From Fistulifera solaris (lineage: Eukaryota), in the NCBI GenBank assembly GCA_030295235.1, contig AP026139.1:744001-808000 (forward strand): a stretch of DNA of 64,000 nt. Direction: 5' to 3'. Each line of letters opens with the position of its first letter. Positions within the stretch are counted from its first letter, which is position 1. A program made the translations under genes and the position numbers. The notes below the pieces were generated by a model, which had not been told where the DNA came from, searched no databases, and worked only from the letters and a program-made list of their open reading frames with translations. This document shows, piece by piece, positions 1 to 64,000 of the stretch.

Positions 1-1893
1 TTTGGTCTTGGTTTGCTGTTGTTCCTTCGACTCCTCAATCGTCGATTCAACCGCGAAGAAAATGTCGTCGAGGTCATGGGCACTGCAGCTATCGCCTACA
101 CCGGATACTATGTCAGCGATTTTGTCTGGGCTACCTCCGGCGTCATTTCGACCATGACGACAGGTTTGGTTGTGAAATTTTTAGGAAGAGCCTTTATCAA
201 TGATCTCAAGCTGTTGGATGATTTTTGGACATTGATGGAACATATTTTGAATACGGTACTATTCACTTTGGGTGGTGTGGTCTGGGGCGCAGTCATTGCC
301 CGTGGAGAGCGCGATGGTGTATTCACAGCCAAAGATTGGGGCTACATGCTATTACTCTACGTTCTCTTGCATCTCATGCGCGTATTGCAATTTTTGGCCG
401 TGTACCCAGTGACCAAACGCATTGGACTGTCTACGAACATGGCAGAAACAGCCTTTCAAGTCTTTGGTGGTCTTCGCGGCGCTGTTGGGATCGCGCTTGC
501 ACTGGCTCTTGACAATCGAGTCAATGCCGCCGGGGCCGACCCTATCTTTGCCGAACAAACAACAACGTTGTTTGCGATGGTTGGTGGCGTCGCCTTTCTC
601 ACCTTGGTCATAAATGGGGTGCTAGCTGCCCCATTGATTCGATATCTAGGTCTGACGCAGTCTACGGAGGCTCGTGAAAAGATCATAAATGCGTACGAAA
701 CCCGTTACAAACTTGCCATGATAGATGAGATGGTGCGATTGCTGACACAGCCACGATTTATTATGGTCAACTTTGCCTTGGTGAAGCATCATGTACCGTT
801 ATTGCGAGACCTTACGAGACAACAATTGCGAGATGCTGTTGAAAAATATCGAGAAACAACACCTGCGGAAGATTACAAACCGCCGTTTTTGAAGCGGATT
901 TTACCGTATCTACCTGAGGACGCTGAAGAAAAATTGTATCAGCAAAAGCGAATTCTTGATCAAACAGAAGACGTCTTGGATACAGAAGCATACGCACGCA
1001 AATTGAGACACGACCAGCGAACTAAGTTACGGCGGCGTCGACGTCAGAGTAGCATGCGATTTATGATGTCTGGGGAACCTCTTACCGCTATGGAAATGCG
1101 CTTGTTGTTCATCTCCATCATGAAAGCTGCTTACGATCAACAGGTGAATGACGGAGAGTTGGCCGACCAAGAGTTCCTGACAGTCTCCTTGCATCAGAGT
1201 CTCGATTTTGCCGAAGATGCGGTCAGCAAGGGTCAACCGCTCCAGGATTGGGATTATGTTACTTTCGTAGATGGTCCCGTCCAGTCGGCCTACAAGCACG
1301 CCAAGAAAAGTTCACTGATGAAGAAATTTTTCGAGACTGCGAGCTCGGGCCTGAACCTCAAACACAAAGTAAAGACTTTGGACATAGAGCGATCGTTGGC
1401 ATTCATGGAAGCGCATCGTTGGGCAGCGGATTATTTTCTGAAGGAATTTCAAGGAGTGGATAAAGAACTCGCCGAGGCTGGCAAGTATGTTCTCATGGAA
1501 TCTCAAATTCAATGGAAGAAAGCCGCTGCCGTTCTCGAAAAGTACGATGAGAAAGATGTCACTGATGTTGTTTCACACAAATTCTGTTCGATTGTTTTGA
1601 ACAGCGCTGTAAAGTACATCGAAAAGCTGGTAGAGGTTGGATTGATGAACGAGTCGGAAGCGGAACACCACGTTGAAGAAATCGAACACTATTTGAAAGA
1701 CGTTCACACCTGCCGCAACTTCGATCATCCTGGAGAACTTCCTGTAGCTTCTTACAATGATCAACAAGAGCAGGAAATATCGCAGTTTCATTTGAGAGCA
1801 ACTCCGAAACGATCACAACACAGTACCTCTCACTCTATACCAGAGGAAGAAGAGGAGGCTCATCCTGGAAGCAGTTTCTTTTTGGCATCTTGA
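1..1893 (+). CDS. CPA1 Na+/H+ antiporter, SOS1/NHX7-like (5' truncated by window)
   Basis: Multiple TM helices, GGLRGAVGIALAL and FLTLVING motifs, long cytosolic C-terminal tail. Confidence 0.85.
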   Translation, partial: FGLGLLLFLRLLNRRFNREENVVEVMGTAAIAYTGYYVSDFVWATSGVISTMTTGLVVKFLGRAFINDLKLLDDFWTLMEHILNTVLFTLGGVVWGAVIARGERDGVFTAKDWGYMLLLYVLLHLMRVLQFLAVYPVTKRIGLSTNMAETAFQVFGGLRGAVGIALALALDNRVNAAGADPIFAEQTTTLFAMVGGVAFLTLVINGVLAAPLIRYLGLTQSTEAREKIINAYETRYKLAMIDEMVRLLTQPRFIMVNFALVKHHVPLLRDLTRQQLRDAVEKYRETTPAEDYKPPFLKRILPYLPEDAEEKLYQQKRILDQTEDVLDTEAYARKLRHDQRTKLRRRRRQSSMRFMMSGEPLTAMEMRLLFISIMKAAYDQQVNDGELADQEFLTVSLHQSLDFAEDAVSKGQPLQDWDYVTFVDGPVQSAYKHAKKSSLMKKFFETASSGLNLKHKVKTLDIERSLAFMEAHRWAADYFLKEFQGVDKELAEAGKYVLMESQIQWKKAAAVLEKYDEKDVTDVVSHKFCSIVLNSAVKYIEKLVEVGLMNESEAEHHVEEIEHYLKDVHTCRNFDHPGELPVASYNDQQEQEISQFHLRATPKRSQHSTSHSIPEEEEEAHPGSSFFLAS

Positions 1894-2304
1894 TGATAAT
1901 GATTACTTGAACAGAGGCTTGTCTCACATATTCAAATGGTCATTAAGGAAAAAGCAACCTTTTAGTTTCTGGGACTGGAGACGACGACAACTCCTCGATG
2001 TACACTTATGGAGCGGACAGTCTTACAGACGCAACACTGCGGATTAATGTAGTCTTGACCCTTGTTATTGTAGTATTCTTTGTGTAAGAAACATGGCACA
2101 AAGTGTCTTGCCCAATGCGTGACTGCAAAATGCAGTGCACTTATCCCTCATCCGCATCAATCTTGTCGTCTTTCATTCATGTCATTAGCACCTGTCTTTG
2201 TCATTATTTCTTTTCTAGCAACGCTATCAAACTACAGATAATTTAGAACATCAAGAAGGGAGCAGAGGAGTTGTTGTGCCGGTGATCCTATGAATAGTGT
2301 GTCA

Positions 2305-3489
2305 TCTTACTTCTTTTACAAAGAATGCCATCCGACCGACGCGGTCAATATCAAGACGTCTCGTCTTCGGACCTCGCGAAGAGCCGCAACGCACCGTGTC
2401 CCTCGACGAATAACTCACGACAATCTACAACAAAATGTATGTTCTTTGAGCGTTTTTCTCAATGGCTCTCTTCCTTGACGCGCCTCGTACGATATCTCCT
2501 TGGGCTGCTTTCTTATCAACAATGATTTTCTCGCTTTTGAATTATCTTACTAAACACTCGGAAAACATTGTTTCCGTATTCATTCATCCTTCAGATGAAT
2601 TTACTCTGCAGAATCAAACTAATTTATGGAAAACGCCAACCGGAATAGGCGGGCTCGATTTGATTATAAAGAGTGCACTCGATCAATGATGGTCACCTTA
2701 TTTGGAAAAATACGTCACTCGCTGGAGTGCTGGATACGATTCAATCGTCCCTCTATCGCTACAAATCGACCGCGTAGAAATAGATCCGACTTGCAAACCG
2801 TCATTGGGCAAACTCAAAGTATGCAACGGCAATTATGGAGACTCGGGATGGCGGGGTATCAACATTGCGTTGATCGATGATACCGACCAGTACATTCGGC
2901 ACAGTGTCATCCAGTACAATGATTATTACAGGAGCAAAGGATTGGGAACCCCTTGGAAGGCGATCAAATACGGGGACTTTTTGGGGACAGCTCAACGACG
3001 AAAGTGCGTTGAAATATACGATGTGTCACGAACTGGGTCACGGTTTTGGTCTACCGCACACGGATGAGTACCGGTAAGTGCGATTACGTTCTTTTACTCA
3101 TCGCATGAAGCTGAGGCATCTCATATTGTGCTATATTGGCAATTGTCTTGGATTGATAACAGAAACATGTGGAATCACAATACCGGTGAATGTATGGACT
3201 TTACGATTTTCCCTCGACGCAATCTGTTTCCAGGGGAACGCAATTTCGATCGATTGTATCAACTTTACGGTTAAGTTCCTTTAAAAGGCAAACGAATCTT
3301 CGTCACTGCGTTCCTCATCGTAGATCTCTTTCCCAAGAAGCGATTGCGGAATATGAAAAGACCATTCAAGTTGCGCCGAAGGATCCCTCTTGCATAGAAT
3401 GTCGTGTAGATTTAGCAAATGGCTTTCATGTGATGATCCATAAGTTACCATCGTTAGTTGGAATAGATCCTGTCAAACGTCAACGTTGA
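2305..3489 (+). CDS. Metzincin-type zinc metallopeptidase (split over several frames; boundaries approximate)
   Basis: HELGHGFGLPH (HExxHxxGxxH) near 3027-3060; upstream KLKVCNGNYGDSGWRGIN segment; GTAAG donor near 3073. Confidence 0.65.
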
Positions 3490-3912
3490 GAGAAAGGCGA
3501 TGATGGAGTTTGCGTGAAAGATATAGCTTGTATCAGTATTGCAATGAATTAAGGGCGCAAAATAGACATTTACGTTCGAAATTAAAGGTAAAACGTATTC
3601 TCTCTTTCCCTGCTTGAGCAAAGTTTGAAAGCCGATGTAACAACTCTAAGCTGCTTAATTGGAATTGAAACGCATTGCTAATAAGGAACCTGCAATTTAT
3701 CCTACAGTCACTGTGGAGTCGCCCCGACTGAATCCTGTCATGAGTCGCCAGTAGTTGTGCTGCGTGTGTCGCTCGGATCTTCATTACTCGGTATTACGTA
3801 GTACTACATTTATTTTCGGTTTTGACTTTTTTTGCACTCCTTGTTATTACGCTTATACAAAGTATAAACCGGAGCATCTCCGCCGATCCTTCTACATTGT
3901 TGTCTTTTCTCA

Positions 3913-4323
3913 ATGGATCCCAATCAATTACAAGCAGTCAGTGCGAGTGAATTGCCTGATGGCTTTACTTTGGCCGATCCAGGTCCTTCTCAACAACCGC
4001 ATTCGCAACAGCAGCAACTTGAACAACAAAAGCAGCAACAGAAACAAGCGATACTCGAACAAGCATTGACGTCTGACGCACTTGCACGCTTACGAAGAAT
4101 CAAATTGGTCAAGAATGTTGACTCTCTGGAAAATGGAATCGTTTCTATGGCCATGTCGGGGAAATTGCCCGGTCCTATCACCGAAGGCAAGTTGATTGAA
4201 ATGCTGGAACGCATCAATCCCCAAAATCGTGAAAGCAACAAGGCAGCGAACACAATTCAAATTCAGCGCAAAAAGTACGCATTTGATTCCGACGATGAAG
4301 ACGACAATGATGATGATTTATAA
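3913..4323 (+). CDS. PDCD5: Programmed cell death protein 5 / dsDNA-binding protein
   Basis: ILEQALTSDALARLRRIKLVK, GKLPGPITEGKLIEML, IQIQRKK...DSDDED. Confidence 0.9.
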   Translation: MDPNQLQAVSASELPDGFTLADPGPSQQPHSQQQQLEQQKQQQKQAILEQALTSDALARLRRIKLVKNVDSLENGIVSMAMSGKLPGPITEGKLIEMLERINPQNRESNKAANTIQIQRKKYAFDSDDEDDNDDDL

Positions 4324-4405
4324 TCTAGAGAGTATGAATGGTATTGACAATGATACCGGTTTCTTTGTGGTCTTTGTATTATATCTCTTCATTTGATGAA
4401 ATTGA

Positions 4406-5050
4406 TTATGATTGTTTTGGTTGTAAAGCAATTGTTCCTACCACTACATTGTCGTACAAATCTACTGTCGCCGCACCCAGTGGATCCGCTCGCACAGTTT
4501 CCATTCGTCGCCAACACAGGTCCTTACCTTCCAAAATCACTTTTCCTTCCTCCCGACGATGATTTATTTGTGCGTAGAGTTGCATTGCCGGAACGAAATC
4601 GGTGCCGTTGTTGTTGGGAAGTGGAATATCATCCGTTTGTAATGTCAATAACAAGAATGGATACAATGGTTCTTTGAAGAGTCCCCAAACCCATAATCCA
4701 TCTTTACGATCATTCGGATCTTCCGATAAAATCCACCTGGATTTTACAATGGGAATCGTTGTCGTTGTAGTGCTGTTTTTGTGTTTGAAAGCATTTTTAA
4801 AGTTCCTTGTGGGGGCTCGTATCCTTGGTCTTCGACAAATTGTGTTTCGATGGTATACAACAATGGGTCTAATTTAGAACCTTGTGCCGAAATCAAACCC
4901 CGCATCACCAGGCGAACATTCCAGGTCGTCGCTTCCGTCAATGTGGGCGCAGTAGCAGCGAGCCAACGCGTCGTGTGTGCCGATCGAGGAGGTGCGACGA
5001 CAAAGGCACTGATTGTGGTCGACAAAGTGACTAGCAGTAGACTTGAGCAT
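4406..5050 (-). CDS. Hypothetical plastid-targeted protein (frameshifted)
   Basis: LLLVTLSTTISAF leader; ORF pieces 4744-5025 and 4406-4666 join through WILSEDPNDRKDGLWVWGLFKEPLYPF. Confidence 0.55.
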
Positions 5051-5256
5051 ATCAGTATCGAAAAAAAGGTACCCGACGAAGAGAATGTGTCATTTTTTGT
5101 TCGTTTTGTAGATTCTGGTTGTTGCGACAGCTGCGTTTTCGTCGTTTTCCCATTGTTGGTTGTTGATTCACAGGTGGCTCATCGTCATCGTCATTGTCGT
5201 TCGTGGCTCTGCATTTGGATTCTCGATGACGTCAATGTAAATATCGTACTGTCACC

Positions 5257-5760
5257 ATTAAGGTTAAAGTCTAAACTGAGAACTTGGTGAAAGAAATTCC
5301 GTATAAGGTTATAGGTCCAAAAGAAAAAAGATGAGACTCCGTACAGTACTCCGTAAAATAAATAGATAAAATATTTAAGGTTAACGTTGAAGTCAAAAAG
5401 CAGAACCAGGTAAAAGTAATTCCGTATAAGGTTATAGCTCAAACGAAAAAATAGATGATACTCTGAGTACAATAGATGAAGCCGTCAAGGTTAAGGTTAA
5501 GATGTAGAATAAGAACCTGGTAAAAGTATATCCGTATAAGGTTATAGTTCAAACGAAAAAATAGATGATACTCTGAGTACAATAGATGAAGCCGTCAAGG
5601 TTAAGGTTAAGATCTAGAATAAGAACCAGGTAAAAGTAATTCCGAATAATAATAAATGAAACATTTAAGGTCGTTATATGATCAAAAAGGAGAACGTGTC
5701 AAAAAATAATCCCGTATAAGGCTGTAGTTATAGTTCAAAGCGAAAAAATACGGAGTAAGG
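5257..5760. repeat. AT-rich tandem repeat, ~110 bp unit, about 4-5 copies
   Basis: 5411-5520 and 5521-5630 near-identical; recurring TTAAGGTTAA and CCGTATAAGG. Confidence 0.9.
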
Positions 5761-6100
5761 TAGAGGATTAGATTACTTTCAAGGCCGCGCGTAATGTCCG
5801 CGCGGGCGGAGAACCGTCTTCATTTCCATTGATTGCGAAGAAACGGAAATAAGGAATCAATTGCATTGAATAACTCTTATATATTATTCGCAAGGTCTAT
5901 ACTGATATTTTATTATATAAACATTGTCAATAACACAACACAACACAACAACAATTTTGCATCGACGAAACAGCGCTCTAGAAAAGGTGAAAGCTGCTTA
6001 ACTGCCATCACGAACTCTGATGCTATATAACGAAAAGTCACTCGCTTCAACATTCTGTCATCAACAGGATCAAAGGCGTTATCACACTGCACCAACAATC

Positions 6101-7873
6101 ATGACCCTTTCATATTGCCTTCGAATTGCATTCTTTCTGGTTCTCGGGAGCTCTCCCATCGATTCCTTTTCTGTTTCTACTTTAGAAACGAAATTGAATT
6201 GGTGGAAGAGTCGCTTTTCGCACATGTCTCTCGAGGACATTTCCAAGGATCTAGTGCAACATGGATATCAATGGAAGAAAAAACAGCAACAACAACCAGA
6301 GAATGAATCACAAGAGATATTCACGACGACAACATCGCTCGTCAAAGTACCCGGCTGCACTGCGAACGTTCATATACAACTCGTTCTGACCTCCGATTCA
6401 TCTACGACAAGAAACTCCCGAACCATACAATCATTACAAGGAACGGCAGATGCATTAGTGAGTCAAGGATTAGTTGCAGTCATTGCATCGTGTGTCGAGC
6501 AACAATCGGAAGACACCATTGGTCAAATATCAGCCGAAAGTATTACCGCGCGATTGGGATTGCAACAGCATCTCAGTCCAGGACGGAACGACGGAGTCGC
6601 CAGTTTGTGGCGAATATTGCATCAGTCACTGCAATCATCGTTTCCAGCGAGTTCTACGACTAGTGCAAAGACTATCAAGTACTCACAACAACCATCCGTG
6701 GCTCTGTTATTGTCGGGCGGTGTTGACTCGTCCGTCGCATTGCGTTTGTTGTTGCAACAAAACTATCGCGTCACGGCGTTTTATCTGAAAATTTGGTTAC
6801 AAGACGAAAATGCTCACCTGGGAGGAACTTGTCCGTGGGAAGAGGATTGGAAGATTTGTCAACAAGTGTGTGAGCAGGCGGATGTGCCATTGCGGGCGAT
6901 TAGTTTGCAACAGGAATATCACGAACGCGTCGTGGAGTATGCGATGGAGCAGGCTTCGTTGGGGCGGACGCCCAATCCGGATATATTGTGCAATTCGCGG
7001 ATCAAGTTTGGTTGCTTCTATGACGTACTAATGTCGCAACAGTCGGAACAGTTTGATTATATTGCTACGGGTCACTATGCACGGGTCGAACGTGATGACA
7101 ACGGTGTCTCAGTTTGTTTGTTTCGCGCACCCGATGCCATCAAAGATCAATCATACTTTTTGTGCACATTGACACAAGAGCAATTACAAAAGACGTTGTT
7201 TCCATTAGGGCATCTTGAAAAGACGCAAGTTCGACAGTTGGCTGACGAATTTGAATTGCCGAATCGCCATCGTCCGGATTCACAAGGACTTTGTTTCTTG
7301 GGGCAGGTGAAATTCGATCAATTTCTGAAAAGTTATTTGGGCACTCAGCCAGGCTCTGTAGTTGATGCGGTGACGGGGGATGTCATCGGGCAACATCAAG
7401 GTGTCTGGTTTCATACGATTGGACAGCGCAAGGGCATCGGCAAAGCTTTAAATCCGCAGGCAACGGCACGCGGTCCTTGGTATGTCGTATCGAAAGACCC
7501 GGTGAAGCGAATTGTTTATTGCACAAACCAATATGAGTTATTTGACGCACAGCGAAAACGCGTGGAGCTTGAGGATGTTACATGGATGTCAGGACAAGTG
7601 CCAGCGATGGTATCAGACGGGAACGCTTGTCGATTGACCATGAAATTACGGCACGGCCCTCGACTGGCGCGGGGACTGTTACAATTGAACGATGCAGAAC
7701 CTTCAAAGGGTACGGTAGAGCTAGAACAAATGGACAGCGGATTGGCGCCGGGGCAATATGTTGTCTTTTACGCTGATGATGGTGAATGTTTGGGGAGTGG
7801 CATCATGAGTGAATCGCAATGGAATCGTCCCATATGCCTAGAGACTCAGGCAGTAGAACAACTGACTAGCTGA
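6101..7873 (+). CDS. mnmA: SufE-domain / tRNA 2-thiouridylase MnmA fusion, probably plastid-targeted
   Basis: SufE motifs VPGCTANV, ADALVSQGL, LGLQQHLSPGRNDG; MnmA motifs SGGVDS, TPNPDILCN, ATGHY, KDQSYFL, DSQGLCF, TIGQRKG, APGQ; signal peptide + DSF; single uninterrupted ORF. Confidence 0.92.
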   Translation: MTLSYCLRIAFFLVLGSSPIDSFSVSTLETKLNWWKSRFSHMSLEDISKDLVQHGYQWKKKQQQQPENESQEIFTTTTSLVKVPGCTANVHIQLVLTSDSSTTRNSRTIQSLQGTADALVSQGLVAVIASCVEQQSEDTIGQISAESITARLGLQQHLSPGRNDGVASLWRILHQSLQSSFPASSTTSAKTIKYSQQPSVALLLSGGVDSSVALRLLLQQNYRVTAFYLKIWLQDENAHLGGTCPWEEDWKICQQVCEQADVPLRAISLQQEYHERVVEYAMEQASLGRTPNPDILCNSRIKFGCFYDVLMSQQSEQFDYIATGHYARVERDDNGVSVCLFRAPDAIKDQSYFLCTLTQEQLQKTLFPLGHLEKTQVRQLADEFELPNRHRPDSQGLCFLGQVKFDQFLKSYLGTQPGSVVDAVTGDVIGQHQGVWFHTIGQRKGIGKALNPQATARGPWYVVSKDPVKRIVYCTNQYELFDAQRKRVELEDVTWMSGQVPAMVSDGNACRLTMKLRHGPRLARGLLQLNDAEPSKGTVELEQMDSGLAPGQYVVFYADDGECLGSGIMSESQWNRPICLETQAVEQLTS

Positions 7874-8238
7874 AACATCATCACTCGATAACGATGAAAT
7901 CAGAAAAGCGAAATGGCGTACTCCTTTGAGGCGTGGGGACTCGGACGGTTCGATTTGTTTACTGCGAAGTACCGAGGAGCAACAACAAAGGTGAAACTTT
8001 AGGAAGTGATCACGATCGTGATGGCGAAGCTCGGAATTAATTCGAATTGCTGTCACTGCCACACGCTTTAGCTAAGCAAAATTTTGACGCATTGATTTTA
8101 AGATACGAATAGCGAGTAGGCTCCGAATTTTAGAGTGAGAGCGTGCTGAACCATGGTTTATCTAGAACTCTATATCTCAAAAAGACCTCGACAGGCGCCT
8201 TGTCGCTCCTCAAAGCACATTCGGGTAGAATGGTGTTG

Positions 8239-9546
8239 CTAAACCCTTCTTCTTCGTTCCCACTTCTTATCCCGGATTAGCACTGCCTTTAAGTCATTGG
8301 CAGAGACTTCATCGAGTCCAGTAAGCTGCACGAGTTCATACAGCACATCCATATGATCTGACAGAAAAAAGGCATTTCGCTGGAAATTGTACCAAGCATA
8401 ATTCGTCAAAAGGCCTTTACTAACGGTAGGCGTTCCGTTGTTGGCTGTACCACAAGATCTGCCGAGCCACAATAGAAGCGATTCAAGTGAATGAGATGTG
8501 AAACTTGACCACTGCCAATACCTCTATGATCGCGCCCATTTTCATCAATTACCCTGATTATTCGGTTGTTGGATAGCAGTTGTCGAAGATAGGAATTGTC
8601 CGGACCAAAAGCTTTGCTGGAAACATTGACTTTCAAGGTATGAAGACTTTTGTGACCTTCAACACCTTTGAAAAGCGTTCCTAATTGCTTTTGTGTGATA
8701 TCTTTCTTTATTTATCAAGTCATGAACTTGCAATTTCTTGTTGGCAAGGACGACACGACGAATAACGTTCGCCACCCACACACTCCGGTACCGGTACCGG
8801 TTCACGTGTGCCTTCATCATCGCTACCAAACCGGAATTGTATTTGTAGTTCCGTTAGATGGCTAAAATCAGCCATGCGCCGAAAAAAGGAAACAAGACAA
8901 TCCGGAATAAGGGATTCATTGTCGTGGTATACAATCAAGCAGAGTTTGTCGGGAACAAGTTAAAAAAACGTTTCAAGTTGTCGTCGCTCAACTCTGTACT
9001 CTCCTCAAACATCAATACATCGCAAGGCAATTTTTGTTTGAAAGCCGCATCCACAAAAGCAGCGCCTTCATCCTCAAACCGACACGCCGAAAATCGAAAG
9101 CTCATTGAGAAGGGTGTTTTCGCCAGAACAATGAACTGCTCGACACTCAGAGTCAAACCTTCGAAAATGATCCTGCGTGTGGGGTCCATTGCGAAGGTCC
9201 GCTCCAAGCACCGTGTACAATCAGTTCGAAAGTCAAAGGACTAGCCGCGCGTACCGATGACTAAATAAGATCGCTGTGAAAAATCTCCTGCCCGTTTCTC
9301 CAGGCTCATAAAATAGACAGCCGTTTGCATTTCGACACGATCTGATTTACCCACAATATAAAGCTTTAGACCTTCGCAACCGAATTCCAAAGACAAATAT
9401 CTCTCTTCCTTGCGCGGGGATTCGTTACTATTCCCTGGTGGTATATAAGTAAGTGTGCCGTTGTCGCGCCATATTGCAATTTGATGATAATACTTGTTCT
9501 TATTCAATTCTTCCAGACTGGTAAGTAGGCGACTCATTTCGTACAT
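8239..9546 (-). pseudogene. Fragmented RNI/LRR-like hypothetical gene
   Basis: Five collinear minus-strand ORF pieces; LRQLLSNNRIIRV...LIHLNRFYCGS tail typical of such proteins. Confidence 0.45.
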
Positions 9547-9694
9547 TCCGGCGAGCTATTTGCTCGGGCGTGCGCAGATGCGAAGAAATCAGTCCTAAAA
9601 GTAATGAAAAGCCTGTATCTTTCTTTTTATTCGGCATGTTGTTACAATATATTGGGAAAAGGAAGACAACAATCTGGTGACGTGAAAATGCAGC

Positions 9695-10230
9695 AACTGG
9701 TCCAGATTTTCTGGACCAGTTTATTTTACGGAGTACGGAGTAATAAATAGCACACGCCCAGATTTCCTGGGAACTTGAAAAAATATAGAAATAATATCAC
9801 ACTTCCAGATTTCCTGGAACTGTAAAAATTCAACTGGTCCAGATTTTCTGGACCAGCATATTTTGTAAATAGCACACGGCCAGATTTCCTGGTAACTTGA
9901 AAATATAGAAATAATATCACACTTCCAGATTTCCTGGAACTGTAAAAATTCAACTGGTCCAGATTTTCTGGACCAGAGTAAATATCAATCACGCAGAATA
10001 AATAACAGACCCCAGAATTCCTGGAAAGTGAAAATACAACTGGTCCAGATTTTCTGGACCAGTTTATTTTAACATCAACACACGCCCAGATATCCTTGGA
10101 ACCTGAAAATACAACTGGTCCAGATTTTCTGGACCAGTAGTTTATTTTATGACTGGTCCAGATTTTCTGGACCAGTTTATTTTACGTTAGGGTTATAGCA
10201 CGCGCATAGATTTCCTGGGAACTTGAAAAT
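9695..10230. repeat. Array of palindromic repeats
   Basis: CTGGTCCAGATTTTCTGGACCAG at 9697, 9834, 9954, 10040, 10115 and 10153, plus ~7 CCAGATTTCCTGG-like variants; 120 bp duplication (9781/9901). Confidence 0.92.
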
Positions 10231-10708
10231 ACAGAAAAATAATTACTCGTAATGGACATATACTAAGTTTCCGTCACTATGAAGCGGTTCTGTCACTCGA
10301 GACAAGCTGGTGATGATTTTCGTCGCAAGGGGACAGAAAACGTTTACGTGAAAATTTAACAGCAGGACTGCGGCACAAAAAATCCTTTTTCATGTTAAAA
10401 CGCTACCAGGTACCAGTAACATAGGTTTTTAAATAAAAATAGATGAAGCAAGAGGAAATTTAGAATCTGGCGATCTTTCGACTCAAATGGTCTAGCTCGA
10501 ATCTCCGGGTGCTTTGTTTCAAAATCGCGTCACTCGTCAGGCCGTCCGTTCGTGTCGAGCACAACGATGAAGAAAAAACGAGAGATTTTGCTTTTTTCTT
10601 CAACTTGAGTGGTTCTTTGTTGTTGCTCCTGGTATTATAGTTGTTGCGCTTGTTGCTATATTCTAAATTCTAGAAAAACTACGAACTTTCATTAGAAATA
10701 GACCGACA

Positions 10709-12250
10709 ATGAGGATGACAACGACGACAAGAACGACGAGGAGGGACCTTTGTCTGTGCTTTCTCTCAGTCGCCTCATTTTGTATCAAATTTCGATTTAC
10801 GGCAGCTTTTCTTCCAAGTCATTCCTTATTTGCTGTGACAAGCACTCTCTCAAAACGCGCTTTCTCTACTCAAGTCTACAGTTACCGCAGGAATGAAGAC
10901 GATGACGACGAGGATGACGAAGATGATATGATCGATGTCGAATCGTTGGGCAACTGGAGAGACTTTCGAAGATCACTCGGTCAATCCTTTTCTTCTTCGT
11001 CTTCCTTCCCAGAAAAACGACCAGCGACATCCGTTAGCACCGAAAATGAAGCTTTATTGGCGACACAAAATGAAGAACTGGCACTCGAATATCGCAATGG
11101 AGTTTGGGCACACGAAACTTCCTTGGTAAGATTCATTTGATTCGTTTGTGCTTTCGTTGTTACGTGCGCCTACTTGACACTTTACAAGCGGTGTCTAATG
11201 CTCAATTTTAATATTTGCAGCCGGAACTGGGTGGACTGATGGTGCGCATGCCGCTGGAGGTTGAATTGTACCGCAATCACAAACACTGCATACTCGGCAA
11301 ACAATTCCGCAACAGCTTGGCCGCCAACCAACCGAACACCGAGGAGGAGGATGACGACAACCGACGAACTTGGCGCAAAGCACATGGTCTCATACAATCA
11401 CAAATGCTACAATTGGTCGACAAAGTCAAACCGAGTGGTGAATTGAATGCAGCCAAGTTGTCGACAAAACAATCCGAGTTGTTGCAAATGTATTTGGACC
11501 ATCAAGAGACCTGGCAAGAAGTGTGCCTTATTTATCAAAAGAGGAGGCTTCATCGGAAGCTACGAGTTGTATGGTGGTATTGAATCGACCCATGGCCATG
11601 AAATTGACCGAAAATTTGGCGCAGCTCATCTTGTTTGGGAATCCGCCGGTCGAGGATGACCAGGATGAGCATTTGAACGAACAAGAAGCATCCCAACTGG
11701 TGCGATTTCTACTCGCATTCGGTAGCGAGTGCGGTGTTTACATTGGTGGACCCGATCAACAGGATCAACCAGCACTGTTGTTGCATGGCTTTGCCGAACT
11801 GCCGGGTGCGACGGAGATTGCCAACGGTCTCTATCAAGGAGGATTGGAAGCCGCCATGGATGGCGTATTGCGCGGCAAGTACCGGGCCTTGGATTTTCGT
11901 TTCTTTGTCGGGCGTCATGAATGCGAACCGCCCTTTTCAATGGAACTGTTGGTGGAATTGGGGAAATATCAGCCCATAGCAGCGGCCCGATCGTTGGCGT
12001 TGAAGCAATGTTTGTCTTTGCCCAAGCCGTTGTGGCATGAAGTGCTGGAACTGTGCGGAGAGAAATGGAAAGAAATGTCGAATTGGGAACGAACAAAAAG
12101 GACACGATTCACTTTCAGATCCTAGACGATGATGACGAAGATGTCGAAGATTGGGGAGGCGAAATAGTTGATGAGTTGAGTGAATTAGAGCTGGATGAAG
12201 ACGACGTTGACGATGAATTTGGATGGCTTTGAAAAGTTCGAGATTTAGAT
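10709..12250 (+). CDS. DUF179 / AlgH (UPF0301)-like protein, probably plastid-targeted; intron ~11126-11220; frameshifts; 3' end approximate
   Basis: WRDFRRSL, WAHET, VVLNRP, VYIGGP, FRFFVG motifs; TAAFLP leader. Confidence 0.7.
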
Positions 12251-13902
12251 GAGAACTGCCTCTCTTCTCGAGCAAATGATGTAGACTTGTGCCCTTTCTG
12301 ATCCTGAAGGCGGCTTCCTTACATTGGTGATTGCATGTGCAAACTGCCCAGCAGTGGCTGTCGTTTTTCGTCGCTGAACGTCGACATGACCAAACTATAA
12401 TGAGCAGAATGAATATAGGATAATAGAACACACCGTTGAGCGGTCCATCAAATATCGACGTTTATCCACTCATGAATCATTGTAATCCAGATTCGTACGA
12501 ACGGTATTTAAACACCATTCTGAAATACATGAAGAGGTTACAAATAAAAGCATTTATTTAGCTCTTGTAAAACAATGATTGGTCAACAACTCAAGCTATT
12601 GATAACTGTTCATTTGCTTTGTGTTTATTTTGGAACTGGAGGGAATACATTGCATTTGGTGCCCATTTTGATCTCGCCCTACCTGGTAGCCTTGACAAAA
12701 GGGGGAAGTGTAGAGATGACCCTTCGTGAAAGAACTGAATACCAGTCCCGGAAACAGCTTATTTGTTGACATCAAATATTCGTTATTCGAATGACTTTAT
12801 CATTGATCTACTTCGTCGCGTACCAGTAGACTTTCTAGGATGAAAGATTGTTCTGTTCCCGTATCATGTTCACTTCACGCTCACACATTCACGAGCTTGT
12901 CTCTAGTCGAGATACGGCAATTCGTCGCGTTGTTCTTTCTCTTGACAAATGCCTCATCAAAAGGAAAGAACCATCATCGCAAAAAGGTAGGAAAGAAAGG
13001 CCGCAACTTGCATTCTTTCGCCGCAAAACGCAGCCAGGCGAAGCTGCAGTCGTCATTTTCGTTTCCGCGAAAGCTTGCAGACCTTTCATGATCCTCGAAA
13101 AGTAGCATCGACGAACAATGCTTCTTCGACCGCTGCAAAGGGCTATTACGGCATTTGCAAAGAGGCTTCTCTTACATTTCACAGCTGGATTTCGCGTGAA
13201 GCTTGCCTGCAAAACAAAATTTCCGTTGTTGACGATTATCGCCAATGATGTGCAAGAAATCATTCATCACAATCACGGCGTGTATTTGAAGCAACATGCG
13301 TAAGATCTATAGTCTTGCGAAGAACAGTGAAGGCTTCGTCACCTTTGTCAATCATCAGATATCCCATTCTGATGAAAAGACTATTTCGGAAGAGTGTCTC
13401 ATGCTGGAGCCCCAAGGTGCCGCGGTATTTTTATTTTCAAAAGACAGTTACGTCATGTTGATTCATAACCACGGACAACAAGGAACCGCTGCGGCATTCC
13501 TCACAAGTCAATCAAACAACAGAACATTACATGCCTGCACTCTGTATAGCCAATTATGATTCCTATGATATTATCGATCGTCTGCTTGCAATAAAGACAG
13601 CAAGGGGTACTCGAGCTCTGGTGACAGTGAAACAAAAAAAAACAAATGCGCTTCGCGTCCGTACCTGGTACGTCGTCGCGCGACAAGAGAAAAAGAGGAA
13701 AAAAGGCGACCTATCCCAACGACGACGACGACGACGACGACTCAACTAATTCTCAGTCCCGGTGGTTACCACCGAAAAGAAAAAAGACAACGACAGAACG
13801 AGAAGAGTAATAAGCCATTATCATTCTTTCTACTTATTATCAGCTCTCTCTTCTCCATACTTGCTTTAATAAAAAGCGGTTTGACTCAGTATAGAAAGTA
13901 CG

Positions 13903-14740
13903 ATGGAGGATCACCGACAGCGAAACGACAAGAACGATTCGGACGGATCATCCGATCGCAACAGCGTGTCACAGAAGAGACGTCGGTCTTCCGATGCTAG
14001 CGATGACGATTCGTCGTCATTCTCTAGATCATCTTCATCTTCTTACAGCAGTAGCAGTGAAGATCGACGTACGAAGAAGCACAAAAAAGAAAAGAAGAGC
14101 AAGAAACACTCCAAAGATAAAAAGAAAAAACACTCAAAAGACAAAAAGAAGAAAAAGAAAAAACACAACAAGAAACATGATGACAAGAAGAGGAAGAAAG
14201 CGAAGAAGTATTCCCGACGAGATGATGAAAGCGATGGCGATTCCAGCAATGGCCCCGTCAATCAATTCGGAAAGTATGGAATCATTCCTTCTTCGACGAC
14301 CATGCACAATCCTCAGTACGAACGATCTTTCGAAATGTGGATGTCGGAAATCAAAGGCATCAATGTCGTCGAAAGCAATATACCGAAATTCGAACTCAAA
14401 CAGTACTGGGAAGACTATCGTGAAGATTTCAATACGGCGACCTTACCGCACAAGAAATATTACGACTATGACAAATGGGAACGTGATCAAAAACAACAAG
14501 AATCACAGCAAACTAACACCACCATATCGAGTGTACAACGTGCCGAGCACGAATACCAATTACAACGACAGCAAGCCCAATTGCAACAACAGCGTCAATT
14601 GCTTCCAATCTACCATGAGTCGAGAAAAAGTACAAAAAATGAAAGAAATGGCGCAACTGCGGACCGAAATGCAAGTAGCTTTTCAGCGGGGAGATATGAC
14701 AACTTATCAGCGGCTGAAAGATAAACTGGAGGGCAATTAG
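13903..14740 (+). CDS. Lys/Ser-rich putative nuclear protein of unknown function (frameshift ~14610)
   Basis: Low-complexity K/S/D N-terminus, then FGKYGII...EDFNTATLPHKKYYD. Confidence 0.65.
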
Positions 14741-14804
14741 TCGTAGTGTTACTCTAAAAACCCTTGGATTCCTAACAGCACTTTTAATATTCTCGCCTCG
14801 ATCT

Positions 14805-15233
14805 TTATTTTTGCCACGGGAATTTAAAACCTTGTGCCGCTCTCGCTTCGTCTTCCGGATCGACCCATCCATTCTCAAAGTAAGGCATTTGCGTTTGTTT
14901 GGAGTTTCCGTTTTCATCGACCAAGTTGTTGGCCTCTAAAGAAAACATGAATTTTCCCGTCTCTTCGTCAACACCTTCAAAGTCTCCCAAGAACGGTGCA
15001 CCCATACCAGCTGTTATCAATTGCAAGACACCAGAAATACCAATCTTCTTTTCTTCTTTTGGCTGTTTGGCTTCTTCTGTTTCGGGTTGCTTCGGCGTCA
15101 GGAAATCGGGGATACCGAAATGTAGCGTCGTCGAAGAAGACGCAGAAAGACTTCGTGAAGTAGGCGTGTACGGCACAAACGCGCTGGCCGTTATCGCACA
15201 AACTAAAGCAGCGAGAAGCGCTTTCGATGGCAT
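14805..15233 (-). CDS. Small plastid-targeted hypothetical protein
   Basis: MPSKALLAALVCAITASAFVP bipartite leader; LQLITAGMGAPFLGDF core. Confidence 0.7.
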   Translation of the reverse strand: MPSKALLAALVCAITASAFVPYTPTSRSLSASSSTTLHFGIPDFLTPKQPETEEAKQPKEEKKIGISGVLQLITAGMGAPFLGDFEGVDEETGKFMFSLEANNLVDENGNSKQTQMPYFENGWVDPEDEARAAQGFKFPWQK

Positions 15234-15372
15234 ATTGTTAACAGTAAAAGAGGAATTTGTTCGTACTGCTTCTTTGAAAGAAAATGGTCCCTGCACTTGT
15301 CGTGTTTGGTGTTCAAGGCTTTTCTCATTTCAACAAATAATATTTGTACACGTCACTACATTTTACGAATAC

Positions 15373-15456
15373 ATGGAAGGACGTTAAAATTCTGCCTCCA
15401 AGTACAAGATTCTACGTAGCGTCTACGACGAGGCAGAATTTTAACGCCGTTTCCAT
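15373..15456. repeat. Dispersed ~80 bp inverted-repeat element A, copy 1
   Basis: CGTTAAAATTCTGCCTC...GAGGCAGAATTTTAACG. Confidence 0.8.
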
Positions 15457-15465
15457 CAGGATCGC

Positions 15466-15543
15466 AAGGTGCGGGAAAAAGTGTACACTCACGTAGGCCC
15501 CCGTAGAGAAATGTACCAAGCAGAGGTGCGTTCCCGTGTCTCC
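15466..15543 (+). repeat. Dispersed ~77 bp element B, copy 1
   Basis: GGTGCGGGAA...CGTAGGCCCCCGTAGAGAAATGTACCAAGCAGAGG...TTCCCGTGTCTC. Confidence 0.85.
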
Positions 15544-15919
15544 AAGGGAGCCCAGACAAAACCTTCTCCCTACAGTAGCTTTTAAAACTACCTGGTATGG
15601 ATGCCAATCTATTTGCGGCTTTGTTTTGCAATGAAGTCGTCATAGCACTCAGCGAAGCGCGTAGATCGGACTCATAATCAATACCCCTCATGAATGAAAT
15701 AAAACTCGAAACGTAAATTGGACAAAGATACAAGATCTAAAAAATGTTTTCTACGTCATTTTCACGTTGGCTCCGTAGGGAAAATTATTGACAATCTGTC
15801 CGTCTTCCGCCGGACCCCATGCAACAAAACAGACACGCAAAGAAACGCGCATCTTAATTCATTCCGTCTTTTATTATGCATATGGACTATAGTCATTGCA
15901 ATATCAATCACCTTTCAAC

Positions 15920-17869
15920 ATGACAAACGAAAAGACACCTGCCATTCTTACCGGACTAGTCGAAAGCCTAGGACCCGAATGCCTCGATCGCATTCAAAAT
16001 TGTCGTTTACTTGTCGTCGGAGCCGGAGGCATTGGTTGTGAATTACTCAAGAATTTGAGTCTCTCTGGATTCCGTCACTTCGAAGTCGTCGATTTAGACA
16101 CAATTGATGTCTCGAATCTTAATCGACAGTTACTTTTTCGCGCGAAACACGTCGGTCAGCCGAAATGTGTTGTAGGAGTCGCTGTGGCGAAAGATCTTTC
16201 GCCCTACGCGGATACACAAATAATGACAGCGCGTCACGGCAATGTCTGTGATAATTCCGTCTTTAATGTACAATACATGGAACAATTTGATCTTGTGCTG
16301 AATGCTCTCGATAATGTCACGGCCCGTCGCCGTGTCAACCGCTTGTGTTTGGCGGCCAACGTTCCCATGATGGAAGCCGGTACTACGGGCTATTTGGGAC
16401 AAGTGCAGACGATTTACAAAGGTGTCGCCTGCTACGAGTGCAAAACGCAAGAACCGCCGAAAGTCTATCCCATCTGTACAATTCGTTCGACGCCCAGTCA
16501 ACCCGTTCATACGATTGTTTGGGCCAAGGAATTGTACAGGCTACTCTGAGTCCCGATCCTTCTCAGAGTATGCTTTGGGAAGACTTTCAGAATGAAGAAT
16601 CGAGTACGTATATGCAAGCGGCGCTCGAGTTGCGCGACATGAATCAGGATCCCGACGCCGGTGAGCACACGAAAAAGACGGCGATAGATCGATTATGGAA
16701 GGCCTTGTATGCCGATGAAATACAAAAACAATTAAATATGGATCGTTACAAGACAGCCGAGAAGACTCCCATTGTGTTAGAAATGCCTACCGCTGCGATG
16801 AATACACAGCCCGAGTGGAAACCCATGTCCATTTGGTCCCTGTCGGAATGTTTCTACGAATTTAGCAATGCATTGATGTCGGTATTGGAGATGCCCGAAT
16901 CTTTTGACAAGGACGACGAACTGGCGATGCGTTTCGTGACAGCAGCGGCGCAAATGCGTAGTATGAACTTTCATATTCCCTTGCAAAGTTATCATGATAC
17001 CAAAGGCATTGCCGGCAACATCATCCCCGCGATTGCTACCACGAACGCTATTGTGGCCGGGTTGCAAATCCTGCAAGTCTTTTCTTTGTTGCAGGCGCAA
17101 CTCGCCAACAAGGACATTAGCAGTAAATTACCACCGGTGGGAACGGGAAAGTATATTAACTGTTTGAGAAATGCGACACGCAATGGGTTGTACTTGGCCG
17201 CGTCGCCTTTGGAAACACCGAATCCGCAATGTTTTGTGTGTCGCGAGCAGGTTACGGTCGTCCTCACACTATCCACAAAAACACTGCAAAGTCATTTCGT
17301 TTGCACGCTTTGTGCAAACGATCATTCAACAAGAGTTAGGCTTCGCTGAACCGACGGTTTATTTGAACCAAGATGTTTTGATTTGGGAAGAAGGCAAGGA
17401 TTCAGATGAAACGCTACGAAGTGTGAATGGTGTCAAGTTGTTGCAAGACTTGCCTCGTGGCGGCTTACAGCACGGATCCGTGTTGACAGTTGAAGACTTT
17501 AGTCAAGATTTGCAAGTCGATGTTCGCGTTGTGATCGTGTCAGATGAGGACTTTAAACGTCAACACGGTAAAGAAGATGATGCGGAAGAGGATGACGACG
17601 CATATGCTTTGCGTTATCACATTGGTGGCGATAAGCCGGTCGTAGGGAGGAGTGCTGGTGACGACGATGAAGCGAAAGAAAATTCGGCTGCTATCGTTGA
17701 GGATGCCGACGAAGATGGCGTTGTCGAGATTGTAGAGGACACCAGCAATGGTAAGAAGCGGGTCATGAACGGAGAAACGAGGCACGAATCGCCACTGAAG
17801 AAACAGAAGACGTCCAAAGGCGCTAATATCGAAGAAGGTGAAGAAGTGATCGAAATTGATGATCGATGA
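15920..17869 (+). CDS. UBA2: SUMO-activating enzyme E1 subunit 2 (two apparent frameshifts)
   Basis: GAGGIGCELLK, SNLNRQ, CxxC pairs, catalytic YPICTIRSTP, AGNIIPAIATTNA. Confidence 0.92.
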
Positions 17870-18011
17870 ATAAGTGAAGCGCTCTGATTGATATTATAAT
17901 CGTAACTACTATTATAGGGGTTGTGAAAATAGACACTGTTCGGAGCTGTTTGTGTCGTACATCTGAAGTAGAATAACGTCTACACGCCACACAAAAGGCC
18001 GACTTGCGCAT

Positions 18012-18401
18012 TTATACAAGAAAACCCAAAGTATCACCATTGACTTTGGCCTTCTTAATCAAACGAGTGCGCATATGATAGGCTCCAACCCATTCGCAAA
18101 AGTCACCAATATATTGCGAGTGATAACTGATCGCCTTGCCTCGAATTTTGTTCAATTTATCTTGACCAAGAACCGCTTTTGCGGCGTAAACAGCTGGACT
18201 GAAGATACCGAATTTCGCTTGCGATCCCATGTAGAGTTCTGTGGCTTTGCCGCGGCGTGTTGTTGAAGCAGCAGCAGGAACACTGCCGTTGCGAGAAACG
18301 ACAAAGGAAGAACCTCCCGAAAGTCCGCTTGAAACGAAAGCGTTTGCTGTTTGTAGCGACAACAGGACCGTCAACAACAAGAAACTGAGAATTGATTTCA
18401 T
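18012..18401 (-). CDS. PGR5: Proton gradient regulation 5-like thylakoid protein
   Basis: ANAF plastid leader; IFSPAV...KLNKIRGKAISYHSQYIGDFC...LIKKAKVNGDTLGFL matches the PGR5 pattern. Confidence 0.88.
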   Translation of the reverse strand: MKSILSFLLLTVLLSLQTANAFVSSGLSGGSSFVVSRNGSVPAAASTTRRGKATELYMGSQAKFGIFSPAVYAAKAVLGQDKLNKIRGKAISYHSQYIGDFCEWVGAYHMRTRLIKKAKVNGDTLGFLV

Positions 18402-18845
18402 TTTTACTGAAAAGAGTTGCAATAGAATGAAAGAAAGGAAAGGAATGACAACAATCCTTGGTTTGTGAGCACTGCAACGAGTGCAACATACTGTACGAAA
18501 ACATGCTCGTCACGTGTCACGTGGGTTTGGCGAGCACTAGACTGACGTGTTTCATGAAGACCCGTCGCCGGATGACGGACGCCCTCTAGAGCCGTGAACT
18601 TGTCGTTCTGTATTTAAGGGTGAAAATCAGATCCGTGTCGTACGATGACTAGCACAAACTGCGATGCTTCGGAAAAGAACATAACGACAAGAAGAGCAAT
18701 CCATTTTCATCACAAAACAACAATCCATCATGTCTCGTGCGAGTTCTTTCGATCGAACTGCATCCTGACTCAAAGTAACCATAAAATACAATAGATTTAG
18801 AAAGGAAAATGCACACGAAACAAACGAACGAACCCGAGGACACAA

Positions 18846-19673
18846 ATGGACCCTTTGCGGGGACATGCATTCGCGCAATCGCAACACTCGTCTCACAAAA
18901 ACACACCGATGTTTCTGCTAGAAACATTAGCTGCGTCGACGTCAGAAACAATTCGAATACTGTCCCGTCTTTTTGACTGCTTTCATCCTCAGAAGTTCCC
19001 AGACGACGATGAAGACGACTACGACTACGACTACGAAGATTTTGTTGACGCACGAGTATTTCGCAATCCAATTATGATTGCTTTACTCGAAGGACTGCCC
19101 CAAAATGAGGCAGAAGAACGGGACCGACGGCGAGAAGACCTCATCAATGACGAAGAAGAACTTTTGAATGTCGAGGATCCCATCTTTGATTACGAAAACT
19201 CCTTGACACCCTTGGAATATATCGTTTATCACAATGAATGGCAAGTGTTGTGGGGTATCTTCCTGAAAGAGGAGTGGGACCCTACCGTGCATCCAGCACC
19301 GCTCAAAGATAGTTTTCATTCATTGCGAGCATTACTAAAGTTGTCGTTGCATCCGGAGCAGAAAGAAACAAGGGCAACGTTGTTTTTGATCGAGTACTTG
19401 TATTATCCGAAGGAGTCTACCCCATTGGAAGAGATTCAGAAGTGCTTGGCTACGATCGATCCTACGTTTGACTGGCAGGCCACTTTTGTACAACCTTTGA
19501 AATACAAGCAATCACTTTTGCAGAGCACGTTGTTGCCAGATGATGTACGACAAATGATCTGGAGTGAGCATGTCCAGCCCGACGTCTTGCATCAAGCGAT
19601 CCGACAATGTGCGTGGGGAGTAGTGATCGTGTCGGATGAAGCAATGTCACAGGCAGCGCTGAATGGGGAATGA
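18846..19673 (+). CDS. Hypothetical protein, local family member 1
   Basis: 275 aa ORF; similar to the next two ORFs. Confidence 0.7.
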   Translation: MDPLRGHAFAQSQHSSHKNTPMFLLETLAASTSETIRILSRLFDCFHPQKFPDDDEDDYDYDYEDFVDARVFRNPIMIALLEGLPQNEAEERDRRREDLINDEEELLNVEDPIFDYENSLTPLEYIVYHNEWQVLWGIFLKEEWDPTVHPAPLKDSFHSLRALLKLSLHPEQKETRATLFLIEYLYYPKESTPLEEIQKCLATIDPTFDWQATFVQPLKYKQSLLQSTLLPDDVRQMIWSEHVQPDVLHQAIRQCAWGVVIVSDEAMSQAALNGE

Positions 19674-20534
19674 ATAGTAATAATTCATAAACAGTTGTTG
19701 AGCTTTACGATCGTCTCTCTGGTTAAACGTAATCACTGAAGCTATTCGTTGCAGCAGTAGCTTGTAATTGCTCTGGCAACTGTTCTTTAGCATCCAATTG
19801 CAAAAAAGTGTCTTTCAATCTAAGTAGCTGATAAAACAGCAAAACAGCGAATTCGTGACAGAATCCAGTCACGAGAAAAGGTCGTCTACACTTTGGGATC
19901 ATAGTAAATTCAATGTGACCAAAATTTACTACGCGTTTAGGCGCAAAATACCGAAAGGAATCCTTTCCAAGTGCATCTTAAAGCTATTGAGAATGTATTG
20001 AGCGCATTTTGTGGTCAAACTGACGGAAGTAGCTATTGCAAGCTACAAAAGCAAATAAATCGGCCGAAGAAACTCATGACTAAATCCAGTCTTGAGAAAA
20101 ATTGACAAGACTTCAGAGCTCAGAGGGTGTCGTACCATGACTGACTTATTATGAATTATCATCATCAATCATCAATCATCATCATCTGTCTCTTGTCGCT
20201 TGCTCTTGCGACGAAAATGGACAGCTCGATAACCGCACGACAAAGTTGATGATAGCCATGGCGGTGTGCGTCGATAATAATCAATCACATTCAGCATCAT
20301 CGATCCTATAATGTGACCTTATTATAGGTTATTACTCATTATGTGAGTTATTGCGACGGATAAAAGTTAAAGAATGATTATTCGTCTCCTTACTCATTGC
20401 GGATAAGAATCGACATGCGAGTTGATGAGGCATCGAAATCACCCTACTTCCTTCTTCCTTTCATAAATTAAGAAACACTGCAGCGCATACTTTTCAAGGT
20501 GAATTGATCTACTACCAGGAAAAACTTTTACAAT

Positions 20535-21210
20535 ATGTGCTTTCGTCTCCTGGACTGTTTTCTTCCCTTGTGGCGCCAAGTAACAAGTAAGCAAGCCTTC
20601 GACAGAGTGAACGATGATGCGACTTTCGTCTTGTGGGATGATGAAGCCGTACAGCGTCGAGAAAGGGGTGATGCAATCAATCAGTTGGATGAGGGGGAAG
20701 TTCCGCCCCTGATCGTGCCTTTTGACGATGATTCAGATGATCCAATTCCTCTCTTGTCGCCACTTGAATATGCCGTCTACACTAGTCAGTGGCAAGTCTT
20801 TTGGGGGTACGTTCTCATGGAGAAATGGGATACATCCGTTCATCCGAGACCGCTGAAAAGCAGTATTCGTCTATTGTGCTTCTTACTGGATCGAGATAAC
20901 GAAGAAATGATCGCGACTCTTTATTTGGCCGACTTATTGTTGAATCAGCACGAAACAATCAACATGAAAGAAATTCAAGAGTGCTTGGCGATACTTGATC
21001 CATTGTTTGAGTGGAAAAAGGAAGTGTTGAGGACATTACACATGAAGAGAATGCTGTTGGAATCAATGGCCTTGCCGGAAGGCGTACAAGAAACGATTTG
21101 GAGAGAACATGTGATTTGGACGTGATTCGTTTTGCCATTACGAAGTGTGCGAGGGGGAGTTGTCGCTGCGCTGGATGACGAGCTGTCACAACGTGCTGTC
21201 AAATGCTATT
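20535..21210 (+). CDS. Hypothetical protein, local family member 2 (probable 3' frameshift; end approximate)
   Basis: LSPLEYAVYTSQWQVFWG, HPRPLKSS, EIQECLAILD. Confidence 0.65.
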
Positions 21211-21580
21211 GATCGTGTTGATGATATGGATAAGAACGCATTTCAATAGAACTGTCGTTATTATCCCGATGCATGTAGAAATGTCTATTCATTCATTTTC
21301 TTTCCGCAGACGGTGGCGCCGTCCAGAAAAAGGCAGCCCAATCAATCGATGACATATAACTGCCGACGACTACTCACTCCATGTGCATCGCTAGCAATAT
21401 GCAACGAAAATATGCGTTTCGGTATATAAAGAAAACGTTTGCCAGAGATTTTGAAGTGAACAAATAGCATGACAGACTTCACGGGTGAACCACCGTTGCT
21501 TTCGCAAAAAAGCCCTGGAGTGTAGATTCATTCGGTTTCTCATCTCATTGAGCCAATTACTAATCTCGCAAACGAATCAA

Positions 21581-22438
21581 ATGTCATCTTCTATTTCAAA
21601 CTGTGCTCGCGTCCTGTGGCCAGAGTCGAAAGTTGATAGCCCTGCAGATAGCCCCACAGATGCACATTTCGTTGATTCCCTCATTTCCGATGAAGAGCTG
21701 GAACAAACCACTTCGCAATTCAGCGACTCAACCGACACGGAATTGTCTGCTTTGGCGGAAGATTCGATTGATTCTGATTTAGAAATACTCGTTTGGGACG
21801 AAGAGCTTGAAGAGATGTGCGTTTTGCAAAGAGAGCCACCATACCGCGCTGCTGAACAACGGCGCCGACTTTACTTACCAGCGGATGTCGTCCATTATCC
21901 TGCACCAGGCGTCTTCGATCCAGACTTTGTGACTCCAGTCAAAGAAAGGCCATCGCATCTCATTCGCGGAGTTGCAACGAATAATTGGCGGTTCATCTGG
22001 GCAATGTTTCTATCGGATACATTTTCTCAATGGGATATAACTTTTTATCACACGCGCTTCAGTCGATGCTTTCAAGACTTATACAAGTTTCTGGACCCGG
22101 AACATGCCGAAATGAAAGCGACTTTTTATTTAATCGACTTGGCGTACCATAAAGACAGACCGCTTGAAATGAAAACATTTCAGAAGTGTTTGGCTTTATT
22201 GGATTCGCGGTTGAATTGGAACAAAGAAGTTAATCTACCGTCACAATATATGATATTCGTCTTAAGGAGCCTGGGATTACCTGACGTTGTTCTTGAAAAG
22301 ATTTGGAACGATCATTTGCGGCACGAAATTGTGGTCAACGCCATCATACGCTGTGCAATGGATGCTGCGGGTTCAGAATTCGAAGAAATGTCGCACGTTG
22401 TTGATAATCGCTTACCCGCTTACGACGTTTTCCAATGA
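21581..22438 (+). CDS. Hypothetical protein, local family member 3
   Basis: NNWRFIWAMFL, EMKATFYLID, FQKCLALLD, LPDVVLEKIWNDH. Confidence 0.7.
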   Translation: MSSSISNCARVLWPESKVDSPADSPTDAHFVDSLISDEELEQTTSQFSDSTDTELSALAEDSIDSDLEILVWDEELEEMCVLQREPPYRAAEQRRRLYLPADVVHYPAPGVFDPDFVTPVKERPSHLIRGVATNNWRFIWAMFLSDTFSQWDITFYHTRFSRCFQDLYKFLDPEHAEMKATFYLIDLAYHKDRPLEMKTFQKCLALLDSRLNWNKEVNLPSQYMIFVLRSLGLPDVVLEKIWNDHLRHEIVVNAIIRCAMDAAGSEFEEMSHVVDNRLPAYDVFQ

Positions 22439-22521
22439 TGTAGTTAACGTAATTTCAGTTCTTTAACTTAAAATGATGAACGAGAAAAGACAAAGATACA
22501 GTCGCTCTCTCAATTTCATAC

Positions 22522-24917
22522 TTAGTATTTGTTCCAGAATGAAGTCGAATCATCTCGAGCTTTACTGCACACTTGCAAGATGACAACTTCATTCATCTTG
22601 GGGTGATGATCCTGCGTGACGCACAAACCCGGTTTCGTTACGGGCGATATTTCAAAACGATAATGATCGAAGCTACCACCGAGGGCAATAAAGCGTTGTT
22701 CCATTACTGTGGCATCGCACACAGCAAGTACAATGCCGTCCGACTCCACAGTTTGCAGACACAACTCCCAGTTGTAATTTTGGATTTGCGCGGATCCATC
22801 GTCGAAGCGGACAAGCGTCCACATTTCGGGCGAGATGTCACAATTGTAAACGGCTACATTGTTACCTGGAGTGCAACCGGAACGACATCCCATGCACCAT
22901 TTGCGTTCGTAAGATTCATATTGCCAGAAATAGCCTTCGAATGATTCAACGATCGAACAAGTCAGCATCAAAAAAAAGTGTGCAATCCCTCTGTCCTAGG
23001 CGGAGATACCGTACCTTTTCCCAGTATAACTTCAGCGCGAACGGCTCACTGTCGATAGCGGTGACACTTGTAGCGATGGCTTGGCTAGGATCTGGCTGCG
23101 GAAATGAGGCCGCAGTGAATTCCGTCTTGGACTCATTCTTGGTTTCAACAACTTCTTCTCCACCCCGTTTAGCATTAGCATTAGGATCAGGAATACAAAA
23201 GTCCATATTGGTCTCCCTTAACTCGTCCGACAAGATACAAAACGGCAAAGGGTCTCCTCGTTCTCGGTGGAAACAAATTAATCCATGGCCACATTGACTA
23301 TCATGGTCGCAGTCTGACTGACAAAGGCCGAGATGAGCACCATGGTAGTTAGAAACTAATTCAGCATCCTTTGGCTCGTGAGATGCTCCATCTCCGCTGC
23401 GTGCACGTGTCGGGTGCGATGTGGGACGAGGCCAATCAATGCTTCGCGGTCTCGTGGGATGCGGCGTCGGTCTTGACCAGTCGATACTTCGGGGTCTTGT
23501 GGGGTGATTCGTCGGACGGAAAATGATTGTCGGTAGAGCTACAGGGGACGACGGAGCGGGTGCGGACGGCGCTTGTACTGGCGTTGGCAAAAAAACCGGC
23601 ATAGTGACGGGGGCAGACGGCATGGTGACGGGTGAAGAAGGTGTAGGGACAGACACCGGCATAGTGACGGGAGTTGATGGTGCCTGGATCGGTGAAGGCA
23701 CCGGTACGGGCATTGTTACTGGTGCAGGGGGCGCGACGGGAGATGAAGGGATTTGGACTGGATTGGCGACAGGCACTGGCATTTGCACTGGAGTAGGAAC
23801 GGGGACGGCAATCGGGGATGGTACAGGGGGTCGCACAGGCGGTGGAACTGGGACCGTCGGAATGATCAAAGTGACTGGCGATCGTGTCGGCTGAAACGTT
23901 CTCGTCGGGCTACTTGTTGGTGCGAACGTAAAGGAGGGATCCGTGCAGAAATCAAAACTTGAAACCAGCAATTCAGCAGAAAGAATACATCCAGGAACTT
24001 CGTCTCCCTCACCGCGTTGATAGCAAATAAGACCTTCAGCGCAATTAGCATCAGAATCTGTGTTCAAAAAAGAAAATTTTATAAGACGACAAACCCAACT
24101 TTATTAGAAACGCCACACGAGCAACCTCATTTGACGTACCACAGTCACCTTGGCAAAGTCTTAGGTTGTTATTGACTCCGTTACCGATGAATTCGGCTTC
24201 TGTTAGCGTTGGAGCCTGAATACCTCTCGTGGGAAAAAGTGTTGGTGTCGCAACTGGAGAAGTCACGGGCATTGATCCATTCGGATCGTAGCAGAAATCA
24301 AAATCCGACGCCGCGAGATCTGGAGAAAGTCTACAGCCTGGAACTCCATCTCCCGCACTTCTTTGAAGGCAAACCAAACCACTAGCACAGTTCGCATCAG
24401 AGTCGCAATCTCCATGGCAACGCGAGAGGTCCGAATTGATACCATTTCCTACGTAAACAGCATCGATGTCACTCGAGATACCGGGTGTTGGTGCAGGGAC
24501 AGTGACCGGAGAGGTCACTGGAGTAGGTACACTCACAGGAGCAGGTATGCTTACAGGAGCGGGCACGCTGATAGGCGGATTAACGGGAGGAGATGGAACG
24601 GGTGGTCGTGGCACAATCTCTTCCACAATGTCATGATCGCCATCTAGGACGCAAAAGTTGACGGAAGAAAACAACAGCTCCAGCGATAAGGAACATCCTC
24701 TCACAATGTCACCAGGCTTTCGTGAGGAGCACGTCAATCCAGCTACGCAATCACTGTCGTCGATGCAGTGCCCCTGACAAGCGCCGAGAGGATAAGGAAG
24801 ATTTTCTCCAAGGAAAGTCGCAGGTAACTCTTCGAGTTCTCGTTTGCCTTTGCGCAATTGCGCGAACGCATACTCATTCGAAGTGAGGAGGAAGATCGAA
24901 AGAAAAGATCTTCTCAT
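22522..24917 (-). CDS. Frustulin-like protein 1 (4 ACR domains, Pro-rich linkers, Trp-rich C-terminal domain; 2 introns)
   Basis: Signal peptide, REL motif, CQGHC/CHGDCD/CQGDCD/CQSDCD repeats, FALKLYWE|GYFWQ. Confidence 0.88.
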
Positions 24918-27145
24918 GACTGATTCGGTGTATCGCTTCTTAATCAATCGTTTTGAATGTTGCGAAAGATCGTCTGTGATGCGAAAAATGATGGATGCTA
25001 TGAAAGAACAACCACATGGCAGTTTTCTTTTCGAATTGTGAGACGCCAAAGAAAACGGCCACAGAATCCTTTCCTAAGTATACAATTCTAGTTAGAGAAA
25101 TGTGTACCGGAAGATCAAATTTGAAGTTTTTAGCTTAATGTTTTGCGCACAAACACACAACACTCTTTGTACGACAGCCGGCCTTGTCCGTCATACGTCA
25201 CATAAGAAGAAGGCGTTTTATTCATAGACGATCAGAGAACCACTTGGTAATGCGAAGAAAACGGATTTCAACGACATCAAAAGAAACGAGGAAGAAATAA
25301 TGTGGAATAGTGAAACAAAAATGAGAAAATCTTCATGAATGAATCTACTCCGTAAAAGACATGTTCGTGATTGCAGACTGTTAATGACGATAACCACGCT
25401 CTCAAGCTATAACTGTGTGTTGCGAATGAATGTTGCGCCGGAATGTGTTGAATTGCAGAATGGCTAACCATCGTTTAGGACGGAACGAAACGAGCACTTT
25501 GAAAAAGATAAAAGTTGTTCTTCACTGAATTTTAATGGCTTGAAAGAAAAAGGACTCTTGAATTAGGCTTATAAGAGAATTCTGTCAGTAAAACGCTGCC
25601 TGGCAAAATAGCTATTCTCCACAGGTCTCTCAGCGCACCGAAACGATCTATGCTCAGTCCTAAACGTCGTCGTTAGCCAAAGCCAATTTTTCTTTGATAC
25701 GAACATGAAAGAAAGTCAAAATATGGAACAAGCTTCGAGAAGAGATATCTTTGGGACTCATAGAGTCGGCGCATTGGGTGTGCGTGATGTGACTTCGTTG
25801 AAATAAGTTCGCTCTCGAATACGTTTAGCGAAATGGATGATGACGTGCTTTCTCTCTATGTCAGACGAAGCGCTAGGAAGCTTGCCAGATGAAAACGACT
25901 GAGTATTCTGAAACTAAGTTTGAGCAATTTTGAATTCCCTTGGCAAAGGCATTCAAGAACAGCCAGTCTTTAAGCTACAATTATAAATAGTTTGGAGCAT
26001 TTACTATTTGCTTGACATTGAGGAAGTAAGCAGTCACACAATATGTGTCGTCAATTATTGGACTAAATGCAACAGCGTTCGGCTTGAAGACGATAATGCT
26101 TCAAAGTCGCAGTTTTCGATACCGCCAATATCTCTTAGGAGGATCTGAAAAGTAAGGGCGTTCCGATACTAGATGTCTTGATTACTTTGAAGCGACCATA
26201 GTTCTGTTCATGAGCACAAGTTATTCCTCGTAGCACTTATTAGTCACAAGGATCTCAATTGCAAACATACATTACTTGGAAAGAATGGAATACTGCCACG
26301 CCACATGAATAATATTGTGGAACGAACAAATACAATCCACGCGAGGAGAATCCCCGAAGCGATTTGCAGTGGGATCGTTGGTCAAGCGAATCATCTCCGA
26401 CGGAAGTAATCAGTATCAACGACAACGTCTGGCGGAAATCTGACGGACAAGCTGATGATGCTTTCAACAAAAACTCAATGCATTTTCCATCGAAGTATGG
26501 ATGCGTCTTTCGAGGGCATATTACAACCCCCGAAAGTAGGGCCTCTCGCAAAACATTCCGGTAACCTCAACCAATCGCTCTGCAAGGCACCTTGAGTTTA
26601 AATCCACGACAAATCATATCGGCACTGTCAACGCAGCAAACCGAAAGTACCCCGACAAGTTAAGCAATACGCGCATGATCATATCAGCAATACAAAAGAT
26701 TCTTCCCCATGCGAAAAATAACGTCGACTGGAACTCGCGGTGGTCATCAAAACCAAGCAAAGCAGAACGAAGCCTTCAGCCCAAGAGGAAAATGCTAACA
26801 ATTATGTCAAGCAATCATATTCTCATCTTGCCTCGCATCGGGATTTCTTGACAACCCAAAAAACGGTGAATCTGGTGAGAGAAAAAATACTCATGATCGA
26901 AAAGGTTGCAAACTTTTTTTGACAGTAAGGCCGCCTAAGATTGTTTCGTTGCTATTCATTCGTTGCAAATGCTTGTGATTCGGTCTACTTGTACAAGGTT
27001 TTGCAGCTCATCATGCTGCCTCTGCCCTCTGCTCATCAAACGTTATACGGAGTAATATTATTTCCACTTTCGGATACCCATCGGACCGGTTCTAATGATA
27101 ATTAAAAGATAATGCTCGTGACTGACTGGTTATCTATTTCTGTGA

Positions 27146-27222
27146 GAGACACGGGAACGCACCTCTGCTTTGTACATTTCTCTACGGGGGCCTACGTGAA
27201 TGTACACTTTTTCCCGCACCTT
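27146..27222 (-). repeat. Dispersed element B, copy 2
   Basis: Reverse complement of 15466-15543 with few differences. Confidence 0.85.
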
Positions 27223-27418
27223 CGTTAGCGTCCAAAGATGGTTCAGTCGCGGAAGAAACGAACTATCCAACATCTTGTACCTACGTCACACTTGATGCCA
27301 AGTTCCGCCAAACTTCCCCCTTGATTCCCTTGATACCAGGTACTCCCTACATAGATGATACCACGTTTTGCTTTTAACACAGAATCCTTTCAACGTCTTT
27401 GACGGCGATCGTGCCAGG

Positions 27419-28910
27419 ATGCAACCCATTGTTTTTTCTTTCTTCTCAGCATCATCCTCATTGCAACGCATCACGCTTCATTATTAAGGCTTCGTTGTTG
27501 CTAGTGGTATCATCATCATGTGGAGAAGAGGGATTGTGAATCTCTTGAGTGGTCTTTTGGGTACTATCAATCCTCCGGCGGTCGTGATTCCCCGAAGTCG
27601 AGATGTGTTGAGTCGCTGTCAAGGCGATTGCATGCAATTTGACTGCGCGGAAGAATTGCAATGTCATGTACGTCAGGCAGGAGACTTTGTTCCTGGTTGT
27701 GTTCTTACAAATGAACTGTTGCAATCGGACTATGCGTTCTGTGTTGCTGTGAGGGGAGACACAGAAGAAGGCGACGACGATACTACAGAAGAAACGTTTG
27801 AGCCTGTCGAGGAAGGATCGGATAATCCGAGCGATGTTCCGAGCGATATGCCTTCTGACTTCCCTACTTCAACCCCCACTCCCGCTCCGACTCGAGTAGC
27901 TACACAAGCTCCTACGACAGCCGGTACATCGACATCTACTTCCGGCTCCTTCACACCCGCTCCCACCGTTCCTCGAATCGGTTTCACTGCGGCCCCCTCA
28001 GTTCCGCAGATCGTGACGCCGACAGCATTATTGGGCGTTTGTCAGGGAGGATGCTTCGTCGATACTGATTGTGAGCCAGGTTTAATATGTTATCAGCGTA
28101 CGACCAACAGAGGCGTCCCTTATTGTGTCTTGTTTCAAGAACAAACCGATCGACGTGACAATTACTGCATTCCGGATCCCAACGTTCCTTCCGATGTGCA
28201 ATATGGAGGTGTCTTGGCTACTACCGGAATCGCTGGACAGCTCACGGAATGCCAAGCGGACTGCAGTACCGATTTGGATTGCATGGGCGACTTAGTGTGT
28301 TACCAAAGAGCCGCTTCAGATGGCGCCCCTGGCTGTAGCCTGGATCCGAACATGCTGGCGAGTGAAGCAGATATTTGTCTCAAAAATCCGACTGCTGGTC
28401 GACAAAACAACATTCCAACCGACACGAGTGTGTTTGCCCTCAAAATGTTTTTGGGAAGAGGGATTTGAGTGGCAATTTGAAAGCTTTGAACGACTGTTTT
28501 GTTTAAATTGCTTTGGAAACTGTGAGGCCGATGGTCAATTGTCGGTAACAAACTGCTTTGATTTGCCACGGATGTGGACTTTGGCGTCACAATCGACTGA
28601 TGGATCGGCTTTGATCAAGTTAAAGGACTATGACTTGTGCATGGAATGGAATGAAACATTCGTATCTCCGCCAGCTGCAACGTATTTGCAACCCTGCAAC
28701 GAGAGCAACAATGCACAACGATTCTGGCCGTCCGAAGGAGGATCGTTTGCGGATAGCCGATTTGAAATTTCGCCACGGACCCGGAGAGGGATGTGTTTGA
28801 CACAAGAACACCACCCGATGACGAATGAAGTTGTTTACTTTGACTACTGTATTCGGCCGCAATTATCTGATACTTCGCTGTGGAATAAATACTTTCCGAC
28901 TCAAGCGTAA
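27419..28910 (+). CDS. Frustulin-like protein 2 (3 ACR domains; inverted, divergent; frameshifts; start approximate)
   Basis: CQGDC, CQGGC and CQADC repeats; PSDVPSDMPSD linker; FALKM-FWEEGFEWQ...SLWNKY. Confidence 0.82.
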
Positions 28911-29261
28911 GCAGCCTCTCGGTGCAATTCTTGAATCTTCATGCGTGGACGGATCGCAGTGGCTTCTCTGGAACACCTCCTGGTCTATCCGGCGCGTCAA
29001 ATAGTGAATGAGCAACAATGGAGCTAAGATTAAGTGTTGAGTGATAGGCCTAGGTCGTTAGGAGAAAGAAAAGCTACGTGTCTTTTCACACTTTTCCGAG
29101 CGCGCGAGTAGGATGGTCTCGCAACAACGCTTTTTCTAGTGTTTTAAAGAGAAGCAATGAACGACTTATTTATTCACAAAACATGAACGATTGTTGTGAT
29201 TCATTATTGAATTGATGTTTTTTTAAAAGAATAAGTCTACCCGAGTCTTGCCGCTTCCGGA

Positions 29262-30255
29262 CTAAACTTTGTTCCAGTACGACGTAGTACTTCTTCGAGC
29301 GGTGGTACACGGTTCTATGTTTACAAACTCATCGGTCTTAGGATGGTGGCGCTGGGTCATGCACCAGCCTTGGCGTTGCTTTGGTTGAATCTCGAAACGG
29401 CTATCACTGAAACTTCCACCGACCGCCGTAAAGCGCTGCAACTGATTTTGGCTATCACACCGCTCAAGCTCCAAGTCCCTTCCTGAATTTTTCTGAATAC
29501 AGACACCTCTGTTAGCAACCTTTATTTGAACTTCATTAGGTCCATGCGATACAAATTCCCACTGGGTCGGCGAATCAGCGCAGTCATAGATAACAATCTC
29601 ATCTTTTATATGACAATTCTCTTGGCAGTTCAAGCACCATTTACGTTCAATTATCTCTTCCTGCCAAAAATACCCTTGATAGCAACAGCATGAGTAAGAA
29701 ATGTATGGAAAAGCCGATAACACTCGCATACGACTTACCTGGTTCCCAATACAATTTTAACGCAAATGTGTCCCTATTGGTCGGTGGTGTTGCATCATCT
29801 TTGACACAAAAATCGTAATCGGAGCTAAAGAGCTTGCTGTCCAAATCACAGCCCGGCGCACGTTGACCTCTGCTACGTTGATGGCATCGTAACCCTTCAG
29901 CACAGTCATCATCACTATCGCAATCACCTTGGCAAAGGCCTAGATTACTCACGTCGTTGTTGCCGACATAGGTAGCTTTTGTAAGACGTGCCGATGCTGC
30001 AACACAAAAGTCAAAGGGGGAGTTTTGTTGCTGCGTGGTGAGTGTGCATCCTGGGGCTGCTTCGCCTATCTTTCGTTCCCAACAAATGAGACCGGATTGA
30101 CAATCCGCATCGGTGTTGCAGTCGCTTTGACAAAGACCGAGACTTCCATTCTTTACCTGTAAGCGACGTCGCAATCGATGAATCGGACCCTCGTTATCTC
30201 TGGCAAGCGCGACAGATACGAATAGTGTTGGCAAAGTGATGATGTGATATTTCAT
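29262..30255 (-). CDS. Frustulin-like protein 3 (2 ACR domains; 1 intron)
   Basis: Signal peptide, RRLQ, CQSDCN, CQGDCD, Trp-rich domain. Confidence 0.9.
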
Positions 30256-32818
30256 GATTCTTTGCTAGGCGATCGTATTCGTTTTTTTTATGAAGAAAGG
30301 TGATAGCTCACAATTTCGTCGTCGCGACGCGAAGCTCATGAGGCACGTTTGAAGTCTTTTTTTTGCACGATTTGTGAAATCAAGTTTTTTATGTGGCGAG
30401 CTGGCGTCACTTTGTGCCATTAAGTGCCTACAAAAGCAACAATTTTGAAACGACTCGTTTTCGGGAGCTTTTACAAATTATACATAAAACGATTTCCGTG
30501 GGCAATAGCAACACGCGGTCAAAAGCATGAATTTTTAAAAAAGAACCATCAAATACCAGTTTTTACTTGATAATCTTGCATCAATTTATTCGTTTTGACT
30601 TGTATTTTCCCAACTGCTTCCGACTTCCGAGCAACGTTTTAAATAAATTTTATAGTTAGAGAACACGAATAAAGGGGAATTCAAACCGCGACTCGGCTTA
30701 AGCCAGGTACGTACAAAGTAGTAAGTACCAGGCACTGGGAATAGTCTTCAATTAGTCCCACTACGTAAACCATGACGATGGGTAACGAGTGACTCGCGAT
30801 CCGCGACCCGCGATCCTGCGTTTTGTTGTTGAACGCGATTGATTGATGCGAGAGATCGGGAAATGCGCATGCTATCTCCGTTTTCGTCACTGTCGTGTTT
30901 CATGCACAAATAAGAATTACAACAAGTAGTAACTCAAACAAAACATAACAAAACAAAAACAAAACAAAAGCTCACGATATGACGATAAACTTCTTGGCAG
31001 AAGTCAGCCGAAGCAGAGAACGTTTCTCACTCCTACGGGTCGCTTCACGCTCGAATTGCATGAGCTCTATATTCGATTGAAGGGACCGAAGTACATTCGC
31101 GCTATCAGCTACATTGACACCAAGGAACTCTTTTGCTTGCCCATTCCCAATGAAAGCACCTTCGCCTTGTCATTGGACTGAAAAGTCCTGTTCCGTGAGA
31201 TGTAAACTACTATCACAATCTGTTTTCATAAATCCCGACAACGAAGGGCAAGATGTTTGATGATGTGCGATGCCGTCTTCAAAGAACCACCGCGAGGACA
31301 CACTCAACTTGTACATGTGTCAATCTTAGTCGAATCTTACTCCCTATACGTTTACTATCATCTCGGGTAGAGATTTTACAGTGACAACTGAGTTTGAAAG
31401 ATTGAAGAAGGGGCCTGGGTCGAATGTGCTTTCGATGCCCAGGAAGGGCTCTTGTATCCACATCAAGGGCAATTTATCTTTCATCAAGAACCTTCTGTAT
31501 TGATTGCCTTTGCGGATATTCAAATCATCGACTTCCACAGTCATGCGGATAATTACGGCAGCAATCGCAAGATCATTGGGTTCGTGTGTATGAAGGCTTA
31601 CGATTAAGGTACAAAGGAATTCAGCTTTTCCGGAATCGATTGGTCCTACTATGACCGTCTTTATGAGTTCTTAAGTGGACGTCAACAGTTGACGGGAAAG
31701 TTGCAATAAAGTCAGCCCGGAGACGATGTTGAGGGAAGGGAACTTCGAAGCGGACGAGGAATCATCCGACTTTGAAGCGGACGAGGAAGAATCGGTCTCT
31801 GAAGTAGTCGAGGAAGAACCTTTCTTTGAAGTGGTCTGGGCAATGGGCATGAATCGCGAAAAACAATCAAGCGTGGCTACAAAGAAGGAGAAAGCATTCA
31901 AACGAATTCTCGACTGAAACGATAAACAGGCTGGTGATGCGCGATTGGGGGCAAACAATTGAAACGCGAGCACACTCAGGCGGAATCGGCCTTGCACGCT
32001 TTGGTAAAGCATTCGATTCGGGCTGCCGCGCCCGTCGGCGTTTTCAATGTTGAAGCATCGGAAGGATCGCGCTATGCGGCAGTAATGATCTCGTTTCTGA
32101 TTTGGATCCTCATCGAGAACAGATAATTTCGCCAACGGCTCATGACAAAACGATATAGTTGCGCCTAAAGCTGGTTGTTCAGAGCCAGCAAACCGTGGCC
32201 GTCAAGGGTTTCAGACACTGGCCCCAGAAGTGGCGACACACGACACTCAAGTCGCAAACTCGGATTCCTCGCGGCAAATGAGCAGAGATCCAATCGACGC
32301 AACCAGCAGTGCAGATGGTCAACAACACGACCTCAATCATGAGCGATATGAGAAGCATGAGTAGTAGACATCATTCAAGTGAGAAAATACTCGGTGTATT
32401 CTCCGTTGCTGGGTTCCTGGCTTACTTACGTTCTTTTGATTTGCTCTTTTGTTTTTGATCACGTGGTCGTTTGTTTTTGAGCATAGCAGCGTATAAGTTT
32501 TCTCTGAAATGGAGCACTGTTTGGAAATCATAACTCAATGTTTGAGTGGTCGATTGTTTCTTGCAATTGACATTGCTCTATGCGGCCGACTTGGTTGAAG
32601 GCTGTTACAGCTCGTATAGGTTCATTCAAATTGAATATCCACGTAGCTAAACACACAGACACTTCACAATTCTTTTACCAGTATAAGGCATAATCCCTAG
32701 TTTTAAGTAACTTGGAGACCATTTTTAAGTAAGGCATAACTCAAGAGAGATATCTTTAGACGTTCGACCGCCAAATGCAACGCTGCATTCAAGATTCTAG
32801 CACAAACAAGTCCCGCGC

Positions 32819-33695
32819 CTAGTATTTGTTCCAATACGAAGTATCACTTCTACGAGCAGTAGTGCATGGCTCAATGTTCACAGCCTCATTGGTACGAGGG
32901 TGGTGTCTCTGTGTCATGCACCATCCACGGCGCTGTTTCGGAGATACTTCAAAACGTCTGTCGTTAAAGCTACCACCGTTGGCAATGAAGCGCTGTTTTT
33001 GATTCGAACTATCGCAATTCTCGAGCTCCAAGTCGTTTCCGGCCTTTTCTTGGATGCAGACATCTCGATTGGCGACCTTGATCTGTACTTCATTCGGACC
33101 ACGCGAGACGAATTGCCACTGCGTCGGCGAGTCGGCACAATCATAAATGGCGATTTCACTGCCCGCATTGCACCCTCCCTTGCAATTCAAGCACCATTTG
33201 CGCTCCTTTTTCTCTTCTTGCCAATAGTAATCTAACAGGAATCAGTGAGCATCTCCAGCGCATACAAGGTCGCGATGTACACGGTTGCTTCTTACCTGAT
33301 TGCCAATACATTTTCAACGCAAAGGAGTTTCCACCCCCACCGCCACCGCCGCCCCCCGTTGGTGGCGAACGCACAGGGGCTGCAACCGGGGCAGGATTCG
33401 GCGAACCTCCTCGTGCTGCCACGCAGAAATCCGCCCTGGATTTGCGCTGGTTGCTCGTTAGAGTGCAACCAGGAGCGCTGTCTCCAGCATTTCTCTGGTG
33501 ACAAACGAGATCTCCGCGACAAGAAGCATCATTCGAGCAGTCTCCTTCACACAAACCAAGGTCACTCGTTTTGCTGACTATCTTGGCGGCGGTCTGCAAT
33601 TTTCGTAGAAACTGCTGCAAGTTTGTTTCCTCGTCAGTGGCTAACGCAAAAGCCAAGAGAGACGAAAGAAGGAGGTTTTTCAGAAGGAGTTTCAT
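32819..33695 (-). CDS. Frustulin-like protein 4 (1 ACR domain, poly-Gly; 1 intron)
   Basis: RKLQ, CEGDCS, run of nine Gly, FALKMYWQ. Confidence 0.9.
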
Positions 33696-34318
33696 GACAA
33701 CGTGAATTACAAAAGAGAAACTATCGGAACAAACGACAGCCAGTCTAATTTATGGCGGCATGGATATAACAACAAGATTTTTGCCTTTCGAGTTCCGGAG
33801 TCATATTTTCGACTTTTGGATATCGCCTACCTGCTACCGCCTTCGTTTTCACAAATAATTGTCGCAGTCACGTGGACACGACAGGAACCATAAGTAGAGT
33901 GAAATTTCAAATCTCTCCGTTGGTTCACTGCAACGGAGATTGCATAGATGCTAGATATTCTTTGCTTCACACAAATTCGTTAACTAATTGAAAGTCTCAT
34001 GCCTTATTTAAGCAGCTCTTTCGTCCGCGATTCAGTGCGCGCCCGCCCCACCAGCGAACTATTATTGCCACCTCATTTTTTACAACCCCAGCGTTACTGG
34101 TACCTGGTAAAATGTAAAATCGACAGAAATAAAAAAGCAAGCCAAGTTGCCGAGGAAGCGGCTGGGAAACCAGTGTTTGATGAATTACGAGGTCACGCCT
34201 TTGCATAACTTTATTTTTAACCCAAAGTTCATAGTATTAAATCATTTTTCAGCTTAAAAACACAACATCACTGCTTATCGGCGCTTCAACACAATTGATT
34301 AGATCAAACACAAATCAC

Positions 34319-35599
34319 CTAATACTTGTTCCAGTAAGAGGTGTTGCTACCGTCTCTACGTGCCGTAACGCATGGTTCAACATTCACTGACTCGTTCGCT
34401 CGAGGATGATGACGTTGGGTCATACACCAGCCCTGACGTAGCTTCGGTGAGACTTCAAACTTTAGGTCATTGAAGCTTCCACCAAACGCGACGAAACGTT
34501 GGTTCTGATTGTTACTGTCGCATTCGGCTAATTCCAAGTCGTTTCCAGGAAATTCTTCAATGCATACATTCAGATTCGCGACCTTAATTTGCACTTCATT
34601 TGGCCCGTGTGACACGAATTCCCATCGGTCTGGAGATCCTTCGCACTCGGTGATGGAAATCTCATTTCCAGGGCGGCAACTTCCAGAGCACTCCAAGCAC
34701 CATTTTCGCTCAAAAGGCTCATTCTGCCAGTAATAATCTGAATAAAAGAAAGCAAATAAACAAATGAGACATCACATGTAAAGCAATACAACTTCCGTAG
34801 ATTCATTTGTCTTACAAGGTTCCCAGTGCATCTTTAGCAAAAACGAACTTCCCGTGGGAGTAGGCCGCACTGGGGAAGACACCGGCGCGCGTACTGGAGC
34901 CGGAACTGGAGGAGTGGGACTACCACCCGATGCAACGCACAAATCATAGTCGGAATCGAGCATGCTTTGACTGAAAGTACATCCCGGTGCGGTTTGGCCC
35001 CTATTGCGCTGATGACAACGCAAGCCAGGAGCGCAGTCGGCGTCACTATTGCGCGATGATGAGGGGAAGAGAGCGGCAGATGGGATAATTGAGAAAAAGG
35101 GAGATAAACTCATTCTTTTCCATTCAACGAGCACTTACCTGTCGCAATCGCCTTGGCAGGCACCTAGATTGCTAACGTTATTATTTCCTACGTAGGTGGC
35201 TCTCGGGCCTCCAGTAGGAACCTGGACAGGGGGCCGGACAGGAGTAGGGGCCCGAACTGGAGTAGCAATCGGGGTGGGTGCTCGAACAGGTGCGGCGACC
35301 GGTGTCGGCCCTCCTGGGCGAACAATGCAAAAATCGGCTCGACTGTTGCGTAGGCTATTCGACAAAGAGCATCCAGGAACAGAATCACCGGCGTTTCTTT
35401 GGAAGCAAACCAATCCGGAACGACAGTCAGCATTGGTGGAGCAGTCGCCTTCGCAACGACCAAAGTTTCCGTTCCGATTGACGATACGAGCAGCCACTTG
35501 AAGATGCCGACGAACTTTCTGCAAAGGCGTTTCTTTTTCCCTGGCGAGCGCCATAGCGAGCAGAAGCATCGTCACAAAGGTCTTGACAAGATATCTCAT
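34319..35599 (-). CDS. Frustulin-like protein 5 (2 ACR domains; 2 introns)
   Basis: RHLQ, CEGDCS, CQGDCD, PVRAP repeats, Trp-rich domain. Confidence 0.9.
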
Positions 35600-36517
35600 G
35601 GTTGACTTGTCTTTGAAGAAATGATGTCAAGCTATGAAGAAAGGAGAAATAATGATCGCTGAATCTACTCGCTCCTCTTTTTTGTTTTGTTTACAAGTGC
35701 CTTTTGTCATTTGCATGCAGTATACAGCTGCGAGCTGCGAGGTCGGGAAGGGGTACTTGTAAAGGAAAGGGTGCAACCTTTGATACCCTAGAAGTTGTCG
35801 TAGACGACACTTCTTGGTGTTGGTTGCTCTACTTTAAGGCTCTAAACACTGCCCATCGCCCATCGACTATTTTTGTGCAATCCACGTACAAAAGCCCCGG
35901 GTCCAGGCCTGATATTCTATTTTCTATTAGTGACTCTGGGCCTAATTTGCTACTAAAAACGCAATACCGCAAAAAGCTGCCGTCAAAGAAATCGCACAAA
36001 TAATTGATACTAATATTTATTCCGTTTCGTTCAACAGCTGTTAAAAAACGTATAGTCTTCGCAACTGTTGCGAAAATTTCAATCTGATACAAAAATGTGC
36101 GTTGTGAGAAGTGTTGTTATTAAATGTTAAATGATAAGAAAAAACACGTGGTATCGGCCATTGACCACGTGACTCAATGAGTGTTTACAGTAGTGACTGG
36201 CGAAGTACGAATAAATACAGTACGCGTCTGGCCATCACTCGTTATCCACATTTCATACAAAGCTTTGGGAACTGATGTGACTATATAACGATTAATTTTA
36301 CTTAAAGACTGGGTACCGAAGTAGTCACACACGTTTTTCAACAACCCGTACTGCCCAAGCGCGAGGCGTGTAATAACCACTACCCCTAATGAAATAAGAC
36401 CAACAAACCGAGCGTGTCGCTTTATTTCCACTTTTGCTGCGACGATCTGATTGAGAAGCAAATTAACTCATTGCTTTACAACATACCTCTTCCACGAATC
36501 TACTAGTTCTATTACAA

Positions 36518-37704
36518 TCAGTATTTGTTCCAGTACGATGTGTTGCTGCCGTCGCGGCGTGCCGTCACGCATGGCTCAACATTCACAGACTCATTATTCT
36601 TTGGGTGATGACGCTGGGTCATGCACCATCCTTGACGTTGCTTCGGTGATATCTCAAAACGACGATCATTGAAGCTACCTCCAAATGCAACAAATCGCTG
36701 CTTTTGATTGCTGCTGTCACAATCAGCGAGCTCCAAGTCGTTGCCAGGAAACTCTTCAACGCAAATATTTCGATTCGCAACCTTGATTTGGACTTCATTC
36801 GGTCCGTGCGACACAAATTCCCATTGAGTCGGCGAATCATCGCAGTCAAAAATAGCAATTTCACCACCAGCACTGCATCTTCCGCGGCAGCTCATGCACC
36901 ATTTCCGCTCAAAAGGCTCATTTTGCCAATCGTATCCTTCAGAACAGAACACGGTGATGTGAGACGATCGAATCCATCTTCTCTTGTACGATCGGTACAC
37001 AAGTAATTATGTCTCTTACCGGGTTCCCAGTACAGCTTCAATGCAAATGATCCTCCCGAAGGCGGAGAGCGCACCGGCGAAGCAACTGGTGCCGGTGGCG
37101 TTGGAGTTTCCCCATTGCCGCCGCCGTCGCCGCCATTCGATGAATCATTGCGAACACAAAAGTCGTTATCTGAATTCATCAGGCTACGATTCAAAGTACA
37201 CCCGGGCGCTTCTTGTCCCCGATTTCGCTGGTGACACTTTAATCCTTGTGCGCAATCGCTGTCTCTGTCACAATCTCCTTGGCACAGACCGAGATTGCTC
37301 ACGTTATCATTGCCGACGTATGATGCCCTTGTTGTCCCATTGGAAGATGTAGGCGGTACTTGAATCGGCGCAGCGACAGGAGTGGGAAAAGTAACATCTG
37401 GTGGGTTCCCCGCCACACAGAAATCGACTCGAGAAGCGAGAAGTCGATCCGATAATGTACATCCTGGAGCATCATCGCCCGCGTCTCGCTTAAAGCAAGT
37501 GAATCCTGATCGGCAGTCGGCGTTGGTAACACAGTGGCCCTCACACAATCCGAGATTTCCATTGTGGTTTCTACCAAAGTTCCGGGCAGTTACTTGCAAC
37601 TTGCGTCTCAAGAATTGCATGGGCTGTTCATCGTGTTGGTTCGCTGCTGTACTCGCCACCAATAGAAGCAAGGGGACCTTGAGTAAAAGCTGAAGGACTG
37701 TCAT
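36518..37704 (-). CDS. Frustulin-like protein 6 (2 ACR domains; 1 intron)
   Basis: RKLQ, CEGHC, CQGDCD, FALKLYWEP|GYDWQ. Confidence 0.9.
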
Positions 37705-38508
37705 GGCTTGCTTGCTTGCTTGCTTGCTTGAGTAGCTAAACTCGGGTGAGATTCTTTGGGGAGAGATAATAATGATTATTTCCTAGCATTTATTTCATTT
37801 TCGTATGTTTGTGGGTGTGCCGTGTTCCGTCGAGTTGCCGATTGCCACGATCCCTCGGTTTCCGTTGAAGGGAGACTCTTTGTACTTAAGAATCTGAAAA
37901 CGGTTAAAGGAAACTCTTTTGTGAGCTTCAAAATTGTTTGTAGAGTTCATTTGTTCTTCGTCTTCAAAATGCTTTGTACTTTGTACTATGTGCATTATGC
38001 ATCATTTTCAGATCGAAAAACAAAGATAAATTCTAACTGTGGATAGTTTTGTACATGAAAAATCATAAAACGAAGCAATGGGTCATTGTTGTCAATGACC
38101 GATAACCAAATTTTTTTGACGGACGACAGACACGGACACGGACGCCTTTTGACAAGAACTCAATTACGAGTAATTTGGACTTTGGACATTCCAGTTTGAC
38201 GATAATCAATCAAATAAGGCCGACTGGCCTATTCGCAAATAATAACGTTGACAATGGCAACTTTACATCCAATTGAAAAGCGTGAGAACCACTACAAGAA
38301 TGAAATTGTCAGATTTTCTGTTGGGAGTCAGAAACCGGCTCATGCAAGCGACATTTGAAGCGTATCGACAAAACAACCACACAACAAAACTCATTGCCTA
38401 GTATTGAGAATTGCATGATAATACATAGATCACCTTAACGCTCGTGCAGTTGATTGACGATGAAACCAACGCCAATGCGCCCTCAAAAATCTTTCATCTT
38501 TGTCAAGC

Positions 38509-39443
38509 TCAGTATTTGTTCCAATACGATGTACGGCTTCCTTCTCGTCGAGCCGTGACACACGGCTCGAGGTTCACATATTCACCACTTTTAGGATGAT
38601 GGCGCTGTGTCATGCACCAGCCTCGACGCAGTTTGGGCGAAATTTCAAAGCTTCTTTCATCAAAACCTCCTCGACCAGCAACAAAACGTTGCTTTGGATT
38701 ATTGCCATCACATTGGGCCAGTTCCAAGTCATTTTCAAGAAACTCCTGAATACACAGATTTCGTTGGGCGACCTTAATCTGCACTTCGTTGGGACCGTGT
38801 GACACAAACTCCCATTGAGTCGGCGAGTCGTCACAATCATAGATGGCAATCTCGCTTCCTTTTCGACAGAACCGGCGACACGTCATGCTCATGCACCACT
38901 TGCGCTCGAATGGTTCATTTTGCCAATTGTATTCTTCACGGTAACAGTTGAGGAACAAGATGAACAAAAGGACGATTAGTGGCTTTTCATTTTCTTACCT
39001 GGTTCCCAGTAGAGCTTCAAAGCGAAAGTACTTCTGCTGAAGCCAAAATATTCGGCATTGCCATCATTGCTGGGAGCATCCGATGATTCAGAATGATGCG
39101 ACGGTGCCATTGTCGGTGATGGAGATGAGGGAAGAAGATCGGAAGCATCATCTGTTAGTCTGGCGACACAATAGTTTGTACGGGCATTCCGCTGCTTCTC
39201 CGATAAAGAACATCCAGGGACACCATCCCCCGCGTCTCGTTGGAGACAAATCAGATTTTCGCGACAATCTGCATCACTATCACAGTGGCCTTCGCACAAT
39301 CCAAGATTTCCAGAATGGTTGCCTCCATAGTTCTCAGCAGCTACTTGCAAATTGCGTCGAAGGAAACGAATCGGGGTTTCTTCATTCGCTAGAGAACAGG
39401 TAACCAAGTGAACAAACAGTGATGCTTGAATGACGAGCTTCAT
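38509..39443 (-). CDS. Frustulin-like protein 7 (1 ACR domain; 1 intron)
   Basis: RNLQ, CEGHCD, FALKLYWEP, Trp-rich domain. Confidence 0.88.
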
Positions 39444-40540
39444 GGCAACCGATTTGTTGATGGAAATAATTGAGAACAAGCGCCTACACCGTTGGATTCC
39501 TTCAAACTTTTGGGTGAACGTAATTTGTGTTCCAAATGGTTATTCGAATGGTGATGCACGATTGATATTCATGCACAAAACATGCACAAAATATTTTCTT
39601 TATAGGCGACATCATTATTTGGTAATTTCGATACACGAATTCGTCAAAGCGCAACGCTCTTTCAGCTTGTAACAACCACTTTACGACGGTTAACGGTTGA
39701 ATGATTTTCAGTTCCATGTAAACAGAGTTACGCTTCTCCGATTGTCGGTTATTTGTAATTTAGCTATGAACAAGTTACGGGCTTTGATTCATTTAGAGGA
39801 AACCATCGCATAAAAGGTCGTCGAGTTACGTTCAATCTTTCAAAGCTTGCTTGCTCCGTTCCAGCGCTAACATTGGATCCGATTGAATCTTGAATAAGAA
39901 ACAAACGACAAGAAAGACGTCCATTGGTTTGAATCTTACTCGGAATGCTGCGAATATGTTAGCTTTGATACGGAATACCGGTACATACTCTTGAAAGATG
40001 AATGCTTTTTCACGAAGCATAGAAGATGAAGATACCAATGAGTACAAGTACATACCTTTTTTATGCGTACCTGGTACCTGTCGCTCAAACAAGAGTGTTT
40101 GTGGCCTACTACATTGTACTCTGGCAATGAGGATCTTCCTGTTGCTATTGCTATGGCTACTCTAGACGAACGCTTTAATCAGCTACGGTTTTACAAAGGC
40201 TTATTGTGGAAACTTAAGAGAAAGAGAGAGAGGTTTGGAGCTTTGAGCCTCGGGCTATGACACATGACACATGACTAAAATCCAGTCGTGACGGAATCTC
40301 GCTGCACTTTGAGATTACAGTGAATACTCCGTAGTGACTAAACTTTATACTTTACCTGGTATAGTCAAAGTGGAAGTGCCTTTTTGTCCATCTGTTTACG
40401 TGAAGTAGTAATTTTCGTCCTTCGACGATCGCCTCTCTTTTTTTTCTTTTTCGCGGTTCACACGGAACCATTCAGGAGAAGGAATACGTTCGAAGAAACA
40501 GAAAGTTTGGCAGCCATGTGCGACCCATCCAGCCTACAGA

Positions 40541-41857
40541 ATGAAAAAAGCGCACAAAGAAGTGACAAACGCGAAAGAGTCACTGCGGCGTGGTACTTTA
40601 TTAGGAGCAGCTTCGTATGCACTTGTCGCAATTGCAAATTCAGTGATTTTACCTCATCAACAAAGTCGACGAGATGCTATGGGTTGTGATTATTTATGCT
40701 TGGGATCGCTGTCGTCAGCTCGATCGGCTCTTTCTCTGGTGGGAGCGACAATCGTCGGGAAGCTTTCAGATTCGACTACTTTAGACGAAAAACTAGGGGG
40801 CAATAAACGAAAATTTGTTTTGGTGATAGGGCTACTCGCAGCAGCTGGTGCTATCATCAGTGATCATCAAGCATCGACAATTTCTGATTTGTGGGTCGGT
40901 ATATTTCCCAACGCCTTGCAACAGAACATGTCTGTATGCAAAGCATTACTCGGAGAGTATCAAGAATCAATACCTGGGGGTGTCACTGCAGTCGATCGTG
41001 CTTGGAGTGCTGGCATGTTGGGAATGGCAGCTGGATTTTCGTTGATGATTGGTCCTTTCGTTGGAGCAATTCTATTGCGAACCTATCAGCAAGCCGTTGC
41101 AGCAGGTCTTTGTTCCTTATTACTGGCCGCATTGCTTGTCTACTTACTTCCGAGCCCTAAAATGCAGCCAAAAAATAAGAATCGGCAGCTCAAAAAGGGA
41201 TTTTTGTCATTTATCGATATCCCATCAGCGAGATCTCCTGCGGCTCTCTTTCTGATTGGCACTAAACTCTTGTCGGCTCTCAGTTTTCATATCTACCAAA
41301 CGATATGGTCCGTCTATATGAAAGATCGCTTACAGTTTGGTCTGTCCGAATACGGTCGATTCTTCTCGACGATCGGTTTTTTCTACGCAATTTCGCAAGG
41401 GTTTTTAGCGAAAAAGTGTCTGGAGCGATTGGGTGGTGAAAATCCTCGAGGAAGAACGCTACTTTTGGCGTTTTCATCATTGCTGATCGGTGCCGCTCGA
41501 TACGCTGCGCTTCACACAATGAACACGTTGGCGGTTTACAGCATTTTTTCATTCAAAGTGACCGTGTACGGCGTCATGTCAACGATCATCAGTGCCGACA
41601 TGAGCCAAATTGCAGCCCCAGAAGATCTCGGGAGTTTCTTTGGCCTCTTTACTGCTGTGGAAGCAGGAGCGGGTATGTTTGGTTCATTATTGGGAGGCGC
41701 ACTGTGGCACTTGCACGGGTCGTTGCCATTGATAGTAGTCGTTGGACTGAACTTGTCTATTTTTGCAAGCGCTTTACTTAGCTACGAAAGAACTGTTGCT
41801 AGCCAGCACGATGTTTGTACAGAAGAAAAAAAGAAAAGTACATTAGTTGTTTTTTAA
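40541..41857 (+). CDS. Major facilitator superfamily transporter (DHA1/TetA-like)
   Basis: About 12 TM segments, GKLSD...KRK motif A, MIGPFVGA motif C. Confidence 0.85.
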   Translation: MKKAHKEVTNAKESLRRGTLLGAASYALVAIANSVILPHQQSRRDAMGCDYLCLGSLSSARSALSLVGATIVGKLSDSTTLDEKLGGNKRKFVLVIGLLAAAGAIISDHQASTISDLWVGIFPNALQQNMSVCKALLGEYQESIPGGVTAVDRAWSAGMLGMAAGFSLMIGPFVGAILLRTYQQAVAAGLCSLLLAALLVYLLPSPKMQPKNKNRQLKKGFLSFIDIPSARSPAALFLIGTKLLSALSFHIYQTIWSVYMKDRLQFGLSEYGRFFSTIGFFYAISQGFLAKKCLERLGGENPRGRTLLLAFSSLLIGAARYAALHTMNTLAVYSIFSFKVTVYGVMSTIISADMSQIAAPEDLGSFFGLFTAVEAGAGMFGSLLGGALWHLHGSLPLIVVVGLNLSIFASALLSYERTVASQHDVCTEEKKKSTLVVF

Positions 41858-41986
41858 CCTGTAAAGTAATTATATGATCGATAAGACGTGCGACGAAGCT
41901 ACCCGCATCTATAATAATACCGGGAAATAGCTTCCAAGACTGAAATTCTTTTGGTTCACGTCGCCCGTGCTCCAAAACATCAGGAC

Positions 41987-42062
41987 GGTGCGGGAAATTG
42001 TGTACTTTCGCGTAGGCCCCCGTAGAGAAATGTACCAAGCAGAGGGGCGTTCCCGTGTCTCC
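41987..42062 (+). repeat. Dispersed element B, copy 3
   Basis: Matches 15468-15543. Confidence 0.85.
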
Positions 42063-42151
42063 CAGGAGATGATACTTACATCGCGTCATTGCGAGCGAGC
42101 AAAAAAAGAACAAAGAATGACCATGATGACCACAACCAATAATTGCGAACA

Positions 42152-43279
42152 ATGAGAGGCGGTAAAGCCCGGATTTTGTTCTGGATAGGATCAATTGCAG
42201 CAACAACACTTTTATTTTACCAGTTTGTGTTAGCAACAAACTGTTTTTCTGCTGAGAAAGGTCGATTTTCAGTTGCTTACCCCGTTCCTTCATCTTCATC
42301 GCTCTTTCTGACAAATGCAGTAAGCCGAATGCAACAACTACCGTCTCTTTATCATTTACTTGATACAAAAGTAGAGGATGCTTGTCCCGAGAAGCTCGTT
42401 ATAATGAAAGACAAGCGCATCGGCCCATCTATACTATCTATACCGGATTGGGGCGATCACAATTCGATTCCCAAAGTAATTCATGTCACAACAAAGTCTC
42501 GCTGCTTGCCCCCCTCGTTTCACGAAAATCTTGAACTTTGGAAGAAAGCTTTCCCCGTCTATTCATTCGTATTACACAATGATGCGGCGATGTATCGATT
42601 ACTCGAACTGCATCATGTCGATTTTCCTCATCTACAGCAAAGTTTAAAGTGCAGTGTCTCGGTTGCCGCCATCGCTGATCTATGGCGAGCACTCATTCTC
42701 TACGAATACGGAGGCATCTATACGGACATTGACAATGCCCCACGAAAACTAAACGAAACTCTCATCAAAGAAACAGATCAAGCCTTTTTTGTCGTCGAGG
42801 AAGCAGGATACTTGTCACAGTATTTCATGGCTTCGGCTCCCAAACATCCCTTAATGTTTCTTCTCATACAATCAACGCTACATCGACTGTACGACTTAAA
42901 TGATGTGGATCACCAGTATGTTCCGTTTGTGACGGGTCCCGGTGCCTTGAAGCAAGCGTTCCTTCATTTCCTGCACGAGCAGGGACCCAACGCCGCGGTC
43001 ACCAAAAACAATACCGTCTCCAAGAACGGAGCCCTTGTGCAGGAAGGCGTGTACACCGGTATCGAAAATGCTACTGTTACAGTGGTGGGACGGCGAGGCA
43101 AAGCTTCGGATGAATACGTCGCTCGCAATGTCATTTACAAGAAACGCCGAATCTATTCTGAATTGATGAATATGACACATTTCTCTAGAGTTCACGCAGA
43201 CCCTTCGGTCAAGTCAAAGTTAACAACTGATTCTTGTTTGGAGCGCTTGTGGTATTCCAGAAACAGTAACAGGCATTGA
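42152..43279 (+). CDS. GT32 DXD glycosyltransferase (OCH1/SUR1-like)
   Basis: N-terminal TM, IPKVIH, ADLWRALILYEYGGIYTDID, PKHP, TGPGAL. Confidence 0.88.
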   Translation: MRGGKARILFWIGSIAATTLLFYQFVLATNCFSAEKGRFSVAYPVPSSSSLFLTNAVSRMQQLPSLYHLLDTKVEDACPEKLVIMKDKRIGPSILSIPDWGDHNSIPKVIHVTTKSRCLPPSFHENLELWKKAFPVYSFVLHNDAAMYRLLELHHVDFPHLQQSLKCSVSVAAIADLWRALILYEYGGIYTDIDNAPRKLNETLIKETDQAFFVVEEAGYLSQYFMASAPKHPLMFLLIQSTLHRLYDLNDVDHQYVPFVTGPGALKQAFLHFLHEQGPNAAVTKNNTVSKNGALVQEGVYTGIENATVTVVGRRGKASDEYVARNVIYKKRRIYSELMNMTHFSRVHADPSVKSKLTTDSCLERLWYSRNSNRH

Positions 43280-43337
43280 TGACGAGATACTGCGCCAAAG
43301 CAGGAAAATGTCTTAGTAGCATTGTAACATTTACGGA

Positions 43338-44208
43338 TTATACAATCTTCATGAGAGCATCATTGTTGTCGGGTCGTCTTCCCTTTCTTCGTTTCATATC
43401 TACCCCTGAGGCAGAGCTTTGATCTAATGATAATTCGCTATCGGAGAATTCCTGACCAGCAATTAGATGATGTTGATCATCTACTTGACTGGTCGAACTG
43501 GCTTTTCGCATAGCTCTCCCGAAGCCCCATGAAGACGTTGTCGCCGATGCCGACACGGCACCCATCCCCATGACTTTCTGGACGGCTGTTTGTGCGGGAG
43601 TAATAAATTTAAGGGCCGGCATTTCTAAAAAGTCCCGGAAATCCACGGTTTGTGACTCATCAAAGTCAAATCGTGTCACAACTCGCACATAATTCAAGTA
43701 GATTTTACGACATGTAAAAAGAGCGACCAACCAGCATATGAGCGCCGATTCCCACGGCAACATGAGCCATACGGAAACTAATACACTCCCCACAGTACAG
43801 GCGAGTCCGATGCCGAAGGTTGTAAAGACAGAAGATCGTTCTTCATAAAGACCATCGGTCGCCGTTAGCATACTTCCATCAGGACCTCTCATAGGCTAAT
43901 CCAGCACCCAGAACACTGAGTGCCGTTGTATGAGAAACCACAATCATATTCGCACAGAAAGCAGCAACAATGATGCCATAATAGATCACGCGGAGTATTC
44001 TCGCAAATTGTTGATGTTCTTCCGCCCAGTCGCTCACCGGCGCCGGGGAGAATTCAATAAACATAGTAATATCGAGTCCAGCGAGTACGGCTGCTTGTGT
44101 TCCGACGGTCATGAGATTGGAATGGTGCAACTGAAACTCCTTTTCTTTCAAGGCAGTCGCTTGTTGCTTCAATGCCGATTGCAACTGGAGCTTATCTGCG
44201 GCCAACAT
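43338..44208 (-). CDS. Orai-like four-TM membrane protein (frameshift ~43890)
   Basis: TM1 TQAAVLAGLDITMFIEF resembles Orai1 RTSALLSGFAMVAMVEV; three further TM segments. Confidence 0.6.
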
Positions 44209-44622
44209 GATGAAGCGGCAATATCAACGAAAGGAATAGACAAAGGGGAAGGCGCTGTTGCTGTTAGAAAGCAGGTTTTATTGAGTAGTTCTATCAGTTG
44301 CGATGATTCCTTTTTCTCGACCTCGTCAATGCTTTTTCGTCGTCAAACAAAAACTCAACGGTACTTGTGCTCTTGTACGTTTTGAGTTGTATGGGTTGAG
44401 GACAATGACTTTCACGTACGACGGACGTATTCATTCTTAGGTCATTCAATACCGGAAAGATACCCACTACGTACACGTTTCTGAGCTCCGACGACTCGTG
44501 ACCTCTAGTCCAGGTACATGATAAGCAATGAATTAGCCAAATATTTTTAATTAGTGATATTTCTGTTGCTCGATGATTATTTGTAATTATGAAAAGGACA
44601 AAGACGATTGTTTCCTTGGTCT

Positions 44623-45176
44623 CTATTTCGATACCATGGACCGAATCATGTCAGCAGAAAGAGCACCGTAAGTCTCTTTCCAGGACTCTTCACTCTCCTC
44701 CGTAAACTTGTCACCCAACATTTCCTTTAAGGTCCAGACCAAAGCGTCTCCCATGATTGGGAACATGTCGGGCTTGACACCGTACACAACGTGTTTCGTT
44801 CCCAATTCGGTCATGATCTCCGTCAACAATTCAATATCCGGACCAAGCATATTCAATGACGTATCAATCATATTCCAAAAGTAAATGGCTTGAGCAATGA
44901 ATCGCTTCGACTGCAAAAGCTCGGGCGAGTCGACATCAATGTCGATGGGGAAACCGAACAACAACTTTGCTTGAGGGCATTTATCGAAGAGTCTAGTAAT
45001 TGAAAAATAGTTGATAAGGCTGAAACGCATGTTGTTTTACGTCATGGGATCAGTTTTTGCGCTTACCTTCGAAAAAGCTTCGTACCGGCAACCTTTTCGT
45101 AATCCTTGGTACGTTTGACAGATTCCCAGTCTTCCATTACATTGCTGATCGTGCTGTAAGAAATTTCCTTTACCAT
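44623..45176 (-). CDS. Single-domain 3/3 globin A (intron ~44993-45066)
   Basis: W in helix A, LFRRLFDKCPQAKLLF, proximal His in LGTKHVVYGV. Confidence 0.9.
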
Positions 45177-46055
45177 CTTTGTATCTTGGTAATCGATAAC
45201 GACTTGAAAGTGATGAGAGAGACGATTGATGAATACCAGGAAGGAGGCTTTTATGAAATGAGAGAAAAGGACGAGAACTGAAAAGTTACCAAGCTTATGT
45301 TGTTTTTTGTTGCCCGACTGATTTGGTTTGCGGATCAGGGCACTTCGTTTGGGAAGCGAAGAAGGGCAATAGCTACACAATGACTTTCGACGAAAGAATG
45401 TTCTTTCAAATCGTCAAGAATTTTAGCTACAATACTTTGTAGATTGAGTTTGCGCTTCCGAAGTCATGCCTTCTTCTGCTGTTCTGTGTTCTGTTTACTG
45501 CTGCTACTGCTACGCGATCTGAAAACCGAAATAACGTACAAATTACTTGATGACCGTAACAATCACTTTTCTACGTGGTACTTCTACTGTGTAATTAGGA
45601 AATAATAGAGGGTCGATGAGCCCAATACGTTTCGTCATTTGATCAGTCAATACCGTCTTACTGTAGACACTGTTCACAAACGATTTCCTATTTCTGAATG
45701 GTGTACATTTGGTTCTAAAGAAGAAGGCCAAGGAACAACGACAAGAAGACCGCTCAGAAAATTAGAAAGGGAGAAGCAAACAGTTCGCGTTTTGCACATT
45801 GCGCTTTTCGGCTTGAGAAAGAAACGCAACATTTTGCGATCTTCAACGAGCGACTCTAGAAGCATGCTCTACTTGAAGTCTCGAAATAGAGTGGGTTGTA
45901 GGTACGAAATACGAAAGAACAACTCAGGAATTTTGGGCAACGAACACAAGAACACAAGCACTCTGTATGATCGACGAGCAATCCTTTCTTTGAACACAGA
46001 CCCTCATCTATCTTCTTTAAAATCTGTTCCATTGTCAAGGATCGTTTAGCATTCG

Positions 46056-46654
46056 ATGTCTTCGTCCATCACTATTATTAATGAGCACCTTACATTTTCT
46101 GCGCTGGTGGGTGCAATGGAAAGAGGCGGTGCAATAAAAGAAGTTAAACTTGAGGACGTTGTCATTGAAGGAGATGAAGACGCAATGCGACTACTTACCA
46201 GGTATTTTCGAGGTCACTATACAATTGAGAATGCAATTTTCCGGCGAGTTCGTTTGGCCGATGAAAGGAATGATCTTGGGATCATTTTCTCTACCCTTTG
46301 GTGTCAGCATGTGAGTTGAAGCATTTTCACGTGGAAGAATGCCCCGTCTCGTCTGCGGTTATTATCTGTGTGTCTTATAGTCCAAATCTTGAAAGCCTTC
46401 GGTTAATCAACTGCAATCTGGGAGACGGTGATGCCACGAAACTCGTCGATGTTCTGGCCAAAGCAACGAGCGTCACTGTTCTGGATGTGTCTGGCAACGA
46501 TTTCAGTGCGATCGGAGAGTCCGCGCTGAAGACTGGCCTCGAGCGCTCTACTAATATTTCGTCGCTCATGATTAATGGACATGATGTCGTGTTGGCCAAA
46601 GCACCCTCAGTAAAAGTTGTTTCAACAAAACAGATATCTGCTCAAACAGCATGA
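46056..46654 (+). CDS. Small RNI-like leucine-rich repeat protein (frameshift ~46300)
   Basis: LESLRLINCNLGD, VTVLDVSGNDFS. Confidence 0.7.
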
Positions 46655-46776
46655 TAGTAGATCAGTTTGACATTAGACAAAACGATTTCTTTACACAGCA
46701 TAATGATTTTGATTCAGGCCTGATGACCTTTAGTCGATGTAGCAAATGTAGATCTTTCTCACAGTGCAATTTGTGT

Positions 46777-47341
46777 TTATTTCTTTACCATGGCTCGAAT
46801 CATGTCAGCAGAAAGTGCGTCGTAAGTTTCTTTCCAAGCCTTTTCGTTTTCATCCTTGAATTTATCACCCAACATTTCCTTTAAGGTCCAGACCAAAGCG
46901 TCTCCCATGATGGGGAACATGTCGGGCTTGACACCGTACACAACGTGTTTCGTTCCCAATTCGGTCATGATCTCCGTCAACAATTCAATATCCGGACCAA
47001 GCATATTCAATGACGTATCAATCATATTCCAAAAGTAAATGGCTTGAGCAATGAATCGCTTCGACTGCAAAAGCTCGGGCGAGTCGACATCAATGTCGAT
47101 GGGGAAACCGAACAACAACTTTGCTTGGGGGCATTTATCGAAGAGTCTAGCATTTCCAGGAAGCACGCGAACGTTTCATTGAGGCGATACTGAAATGATA
47201 TCTTGAATGACATGCGCTTTGGATTGCTTACCTACGGAAGAGTTTCGTACCAGCGACCTTCTCATAATCTTTTGTCCGTTTGACAGATTCCCAGTCTTCC
47301 ATCACATGACTAATGGTTGCGTAATTCATTTCGTTCACCAT
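46777..47341 (-). CDS. Single-domain 3/3 globin B (intron ~47148-47231)
   Basis: Paralogue of globin A; exon 2 near-identical. Confidence 0.9.
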
Positions 47342-49276
47342 GGTTCAAGGTGCGAGGGCTGCAATCAGCAATCAGCAATCAGCTTGCTTTTAAATGCGAA
47401 ATGCGGTGGAGGTTAGAGTTTGACCGCTGGAAACTGGAAACTGGAAACCGAAATGCCGAAAATGACACCTCTCGGATTTCGGACCGTTCTTTGTTCTTTC
47501 GTTTGGCTTCACTCTAGAAAAAGGACATTTTAGTTAGGGTTCTTTGGTTTCGCTCTGTTCTTCGATACGTATTCACACAAAACTACTACTCAAATGAGTC
47601 ATGACTCATGACTCGTAAGCTAACGTGACAAATATCTAAGGCTAAATGGCTGCTGAGGTAGTTGTCATTCGTTTCTTTCGAGATCATAGACAAAGACTCT
47701 CAGTTTGAATGCGACAGTCGTCAAACGAAGATCAGGGCCCATTAATGATGGATTAAACTGATAAAAGGTAACAATATCGTTAGCGCCCTTCGGGCTATCA
47801 TATTTGTCTTGATATTTGTGCCTAGACTGCTCAATTACTTAATTCGTGACTGATATCCAGTCTTGGGTAAGTTGATAAAAATACTTCGAGGCGGTACTCA
47901 TCAATCGCTAATCGGTTTTTTCTCATAAAGTACTTGCAATCACTTTGTTTCTTTTGAATGAAGTTGGGAGCTACCAGGTAGTACGACACCCGAACTGTCA
48001 TTACATGCAACTTCAAAGTTCGTGTCCTCACTAGTGCAAGTAAATGTTGAAATGTTTTTAAGTTTCAATTTCCATCCGTTTCCGGTCATGACTCAAAATT
48101 CAGTCGTGATTTCGTAGAATACTTCAATCAATGTGAGTGTGAGACCGTGAGACCAGGTACGGGTACGGAGTACCGGTACTGGTAATCGAATTTTCCGTGA
48201 TTGCCCGCAACCTATTTGTACCAGCACATTGTAGTTAGTGACAGAAGGCATGCGTGAAAGCCGCCTTGCTAGTTCCATTTTCTTGAGACAAAGGAAAGGT
48301 TAGAAATCGATAAGAGCTTTTAAAATTAGATGCAATGACTCAAGAAAAAATTTAACCGTGAACGAGAATAATCTTTTGCAATTGCAAAATACAGTCTTTC
48401 GTTTATCAAGAATGTATGATCTCGGGTTCCAACATTATCAACTGTGTCGAGTCTTAAGTTTAATAGGCCCCCCGGCTGTTCCAACAGTTCCGATAAAAAA
48501 TGGCTAGAATTTACCACGCCAACAGTTCTGATAGCCTATTGAACTGTTGCTTCCCCCAATATATTTAGATTAAAAGCAAAAGGAGCCTTGATAGTTTGCT
48601 TGAGCTCGCTTTTGTTGAATAACATCTGAAGAAAAAAAAAATCGGGTTGTACACGCACCATGCCTTCATCGCGCGTCATTTCGAAAAGAAAACCAAAATT
48701 ATGAGCAACATTATATAAGTGCCAACTGGGCGTATAACAGAATGACTGCTGCTGACCTATTTTCCATCAAGATTTGCGGAACTTATCGAGATTTTTGTTA
48801 GTCGTGAAAGGTTAGAAACATGCAATTGTGAGTCCCTTCTTGTGCATTATGATGTGTCGGCTTTTAGAATTAAAGTTTGGCAGCCGTACTATTCACCTGT
48901 CATGGAAAAGAACGTGGGTACCGGGTTTCCTTTGAACAGAGTACGAACAAGACAAGTTGAATTTAGAAACGACAACATCAAGTGCAAGTTGCGCTCGAAA
49001 TGGACCAAATAATGTCAAGGTGCCAACTTCTTTTCACAAAGTCGGAAGGAGAAGGAAGACGTTCGGAACGCTTTTTGTGCCTTTGCAACCCGGAAATGCT
49101 TGTTCGCTATAGTGACAAGTTGTAAATGCAGGGCTTTCTCGAATTGCCTTCCTGAGAAGCCAAATTCCAAATGCTGGAAGATGGTTTCTTCTTCCTTTGT
49201 CTCGGCGCATTCACTCGTACCATCTCGGTTTGATGTTTCCAATAGCCATACATCTTTATTTTCTAATTCTTCAGAA

Positions 49277-49750
49277 TGGATTTCATCACACAACAAGGTG
49301 CTGGGATGAATCTTGATCCCTTACTTGGTCGGACGATTGCATTTGAGCCTTCGGAACTTACAAAGGATGAGGACGAATTGTCGGATTTTGGGAAACTTGT
49401 GGACGAACTGAACTTCCATTGCCTTAAGGATGACTCCGAACACACCCGATGGCAAAGCCAGGTGAAAGATCGGCCACTTCGACAGTCCACGCGCTCTACA
49501 GAAACTGCAGTCACAGCAAATGTATCTATCTTTTCGACCTGTTCATCTTTTTTTCGCAGAAGATGGTCCGACCCACCCAAGTCCCCCCAAAGACCAATCA
49601 ACGCCACCCCGAAAGCCAATACGATCCAAAAGTCGAACAAATGTGCCTAATGCTCGACCACAACGACTACCTAGAACCTCTTCCTTTGAATCTGACAAAA
49701 ATTGCCCGCGATTGCGGAAATCACTCTCTTGCTCGAGAATCTCATTGTTA
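49277..49750 (+). CDS. Hypothetical protein (probably frameshifted)
   Basis: ORFs 49276-49650 and 49449-49751; PTQVPPKTNQRHP low-complexity segment; weak support. Confidence 0.35.
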
Positions 49751-49959
49751 AAAGCCTAATTCTAAGGGCAACAATTCATAACACGTTTTTGAGAACTTTG
49801 GTTTGTAACTAAAAAAAGCATGTAACATAAAAGATTTATCATTATTCCCAAGAAATACCATCAACGTCTCGTCTACTTTATCATCGCGGCCAAAACACGT
49901 GATGCACCGTTCTTTGTGCTTGTTCTTTCTGTTTCTCAGCTCTCACAAAATATGCGACT

Positions 49960-50586
49960 TTACGAATATCCCAGTCGCTGCGTGTCAAGCCACTGCTTGA
50001 GTTGTACTGGATCACAAGCTCGTATCATTCCCACATGCTGCGCACATAGCAAGGTCTCCTGACTTGCTTGTTCGGCTGTTAATTGATAGCGATGCATCAA
50101 CCATGCGCCTTCAACACGTCCGCAGCGACCGATGCCTCCCGTACAGTGCGTGACGACGCGTTGTTGCGCCGCTTCGGCTTGCTCGAACAAATGAAACAAA
50201 TTGTTGGCCGCCCGAGGATCACTCATCGACTGCACTTGACACTTTAGTCCGTATTGCCGATACAATGTCAACAAGCCGGTTGGTTGGTAGTTGACAAGCT
50301 CATTTTCGTCTAGTAATGCTACGACCGTATGAATGTTCTGTTCTTTTTCTTGCATGAACTGGATCCATTCGACAACCCTTTCATCGGGAATGGGATCGTT
50401 CTTTCCAGGAGGATTTCCGGGACGTTCGGCAGAAAAGAGAACCGTATCGCGCTGTGAAGCTGGACCGAAATTGTACAGTGGACTACGATGAGTAGTCGTC
50501 GCTGCGAGGTCGGAGAGAGCCGAAATGGTCGTAAGAAGGAGAAAGTTGACAGACAGGCATGTCATGGTAAACGAAACTATCCTCAT
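49960..50586 (-). CDS. Dual-specificity / protein-tyrosine phosphatase family protein with N-terminal leader
   Basis: HCTGGIGR CX5R loop; hydrophobic N-terminus. Confidence 0.85.
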   Translation of the reverse strand: MRIVSFTMTCLSVNFLLLTTISALSDLAATTTHRSPLYNFGPASQRDTVLFSAERPGNPPGKNDPIPDERVVEWIQFMQEKEQNIHTVVALLDENELVNYQPTGLLTLYRQYGLKCQVQSMSDPRAANNLFHLFEQAEAAQQRVVTHCTGGIGRCGRVEGAWLMHRYQLTAEQASQETLLCAQHVGMIRACDPVQLKQWLDTQRLGYS

Positions 50587-51010
50587 GGTTCTATTGCGTG
50601 CTTCTTTGTATTTAGGATCGTTCGATAATGTGAAAAGAGCAAACTTTTTTTGTTGACTTGCTTTCAAGTCAAATAATAGAAGTCGTCGAAGAATCAATCA
50701 ACAATCCATCGCGTGAAGATCGCGTGGTGATTGTTGATGATGGATTCATTATTATTTGTTATGATGGTTTTTTTCATGAGAGGTCTCGGTCACGAGTCTG
50801 AGGTCTGAGTCTCTGGCCATCACCCGAGTTTTCGTCAGAACCAAGCAAAAAGAAGACCACGCGACGATCGACGATGGAAAAATTTTAGTTTGTGCGACGC
50901 AAAACTCCAGCTAACCGTACCTGGTATCTTGTAAAACGGATAATACACATTAACATCAACATCAACATCAACAGCAGATCTCCTCTACAATCTCTTCATT
51001 CAGAGTAAGA

Positions 51011-52356
51011 ATGAAAATACAAACACTTAAACGATCTACCCTCGATCGCGAATGCCCGAGTGATTTACGACGCGCTTCGCGAAATCTCGATCCTACGTAT
51101 CATCCTTTGCAAAGAGCTCGTGAATATACACGCGCTGTTACTTCCGCGAAGCTTGAACGCATGTTTGCTCATCCGTTGATCGGAAATCTAGGCAATGGGC
51201 ATCGTGATTCAGTCACTTGCTCTTCTCTCAGTCGAAGATCTTTGTTGCCTTTGGTATCAGGAAGTGCTGATGGAACAGTGGCTCTTTGGGATTTGACATC
51301 GCGAACGCAAGTAGCCGAAATACCAGCACATACGCGCGTTGTGACGGGAGTTGTTTTCGCGGTGAATGGAGAAACTTTTACAGCTGTAGTGATGATGGTT
51401 TTATTCATCAGTGGACGTTACACGCCAACTCCGAACAGCATAAACATAATTCGATTGCGACTTGGAGAATACCCGGTTCTTTAAAATCGATCGATCATCA
51501 CTGGATGGATGTATCCTTCGCCACAGCATCCGATTCGGCCGTTCAATTGTGGACACCGGAACGGTCTACACCGTTACAAACTTACAGTGAATTGTGGGGT
51601 TCAGATGACACAGTCACAACTGTTCGATTTCATCCTGTCGAGCATCATTTGCTTGCAGGATGCAGTGCCGATCGTGGTATTGGATTGTTTGATACACGCA
51701 GTGGCGTTGCACTTCAAAAAACAATTCTGCGGATGAGATCGAACGATCTTCAATGGAATCCCATGGAACCGATGAACTTCGTGGTAGCCAACGAAGACTA
51801 CAATGCCTACACATTTGACATGCGGAAACTCGATCAGCCGACTCGGATTTACAAAGGACACACATCCGCTGTCATGACAGCAGCATGGTCACCCACGGGT
51901 CGAGAATTCGCTACAGGCAGCTACGATCGCACCATCCGGATCTTTTCCTTGCAAGAAGGAGCGGCCCGGGATATTTATCACACGAAGCGAATGCAACGCG
52001 TCATGACAGTTCAGTATACATTGGATCACAAATTCATCATTTCGGGAAGTGACGAGAGTAATGTTCGCTTGTGGAAAGCTCGGGCCAGTGAAAAATTGGG
52101 ACAATTGACGACCCGAGAAGAGGCCGCGCAGCAGTATCGTAGCTCGTTGGTCAAGAAGTATCAACATCTACCCGAGGTCAAGCGAATTCACAAGGCGCGC
52201 AAACTTCCTAAAGTTATTAAGAATCAAACCGCGCAGACCTTGATCATGAAAGAGAGTGCGGATCGTAAACAAGCGAACCGAGTCAAGTACGATAGAAAAG
52301 GAGAACACTCGTTTGTCGGTGAACGGAAAAAGGTTGTCGTGAAAAAGGTAGATTAA
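51011..52356 (+). CDS. DCAF13: WD40 SSU processome protein SOF1/DCAF13 (frameshift ~51375)
   Basis: RNLDPTYHPLQRAREYTRA, KLERMFAHP, WD repeats, YHTKRMQRV, WKARASEKLG. Confidence 0.95.
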
Positions 52357-52963
52357 ACAACAATCAAGATTAGACCTACGTCTAGTTGCTTTAGCGGCCT
52401 TGTCGCAGCAAAGAAACAAGGTTTCGCCTTTCGAGTCGTTTGGCCAAAGCTTGACCGTGACTTACGAGATGTGGGGATGTATAGTAAACGCCCTTTGCCT
52501 TTTGACTTCATGACGCTCCTTCCTAAAGCATAGAGTTGAACTTCGCGGTTGAGATGTTGCGATGTCATTAGTCGCTAGTCGCTACTGGCTGGGAGCTCGA
52601 ATAAGGCAAGGAAAGGCTTAATCGTTTTGACCTTTATACTTTGTATTCTTCCAAAGAAGTGAAAATTTTCACTGCATTGTAAAGTTTTTTATCTGACGTG
52701 CTGGAGAGTGTGTAGTTTGTAGCTTCATAACATCCATCACGATAAAGTTTGTCGTCTTCCCGTCGTCCGTAAATACGGCTGAAGCACGATTGATCCATGA
52801 CTGAGCTGTAAATACGTATTCCTCAACACGTAACAAGAAGAACTGCCAATTGCCCTCAGATTTACCATTGTTCAGAGAGTTCTATGCCATATGTCCTCAA
52901 TAATCTAGGGAGTGATACTCCGTCTTTTTGGCATTTTGTAGCCACGCCATCGGACAATGTGCA

Positions 52964-53050
52964 GGAAACGGCGTTAAAATTCTGCCTCGTCGTTGACGTT
53001 ACGTAGAATCTTGAATCTTGCACTGGGAGGCAGAATTTTAACGTCCTTCC
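52964..53050. repeat. Dispersed inverted-repeat element A, copy 2 (opposite orientation)
   Basis: CGTTAAAATTCTGCCTC...GAGGCAGAATTTTAACG. Confidence 0.8.
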
Positions 53051-53221
53051 GTACGGAGTACGTGCTCGGTACTATTACGTATTCATGCTTCTTTTTTCAT
53101 GCTTCTTTTGCATCTTCTGTGCATCGATGCGGATGAATGAAGGAAGTTGAGCTGTAATTGACGGTGAATTCAAACAATAAAGGAGAAATGACGCGCATAA
53201 TAATGCGATAAGAACTCCTCA

Positions 53222-55372
53222 ATGTTGAAAGAGTTTTCGTTTTACTGGAATCTGCTCGTCTGCGCCTTGCTGGGCTTCGAAATGCGAATATCGGTAACGA
53301 CGAATGCGGATTCATGTGAGCCGTTTCATTTAAATGCAAAGACTGGTATTCTTCTTCTGAATACGAGCCTATATTGCGCAAGTAGTGAAGACTTCTTTCA
53401 TGCAAACGATGTGCAATTGCGACAAAATAAGGAGGCGGGTGACTTCATTTCATGGAATATAGAGCTAGAGAAGGAAGGAATCTACTGGGTAAATTATCTT
53501 ATCTCTTCTCCAGAAGGTACAGGATGGTTCGAACTGATAAGTTCCGGCGATGATGGTGATGAAAGTGTCATGATAGATAGCTTACTGCCTTTGACGGAAA
53601 ATTGGGAGACTTACGTAAATGTACAACAGTCCATGCAACTATCAGCAGGAAGCCAAACGATTACTCTCAAAGCAATAGAGGGTGGATGGGATATACAATG
53701 GCTTGAGATTCAGCCCGATTCTCATTACGCAGAAGAAACTGTGGCGAAATATCGATCTTTATCTCCACCAATACCAACGAAAGGATTTGCTCGAACGGAC
53801 GGAAGGCAAATTTTAGATCATTATGGATCACCATTACTTCTTCAGGGAATGGGATTAGGAGGATGGATGCTTCAGGAGCCGTACATGGTGTTGTTCAACA
53901 ATGTCAGCACGCAGTGGGAAATGTTTGAGCAGTTGAGCTCTTCCATCGCTGAAGAGAGTTTGGAAATCTATCGACAAGCCTGGTTGGATAACTGGATGAC
54001 CTACGATGATGTAGTGGAGCTGAAGCGATTAGGTTTCAATTCCATACGGGTCCCGTTACACTATAATCTTTTCACACTATCAATAGAAGGAGAGCGGGTT
54101 CAAGGGTCTGATACGTGGTTACGTGAAGGCTTCAGCCGTATTGATAAGCTTCTGCAATGGTGCGAAAGAGAGAACCTGTACGTCATCTTGGATTTACATT
54201 GTGCTCCAGGCGGGCAAGGGCGCGATGCCAAGATTAGTGACTATGACCCATCCAAGCCCAGTTTATGGGAAAGTCCAGAAAATCTCCGAAAAGCTGTTGC
54301 TCTTTGGGGAGCTATTGCCAAGCGCTACGCGGATAATCAGTGGCTTGCGGGGTACGATGTTTTGAACGAGCCCAATTGGGCTTTCGAGGAAGGTGGCGAT
54401 CCCGATGGCTGCACGGATCAGTTTAATCAGCCACTGAAGGCGTTTTATCAAGAAGCAATCGCCGCCATTCGAGAGTTTGATAATAATCACATTGTTTACG
54501 TTCAAGGAAATTGTTGGGGAAGCAACCACAATGGTCTTTGGCCAATTGATGATGACAACGTAGCGCTTAGCTTTCACCATTACTGGATGGAGAACACGGT
54601 AGAATCTATTGCCAGCTATCTACAATTGCGCGACGCCTACAATATCCCATTGTGGATGGGTGAAGCCGGAGAGAACCACAATCACTGGAAAACAGAAGCG
54701 GTAAATCTCCTGGAAAGTCATGATATTGGATGGGCGTTTTGGACATGGAAGAAGGTGGCGTCGACGTCTTCTTCGTACTCCATCGATGAACCAGATGGTT
54801 ACTTTGTTCTGCGATCGTATTGGTCCGAGCTGGATCGATTTTATCCTTCTTTCGTGGAGAAGACAATGATGCAGCTTGCTGAAAATACCCTGCTAGCAAA
54901 TTGTCGACGGAACGTTGCTGCGATCGAGGCCCTCACTGGTCACGACCGAAGCTGCAACGTGGCTGGTTATACCAAAATCGGAAATGTAGCTTCCACGAAG
55001 ATTGAGTCCGAAGACTTTTGCAGCATGCTAGGCGCTATAGTAGAAGGCACCACTGATCGAGGAGAAGTCGGGGATTCCATTGGCTGGTTTGATAATGGTG
55101 ACTGGCTTCAATATAACATTGAAATAGCCGAGGCTGGCCTTTACGAAGCGAGTTTTCGCGTGTCAAGCGTTGATGGTCACGGTGCCTTCAAAATGGTATT
55201 TGACGATGGAACGACTTTGGGCATCGTCGACTCTATACCACTTACGGGAAGCTGGCGTAGCTGGACAACCATATCGACCGAGTTATCGTTGCCAGCTGGA
55301 AAATACACTCTTACTATTCAAGCTCTCGATGACGGTTGGACGTTGAATTGGTTTTCTTTCGAGCAGCTTTGA
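53222..55372 (+). CDS. Glycoside hydrolase family 5 with N- and C-terminal CBM6-like modules
   Basis: GFNSIRVP, ILDLHCAPG, LNEP (acid/base), SFHHY, WMGEAG (nucleophile); CBM6-like GDWLQYNI, PLTGSWRSWTT, LNWF. Confidence 0.9.
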   Translation: MLKEFSFYWNLLVCALLGFEMRISVTTNADSCEPFHLNAKTGILLLNTSLYCASSEDFFHANDVQLRQNKEAGDFISWNIELEKEGIYWVNYLISSPEGTGWFELISSGDDGDESVMIDSLLPLTENWETYVNVQQSMQLSAGSQTITLKAIEGGWDIQWLEIQPDSHYAEETVAKYRSLSPPIPTKGFARTDGRQILDHYGSPLLLQGMGLGGWMLQEPYMVLFNNVSTQWEMFEQLSSSIAEESLEIYRQAWLDNWMTYDDVVELKRLGFNSIRVPLHYNLFTLSIEGERVQGSDTWLREGFSRIDKLLQWCERENLYVILDLHCAPGGQGRDAKISDYDPSKPSLWESPENLRKAVALWGAIAKRYADNQWLAGYDVLNEPNWAFEEGGDPDGCTDQFNQPLKAFYQEAIAAIREFDNNHIVYVQGNCWGSNHNGLWPIDDDNVALSFHHYWMENTVESIASYLQLRDAYNIPLWMGEAGENHNHWKTEAVNLLESHDIGWAFWTWKKVASTSSSYSIDEPDGYFVLRSYWSELDRFYPSFVEKTMMQLAENTLLANCRRNVAAIEALTGHDRSCNVAGYTKIGNVASTKIESEDFCSMLGAIVEGTTDRGEVGDSIGWFDNGDWLQYNIEIAEAGLYEASFRVSSVDGHGAFKMVFDDGTTLGIVDSIPLTGSWRSWTTISTELSLPAGKYTLTIQALDDGWTLNWFSFEQL

Positions 55373-55573
55373 ACGTTTGGGCCCTTTTGAACAATTCATA
55401 AATAGAATAGATTTTAATAAGGACTTGCAGAAATAGAGGTCAGAGCTGTAGTAAAAGCTGTCGCCTCACGAAAGCAGCAATCTAGAAGGCATACATTTCC
55501 GTGCACAATCCATTCCTCAATCTCTATTTGCATACTTCCTTGCAGTAACATACCAAGCTAGGCCTTGAAAATT

Positions 55574-56947
55574 CTACTTGAGTTTGAGAATCCACGACGC
55601 AAGTCCAGCTTTCAATCGATCCGCTGCCAATTGGCAATTTTCCGGGGGCAAATTAGCATAGCAAACACGTATCCAACCCGGTGCGCCACAAAAGCTGCCC
55701 GGAATGACAGCCACGCCGTAATCTCGGACTAAATTTCGAGCGAACCCAACATCGTCCGCCCTAGAATCCCCATTGCCCTCGTTAGTTGGCAGTTGAGCCA
55801 TTACGTACATAGCACCCTGACCTCCAATGATACGGGGACAACCTTGTAAAGCTTGAAGAATAGCTTGACGACCGGAAGAAAGAGTGTCATATTGCTGTAG
55901 CACCCATCCTTTCCCTGCCTGCATGGCTCCTACCGCCGCAACCTGACTGATTCGACTGGGACAAATGGGAATCGTATCTTGAACTTTCATCATTTGCTGA
56001 TATAATTGGGATGATGGCAGTACGACGTATCCAATACGATATCCAGCCAAGGCATACGATTTGGAGAAACTGAAGATATAGAGAACATGAGGTGCCTCGT
56101 TGAAACAAGGCAACGTATCTAGTACAAAGTATTCGTAGGTACAATCGAGAATCAAAAAGGCATCGAATTCCGCACACAGATCAACAATCGGCTGCAAATC
56201 TCTTCGTGTCAAAAATACTCCCAAAGGATTATTCGGATTTGTGATGGTGACCATCCGTATGGAGGGGTTCGATTGAAAAAACTCTCGTAACCGGTCAGTA
56301 TTCGGTTTGCCTTGATCAGTCGTCGGTCCAATGAGAATATTTTCATCCTTCGACAAGGTTAATTGCAGCGCCATGACATGATTGAAATAATATGGAGCGA
56401 AGACTACCGCCTGATCATCTGGATCGAGGAGAGTCAAAACACAATTCATGTAAGCTTGATTAGCTCCACTCGTGACCATAATCTGATATTGCGGACTCAT
56501 CAATCCATTCTCTTGCTGAATCTTTGTCTGGAGAAGATCTCTCAACTCTGGAAGACCCTCATCTGGTCCGTACAAATGAAGTGATTGATCCTCGCTTTGT
56601 AAAGCTTCTCGAAGCGCCTCATTCACTGATTCGGGAGGATTCCAGAAAACGACACCTTGCGCTAAACTGTAAATACCTCCCTTCTCCTGCCACGTTAATT
56701 GGTGCTCTTGTACTAATTGTTGCATGAGAACGACGCAAGGATTTAATGTATTCACGACGCGGCTTGACGCAGATGTTGCTGTTGAGGGCAAAATTGAGTC
56801 CTCCGGATTCTCATTCCTTTTGACGGAAAAAGGCATGCTTTTTGGTGTTTCTTGACAATTAGATAGAAGCAGGAATCCTTGTCCTTTAAAGATAAAGAAG
56901 TATGACACAAGAAAACGAAGTGCAAACGTCAAATTTGATACTAACAT
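55574..56947 (-). CDS. Class I/II PLP aminotransferase (ISS1/VAS1-like); start uncertain
   Basis: SLAQG, YGPDEGLPELR, NPNNPLG, SFSKSYALAGYRIGY, IRVCY. Confidence 0.88.
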   Translation of the reverse strand: MLVSNLTFALRFLVSYFFIFKGQGFLLLSNCQETPKSMPFSVKRNENPEDSILPSTATSASSRVVNTLNPCVVLMQQLVQEHQLTWQEKGGIYSLAQGVVFWNPPESVNEALREALQSEDQSLHLYGPDEGLPELRDLLQTKIQQENGLMSPQYQIMVTSGANQAYMNCVLTLLDPDDQAVVFAPYYFNHVMALQLTLSKDENILIGPTTDQGKPNTDRLREFFQSNPSIRMVTITNPNNPLGVFLTRRDLQPIVDLCAEFDAFLILDCTYEYFVLDTLPCFNEAPHVLYIFSFSKSYALAGYRIGYVVLPSSQLYQQMMKVQDTIPICPSRISQVAAVGAMQAGKGWVLQQYDTLSSGRQAILQALQGCPRIIGGQGAMYVMAQLPTNEGNGDSRADDVGFARNLVRDYGVAVIPGSFCGAPGWIRVCYANLPPENCQLAADRLKAGLASWILKLK

Positions 56948-57301
56948 GTTCTCGACAAAGGTTGAATGGCTTTTTACGCATCATCTTTCTTCATCCTTTG
57001 CGAAAATTCATGGTGAATATTTGCGGACTAACACAACTTTCAGTCCCGGAAAATAAAGTGATGTTTTCGAAACGTCACCTTGACCCCACCTCAACCTCAA
57101 GTGTCACAGCAATTACGATGCAAGCTCCCTGCCTTTATCCCAGAATGTTTCGAGTTGAAGCGACCGACATACATCTGTGTCCAAATGGACTGCACAGCAA
57201 CCAGCGTTGATAAACTACGCTGATGATTCGATTACGGAATAACAATTCTAAACTACTCCGTAAACCTAACGTTGAATCAGAATTTCACTAAATCACAAAG
57301 C

Positions 57302-58620
57302 TTACCCTAACAGAGCCGTAGCAGTGTCGGCGCCCATTGTTTCGACAAACCCTTCAATCCAAGGCATAATCCACGAATCGGAACCGGCGTTTACGTGGGC
57401 TTTAAATTCGTAAAATCGTTTTGACCGCCGCGTATCGTTTCTTGCAAAGTAACGCTCTTTCGATCCCAAGTAATGATAAACCATGAGGGGAAATCGATTC
57501 GCTTCTCTCGGTCGCAATTGATCAATCCGCCGACACAGACGCTTGGAGGGACGATGTATGCTGAACGGCTTCTCTGTAAACATTTCATCACTCCAAGGTA
57601 TTCGTGACACGTCAATAAGGACTTTCGGTTGCGCATTGCGTTCGGTATCATTAAATTCAGTGTGATATTTCCAGCGTAAAGTTTCCAGTCGTTCCGTAGA
57701 AAATTCGGCACTTCCGACCTTCAACGATGATGTTGCTGTAAGATTGCGGTCTTCCTCGGACCCAAACAAAAGCCGAGGCATGGATATGCAAGGATAATTT
57801 GCTGCTCGTAGCATAGTTCGATTGAGGGAAGCCGCAAAATGTATGATACTCGCCCGACCGCGAGGAGTTTTCGGTGTATTCGACCCAGGGCGTCTCCGTA
57901 GGTACGGGTTGATCACCATGTATTCATCTGTATCCAAATGCATGACCCAGTCCCGTCCGATCGCTTTAAATCTCTTCAAACATTGCGACACAAATGTTAA
58001 TTGTCGAAAACGATGGTTTTGTATTCTTAGATTATCGGCGATGACTTGTTCCGGTGTTTCGTGCCCTTCATGCCATTTCGATTTAGATGCATCCCCATTT
58101 ATAGCGTGCGGAGCAATGTGATAACCTTTTGCAAGAAGCTTTCGGGCATAAAGTCTTCATCATGCCATTCTTCAATCTGAATGTATTGTCGCCATGGTTG
58201 CAGAGTTTCGCTTGGTGATGTTTCGCTACTCGGATCAATTGCAACAATGAGATGCGTCATATTAAGTGTAAAATAATGATACGCAATCCATTCACTGAGT
58301 ATTTCATTGTCGTCTTTAATGAGTAAACACGCCGCCAGTGATACTGATTTAGAAGGAGTATAATTGATAGGAGGTTGCACGAATTCCTGTTGCTCTTCCT
58401 GTTGAAAGCCATCGAGCGTTCGTTGCAGTAAGTTCGCAGAGAATAGTTTATCACTGCGAATGGTTAACGTAAGAATATTAATTAGAAAAGAAAAGCCACA
58501 AAGGTTGCTAGCAAGGGCATGAACGCCCCCACACGAACGAAACCGGCCATGGTAAATTTTATTAAATATTTGATGGGCAGAAACACTCACGCCACGAAAA
58601 ACAACGCGAGCAATGCGCAT
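57302..58620 (-). CDS. GT-A fold glycosyltransferase (GT92/GT2-like; frameshift ~58110; start uncertain)
   Basis: AACLLIKDDNEILSEWIAYHY, WVMHLDTDEY, HYLGS. Confidence 0.75.
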
Positions 58621-58632
58621 TGTGCTTCAGAA

Positions 58633-58704
58633 AGGACGTTAAGATTCTGCCCCCAGTACAAAATTTTACGGAGCATCTACGTCGACGCAGGATTTTAACG
58701 CCGT
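58633..58704. repeat. Dispersed inverted-repeat element A, degenerate copy 3
   Basis: AGGACGTTAAGATTCTGC...GCAGGATTTTAACGCCGT. Confidence 0.7.
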
Positions 58705-58819
58705 GTAACCTTAGTTGGAGTATACACCATTGTTTTTTAAATTACAGATGCTGTCTATGTAGCGAATCTCAAGACTACTTTAATGCTTATAGTTACCTGC
58801 AGTCGAAATTCTTATTTAA

Positions 58820-61800
58820 CCCATATCCGGTCATGATATCCCATTTGGGATATCATACCCCATTTTAGCGAAGATTTCGTTACCTAACTTAATCTCTGTT
58901 TAACTTTCGAAATCCCCATTTTGATATTGTAATCCTTGTTATTTAAGTAAATTGGTTCTGAAATTTGTTTTTAAATTAGGCAGACATTGCAAATCCTATT
59001 ATCTGCTATATCGAGCACCTCGTCGGCACTTTTTGCTCTGTCTGTCACCCACACAAGGCCCTTTTTCTCATTCCAATATCTCGATCACCATGGCGTCTCC
59101 TGCAAATCTGGTTGATAATGATCAACAACAACAACCAAAAAAAACGAAAGTGTGGCCTTTGCAAAAGCGAAGGTCATGACAAACGGAATTGTCCTGCGAA
59201 ACCGTTTACCAGCCCAAAATTCAGTGCCTGACACGACCGTACATCAAAATGATGTTATTGTGGCACCACCAACACCTCCCATGCCTGCTTTTGTTCCTCG
59301 ATTCCCTCCTATACTTAACTGGCAACATATTCTTTATGTTGTATTTGATTTGGAGACCACTGGATTTTCAAAAAGTTTCACGAAATCATTGAATTGTCGG
59401 CACAGATTTTGAATCCATCCGGTATTCAAGTCGAAGATGGCCAATTCAGCGAACTTATCCATCCAAGCAAGATGATTTCGGATGAAATCATTGCATTGAC
59501 TGGAATAACCAATGATATGGTTAAGAATTCTCCATTGTTCCCAGTTGTTGCAAGAGATTTCATCCATTTCATGCAAAAATGTGCATCAGAATCCGACATT
59601 CGTGTTGATCACATCGTCCTCGTTAAGCACAATGGGAAACGGTTTGATGTTCCTTTCTTGCTTTCTGAATTGAAAAGATACAATCTTGAACATCATATCC
59701 TTGAAGATCATAGGTTTGGGTTTGCTATCGACCACGATAGAAATGGCAAAAAAAGCTGTCTCTCAAAGAAATTTGGCAGCACCGCCAGCTTACAACCTTG
59801 GTTCTCTTTTTCAATATGTCACTGGTGAAAACCCTGACCAAGCGCATCGTGCTTGGTCAGATGTGCAGTCAACAGTCCGTGTATTTCGCTTTCAGCACTT
59901 TTGGTCAATTCGTCTGAGTTGCTTGTTCTTGTTACATCCGAATGCATTGGAAGCTCCCACCACATTGACACTGGATCTGCCTGACGACTCGGAGGAGGAG
60001 GAAGTTTCTTCTGATGAAGAAAGCAAAGTCGGGAAGAATTCACTGATGAATTGATTGATGAAGTCAATAATCAAACGCAGCCTCTTGGGGATTCTTGGGA
60101 AAAGGATGTCATCTTCCAGGCTATGGAGCCGAATCCAATGGAAAGTTTCCGGATCCACCACACAACAGTTGGCAGGAGCGAACGAGTTATAACGGGTCTG
60201 TTGTGCAGTCCCATTGATGTCAACACACCGATTCGTGCCTGGAGGGAAATTTTCAAGAAAACACTACTTGATAGAATAGTGTTTCATACGAACGAATACG
60301 GAAAGCTACGATCAAAAGATTGGAAGGATGTTACACGGCATGATCTGGAGCAATTCATTGCGGTGTTATTCCTTATGAGTATCCAAAAGCGAAAAGACAA
60401 GCCATCAAACTGGTTCTCAGACGATCCATACCTTGAATGTCAGGCTGCAAAAAACATTATGAGTGGGCGAAAATTCCACAAGATGCTTCGATTTCTTCAC
60501 TGTTGCTCTGTAACCAATCAACCAACAGGAGACAATTATGATCCAGCCTATAAGATAGCAGAAGTACGGGACTACCTGGAAGACCGCTTTTCCAGATTAT
60601 TTTCACCTGGCCAACAATTGTCACTTGATGAGACTCTCATTCGTGCATTTGGAAGGATGAAGTTCAAAGTGCGCATCATTTCTAAGTCAGCACGGTACGG
60701 GATCAAATTATATGTGTTGACTGATGCTGAAACAGCATATGTCCTTCGTGTTCTTGTTTACACCGGAAAAGCGACCTACGGGCGAACATGAATCAGATGA
60801 AGTCAACAAAAAGAAAACTGTTCAGGTAGTTGAGAAGCTGGTGAGCCCATTCTTTGGTACTCACAGAACTGTTTATGTGGATCGGTTCTATACATCAGTT
60901 GATCTGATGAAGGCGCTGAAAAAAAATGATATCTATGTGACGGGGACCGTTGTTGCAAACAGACTACCAAAAGATGTGCGACTAGCCAAGAATTCACCGG
61001 TGTTTAAGTCCATGAAAAGAGGAGATGCTATTAAGTTTCGCTTAAAGATGAATGATGGAAGTGGTGGGGTCTTCTATGCTGGTCTGGTGTGTTGGAAAGA
61101 CAGTAAAATGGTTTACTGCCTTTCGAATGACAGCAATAATCATGACTTCGATGAGTGTCGCCGAAGAGTGCAAGGTGGGATTGTTACAGTCCCAAGACCA
61201 ATCTCAATTGCACACTACAACAAATACATGGGGGGTGTTGACTTGGCGGATATGCGCCGGTTGCACTGTAACTCGACGGTGATGGGACTAAGTCGTTGGT
61301 GGTTAAAACTCTTCTTCTATTTGCTGGATGTTGGGACTTCTAATGCTCTTGTCTTGTACAACGAGTCACAGAAGCAAAGAGTCAATGATTATAAGCCAAC
61401 AAATATTGTGGAGTTCAAAGGAAAACTAATCTCCAGTCTTGCAGGAGAGATGTCTGGAAATGAACCGAATGTGGCAATGGCAGGACATAGGGCTGAGAAG
61501 ATTCCTAATGACCAGAGATCCAAATGTGCCTATTGTTCCATTCAAGGAAGGGACAGTAGGTCAAGGTACAGATGTGAAACTTGTGGAATTCCCCTTTGTT
61601 CTGTTTTCAATGGTAAGAGTGATCACGATTGCTTCAGTGAGGCTCATAAAAATGAGGATGTGAGACAGTTGACACTTGCCCATTACAAGAAGATGCAGAC
61701 AACAACAAACAACAGAGGAAAGAAAAAAAATTAAAATTAGTAATCTATATATAGTCAACTCACTATTCGGTGACTTTCAATGGAAACAACCAATGATATG

Positions 61801-61946
61801 TTAGTTTTGCAAAGGTTTATAACTTAAGATCCATGATTTCATAGCATCATTAGTACATTTGCGTAGAAACAGTACCAGGTATAATTACAGTTTCTGACCG
61901 GTACTGATATCCCATATGGGATATCAGGGGGGTGATCGGATATCGG
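58820..61946 (+). mobile_element. piggyBac-superfamily DNA transposon, full length
   Basis: TTAA at 58816-19 and 61947-50; TIRs CCCATATCCGGTCA / TGATCGGATATCGG (12/14 match); subterminal 24-bp palindromes; transposase inside. Confidence 0.93.
59090..61734 (+). CDS. DEDDh exonuclease + piggyBac transposase + Cys-rich C-terminal domain (about 5 frameshifts as assembled)
   Basis: FDLETTG, HNGKRFD, HRAWSD; SLDET, KSARYGIK, VDRFYTS, YNKYMGGVD; CAYC...CETCGIPLC...CFSEAH. Confidence 0.85.
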
Positions 61947-62182
61947 TTAAAAAGATGATTGTCGTAGTGACTCTGTGTTGTGACACAGTGTGACATTTAC
62001 ACGGATAAACTAGCCAGGAGCTAGGAGGAGGAGTCTAAGTCAAAGTGCGAGACTACCGGTACGTACCAGGTAAGATAGAGTATTGATTTAGACCGCGACG
62101 CTTTGTTGAGTAAAATGGCAAAGTTATTACAAGAAAAGCATGCAACTTGCTTTATACATTTGGTAACGGCAGTTTATTGACC

Positions 62183-64000
62183 TTAATCCTCATCAAGGAC
62201 ATCATCTTCATCCCATGTATCTTCAAATTTGGACGCGGCTTCGGCACGAAATGTTTGCAAACCAGATAGTCGCTCCAAGTAGTCTCCATCTTTGCACGCT
62301 TGGAGTACCGTAGCATTTTTATCGTTCAGATATGCTTCAATCACGGATCTCGAACAGGCTGTGCAATAGGTGAAGGCCGGCACCGTAGGTGTCATCATCG
62401 TATACGAGACAAGAGATCCACGAATTTGATGAGGTATCAGGCCTAAAGGACTTTCGGAATCAACGGTTGGAGAAAACGGATTCAGTCCGCTTTTTGGTGC
62501 CGATGCATTGATGCCATCGGGGTGGTGAAGGAGTGACACCATGAGCTCTACGGCCATAGAACTGGCAATGGGTGCCAATCCAGGTCGAGTCACCGTACAT
62601 TGTTGGTCCAAAGTTCGATTTTTCATGGAATTCTCCGGTGCTACGATATCATTACAAAAATAGCAGCCGAAGCCTCCTCCATGTCGCATCACGAGCCAGC
62701 TATCTAGACCGAGCGCCGCGTTGATCATTACCTTATTGTGAGCAGCCGCCATCACGGTTGGCAACCAGCGCGATTCCCGCGTATCGGTAAGCAGATAAAC
62801 AACATCGCATTCTTGGATCAGCTGATCCAAGTTTTCGACGGCGTCTTCTTCTACTGCAGCGTGACCGGGCATCGGAATGGATAACTGATGTCCGCGACTC
62901 ACGACATCAGCAGCGATCTGCCGCAAGGCATCCGCCGCGGCTTCTGCTTTGGGACTACCGCCGTCATGACAGTCCTCTAAAGTAAATAACGACTGTCGAA
63001 CTGGGTTCGAATAACTCACTTTTCCGTAATCCACAAAATCGAAATGTCGAACACCCCATCCTAGCAAAACGCGTGCAACATTGCATCCAAGAGTACCAGC
63101 ACCCAAGAGAAGCACGCGTGTGCTCTGAAGCTTATCGACTTGCAACTCAGGAATCATGCGCCATTTCATCAGTTTGAGATTCAAATCAGCTGCCTGAATG
63201 GCCAAATGTGTCGGGTCTAGCAACGGCTGTAGGTTCATCCACCGCGGCCCGGGCTTGCCGCGGACGTTTAGCTCCCAACCTGTAGTTCTATATGCAGGCA
63301 GAGAATCTGCCTGAGCAGTTTTGAGTCTCCAATTGTAATTATCTTTTGTTGGGATTTGTATTTGTACAACAATGCTGTGATCCAACGACGCATCATAATC
63401 GTGTGGTTTCGTATGGACGTCCCATCGACGCAGTTGCTGCCCCCGAAAACTCAAAATTGATACAGATTTACCACCTAAGTCCAAATGAAAGCATAGGTAG
63501 GCAACCAGATTTCGCATAGTCCAGCCCATGGAGGCTGGGCCTTGGGTAACGTCATCGAGTTTCTCTGAAAAATCAAGGAATCCAAACAAAGATCGTTTTC
63601 TCCGCGTACGGATTCATAATCTGCCAAGGGGACGCATTTCGTTTTCGTAACAATGAAGCATGGATCTAATCGCCCTTGATTCTTACGCATAAGGTGTAAA
63701 TTCTCCCAGAATAACGCTTTTTCTTGACCTGTCCAGCCCCACTCCTCTTGCTTCGATGCCGTGATACTTTTCCCCGGTACGGGTAACAATGCTGGAATTC
63801 CGTACCAATAAAGAATCTTGTGCTGCTTCAAATCCGCAAACGTGATCAGTAATATTGTTTGAAGTCGCTTCTCGTCGGAAAAGAAGTGAGGTAAAAATGC
63901 TGGTTGAGCAAGTCGTTCTTATCGACTTGTTGAAACGTTTCCATCGTATTGAATCCGAGTAAAGTCCCTTTAACGCAGATTCGCTCATTTGGAATAAGAG
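62183..64000 (-). CDS. ATG7: Autophagy E1-like enzyme ATG7 (5' end outside window; frameshifts)
   Basis: DLNLKLMKWR, GAGTLG, SNPVRQSL, DTRESRWLP, RTLDQQCTVTRPG, PHQIRG. Confidence 0.95.

Follow-up and report, generated by a model that had tools for sequence, protein, structure and literature searches.

A SufE–MnmA fusion protein of the diatom Fistulifera solaris as a candidate single-chain sulfur relay for plastid tRNA thiolation

The diatom Fistulifera solaris possesses a real, intron-free nuclear gene in which a SufE-type sulfur-acceptor domain precedes a complete MnmA, the tRNA 2-thiouridine(34) synthase, in one chain. That the fusion is genuine and that its two parts are correctly named as SufE and MnmA can be regarded as practically certain. 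The gene lies in a window of 64,000 nucleotides, that is, the whole stretch of DNA analyzed herein, and its most likely function is a single-chain persulfide relay, fed by the plastid SUF system, for the formation of s2U34. The fusion is not peculiar to F. solaris, and both the domain pair and the relay idea are already in print for apicomplexans; the idea is less new than the first-pass annotation of this DNA had implied.

Architecture of the gene and its protein

The coding sequence is a single stop-free frame from the ATG at 6101 to the TGA at 7871–7873, and the one intact open reading frame noted at first pass was thus correct, with exact coordinates (6101–7873). The features of the gene and its product are collected in Table 1. 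The in-frame ATG farther upstream is probably not the start in use and is not favored over the one at 6101. The nearest orthologue (P0003, 78% identity) opens straight on the same hydrophobic leader, and the base at −3 is C at ATG 6020 versus A at ATG 6101. In the database's own protein model (P0002), translation begins at M42 (nt 6224), and the leader is absent.

Table 1. Features of the SufE–MnmA gene; positions are those of the window, residues those of the 590-residue product
Feature	Position	Strand	Basis or remark
SufE–MnmA fusion CDS	6101..7873	+	590 aa plus TGA; no intron needed
In-frame upstream ATG	6020..6022	+	ORF would become 617 aa, with 27 extra residues before the hydrophobic leader
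Putative signal peptide, residues 1–22	6101..6166	+	Hydrophobic window, then S-F; F23 at 6167–6169
SufE-type sulfur-acceptor domain, residues about 28–179	6182..6637	+	Pfam; helix/strand layout, pLDDT 78–97; Foldseek
C86 codon, presumed persulfide Cys (= E. coli SufE C51)	6356..6358	+	Profile alignment; 102/102
D117 codon (= E. coli SufE D74, SufS-contact residue)	6449..6451	+	phmmer alignment to 1mzg/8vbs; invariant
R162 codon (= E. coli SufE R119)	6584..6586	+	phmmer alignment to 1mzg/8vbs; invariant
Ser/Thr-rich flexible linker, residues 180–198	6638..6694	+	Sequence (HQSLQSSFPASSTTSAKTIKYSQQPSV for residues 174–199); pLDDT ~53 for 181–190
MnmA part (PP-loop catalytic, PRC-barrel, and C-terminal β-barrel domains), residues 199–569	6695..7807	+	Pfam, NCBIfam, Foldseek
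PP-loop SGGVDS, residues 205–210 (ATP binding, U34 C2 adenylation)	6713..6730	+	Invariant in alignment A1
C244, first Cys of the D-type C-DxxC-C signature	6830..6832	+	102/102
DxxC, D294-I-L-C297 (motif position of E. coli MnmA D99 and C102)	6980..6991	+	102/102
C398 in GLCF, second catalytic Cys (motif position of E. coli MnmA C199)	7292..7294	+	102/102

Contigs of four sequencing runs from one study (X1–X4) were mapped over the region and show no joint within 6101–7873. The domain junction is crossed colinearly by contigs of X2 (6566–6781) and X3 (6646–6792). In four orthologues assembled from MMETSP transcriptomes (P0021, P0038, P0100, and P0254), both domains are likewise part of one product. 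A chance merger of two neighboring genes is ruled out by the single frame together with the conserved fusion. The four runs had been found by using the SufE–MnmA gene and their type (RNA or DNA) is merely guessed; uncovered flanks are not counted as evidence. Across 3000–11000, X1 covers the whole 8 kb and X2–X4 only 5863–8081, plus 10759–10900 in X4; for runs of guessed type, this pattern is compatible with a transcript.

The architecture, residues, fold, and conservation of the protein are directly established. Structure prediction of the whole chain gave a mean pLDDT of 88.9 and a pTM of 0.83, the latter being merely suggestive for domain packing. The Ser/Thr linker described at first pass is indeed present and is the low-confidence part of the predicted fold. 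A complex prediction of MnmA (residues 196–575) with SufE (residues 25–180), run without alignments or controls, gave no answer on their pairing (score 0.00, mark 0.34).

The MnmA part is complete. Pfam places tRNA_Me_trans at residues 200–401 (231.9 bits), tRNA_Me_trans_M at 407–473, and tRNA_Me_trans_C at 488–568, and both NCBIfam models exceed their cut-offs (TIGR00420 with 353.8 against 236.95 bits, NF001138 with 349.6 against 284 bits). Foldseek recovers the three-domain fold in 2hma (TMt 0.88) and 2deu_A (TMt 0.90), with a range of 0.88–0.90 when 2det is included, at 36 to 38% identity. All 102 sequences of alignment A1 have C244, D294, C297, and C398. The full MnmA with PP-loop, DxxC, and second Cys that the first-pass annotation had recognized is hence borne out by Pfam, NCBIfam, and invariant residues. 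The signature C-DxxC-C marks D-type MnmAs, as opposed to CC-CxxC-C in the C-type (Shigi et al. 2020, PMC7025502), and by its sequence, the MnmA part is a D-type tRNA 2-thiouridine(34) synthase. Cyanobacteria are reported to have C-type MnmA, and the C-type was not found in chloroplasts, according to the excerpts of the same paper (PMC7025502); thus, the plastid enzyme is a D-type enzyme that needs persulfide delivery.

The N-terminal domain, called SufE-like at first pass, matches the Pfam family PF02657 over residues 78–173 (profile positions 33–118) with 49.5 bits, a cut-off of 27, and an E-value of 4.5e-13, and its fold matches SufE and CsdE (Foldseek: 1mzg_A, E 9.6e-6, TMt 0.61; 3g0m, TMt 0.66; CsdE 5eep, TMt 0.69). 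The persulfide Cys said to be kept in a VPGC motif is also confirmed. In alignment A2, C86 falls into an invariant Cys column shared with standalone SufEs, which corresponds to residue 51 of 1mzg. Upstream of the PP-loop, a Cys motif of the VPGC kind was found by regular expression in 236/236 proteins having at least 130 residues there. C86, D117, and R162 are each invariant in all 102 orthologues of alignment A1, comprising diatoms, red algae, and others. In E. coli SufE, the equivalent C51, D74, and R119 are critical residues in three of four regions that contact SufS; R119 is essential for turnover with SufS, and the region around W20 is another of the four (PMC11408855). The invariance of the three residues speaks for a fused domain that remains functional with a SufS-type partner, and against decay. 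A decayed SufE remnant is ruled out by the invariant Cys, Asp, and Arg.

The domain is nevertheless divergent. It reaches just 33.1 bits with the NCBIfam SufE equivalog (cut-off 160), hence is not a canonical SufE equivalog, and its 49.5 Pfam bits compare with 104 to 121 bits for standalone and SufE-BolA/CysRS forms. Profile positions 1–32 of PF02657 are left unaligned by Pfam, although helices are still predicted at residues 28–40 and 44–64. Alignment A2 shows nothing in the fused domain that corresponds to the W-x-(D/E)-x-Y motif at the N terminus of standalone SufE (the W20/E21 region). Because of this divergence and the loss of the W20-region motif, docking to SufS may differ.

Bipartite plastid presequences of diatoms consist of a signal peptide plus an ASAFAP-type cleavage motif. 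The leader MTLSYCLRIAFFLVLGSSPIDS, directly followed by F23, shows a hydrophobic core with a 10-residue Kyte–Doolittle mean of 2.55 and then S22-F23, thus ending in DS before the F (crude check). F23 is followed after only a very short stretch by the first SufE helix. A hydrophobic N terminus occurs in 70 of the 106 diatom-set orthologues that start with M, and in 55 of those 70, it is followed by A, S, G, C, or T and then F (crude check). By this crude heuristic, the leader looks like a diatom-type plastid presequence, and the location of the fusion protein is quite probably the plastid.

Distribution and origin of the fusion

A survey of domain architectures, as suggested in the first-pass annotation, found both domains, with SufE N-terminal to MnmA, in 119 of the 120 best full-length matches to the diatom protein, the named ones being diatoms. 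The same order was counted by hand in 80 of the 120 best matches to the Porphyridium orthologue. With the SufE part alone as the query, 48 of 104 library-wide matches also match the MnmA part (hand count). The fusion extends to red algae, brown algae, and the chromerid Vitrella (P0295, among the matches to the Porphyridium fusion). No named protein of the green lineage appears among the best 120 matches each of the diatom and Porphyridium queries (240 rows). Together, this suggests that plastids throughout the red lineage may use the SufE–MnmA fusion as their standard MnmA. Within excerpts of the literature on SufE/MnmA, plastid tRNA thiolation, and diatom MnmA, no statement of a red-lineage-wide fusion was found; the fusion is described there only in two apicomplexan papers, and none on algae was found. 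The Arabidopsis MnmA is one of five reference orthologues compared with which the P. falciparum MnmA has a 421-aa N-terminal extension (PMC10219651), an indirect hint only on the architecture of MnmA in green plants.

A quick tree built from 51 hand-picked SufE domains places all 26 fused ones in one group (SH-aLRT 92, not starred). This group adjoins eukaryotic proteins of the SufE-BolA type and is set apart from 16 short standalone SufEs (100*). For this hand-picked set, the quick tree thus points to a single origin of the fused SufE domains. The closest prokaryotic MnmA loci, from a pattern-seeded and hence biased search, are those of Babeliales/TM6 metagenome-assembled genomes with 48 to 52% identity; a SufE match was found in none of the five genomes carrying them.

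A wider scenario can be drawn as a tentative possibility that we hold to be rather doubtful. Herein, the fusion would have arisen once in a red-algal ancestor, in which a plastid SufE was duplicated and joined to a D-type MnmA not of the cyanobacterial type. From then on, tRNA thiolation in red algae, diatoms, brown algae, chromerids, and apicomplexans would have relied on it as the obligatory adaptor through which the closed type-II plastid SufS supplies sulfur. If this is true, C86 would be essential for plastid translation, and the dispensability of free SufE for the maintenance of the Plasmodium apicoplast would be explained.

The proposed relay and its alternatives

We infer both SufS as the donor and every transfer step of the relay. 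The plastid type-II cysteine desulfurase SufS would make a protected persulfide. The fused SufE domain would dock on SufS via D117 and R162 and take the sulfur onto C86. The tethered domain would then hand the sulfur to C398 and C297, the catalytic Cys pair of MnmA, be it in the same chain or in the other subunit of a dimer. Finally, with C2 of U34 already adenylated via its PP-loop, MnmA would form s2U34 on plastid tRNA-Lys, tRNA-Glu, and tRNA-Gln. That C86 itself serves as the persulfide relay into MnmA has, in our judgment, a slightly better than even chance. In Plasmodium, deletion of SufS or MnmA destroys the apicoplast and deletion of free SufE does not (PMC10219651), consistent with an MnmA that has a SufE domain of its own.

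The SufE domain could instead mainly tether and stimulate SufS beside MnmA, with direct transfer from SufS to the MnmA Cys possible and the fused Cys helpful but dispensable; this is considered unlikely. Free SufE stimulates SufS. Bacillus subtilis MnmA, which carries no SufE domain, replaced Plasmodium MnmA in a Δmnma background, and hence the SufE domain may not be strictly required; it did so, however, in only one of four attempts (PMC10219651). The Plasmodium authors modeled direct SufS-to-MnmA transfer and favor it as the closest analogy (PMC10219651), and in vitro, MnmA of Thermus thermophilus accepted sulfur straight from either IscS or SufS (PMC7025502). A dispensable Cys is, however, hard to reconcile with a C86 that is kept, along with D117 and R162, in 102/102 sequences from red algae, diatoms, and others. 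Somewhat less probable still is a route via an Fe-S cluster, the alternative named at first pass, in which a labile [4Fe-4S] would sit on D294, C297, and C398 and the sulfur of the fused SufE would build or recharge the cluster or the sulfide on its fourth iron, with no Cys persulfide relay. For E. coli D-type MnmA, a [4Fe-4S] cluster coordinated by one Asp and two Cys has been reported, and cluster-dependent thiolation is claimed (PMC13066941, a review); such a cluster would change the chemistry. The three candidate ligands are invariant, and SufE normally supplies the Fe-S scaffold. However, D-type MnmAs have been classed as non-Fe-S enzymes (PMC7025502), and the Plasmodium apicoplast stays intact without the SufBCD scaffold genes but is lost without MnmA (PMC10219651), which argues that Plasmodium MnmA needs no SUF-built cluster. 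The sequence itself does not discriminate between cluster and persulfide chemistry.

It is very improbable that there is no plastid relay at all, be it that the gene model or assembly is an artifact or that the protein resides in another compartment such as the mitochondrion or the ER. The start of P0002 at M42, which omits the leader, would speak for it. Against it stand the uninterrupted frame, the fusion in 119/120 best matches including transcriptome-derived proteins, the colinear X2 and X3 contigs over the domain junction, and the shared leader of P0003. In addition, tagged Plasmodium MnmA, bearing the SufE-like extension, was found in the apicoplast (PMC10219651).

Comparison with known systems

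Published systems are described herein from excerpts of the respective literature. The persulfide relay preferred here most resembles that put forward for apicoplasts. For Toxoplasma MnmA (TGGT1_309110), the pair of SufE and MnmA domains was described in 2022 (PMC9420914), and for Plasmodium MnmA (P. falciparum PF3D7_1019800), a relay from SufS via the SufE-like domain to MnmA was proposed in 2023 (PMC10219651). As in the diatom, these are single nucleus-encoded chains with an N-terminal SufE or SufE-like and a C-terminal MnmA part, and the Plasmodium protein was localized to the apicoplast, a red-derived plastid (PMC10219651). They are, however, much longer than the diatom protein and carry large insertions: in Toxoplasma MnmA, SufE occupies residues 519–589 of more than 1500 (PMC9420914), and in Plasmodium MnmA, the SufE-like domain was recognized only structurally, within the N-terminal extension of 421 aa (PMC10219651). 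The diatom protein, in contrast, is compact with 590 aa, and its SufE domain scores above the Pfam cut-off; this comparison is based on published descriptions, with only Vitrella P0295 linking the sets.

With the YrvO–MnmA pair of B. subtilis, the diatom protein shares a short sulfur path, in which no Tus relay stands between a SufS-like desulfurase and a D-type MnmA. YrvO, however, is a dedicated desulfurase that transfers sulfur directly, without a SufE-type carrier, whereas the diatom MnmA contains a carrier domain of its own and presumably draws on the general plastid SufS as its desulfurase. The E. coli pathway IscS-TusA-TusBCD-TusE-MnmA likewise has a D-type MnmA (D99/C102/C199 corresponding to D294/C297/C398) and hands a persulfide over to a Cys of MnmA, but its desulfurase is of type I and its relay consists of five separate Tus proteins, in place of which the diatom protein has a single fused SufE domain. 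No Tus-like domain was found in the diatom protein by Pfam search.

With the E. coli systems SufS–SufE (PDB 8vbs) and CsdA–CsdE, the diatom SufE domain has in common its fold, the loop of the persulfide Cys, and the equivalents of D74 and R119. Free SufE conserves the W20-region motif and passes its sulfur on to the SufBCD Fe-S scaffold, whereas the diatom domain lacks this motif and is part of the same polypeptide as a tRNA-modifying enzyme. Other eukaryotic SufE fusions are SufE-BolA (plant SufE1 type) and SufE-quinolinate synthase (plant SufE3), in which the SufE domain is also joined to the client or regulator it serves; the partner domains differ. The SufE-BolA proteins P0167, P0196, and P0203 constitute the group nearest to the MnmA-fused SufE domains in the quick tree, and their SufE domain is far less diverged, with 112 to 117 Pfam bits compared with 49.5 bits in the diatom fusion.

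The advance is incremental and reveals no new kind of system. The path of sulfur to MnmA varies among model bacteria, from the five-protein Tus relay of E. coli to the dedicated desulfurase of Bacillus, and the plastid route is still only a hypothesis, prompted by studies of the malaria parasite, whose apicoplast cannot do without MnmA and SufS. The diatom fusion is compact, folds well, has a SufE domain recognizable by sequence, and belongs to a lineage with transformable members. Hence, it is better suited to biochemical and genetic tests of a single-chain persulfide relay than the apicomplexan proteins with their many insertions.

Domain architecture and predicted fold

The gene was described in the first-pass annotation as a SufE-like domain joined to a complete MnmA, and every motif named there (VPGC, PP-loop, DxxC, the second Cys, and the Ser/Thr linker) is found in the sequence. 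The N-terminal domain matches the Pfam SufE profile, and the MnmA part scores 353.8 bits against TIGR00420, the NCBIfam MnmA equivalog (cut-off 236.95). An AlphaFold2 model calculated from 102 orthologues has a mean pLDDT of 88.9 and a pTM of 0.83. In Foldseek searches of the PDB, its MnmA part retrieves 2hma, 2deu, and 2det (TMt 0.88-0.90), and its SufE part retrieves the SufE structures 1mzg (E 9.6e-6, TMt 0.61), 3g0m (TMt 0.66), and 8vbs chain C, as well as the CsdE structure 5eep (TMt 0.69). The fusion and both family assignments are very probably correct.

Features of the SufE-MnmA fusion gene, its protein, and its surroundings (nt, window positions; aa, residues of the protein)
Feature	Position	Strand	Details
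SufE-MnmA fusion CDS	nt 6101-7873	+	single unbroken frame, 590 codons, TGA stop
Alternative in-frame ATG	nt 6020	+	adds 27 polar residues ahead of the leader
SufE domain (PF02657)	aa 78-173		Pfam, 49.5 bits, cut-off 27, E 4.5e-13
VPGC motif	C86		persulfide Cys
Linker			Ser/Thr-rich, flexible; sole internal low-confidence part of predicted fold
Three MnmA domains	aa 200-401, 407-473, 488-568		Pfam
PP-loop	aa 205-210		SGGVDS
DxxC	aa 294-297		D294-I-L-C297
Second Cys	C398		within GLCF
Hairpin array	nt 9694-10184		about 8 copies of near-perfect unit AACTGGTCCAGA-TTT-TCTGGACCAGTT, alternating with second related unit
AlgH-like (DUF179) ORF	nt 11523-12125	+	40.7 bits
ThiF, UBA_E1_SCCH, UAE_UbL domains	nt 15896-17869	+	three overlapping ORFs in different frames; pieces of SUMO/ubiquitin E1

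The SufE call is sound, and the domain is divergent: it reaches 49.5 bits, compared with 104-121 bits for standalone and SufE-BolA/CysRS forms in the same search, and its Pfam match leaves profile positions 1-32 unaligned. When it is aligned with standalone SufEs, the Cys, one Asp, and one Arg are among the invariant columns. The profile of the SufE alignment matches E. coli SufE with 136 bits, placing the Cys column at residue 51, and a direct phmmer alignment equates D117 with D74 and R162 with R119. A 2024 paper on the SufS-SufE complex lists W20, C51, D74, and R119 as critical within the four SufE regions in contact with SufS and shows R119 to be essential for turnover (PMC11408855). Since C86, D117, and R162 match C51, D74, and R119, three of these four residues are present in the fused domain. 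The fourth SufS-touching region, a W-x-(D/E)-x-Y motif in the N-terminal helix, is absent from it in the alignment with standalone SufEs.

Gene model, leader, and surroundings

The frame is a single intact ORF, as first noted. Of the signal peptide and DSF leader also noted, a hydrophobic core followed by Ser-Phe is present, as judged by a crude check of the N terminus, which reads MTLSYCLRIAFFLVLGSSPIDS and then F; by the same crude check, the leader appears to be of the kind used by diatoms for plastid import. The choice of start codon bears on the targeting prediction. The ATG at 6101 is preferred because the closest orthologue (P0003, 78% identical) begins right at the leader and because the base at −3 is A, as opposed to C for the ATG at 6020. 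The database's own model of the gene (P0002, 549 aa) begins at M42 (nt 6224), without the hydrophobic leader.

Contigs from four public runs of one study (X1-X4), for which the type of run (RNA or DNA) is not recorded, show zero joints within the CDS. The SufE/MnmA junction is spanned colinearly by X2 record 10 (6566-6781) and X3 record 17 (6646-6792). Some X1-X3 contigs differ from the window at 6718-6829 and 7450-7462, with the sites spaced by multiples of three; those at 6793-6829 and 7450-7462, for example, fall on third codon positions. These differences are likely synonymous, which suggests a second allele or close strain with the frame kept. A database relative of 471 aa that is 92% identical (P0004) may be such a variant.

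The neighboring genes are unrelated, as expected on a eukaryotic chromosome: no sulfur-metabolism gene lies beside the fusion gene among the 13 ORFs scanned (positions 1-28465), and several long neighboring ORFs have no Pfam match. The E1-like pieces resemble a gene for SUMO-activating enzyme subunit 2 that is broken by short introns or frame changes. The hairpin array points to a high-copy repeat of variable length, because summed X1 contig depth rises to about 1000 at 9942-10208 (about 20 nearby) and a single X1 contig jumps 454 bases (9725 to 10180).

Distribution and origin of the two parts

Among the best 120 matches listed in a full-length search, 119 carry SufE and all three MnmA Pfam domains; the sole exception (P0115) is a fragment cut at the N terminus. 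The named matches belong to Seminavis, Cyclotella, Cylindrotheca, Thalassiosira, and Nitzschia, which are diatoms, and several come from transcriptomes (MMETSP). With the SufE part alone, HMMER finds 104 proteins in the whole library (E <= 1e-3), 48 of which also match the MnmA part (hand count), including an orthologue from the red alga Porphyridium purpureum (P0188). When the latter is used as query, 80 of the 120 matches listed contain both domains (hand count). They include the red algae Rhodosorus, Purpureofilum, Gracilaria, Agarophyton, Gracilariopsis, Cyanidium, and Galdieria, the brown algae Ectocarpus and Discosporangium, and the chromerid Vitrella. Most of the remaining 40 are about 355 aa long and lack SufE, the few named ones being Dependentiae/TM6 bacteria.

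Across these groups, C86, D117, G123, R162, the PP-loop, C244, D294, C297, and C398 are invariant in the 102-sequence alignment. In a MAFFT alignment of the 236 proteins whose PP-loop is preceded by 130 residues or more, a Cys occupies the C86 column in 235; in the remaining one (P0292, Ectocarpus), the motif falls barely beyond the 260-residue stretch used. This distribution suggests that the fusion is standard throughout the red plastid lineage and that the Fistulifera protein is an ordinary orthologue.

A quick maximum-likelihood tree was calculated from 51 SufE domains hand-chosen out of 341 proteins (26 fused, 9 from eukaryotic proteins of the SufE-BolA or SufE-CysRS type, and 16 from short standalone SufEs). 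The 26 fused domains form one group (SH-aLRT 92, under the star threshold), which adjoins the SufE-BolA/CysRS group (93), and a starred branch (100) splits both from the short standalone SufEs. Because the branches are long, the tree does no more than hint that the fused domains arose once, from a eukaryotic SufE of the plastid type.

SufE is also found N-terminally fused to a complete class-I cysteinyl-tRNA synthetase in P0186 from the dinoflagellate Polarella glacialis (547 aa) and in the relatives P0178 and P0225 (724 and 778 aa), one of the latter two being an MMETSP transcript. They score 113-116 bits for SufE and 375-402 bits for tRNA-synt_1e, and their SufE part falls with the SufE-BolA type in the quick tree. 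To our knowledge, this second fusion of SufE to a translation enzyme has no prior description.

The MnmA part is D-type (C-DxxC-C, as opposed to C-type, following Shigi et al. 2020), with every catalytic residue present. The same article reports C-type MnmA for cyanobacteria and no C-type in mitochondria or chloroplasts (PMC7025502). In a pattern-seeded, biased genome scan, the prokaryotic MnmAs closest to the MnmA part (nt 6695-7807) come from Babeliales/TM6 (Dependentiae) MAGs (48-52% identity; loci L001-L014) and not from cyanobacteria. Likewise, the best bacterial matches to the Porphyridium orthologue, among those listed, are unfused Dependentiae/TM6 proteins of about 355 aa (55-58%). The plastid MnmA may hence be of non-cyanobacterial origin, or genes may have been transferred between protists and their Babeliales parasites.

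A candidate sulfur relay and its alternatives

The type-II desulfurase SufS holds a shielded persulfide and requires SufE or SufU as acceptor, and bacterial D-type MnmA depends on a delivery system, either Tus proteins or a dedicated YrvO. In the proposed relay, plastid SufS would load sulfur onto C86, the tethered SufE domain would hand it to C398/C297, and U34, adenylated by the PP-loop, would be converted to s2U34 on plastid tRNAs. As far as sequence reaches, this first interpretation is supported. The protein is probably plastid-targeted, and C86 is slightly more likely than not to be a working relay Cys.

Both architecture and relay idea have been published previously for apicomplexans; a diatom or red-algal SufE-MnmA fusion was not found described in a literature search. 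The Toxoplasma apicoplast thiouridylase TGGT1_309110 contains one SufE domain and tRNA_Me_trans domains (Yang et al. 2022, PMC9420914). In Plasmodium MnmA, a SufE-like structural domain lies inside a 421-aa N-terminal extension and was proposed to take sulfur from SufS and give it to the MnmA domain, with comparable regions considered in Babesia, Theileria, Toxoplasma, and Eimeria (Swift et al. 2023, PMC10219651).

That the SufE domain is instead an adaptor or activator with a dispensable Cys is unlikely. According to the Plasmodium study, the apicoplast is lost in delta-sufS and delta-mnmA and kept in delta-sufE and scaffold deletions, and parasite MnmA was replaced by B. subtilis MnmA alone in 1 of 4 attempts (PMC10219651); a later preprint from this group depicts a pathway in which SufS transfers sulfur directly to MnmA (PMC11702754). 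Set beside these results is the Cys column kept from diatoms to red algae. A route by way of an Fe-S cluster, which E. coli D-type MnmA can bind via two Cys and one Asp according to a 2026 review (PMC13066941), is quite improbable. An artefact or a different compartment is very improbable, considering the colinear contigs, the recurrent architecture, and the leader. A role of the fusion as an adaptor is plausible: the plastid MnmA is of the D-type, which in bacteria needs delivery, and the plastid's only desulfurase is that of SUF. The compact protein of the diatom would be well suited to an experimental test of C86.

Follow-up and report, generated by a model that had tools for sequence, protein, structure and literature searches.

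We found that a transposon in the 64-kb window (the whole stretch of DNA analysed) very probably encodes, as a single polypeptide of ~881 amino acids, a CCHC zinc knuckle, a TREX-like exonuclease, a linker, a piggyBac DDD core and a Cys-rich tail. Our data largely establish a distinct piggyBac clade that has this element as a member and the exonuclease fusion as its rule, and they go most of the way to identifying the element as an autonomous, multi-copy piggyBac-superfamily DNA transposon of a raphid pennate diatom. Its features are the following, with the basis of each in brackets.

58816-58819, plus strand: left TTAA target-site duplication (read directly)
58820-58833, plus strand: left terminal 14-bp inverted repeat CCCATATCCGGTCA (direct reading)
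58834-58855, no strand: left subterminal 22-bp palindrome TGATATCCCATTTGGGATATCA (sequence)
59090-61734, plus strand: coding region, from ATG 59090 to TAA 61732-61734 (seven frame pieces in the window)
59151-59192, plus strand: CCHC zinc knuckle, C-x2-C-x4-H-x4-C, CGLCKSEGHDKRNC (residues 21-34 of the 881-aa reading)
59326-59915, plus strand: DEDDh (DnaQ-H, RNase_T) 3'-5' exonuclease domain (Pfam, TREX1 alignment, Foldseek, conserved residues)
59344-59364, plus strand: ExoI, FDLETTG (read from the sequence)
59628-59648, plus strand: ExoII, HNGKRFD (read from the sequence)
59845-59862, plus strand: ExoIII, HRAWSD (read from the sequence)
59983-60024, plus strand: acidic run DDSEEEEVSSDEES within the disordered linker between exonuclease and transposase (read from the sequence)
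60225-61347, plus strand: piggyBac DDE_Tnp_1_7 catalytic core (Pfam, alignment to 9c0f and 6x67)
60627-60629, 60880-60882 and 61240-61242, plus strand: codons of the catalytic D residues (alignment, DDD triad)
61515-61647, plus strand: C-terminal Cys-rich domain (invariant C/H columns, alignment to the piggyBat C-terminus)
61905-61926, no strand: right subterminal 22-bp palindrome TGATATCCCATATGGGATATCA (sequence)
61927-61932, plus strand: G6 spacer, C6 on the right-end strand of the element, at the right end only (direct reading)
61933-61946, plus strand: right terminal 14-bp inverted repeat (direct reading, BLAST, end comparison)
61947-61950, plus strand: right TTAA target-site duplication (direct reading)

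The whole element occupies 58816-61950, with 3127 bp between the two TTAAs, and carries the hallmarks of piggyBac, namely the TTAA duplication, bounding terminal inverted repeats (TIRs), a DDD core and a Cys-rich tail. Its left end is ordered TTAA-CCCATATCCGGTCA-TGATATCCCATTTGGGATATCA and its right end, reverse-complemented, TTAA-CCGATATCCGATCA-CCCCCC-TGATATCCCATATGGGATATCA, the two being asymmetric because the G6/C6 spacer is present at the right end only. The left and right terminal repeats agree at 12 of 16 compared terminal positions, the 22-nt arms are 95% complementary, and a 20-mer core of the arms was found at two sites only, the two ends, where 0.01 matches were expected by chance. 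When the window was compared with itself by BLAST the TIR extended over 51 bp at 80% identity, and no second copy of the element was detected in the 64 kb. We propose the 22-bp palindrome as a candidate binding site for the Cys-rich domain of the transposase.

The preliminary description had put forward a TTAA-flanked, TIR-bounded element of 3127 bp whose coding region holds three DnaQ-type motifs, followed collinearly by an acidic linker, a DDD core and a Cys-rich tail, and all of this was borne out: both TTAAs, the 22-nt arms and the 51-bp TIR are present, as are FDLETTG, HNGKRFD and HRAWSD, and the remaining parts follow in that order. Absent from that account was the CCHC zinc knuckle, which lies upstream of the exonuclease and makes the N-to-C order zinc knuckle, DEDDh exonuclease, acidic disordered linker, piggyBac DDD core and Cys-rich tail. 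Of 67 full-length relatives, 37-38 retain any given one of the four knuckle positions; Pfam zf-CCHC_6 matches 5 of 36 aligned relatives and gave no match on the piece from the window.

The exonuclease domain matches Pfam RNase_T (PF00929; 8.6e-13 on 59349-59828), and the D-x-E of ExoI, the D of ExoII and the H-x4-D of ExoIII are all present and aligned to the TREX1 motifs, residues which largely establish that the predicted enzyme is catalytically complete. The linker has its counterpart in residues 288-323 of the relative P0006, where pLDDT falls below 50, and is itself, on largely established grounds, the counterpart of the acidic N-terminus in canonical piggyBac transposases. Two matches to Pfam DDE_Tnp_1_7 (PF13843) cover the transposase (60018-60791, 7.2e-38; 60721-61734, 9.1e-26), and in its core the D residues line up with the motifs LDE/IDE, D(N/R)(W/F)(F/Y)TS and GGVD of 9c0f and 6x67. 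The Cys-rich tail is matched by Pfam zf-Tnp_2 in 4 of the 36 aligned relatives, and its invariant residues are C812, C815, C828, C831, C836, C847 and H852 (P0006 numbering, alignment A1).

By sequence and by predicted fold the exonuclease is closest to DNA exonucleases of the TREX1/TREX2/Plex9 type. TREX1 matched over the whole domain (9e-8), with ERI1 among the weaker sequence matches (2.4e-4) and a weak Exuperantia-like match in Pfam. In the AlphaFold2 model of P0006 the mean pLDDT of ten-residue blocks across residues 71-280 was mostly above 80 (78-96), and Foldseek retrieved Plex9.1 bound to ssDNA, TREX1, TREX2, the S. thermophilus DnaQ domain and the DinG exonuclease, with TM 0.73-0.81 to Plex9.1, TREX1 and the DnaQ domain; model and matches together place the domain in the RNase H-like exonuclease fold. 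A word-index search of the exonuclease piece against longer proteins returned one match, a Selaginella MutS-exonuclease fusion (2.7e-4), and was uninformative because the query piece was short; the search with the transposase piece did succeed and gave the relatives described below. The TREX1/TREX2 family proper is marked by an obligate homodimer and by inserts of its own; with an identity of only 18-25%, we file the domain as TREX-like and not as a TREX orthologue.

The fusion recurs throughout the relatives. PF00929 and PF13843 occur together in 80 among the 120 nearest database proteins listed, and 36 of 36 aligned members match both families. Of 39 listed relatives without PF00929, 17 start inside the exonuclease domain and are thus truncated gene calls; 22 among the 120 start after the domain, some of which may truly lack the exonuclease. 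The DEDDh residues are kept in 65, 65, 67, 67 and 67 of 67 full-length relatives and the DDD triad in 67, 66 and 66, among sequences whose exonuclease domains share a mean pairwise identity of 0.41; exonuclease and DDE-core identities co-vary across pairs (r = 0.85). For the exonuclease, dS lay outside 0.05-1.5 in 66 of 66 pairs, and for the core a single pair of 55 was usable (L009/L015), with a dN/dS of 0.12. A search of the ESM Atlas gave one cluster (score 0.95, few taxa on record), with PF13843 in 99% and PF00929 in 15% of its members, which we take as no more than a lead. A FastTree phylogeny placed all exonuclease-bearing tips in one clade of 107 tips (support of only 77), in keeping with the distinct exonuclease-carrying lineage suggested by the preliminary description, and canonical piggyBac loci, at 24-30% identity, match from residue 279 onward only.

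In six of 29 family loci, all six from metagenomes, one unbroken frame of 894-967 aa runs through both domains. Of 14 loci whose ends were compared, six (L002, L004, L005, L007, L014 and L021) share the end design, each having a CCxAxATCxxxTCA-type terminal repeat, a C-rich spacer confined to the right end, and a palindrome that occupies the same place with a different sequence in each locus; in the other eight, local end-to-end alignment gave short, chance-like end matches only. L007 and L014 have TTAA on both sides; L002, L004 and L021 have it on the left, and the right flank of L004 and L021 reads TTAT. A strict TTAA...TTAA scan of the 29 loci returned none because most of the contigs stop at the element ends. 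The ends in the clade follow a fixed, asymmetric plan of a TTAA, a 14-bp repeat, a C-rich spacer that only the right end has, and then a locus-specific palindrome of 20-22 bp.

Several observations bear on mobility. In X1, a public run from the same organism whose library kind is off record, word depth was 68-93 over the element vs 11-20 for two junction contigs, contig depth not being equivalent to copy number. The same run contains two other left flanks and three other right flanks, and further flanks occur in the soil runs X2-X4. Every one of these alternative flanks has its breakpoint on a TTAA or only a few bases away, at 58814-58820 on the left (X1, X2, X3) and from 61949-61953 on the right (X1, X3, X4). 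Nitzschia inconspicua has eight members of one 90% cluster on several scaffolds, and for many relatives the contig is ~3.1-3.4 kb long and stops at the TIRs. The element is probably still mobile. No contig joined 58815 to 61951 as an empty-site allele would, a result that carries no weight either way. A joint in X1 from 59478 to 61257 may represent a derivative with a 1778-bp internal deletion; its shorter side of 29 letters is below the bridging threshold, and it was left uncounted.

The coding region of the window copy contains six frame breaks, and contigs from X1 served as the comparison for this copy. They differ from it in length at 59137 (-1), 59195 (+GC), 59369 (+A), 59732 (-1), 60030 (+G) and 60780 (-1), exactly the six frame-break sites, and are otherwise the same apart from three substitutions over 3135 bp, one pair of which turns LVKHNG into LVAHNG, the form typical of the family. 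Applying the six changes gave one ORF of 881 codons, close to the ~880 that had been predicted should the frameshifts be errors. We consider it likely that the breaks are indel errors of the assembly. All six differences are length changes of 1-2 bases, four of them within runs of at least three identical bases, and host genes in the window are broken as well: ATG7 (62213-63998), whose best named matches are from raphid pennate diatoms (59-63%), lies in three abutting frames with no residues missing relative to a 93%-identical protein, and the ThiF, SCCH and UbL domains of a UBA2-like gene lie in three overlapping frames.

It might nevertheless be proposed that the family is real and that the copy at 58816-61950 is dead, its six frameshifts being true mutations. 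X1 is possibly the sample behind the window assembly, and its contigs collapse all copies and so show the majority state, in which a minority variant would be hidden; this particular copy could truly be broken. Short runs of one base are natural slippage sites too. Against this, six length changes accompany only three substituted bases, a ratio typical of sequencing error and not of decay, and conserved single-copy host genes are broken in the same way, and we regard a dead copy as rather improbable. A one-off capture of a host exonuclease by piggyBac, now decaying, which the preliminary description had itself named as a refutation, would account for the single, frame-broken copy in the window. 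Yet the fusion is carried by 80 among the 120 listed relatives, the catalytic residues are near-invariant (65-67 of 67 for DEDDh, despite the mean identity of 0.41) and the two domains co-vary at r = 0.85; moreover, 0 of 330 HMMER matches to the exonuclease fell below 1e-30, leaving no close cellular homologue, and fusions or fragments of the family itself stand among the best matches (at least 8 fusion proteins in the best 150 of 330). We give almost no credence to such a capture, nor did the other copies lack the exonuclease, as the preliminary description had thought conceivable: the depth and flanks in X1, the 80 listed proteins and the six metagenome loci with intact frames speak for its presence. 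The public annotation of relatives as cellular genes would suit domestication, in which the locus would be a host gene, derived from piggyBac and bearing an exonuclease, and no longer a mobile element, but the TIRs and TTAA duplication, the several different flanks within one organism and in soil metagenomes, the ~3.1-3.4-kb contigs that stop at the TIRs and the multiple near-identical N. inconspicua copies make domestication scarcely believable.

What the exonuclease might contribute is a separate matter. piggyBac reportedly requires no exonuclease (Mitra et al. 2008; Chen et al. 2020), and trimming in the 3'-5' direction might even remove the 3'-OH ends on which integration depends. We propose that the transposase part would cut and paste at TTAA like piggyBac, that the Cys-rich tail would read the palindromes, and that the exonuclease, tethered through the flexible linker and aided by the single-strand-binding knuckle, would act on 3' ends of DNA within the transposition complex or beside it. 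In the version that we prefer, it would, after excision, degrade the 3' strands that lie recessed in the donor flanks; seamless re-ligation of the TTAA would then be blocked, and repair templated by the sister chromatid or homologue would restore the element with a net gain in copies. In a second version, 3' extensions on the transposon ends would be trimmed to the footprint of the transposase, as in the Cas1-Cas2/DEDDh trimmer-integrases. Whether the exonuclease processes DNA ends in transposition at all we judge to be evenly balanced, and the donor-flank version specifically is a tentative and somewhat doubtful suggestion.

Alternatively, the exonuclease could be a counter-defence module that degrades small silencing RNAs, in the manner of ERI1, or stray cytosolic or extrachromosomal DNA in a TREX1-like clean-up. 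The CCHC knuckle, a classic single-stranded nucleic-acid binder, is consistent with this, as are the ERI1 match (2.4e-4) and the weak Exuperantia-like Pfam match; TREX1 and Plex9, according to one account (PMC10123124), hold retroelements in check and clear DNA. Over the full domain, however, the best matches are to DNA exonucleases, and the exonuclease is covalently fused to the transposase in all 36 aligned members, for which action at the transposase's own DNA is a better fit than a diffusible factor. We regard counter-defence as unlikely, and with TREX-type DNA exonucleases as the nearest relatives, the evidence leans towards DNA-end processing. The knuckle would suit an RNA substrate as well.

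piggyBac is among the best understood of eukaryotic transposons and among those most used in genome engineering, and its hallmark is excision and insertion without DNA synthesis or trimming of ends. A natural, widespread and evidently constrained lineage of exonuclease-transposases suggests an unstudied variant of this reaction. That the fused exonuclease changes the logic of piggyBac, by donor-flank resection or by trimming 3' ends to the transposase footprint, is possible, though we would not presume it; if true, a seamless conservative reaction would have become one of forced templated repair with net copy gain, or else a eukaryotic trimmer-integrase. We found no description of a DEDD exonuclease in piggyBac in the full-text literature, Repbase and Dfam lying outside the scope of the search, nor did that literature yield an account of the architecture, which the preliminary description allowed might be catalogued already. 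The proteins themselves are already in public databases under wrong names, as "PolC-type DNA polymerase III" or "DNA polymerase III epsilon subunit-like", the multi-copy N. inconspicua members included, and one relative has been binned into a cyanobacterial MAG. Dozens of "DNA polymerase III epsilon-like" and "PolC-type" proteins in diatom genomes and metagenomes are transposases, a systematic mis-annotation that can now be corrected.

Compared with canonical piggyBac (T. ni, 6x67; piggyBat, 9c0f), the diatom element shares the TTAA duplication, asymmetric TIRs, the DDE_Tnp_1_7 core with its aligned DDD triad (LDE, DxxxS, GGVD), the C-terminal Cys-rich domain and an acidic disordered segment N-terminal to the core. 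It differs in being only ~22% identical and in a clade of its own, in adding a ~290-residue N-terminal extension with the CCHC knuckle and a complete DEDDh exonuclease, and in its termini, which open with CC(C/G)A and have a palindrome peculiar to each locus. With TREX1, TREX2 and Plex9 there is a whole-domain match in sequence and fold with all DEDDh residues aligned, whereas identity is 18-25% and the exonuclease here is a domain of a transposase.

DEDD exonucleases have been described in Dada (PMC3706591) and KolobokD (PMC9587614) transposons, and the diatom family is a third case of recurrent coupling of such an exonuclease to a cut-and-paste transposase. The Dada elements of Laccaria and Ectocarpus (Kojima and Jurka 2013, PMC3706591) likewise have a DnaQ-like 3'-5' exonuclease within the transposase polypeptide; theirs is DEDDy and not DEDDh, is inserted between the catalytic residues instead of lying N-terminally, and belongs to another superfamily, which targets small RNA genes. 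KolobokD (Kojima and Bao 2022, PMC9587614), of the separate Kolobok superfamily, is likewise a eukaryotic cut-and-paste transposon of the DDD/E kind that targets TTAA and is associated with a DEDDh (DnaQ) exonuclease. That exonuclease is reported to be similar to TREX, ERI1 and Exuperantia, the same three neighbours, when compared by description, as those of the diatom exonuclease. The paper counts it among the accessory proteins, whereas in the diatom element the exonuclease is joined in frame to a transposase of the piggyBac type. Kolobok ends read 5'-RR...YY-3', and the transposase bears a C/DxxH signature. Membership in Kolobok was considered for the diatom element and rejected: its termini are 5'-CC...GG-3', and its transposase is DDE_Tnp_1_7/piggyBac by Pfam, sequence and fold. 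The authors of both papers likewise proposed 3'-end processing as the role of their exonucleases (PMC3706591, PMC9587614).

The Cas1-Cas2/DEDDh trimmer-integrases (PMC10284694, PMC10470216) also have a DEDDh exonuclease physically coupled to a DNA integrase acting through 3'-OH ends, and the S. thermophilus DnaQ domain (8h18, 8h2f) matches the diatom exonuclease in predicted fold (TM 0.81). Those systems are prokaryotic and built on the Cas1 integrase fold, and the trimming shown in them is in the diatom element an inference. Were end processing true of this element, it would be the third time that a DEDD exonuclease had become joined independently to a DDE transposase, and would, together with Dada, KolobokD and Cas2-DEDDh, point to a general role of 3'-end trimming in integrase reactions.

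On one side the element is flanked by the 3' end of ATG7, on the other by the 5' end of a second minus-strand gene:

62213-63998, minus strand: ATG7, split over abutting frames, without introns
57302-58626, minus strand: gene whose 5' end adjoins the element

Read from the sequence, it occupies 58816-61950, with TTAA at 58816-58819 and 61947-61950 and 3127 bp in between. Each end carries a two-part inverted repeat, in the order TTAA, CCCATATCCGGTCA, TGATATCCCATTTGGGATATCA on the left and, as reverse complement, TTAA, CCGATATCCGATCA, CCCCCC, TGATATCCCATATGGGATATCA on the right. The 22-nt arms are 95% complementary, and within the window their 20-mer core occurs at the two ends only (chance expectation 0.01 matches). 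A BLAST comparison of the element with the window gave a 51-bp terminal inverted match of 80% identity and no second copy within the 64 kb. The TTAA pair, the arms and the terminal match thus bear out the preliminary description of a TTAA-flanked, TIR-bounded element of 3127 bp.

X1, a publicly available run from this organism, has contigs that span both junctions without difference (58531-58845 and 61922-62216). In other X1 contigs, which have alternative flanks, the match to the element stops at 58815 or 58820 on its left side and at 61949-61951 on its right side. A single study supplied three soil-metagenome runs (X2-X4) in which alternative flanks break at 58814-58816 and 61952-61953, which fixes the boundaries independently; the element pieces in these runs are mostly 90-99% alike. 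Word depth in X1 is 68-93 for the element versus 19.5 and 11.3 for the junction contigs, and the element is present at more than one locus, contig depth not being equivalent to copy number.

Pfam matches to RNase_T (59349-59828, 8.6e-13) and to the first (60018-60791, 7.2e-38) and second (60721-61734, 9.1e-26) halves of the DDE_Tnp_1_7 profile were obtained, with a CCHC zinc knuckle, CGLCKSEGHDKRNC, at 59151-59192 upstream of the exonuclease. All the motifs named in the preliminary description were recovered and are collinear, distributed over seven frame pieces. X1, which consists of contigs of a library kind not on record and contains 0.88 of sampled words, shows, over the element, six length changes relative to the window (59137 -1, 59195 +GC, 59369 +A, 59732 -1, 60030 +G and 60780 -1) and three substituted bases (59625-59626 AA to GC, 60708 T to G). 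The frame changes coincide exactly with the six length-change sites, and when the X1 differences were applied by script a single 881-codon ORF resulted, from ATG 59090 to TAA 61732-61734, in agreement with the roughly 880 codons expected beforehand were the frameshifts errors. All six length changes involve 1-2 bases, four of them within runs of at least three identical bases, and the AA to GC substitution converts LVKHNG to LVAHNG, the family consensus.

Conserved host genes in the window are broken in a similar manner:

15893-17869, plus strand: UBA2-like SUMO-activating enzyme gene, without introns, its ThiF, SCCH and UbL domains spread over three frames that overlap
50954-52356, plus strand: Sof1/WD40 gene, split over two frames, without introns

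Against a 93%-identical metagenome protein, ATG7 falls into three abutting frames (residues 61-95, 95-197 and 198-656) with no residue missing; its best named matches are the raphid pennate diatoms Cylindrotheca, Seminavis, Mayamaea and Nitzschia (59-63%). Indel errors seem to occur in the window assembly at about one per kilobase, and frameshift or pseudogene calls anywhere in this genome deserve suspicion. Given the X1 differences at the break sites and the frame-broken host genes, we regard the frame breaks in the element as most probably assembly errors. With lower probability the copy at 58816-61950 is truly broken, a reading compatible with the merging of all copies in the X1 contigs and with X1 possibly being the source sample of the window.

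The window also contains:

29262-30264, 36518-37782 and 38509-39539, minus strand: three ORF pairs, paralogous to one another, whose products contain Ricin-B (beta-trefoil) lectin domains; every pair is split into two overlapping frames, and the three form a small lectin gene cluster
53204-55372, plus strand: GH5 cellulase between CBM35 and CBM6 modules, a 722-aa open frame; the architecture is bacterial-looking for a diatom gene and may reflect horizontal acquisition
6002-7873, plus strand: SufE fused to a complete MnmA-type tRNA 2-thiouridylase, one 623-aa frame with HUP, PRC-barrel and C-terminal barrel

Querying longer proteins with the transposase piece gave a list of the 120 nearest relatives, whose domains were counted by hand. 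PF00929 and PF13843 occur together in 80 of the 120, PF13843 without PF00929 in 39, and PF00929 alone in one. Seventeen of the 39 start inside the exonuclease domain and are on that account read as truncated gene calls; the other 22 start after it. Many of those listed measure 800-950 aa and come from contigs of element size (3.1-4 kb). Both Pfam families were matched in all 36 aligned full-length members, with RNase_T end to end in the relative P0006. The fusion is a trait of the family and is not peculiar to this copy. Nitzschia inconspicua is the sole named eukaryotic source among the listed two-domain proteins; one 90% cluster of this species (P0079; KAG7354197.1 and others) comprises eight proteins, distributed over several scaffolds and annotated as 'PolC-type DNA polymerase III', 'DNA-directed DNA polymerase' or 'exonuclease', the first of these labels probably being an annotation or binning error. 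Another relative (P0049, MFM7529124.1), on a 3883-bp contig, is filed under the cyanobacterial MAG 'Nodosilinea sp.', probably as a binning contaminant.

Sixty-seven relatives reach 780 aa or more. Of these, 65, 65, 67, 67 and 67 retain the successive DEDDh residues, 67, 66 and 66 those of the DDD triad, and 37-38 each position of the CCHC knuckle. Mean pairwise identity is 0.41 for the exonuclease and 0.59 for the DDE core, and the two co-vary (r = 0.85 over 2211 pairs, a value inflated by kinship of the sequences), which fits one old fusion with both domains inherited jointly. HMMER with the exonuclease piece gave 330 proteins at E <= 0.001 and none below 1e-30, and fusions and fragments of the family were among the best matches (8 of the best 150 of 330 are fusion relatives), so that there is no close cellular donor among the proteins searched.

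A metagenome scan yielded 29 family loci (41-75% identity), matching from residues 1-17 on where the contig permits, and 51 canonical piggyBac loci (24-30% identity) matching only from residue 279 on. Unbroken frames of 894-967 aa cover both domains in 6 of the 29. An end design shared with the element was found in 6 of 14 loci examined: TTAA, CCxAxATCxxxTCA, a C-rich spacer confined to the right end, and a 20-22-bp palindrome whose sequence varies by locus. In two independent loci (L004 and L021) the right flank beside an otherwise perfect terminal repeat is TTAT, not TTAA, which may reflect mutation of the duplication or a small difference in the end itself. Locus L014 (173-2580), bounded by TIRs, is an internally deleted derivative of about 2.4 kb with part of the coding region missing, and an X1 joint, 59478 to 61257, skips 1778 bp, its shorter side being just 29 letters; these two and locus L012 are possible non-autonomous internal-deletion derivatives of the family. 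In X3 and X4, 24 different bases replace 57 bp at 61450-61508, the length staying in frame, and this replacement, between DDE core and Cys-rich tail, identifies a linker that varies among close relatives.

For the DDE core, a tree was computed with FastTree from the X1 reading, 108 of the 120 listed relatives and 35 of the 51 canonical loci; rows with insufficient core were dropped. A single clade (107 tips, support 77) contains every exonuclease-bearing and every truncated tip, as expected of the distinct piggyBac lineage proposed from sequence alone, while a Ploeotia vitrea transcript and the relative P0121 lie outside it with the canonical elements.

At the sequence level P0006 aligns with piggyBat (1.6e-27), with T. 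ni piggyBac (2.3e-20) and, across the entire exonuclease domain, with human TREX1 (9e-8); matches to the PolC exonuclease and ERI1 are weaker. The DDD and all DEDDh residues align with their counterparts. The AlphaFold2 model of P0006 (mean pLDDT 77.3, pTM 0.64) is confident over the exonuclease domain, and residues 288-323, the linker, are disordered. Foldseek placed piggyBat (1.7e-22) and piggyBac (7.3e-21) on top, followed by zebrafish Plex9.1 with ssDNA, TREX1, the S. thermophilus DnaQ domain, TREX2 and the DinG exonuclease, all DNA exonucleases, with target TM of 0.64-0.81 except for DinG, a far longer chain. The element is of the piggyBac superfamily in every feature tested, and the N-terminal domain, judged by sequence and predicted fold, agrees in every tested feature with a DEDDh exonuclease, TREX-like but not a TREX orthologue. 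Assignment to Kolobok was considered and rejected on the features of that group.

A transposon specialist would find this surprising, since the piggyBac reaction is the textbook example of one that requires no end processing. The architecture, ends, multiple copies and conservation of both active sites are established here. The transposase part would act as piggyBac reportedly does, by nicking, hairpin formation and TTAA-overhang joining, and the Cys-rich tail may read the palindromes. We put at about even the chance that the exonuclease processes DNA 3' ends at the transposition complex, on the grounds of its covalent tether, its DNA-acting nearest relatives and the like proposals made by the authors of the Dada (PMC3706591) and KolobokD (PMC9587614) papers for their elements. 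In the version that we prefer, though we think it less likely than not, it would resect recessed 3' strands in the donor flanks, which would block seamless re-ligation and force templated repair, restoring the element; alternatively, transposon 3' ends might be trimmed back to the transposase footprint, as is reported for Cas1-Cas2/DEDDh. The main rival to 3'-end processing, which we consider unlikely, is counter-defence against small RNAs or stray DNA. The fusion is open to direct test.

We found no description of a piggyBac element with an exonuclease in the open full-text literature, and none of the papers listed there combines a piggyBac with an RNase_T Pfam term; a Repbase/Dfam entry for this architecture may exist. 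Exonucleases in eukaryotic DNA transposons are already known: according to the respective papers, Dada has a DEDDy exonuclease within its transposase (PMC3706591), ISL2EU a YqaJ exonuclease (PMC4122938), and KolobokD a DEDDh exonuclease that its authors likened to TREX, ERI1 and Exuperantia (PMC9587614).
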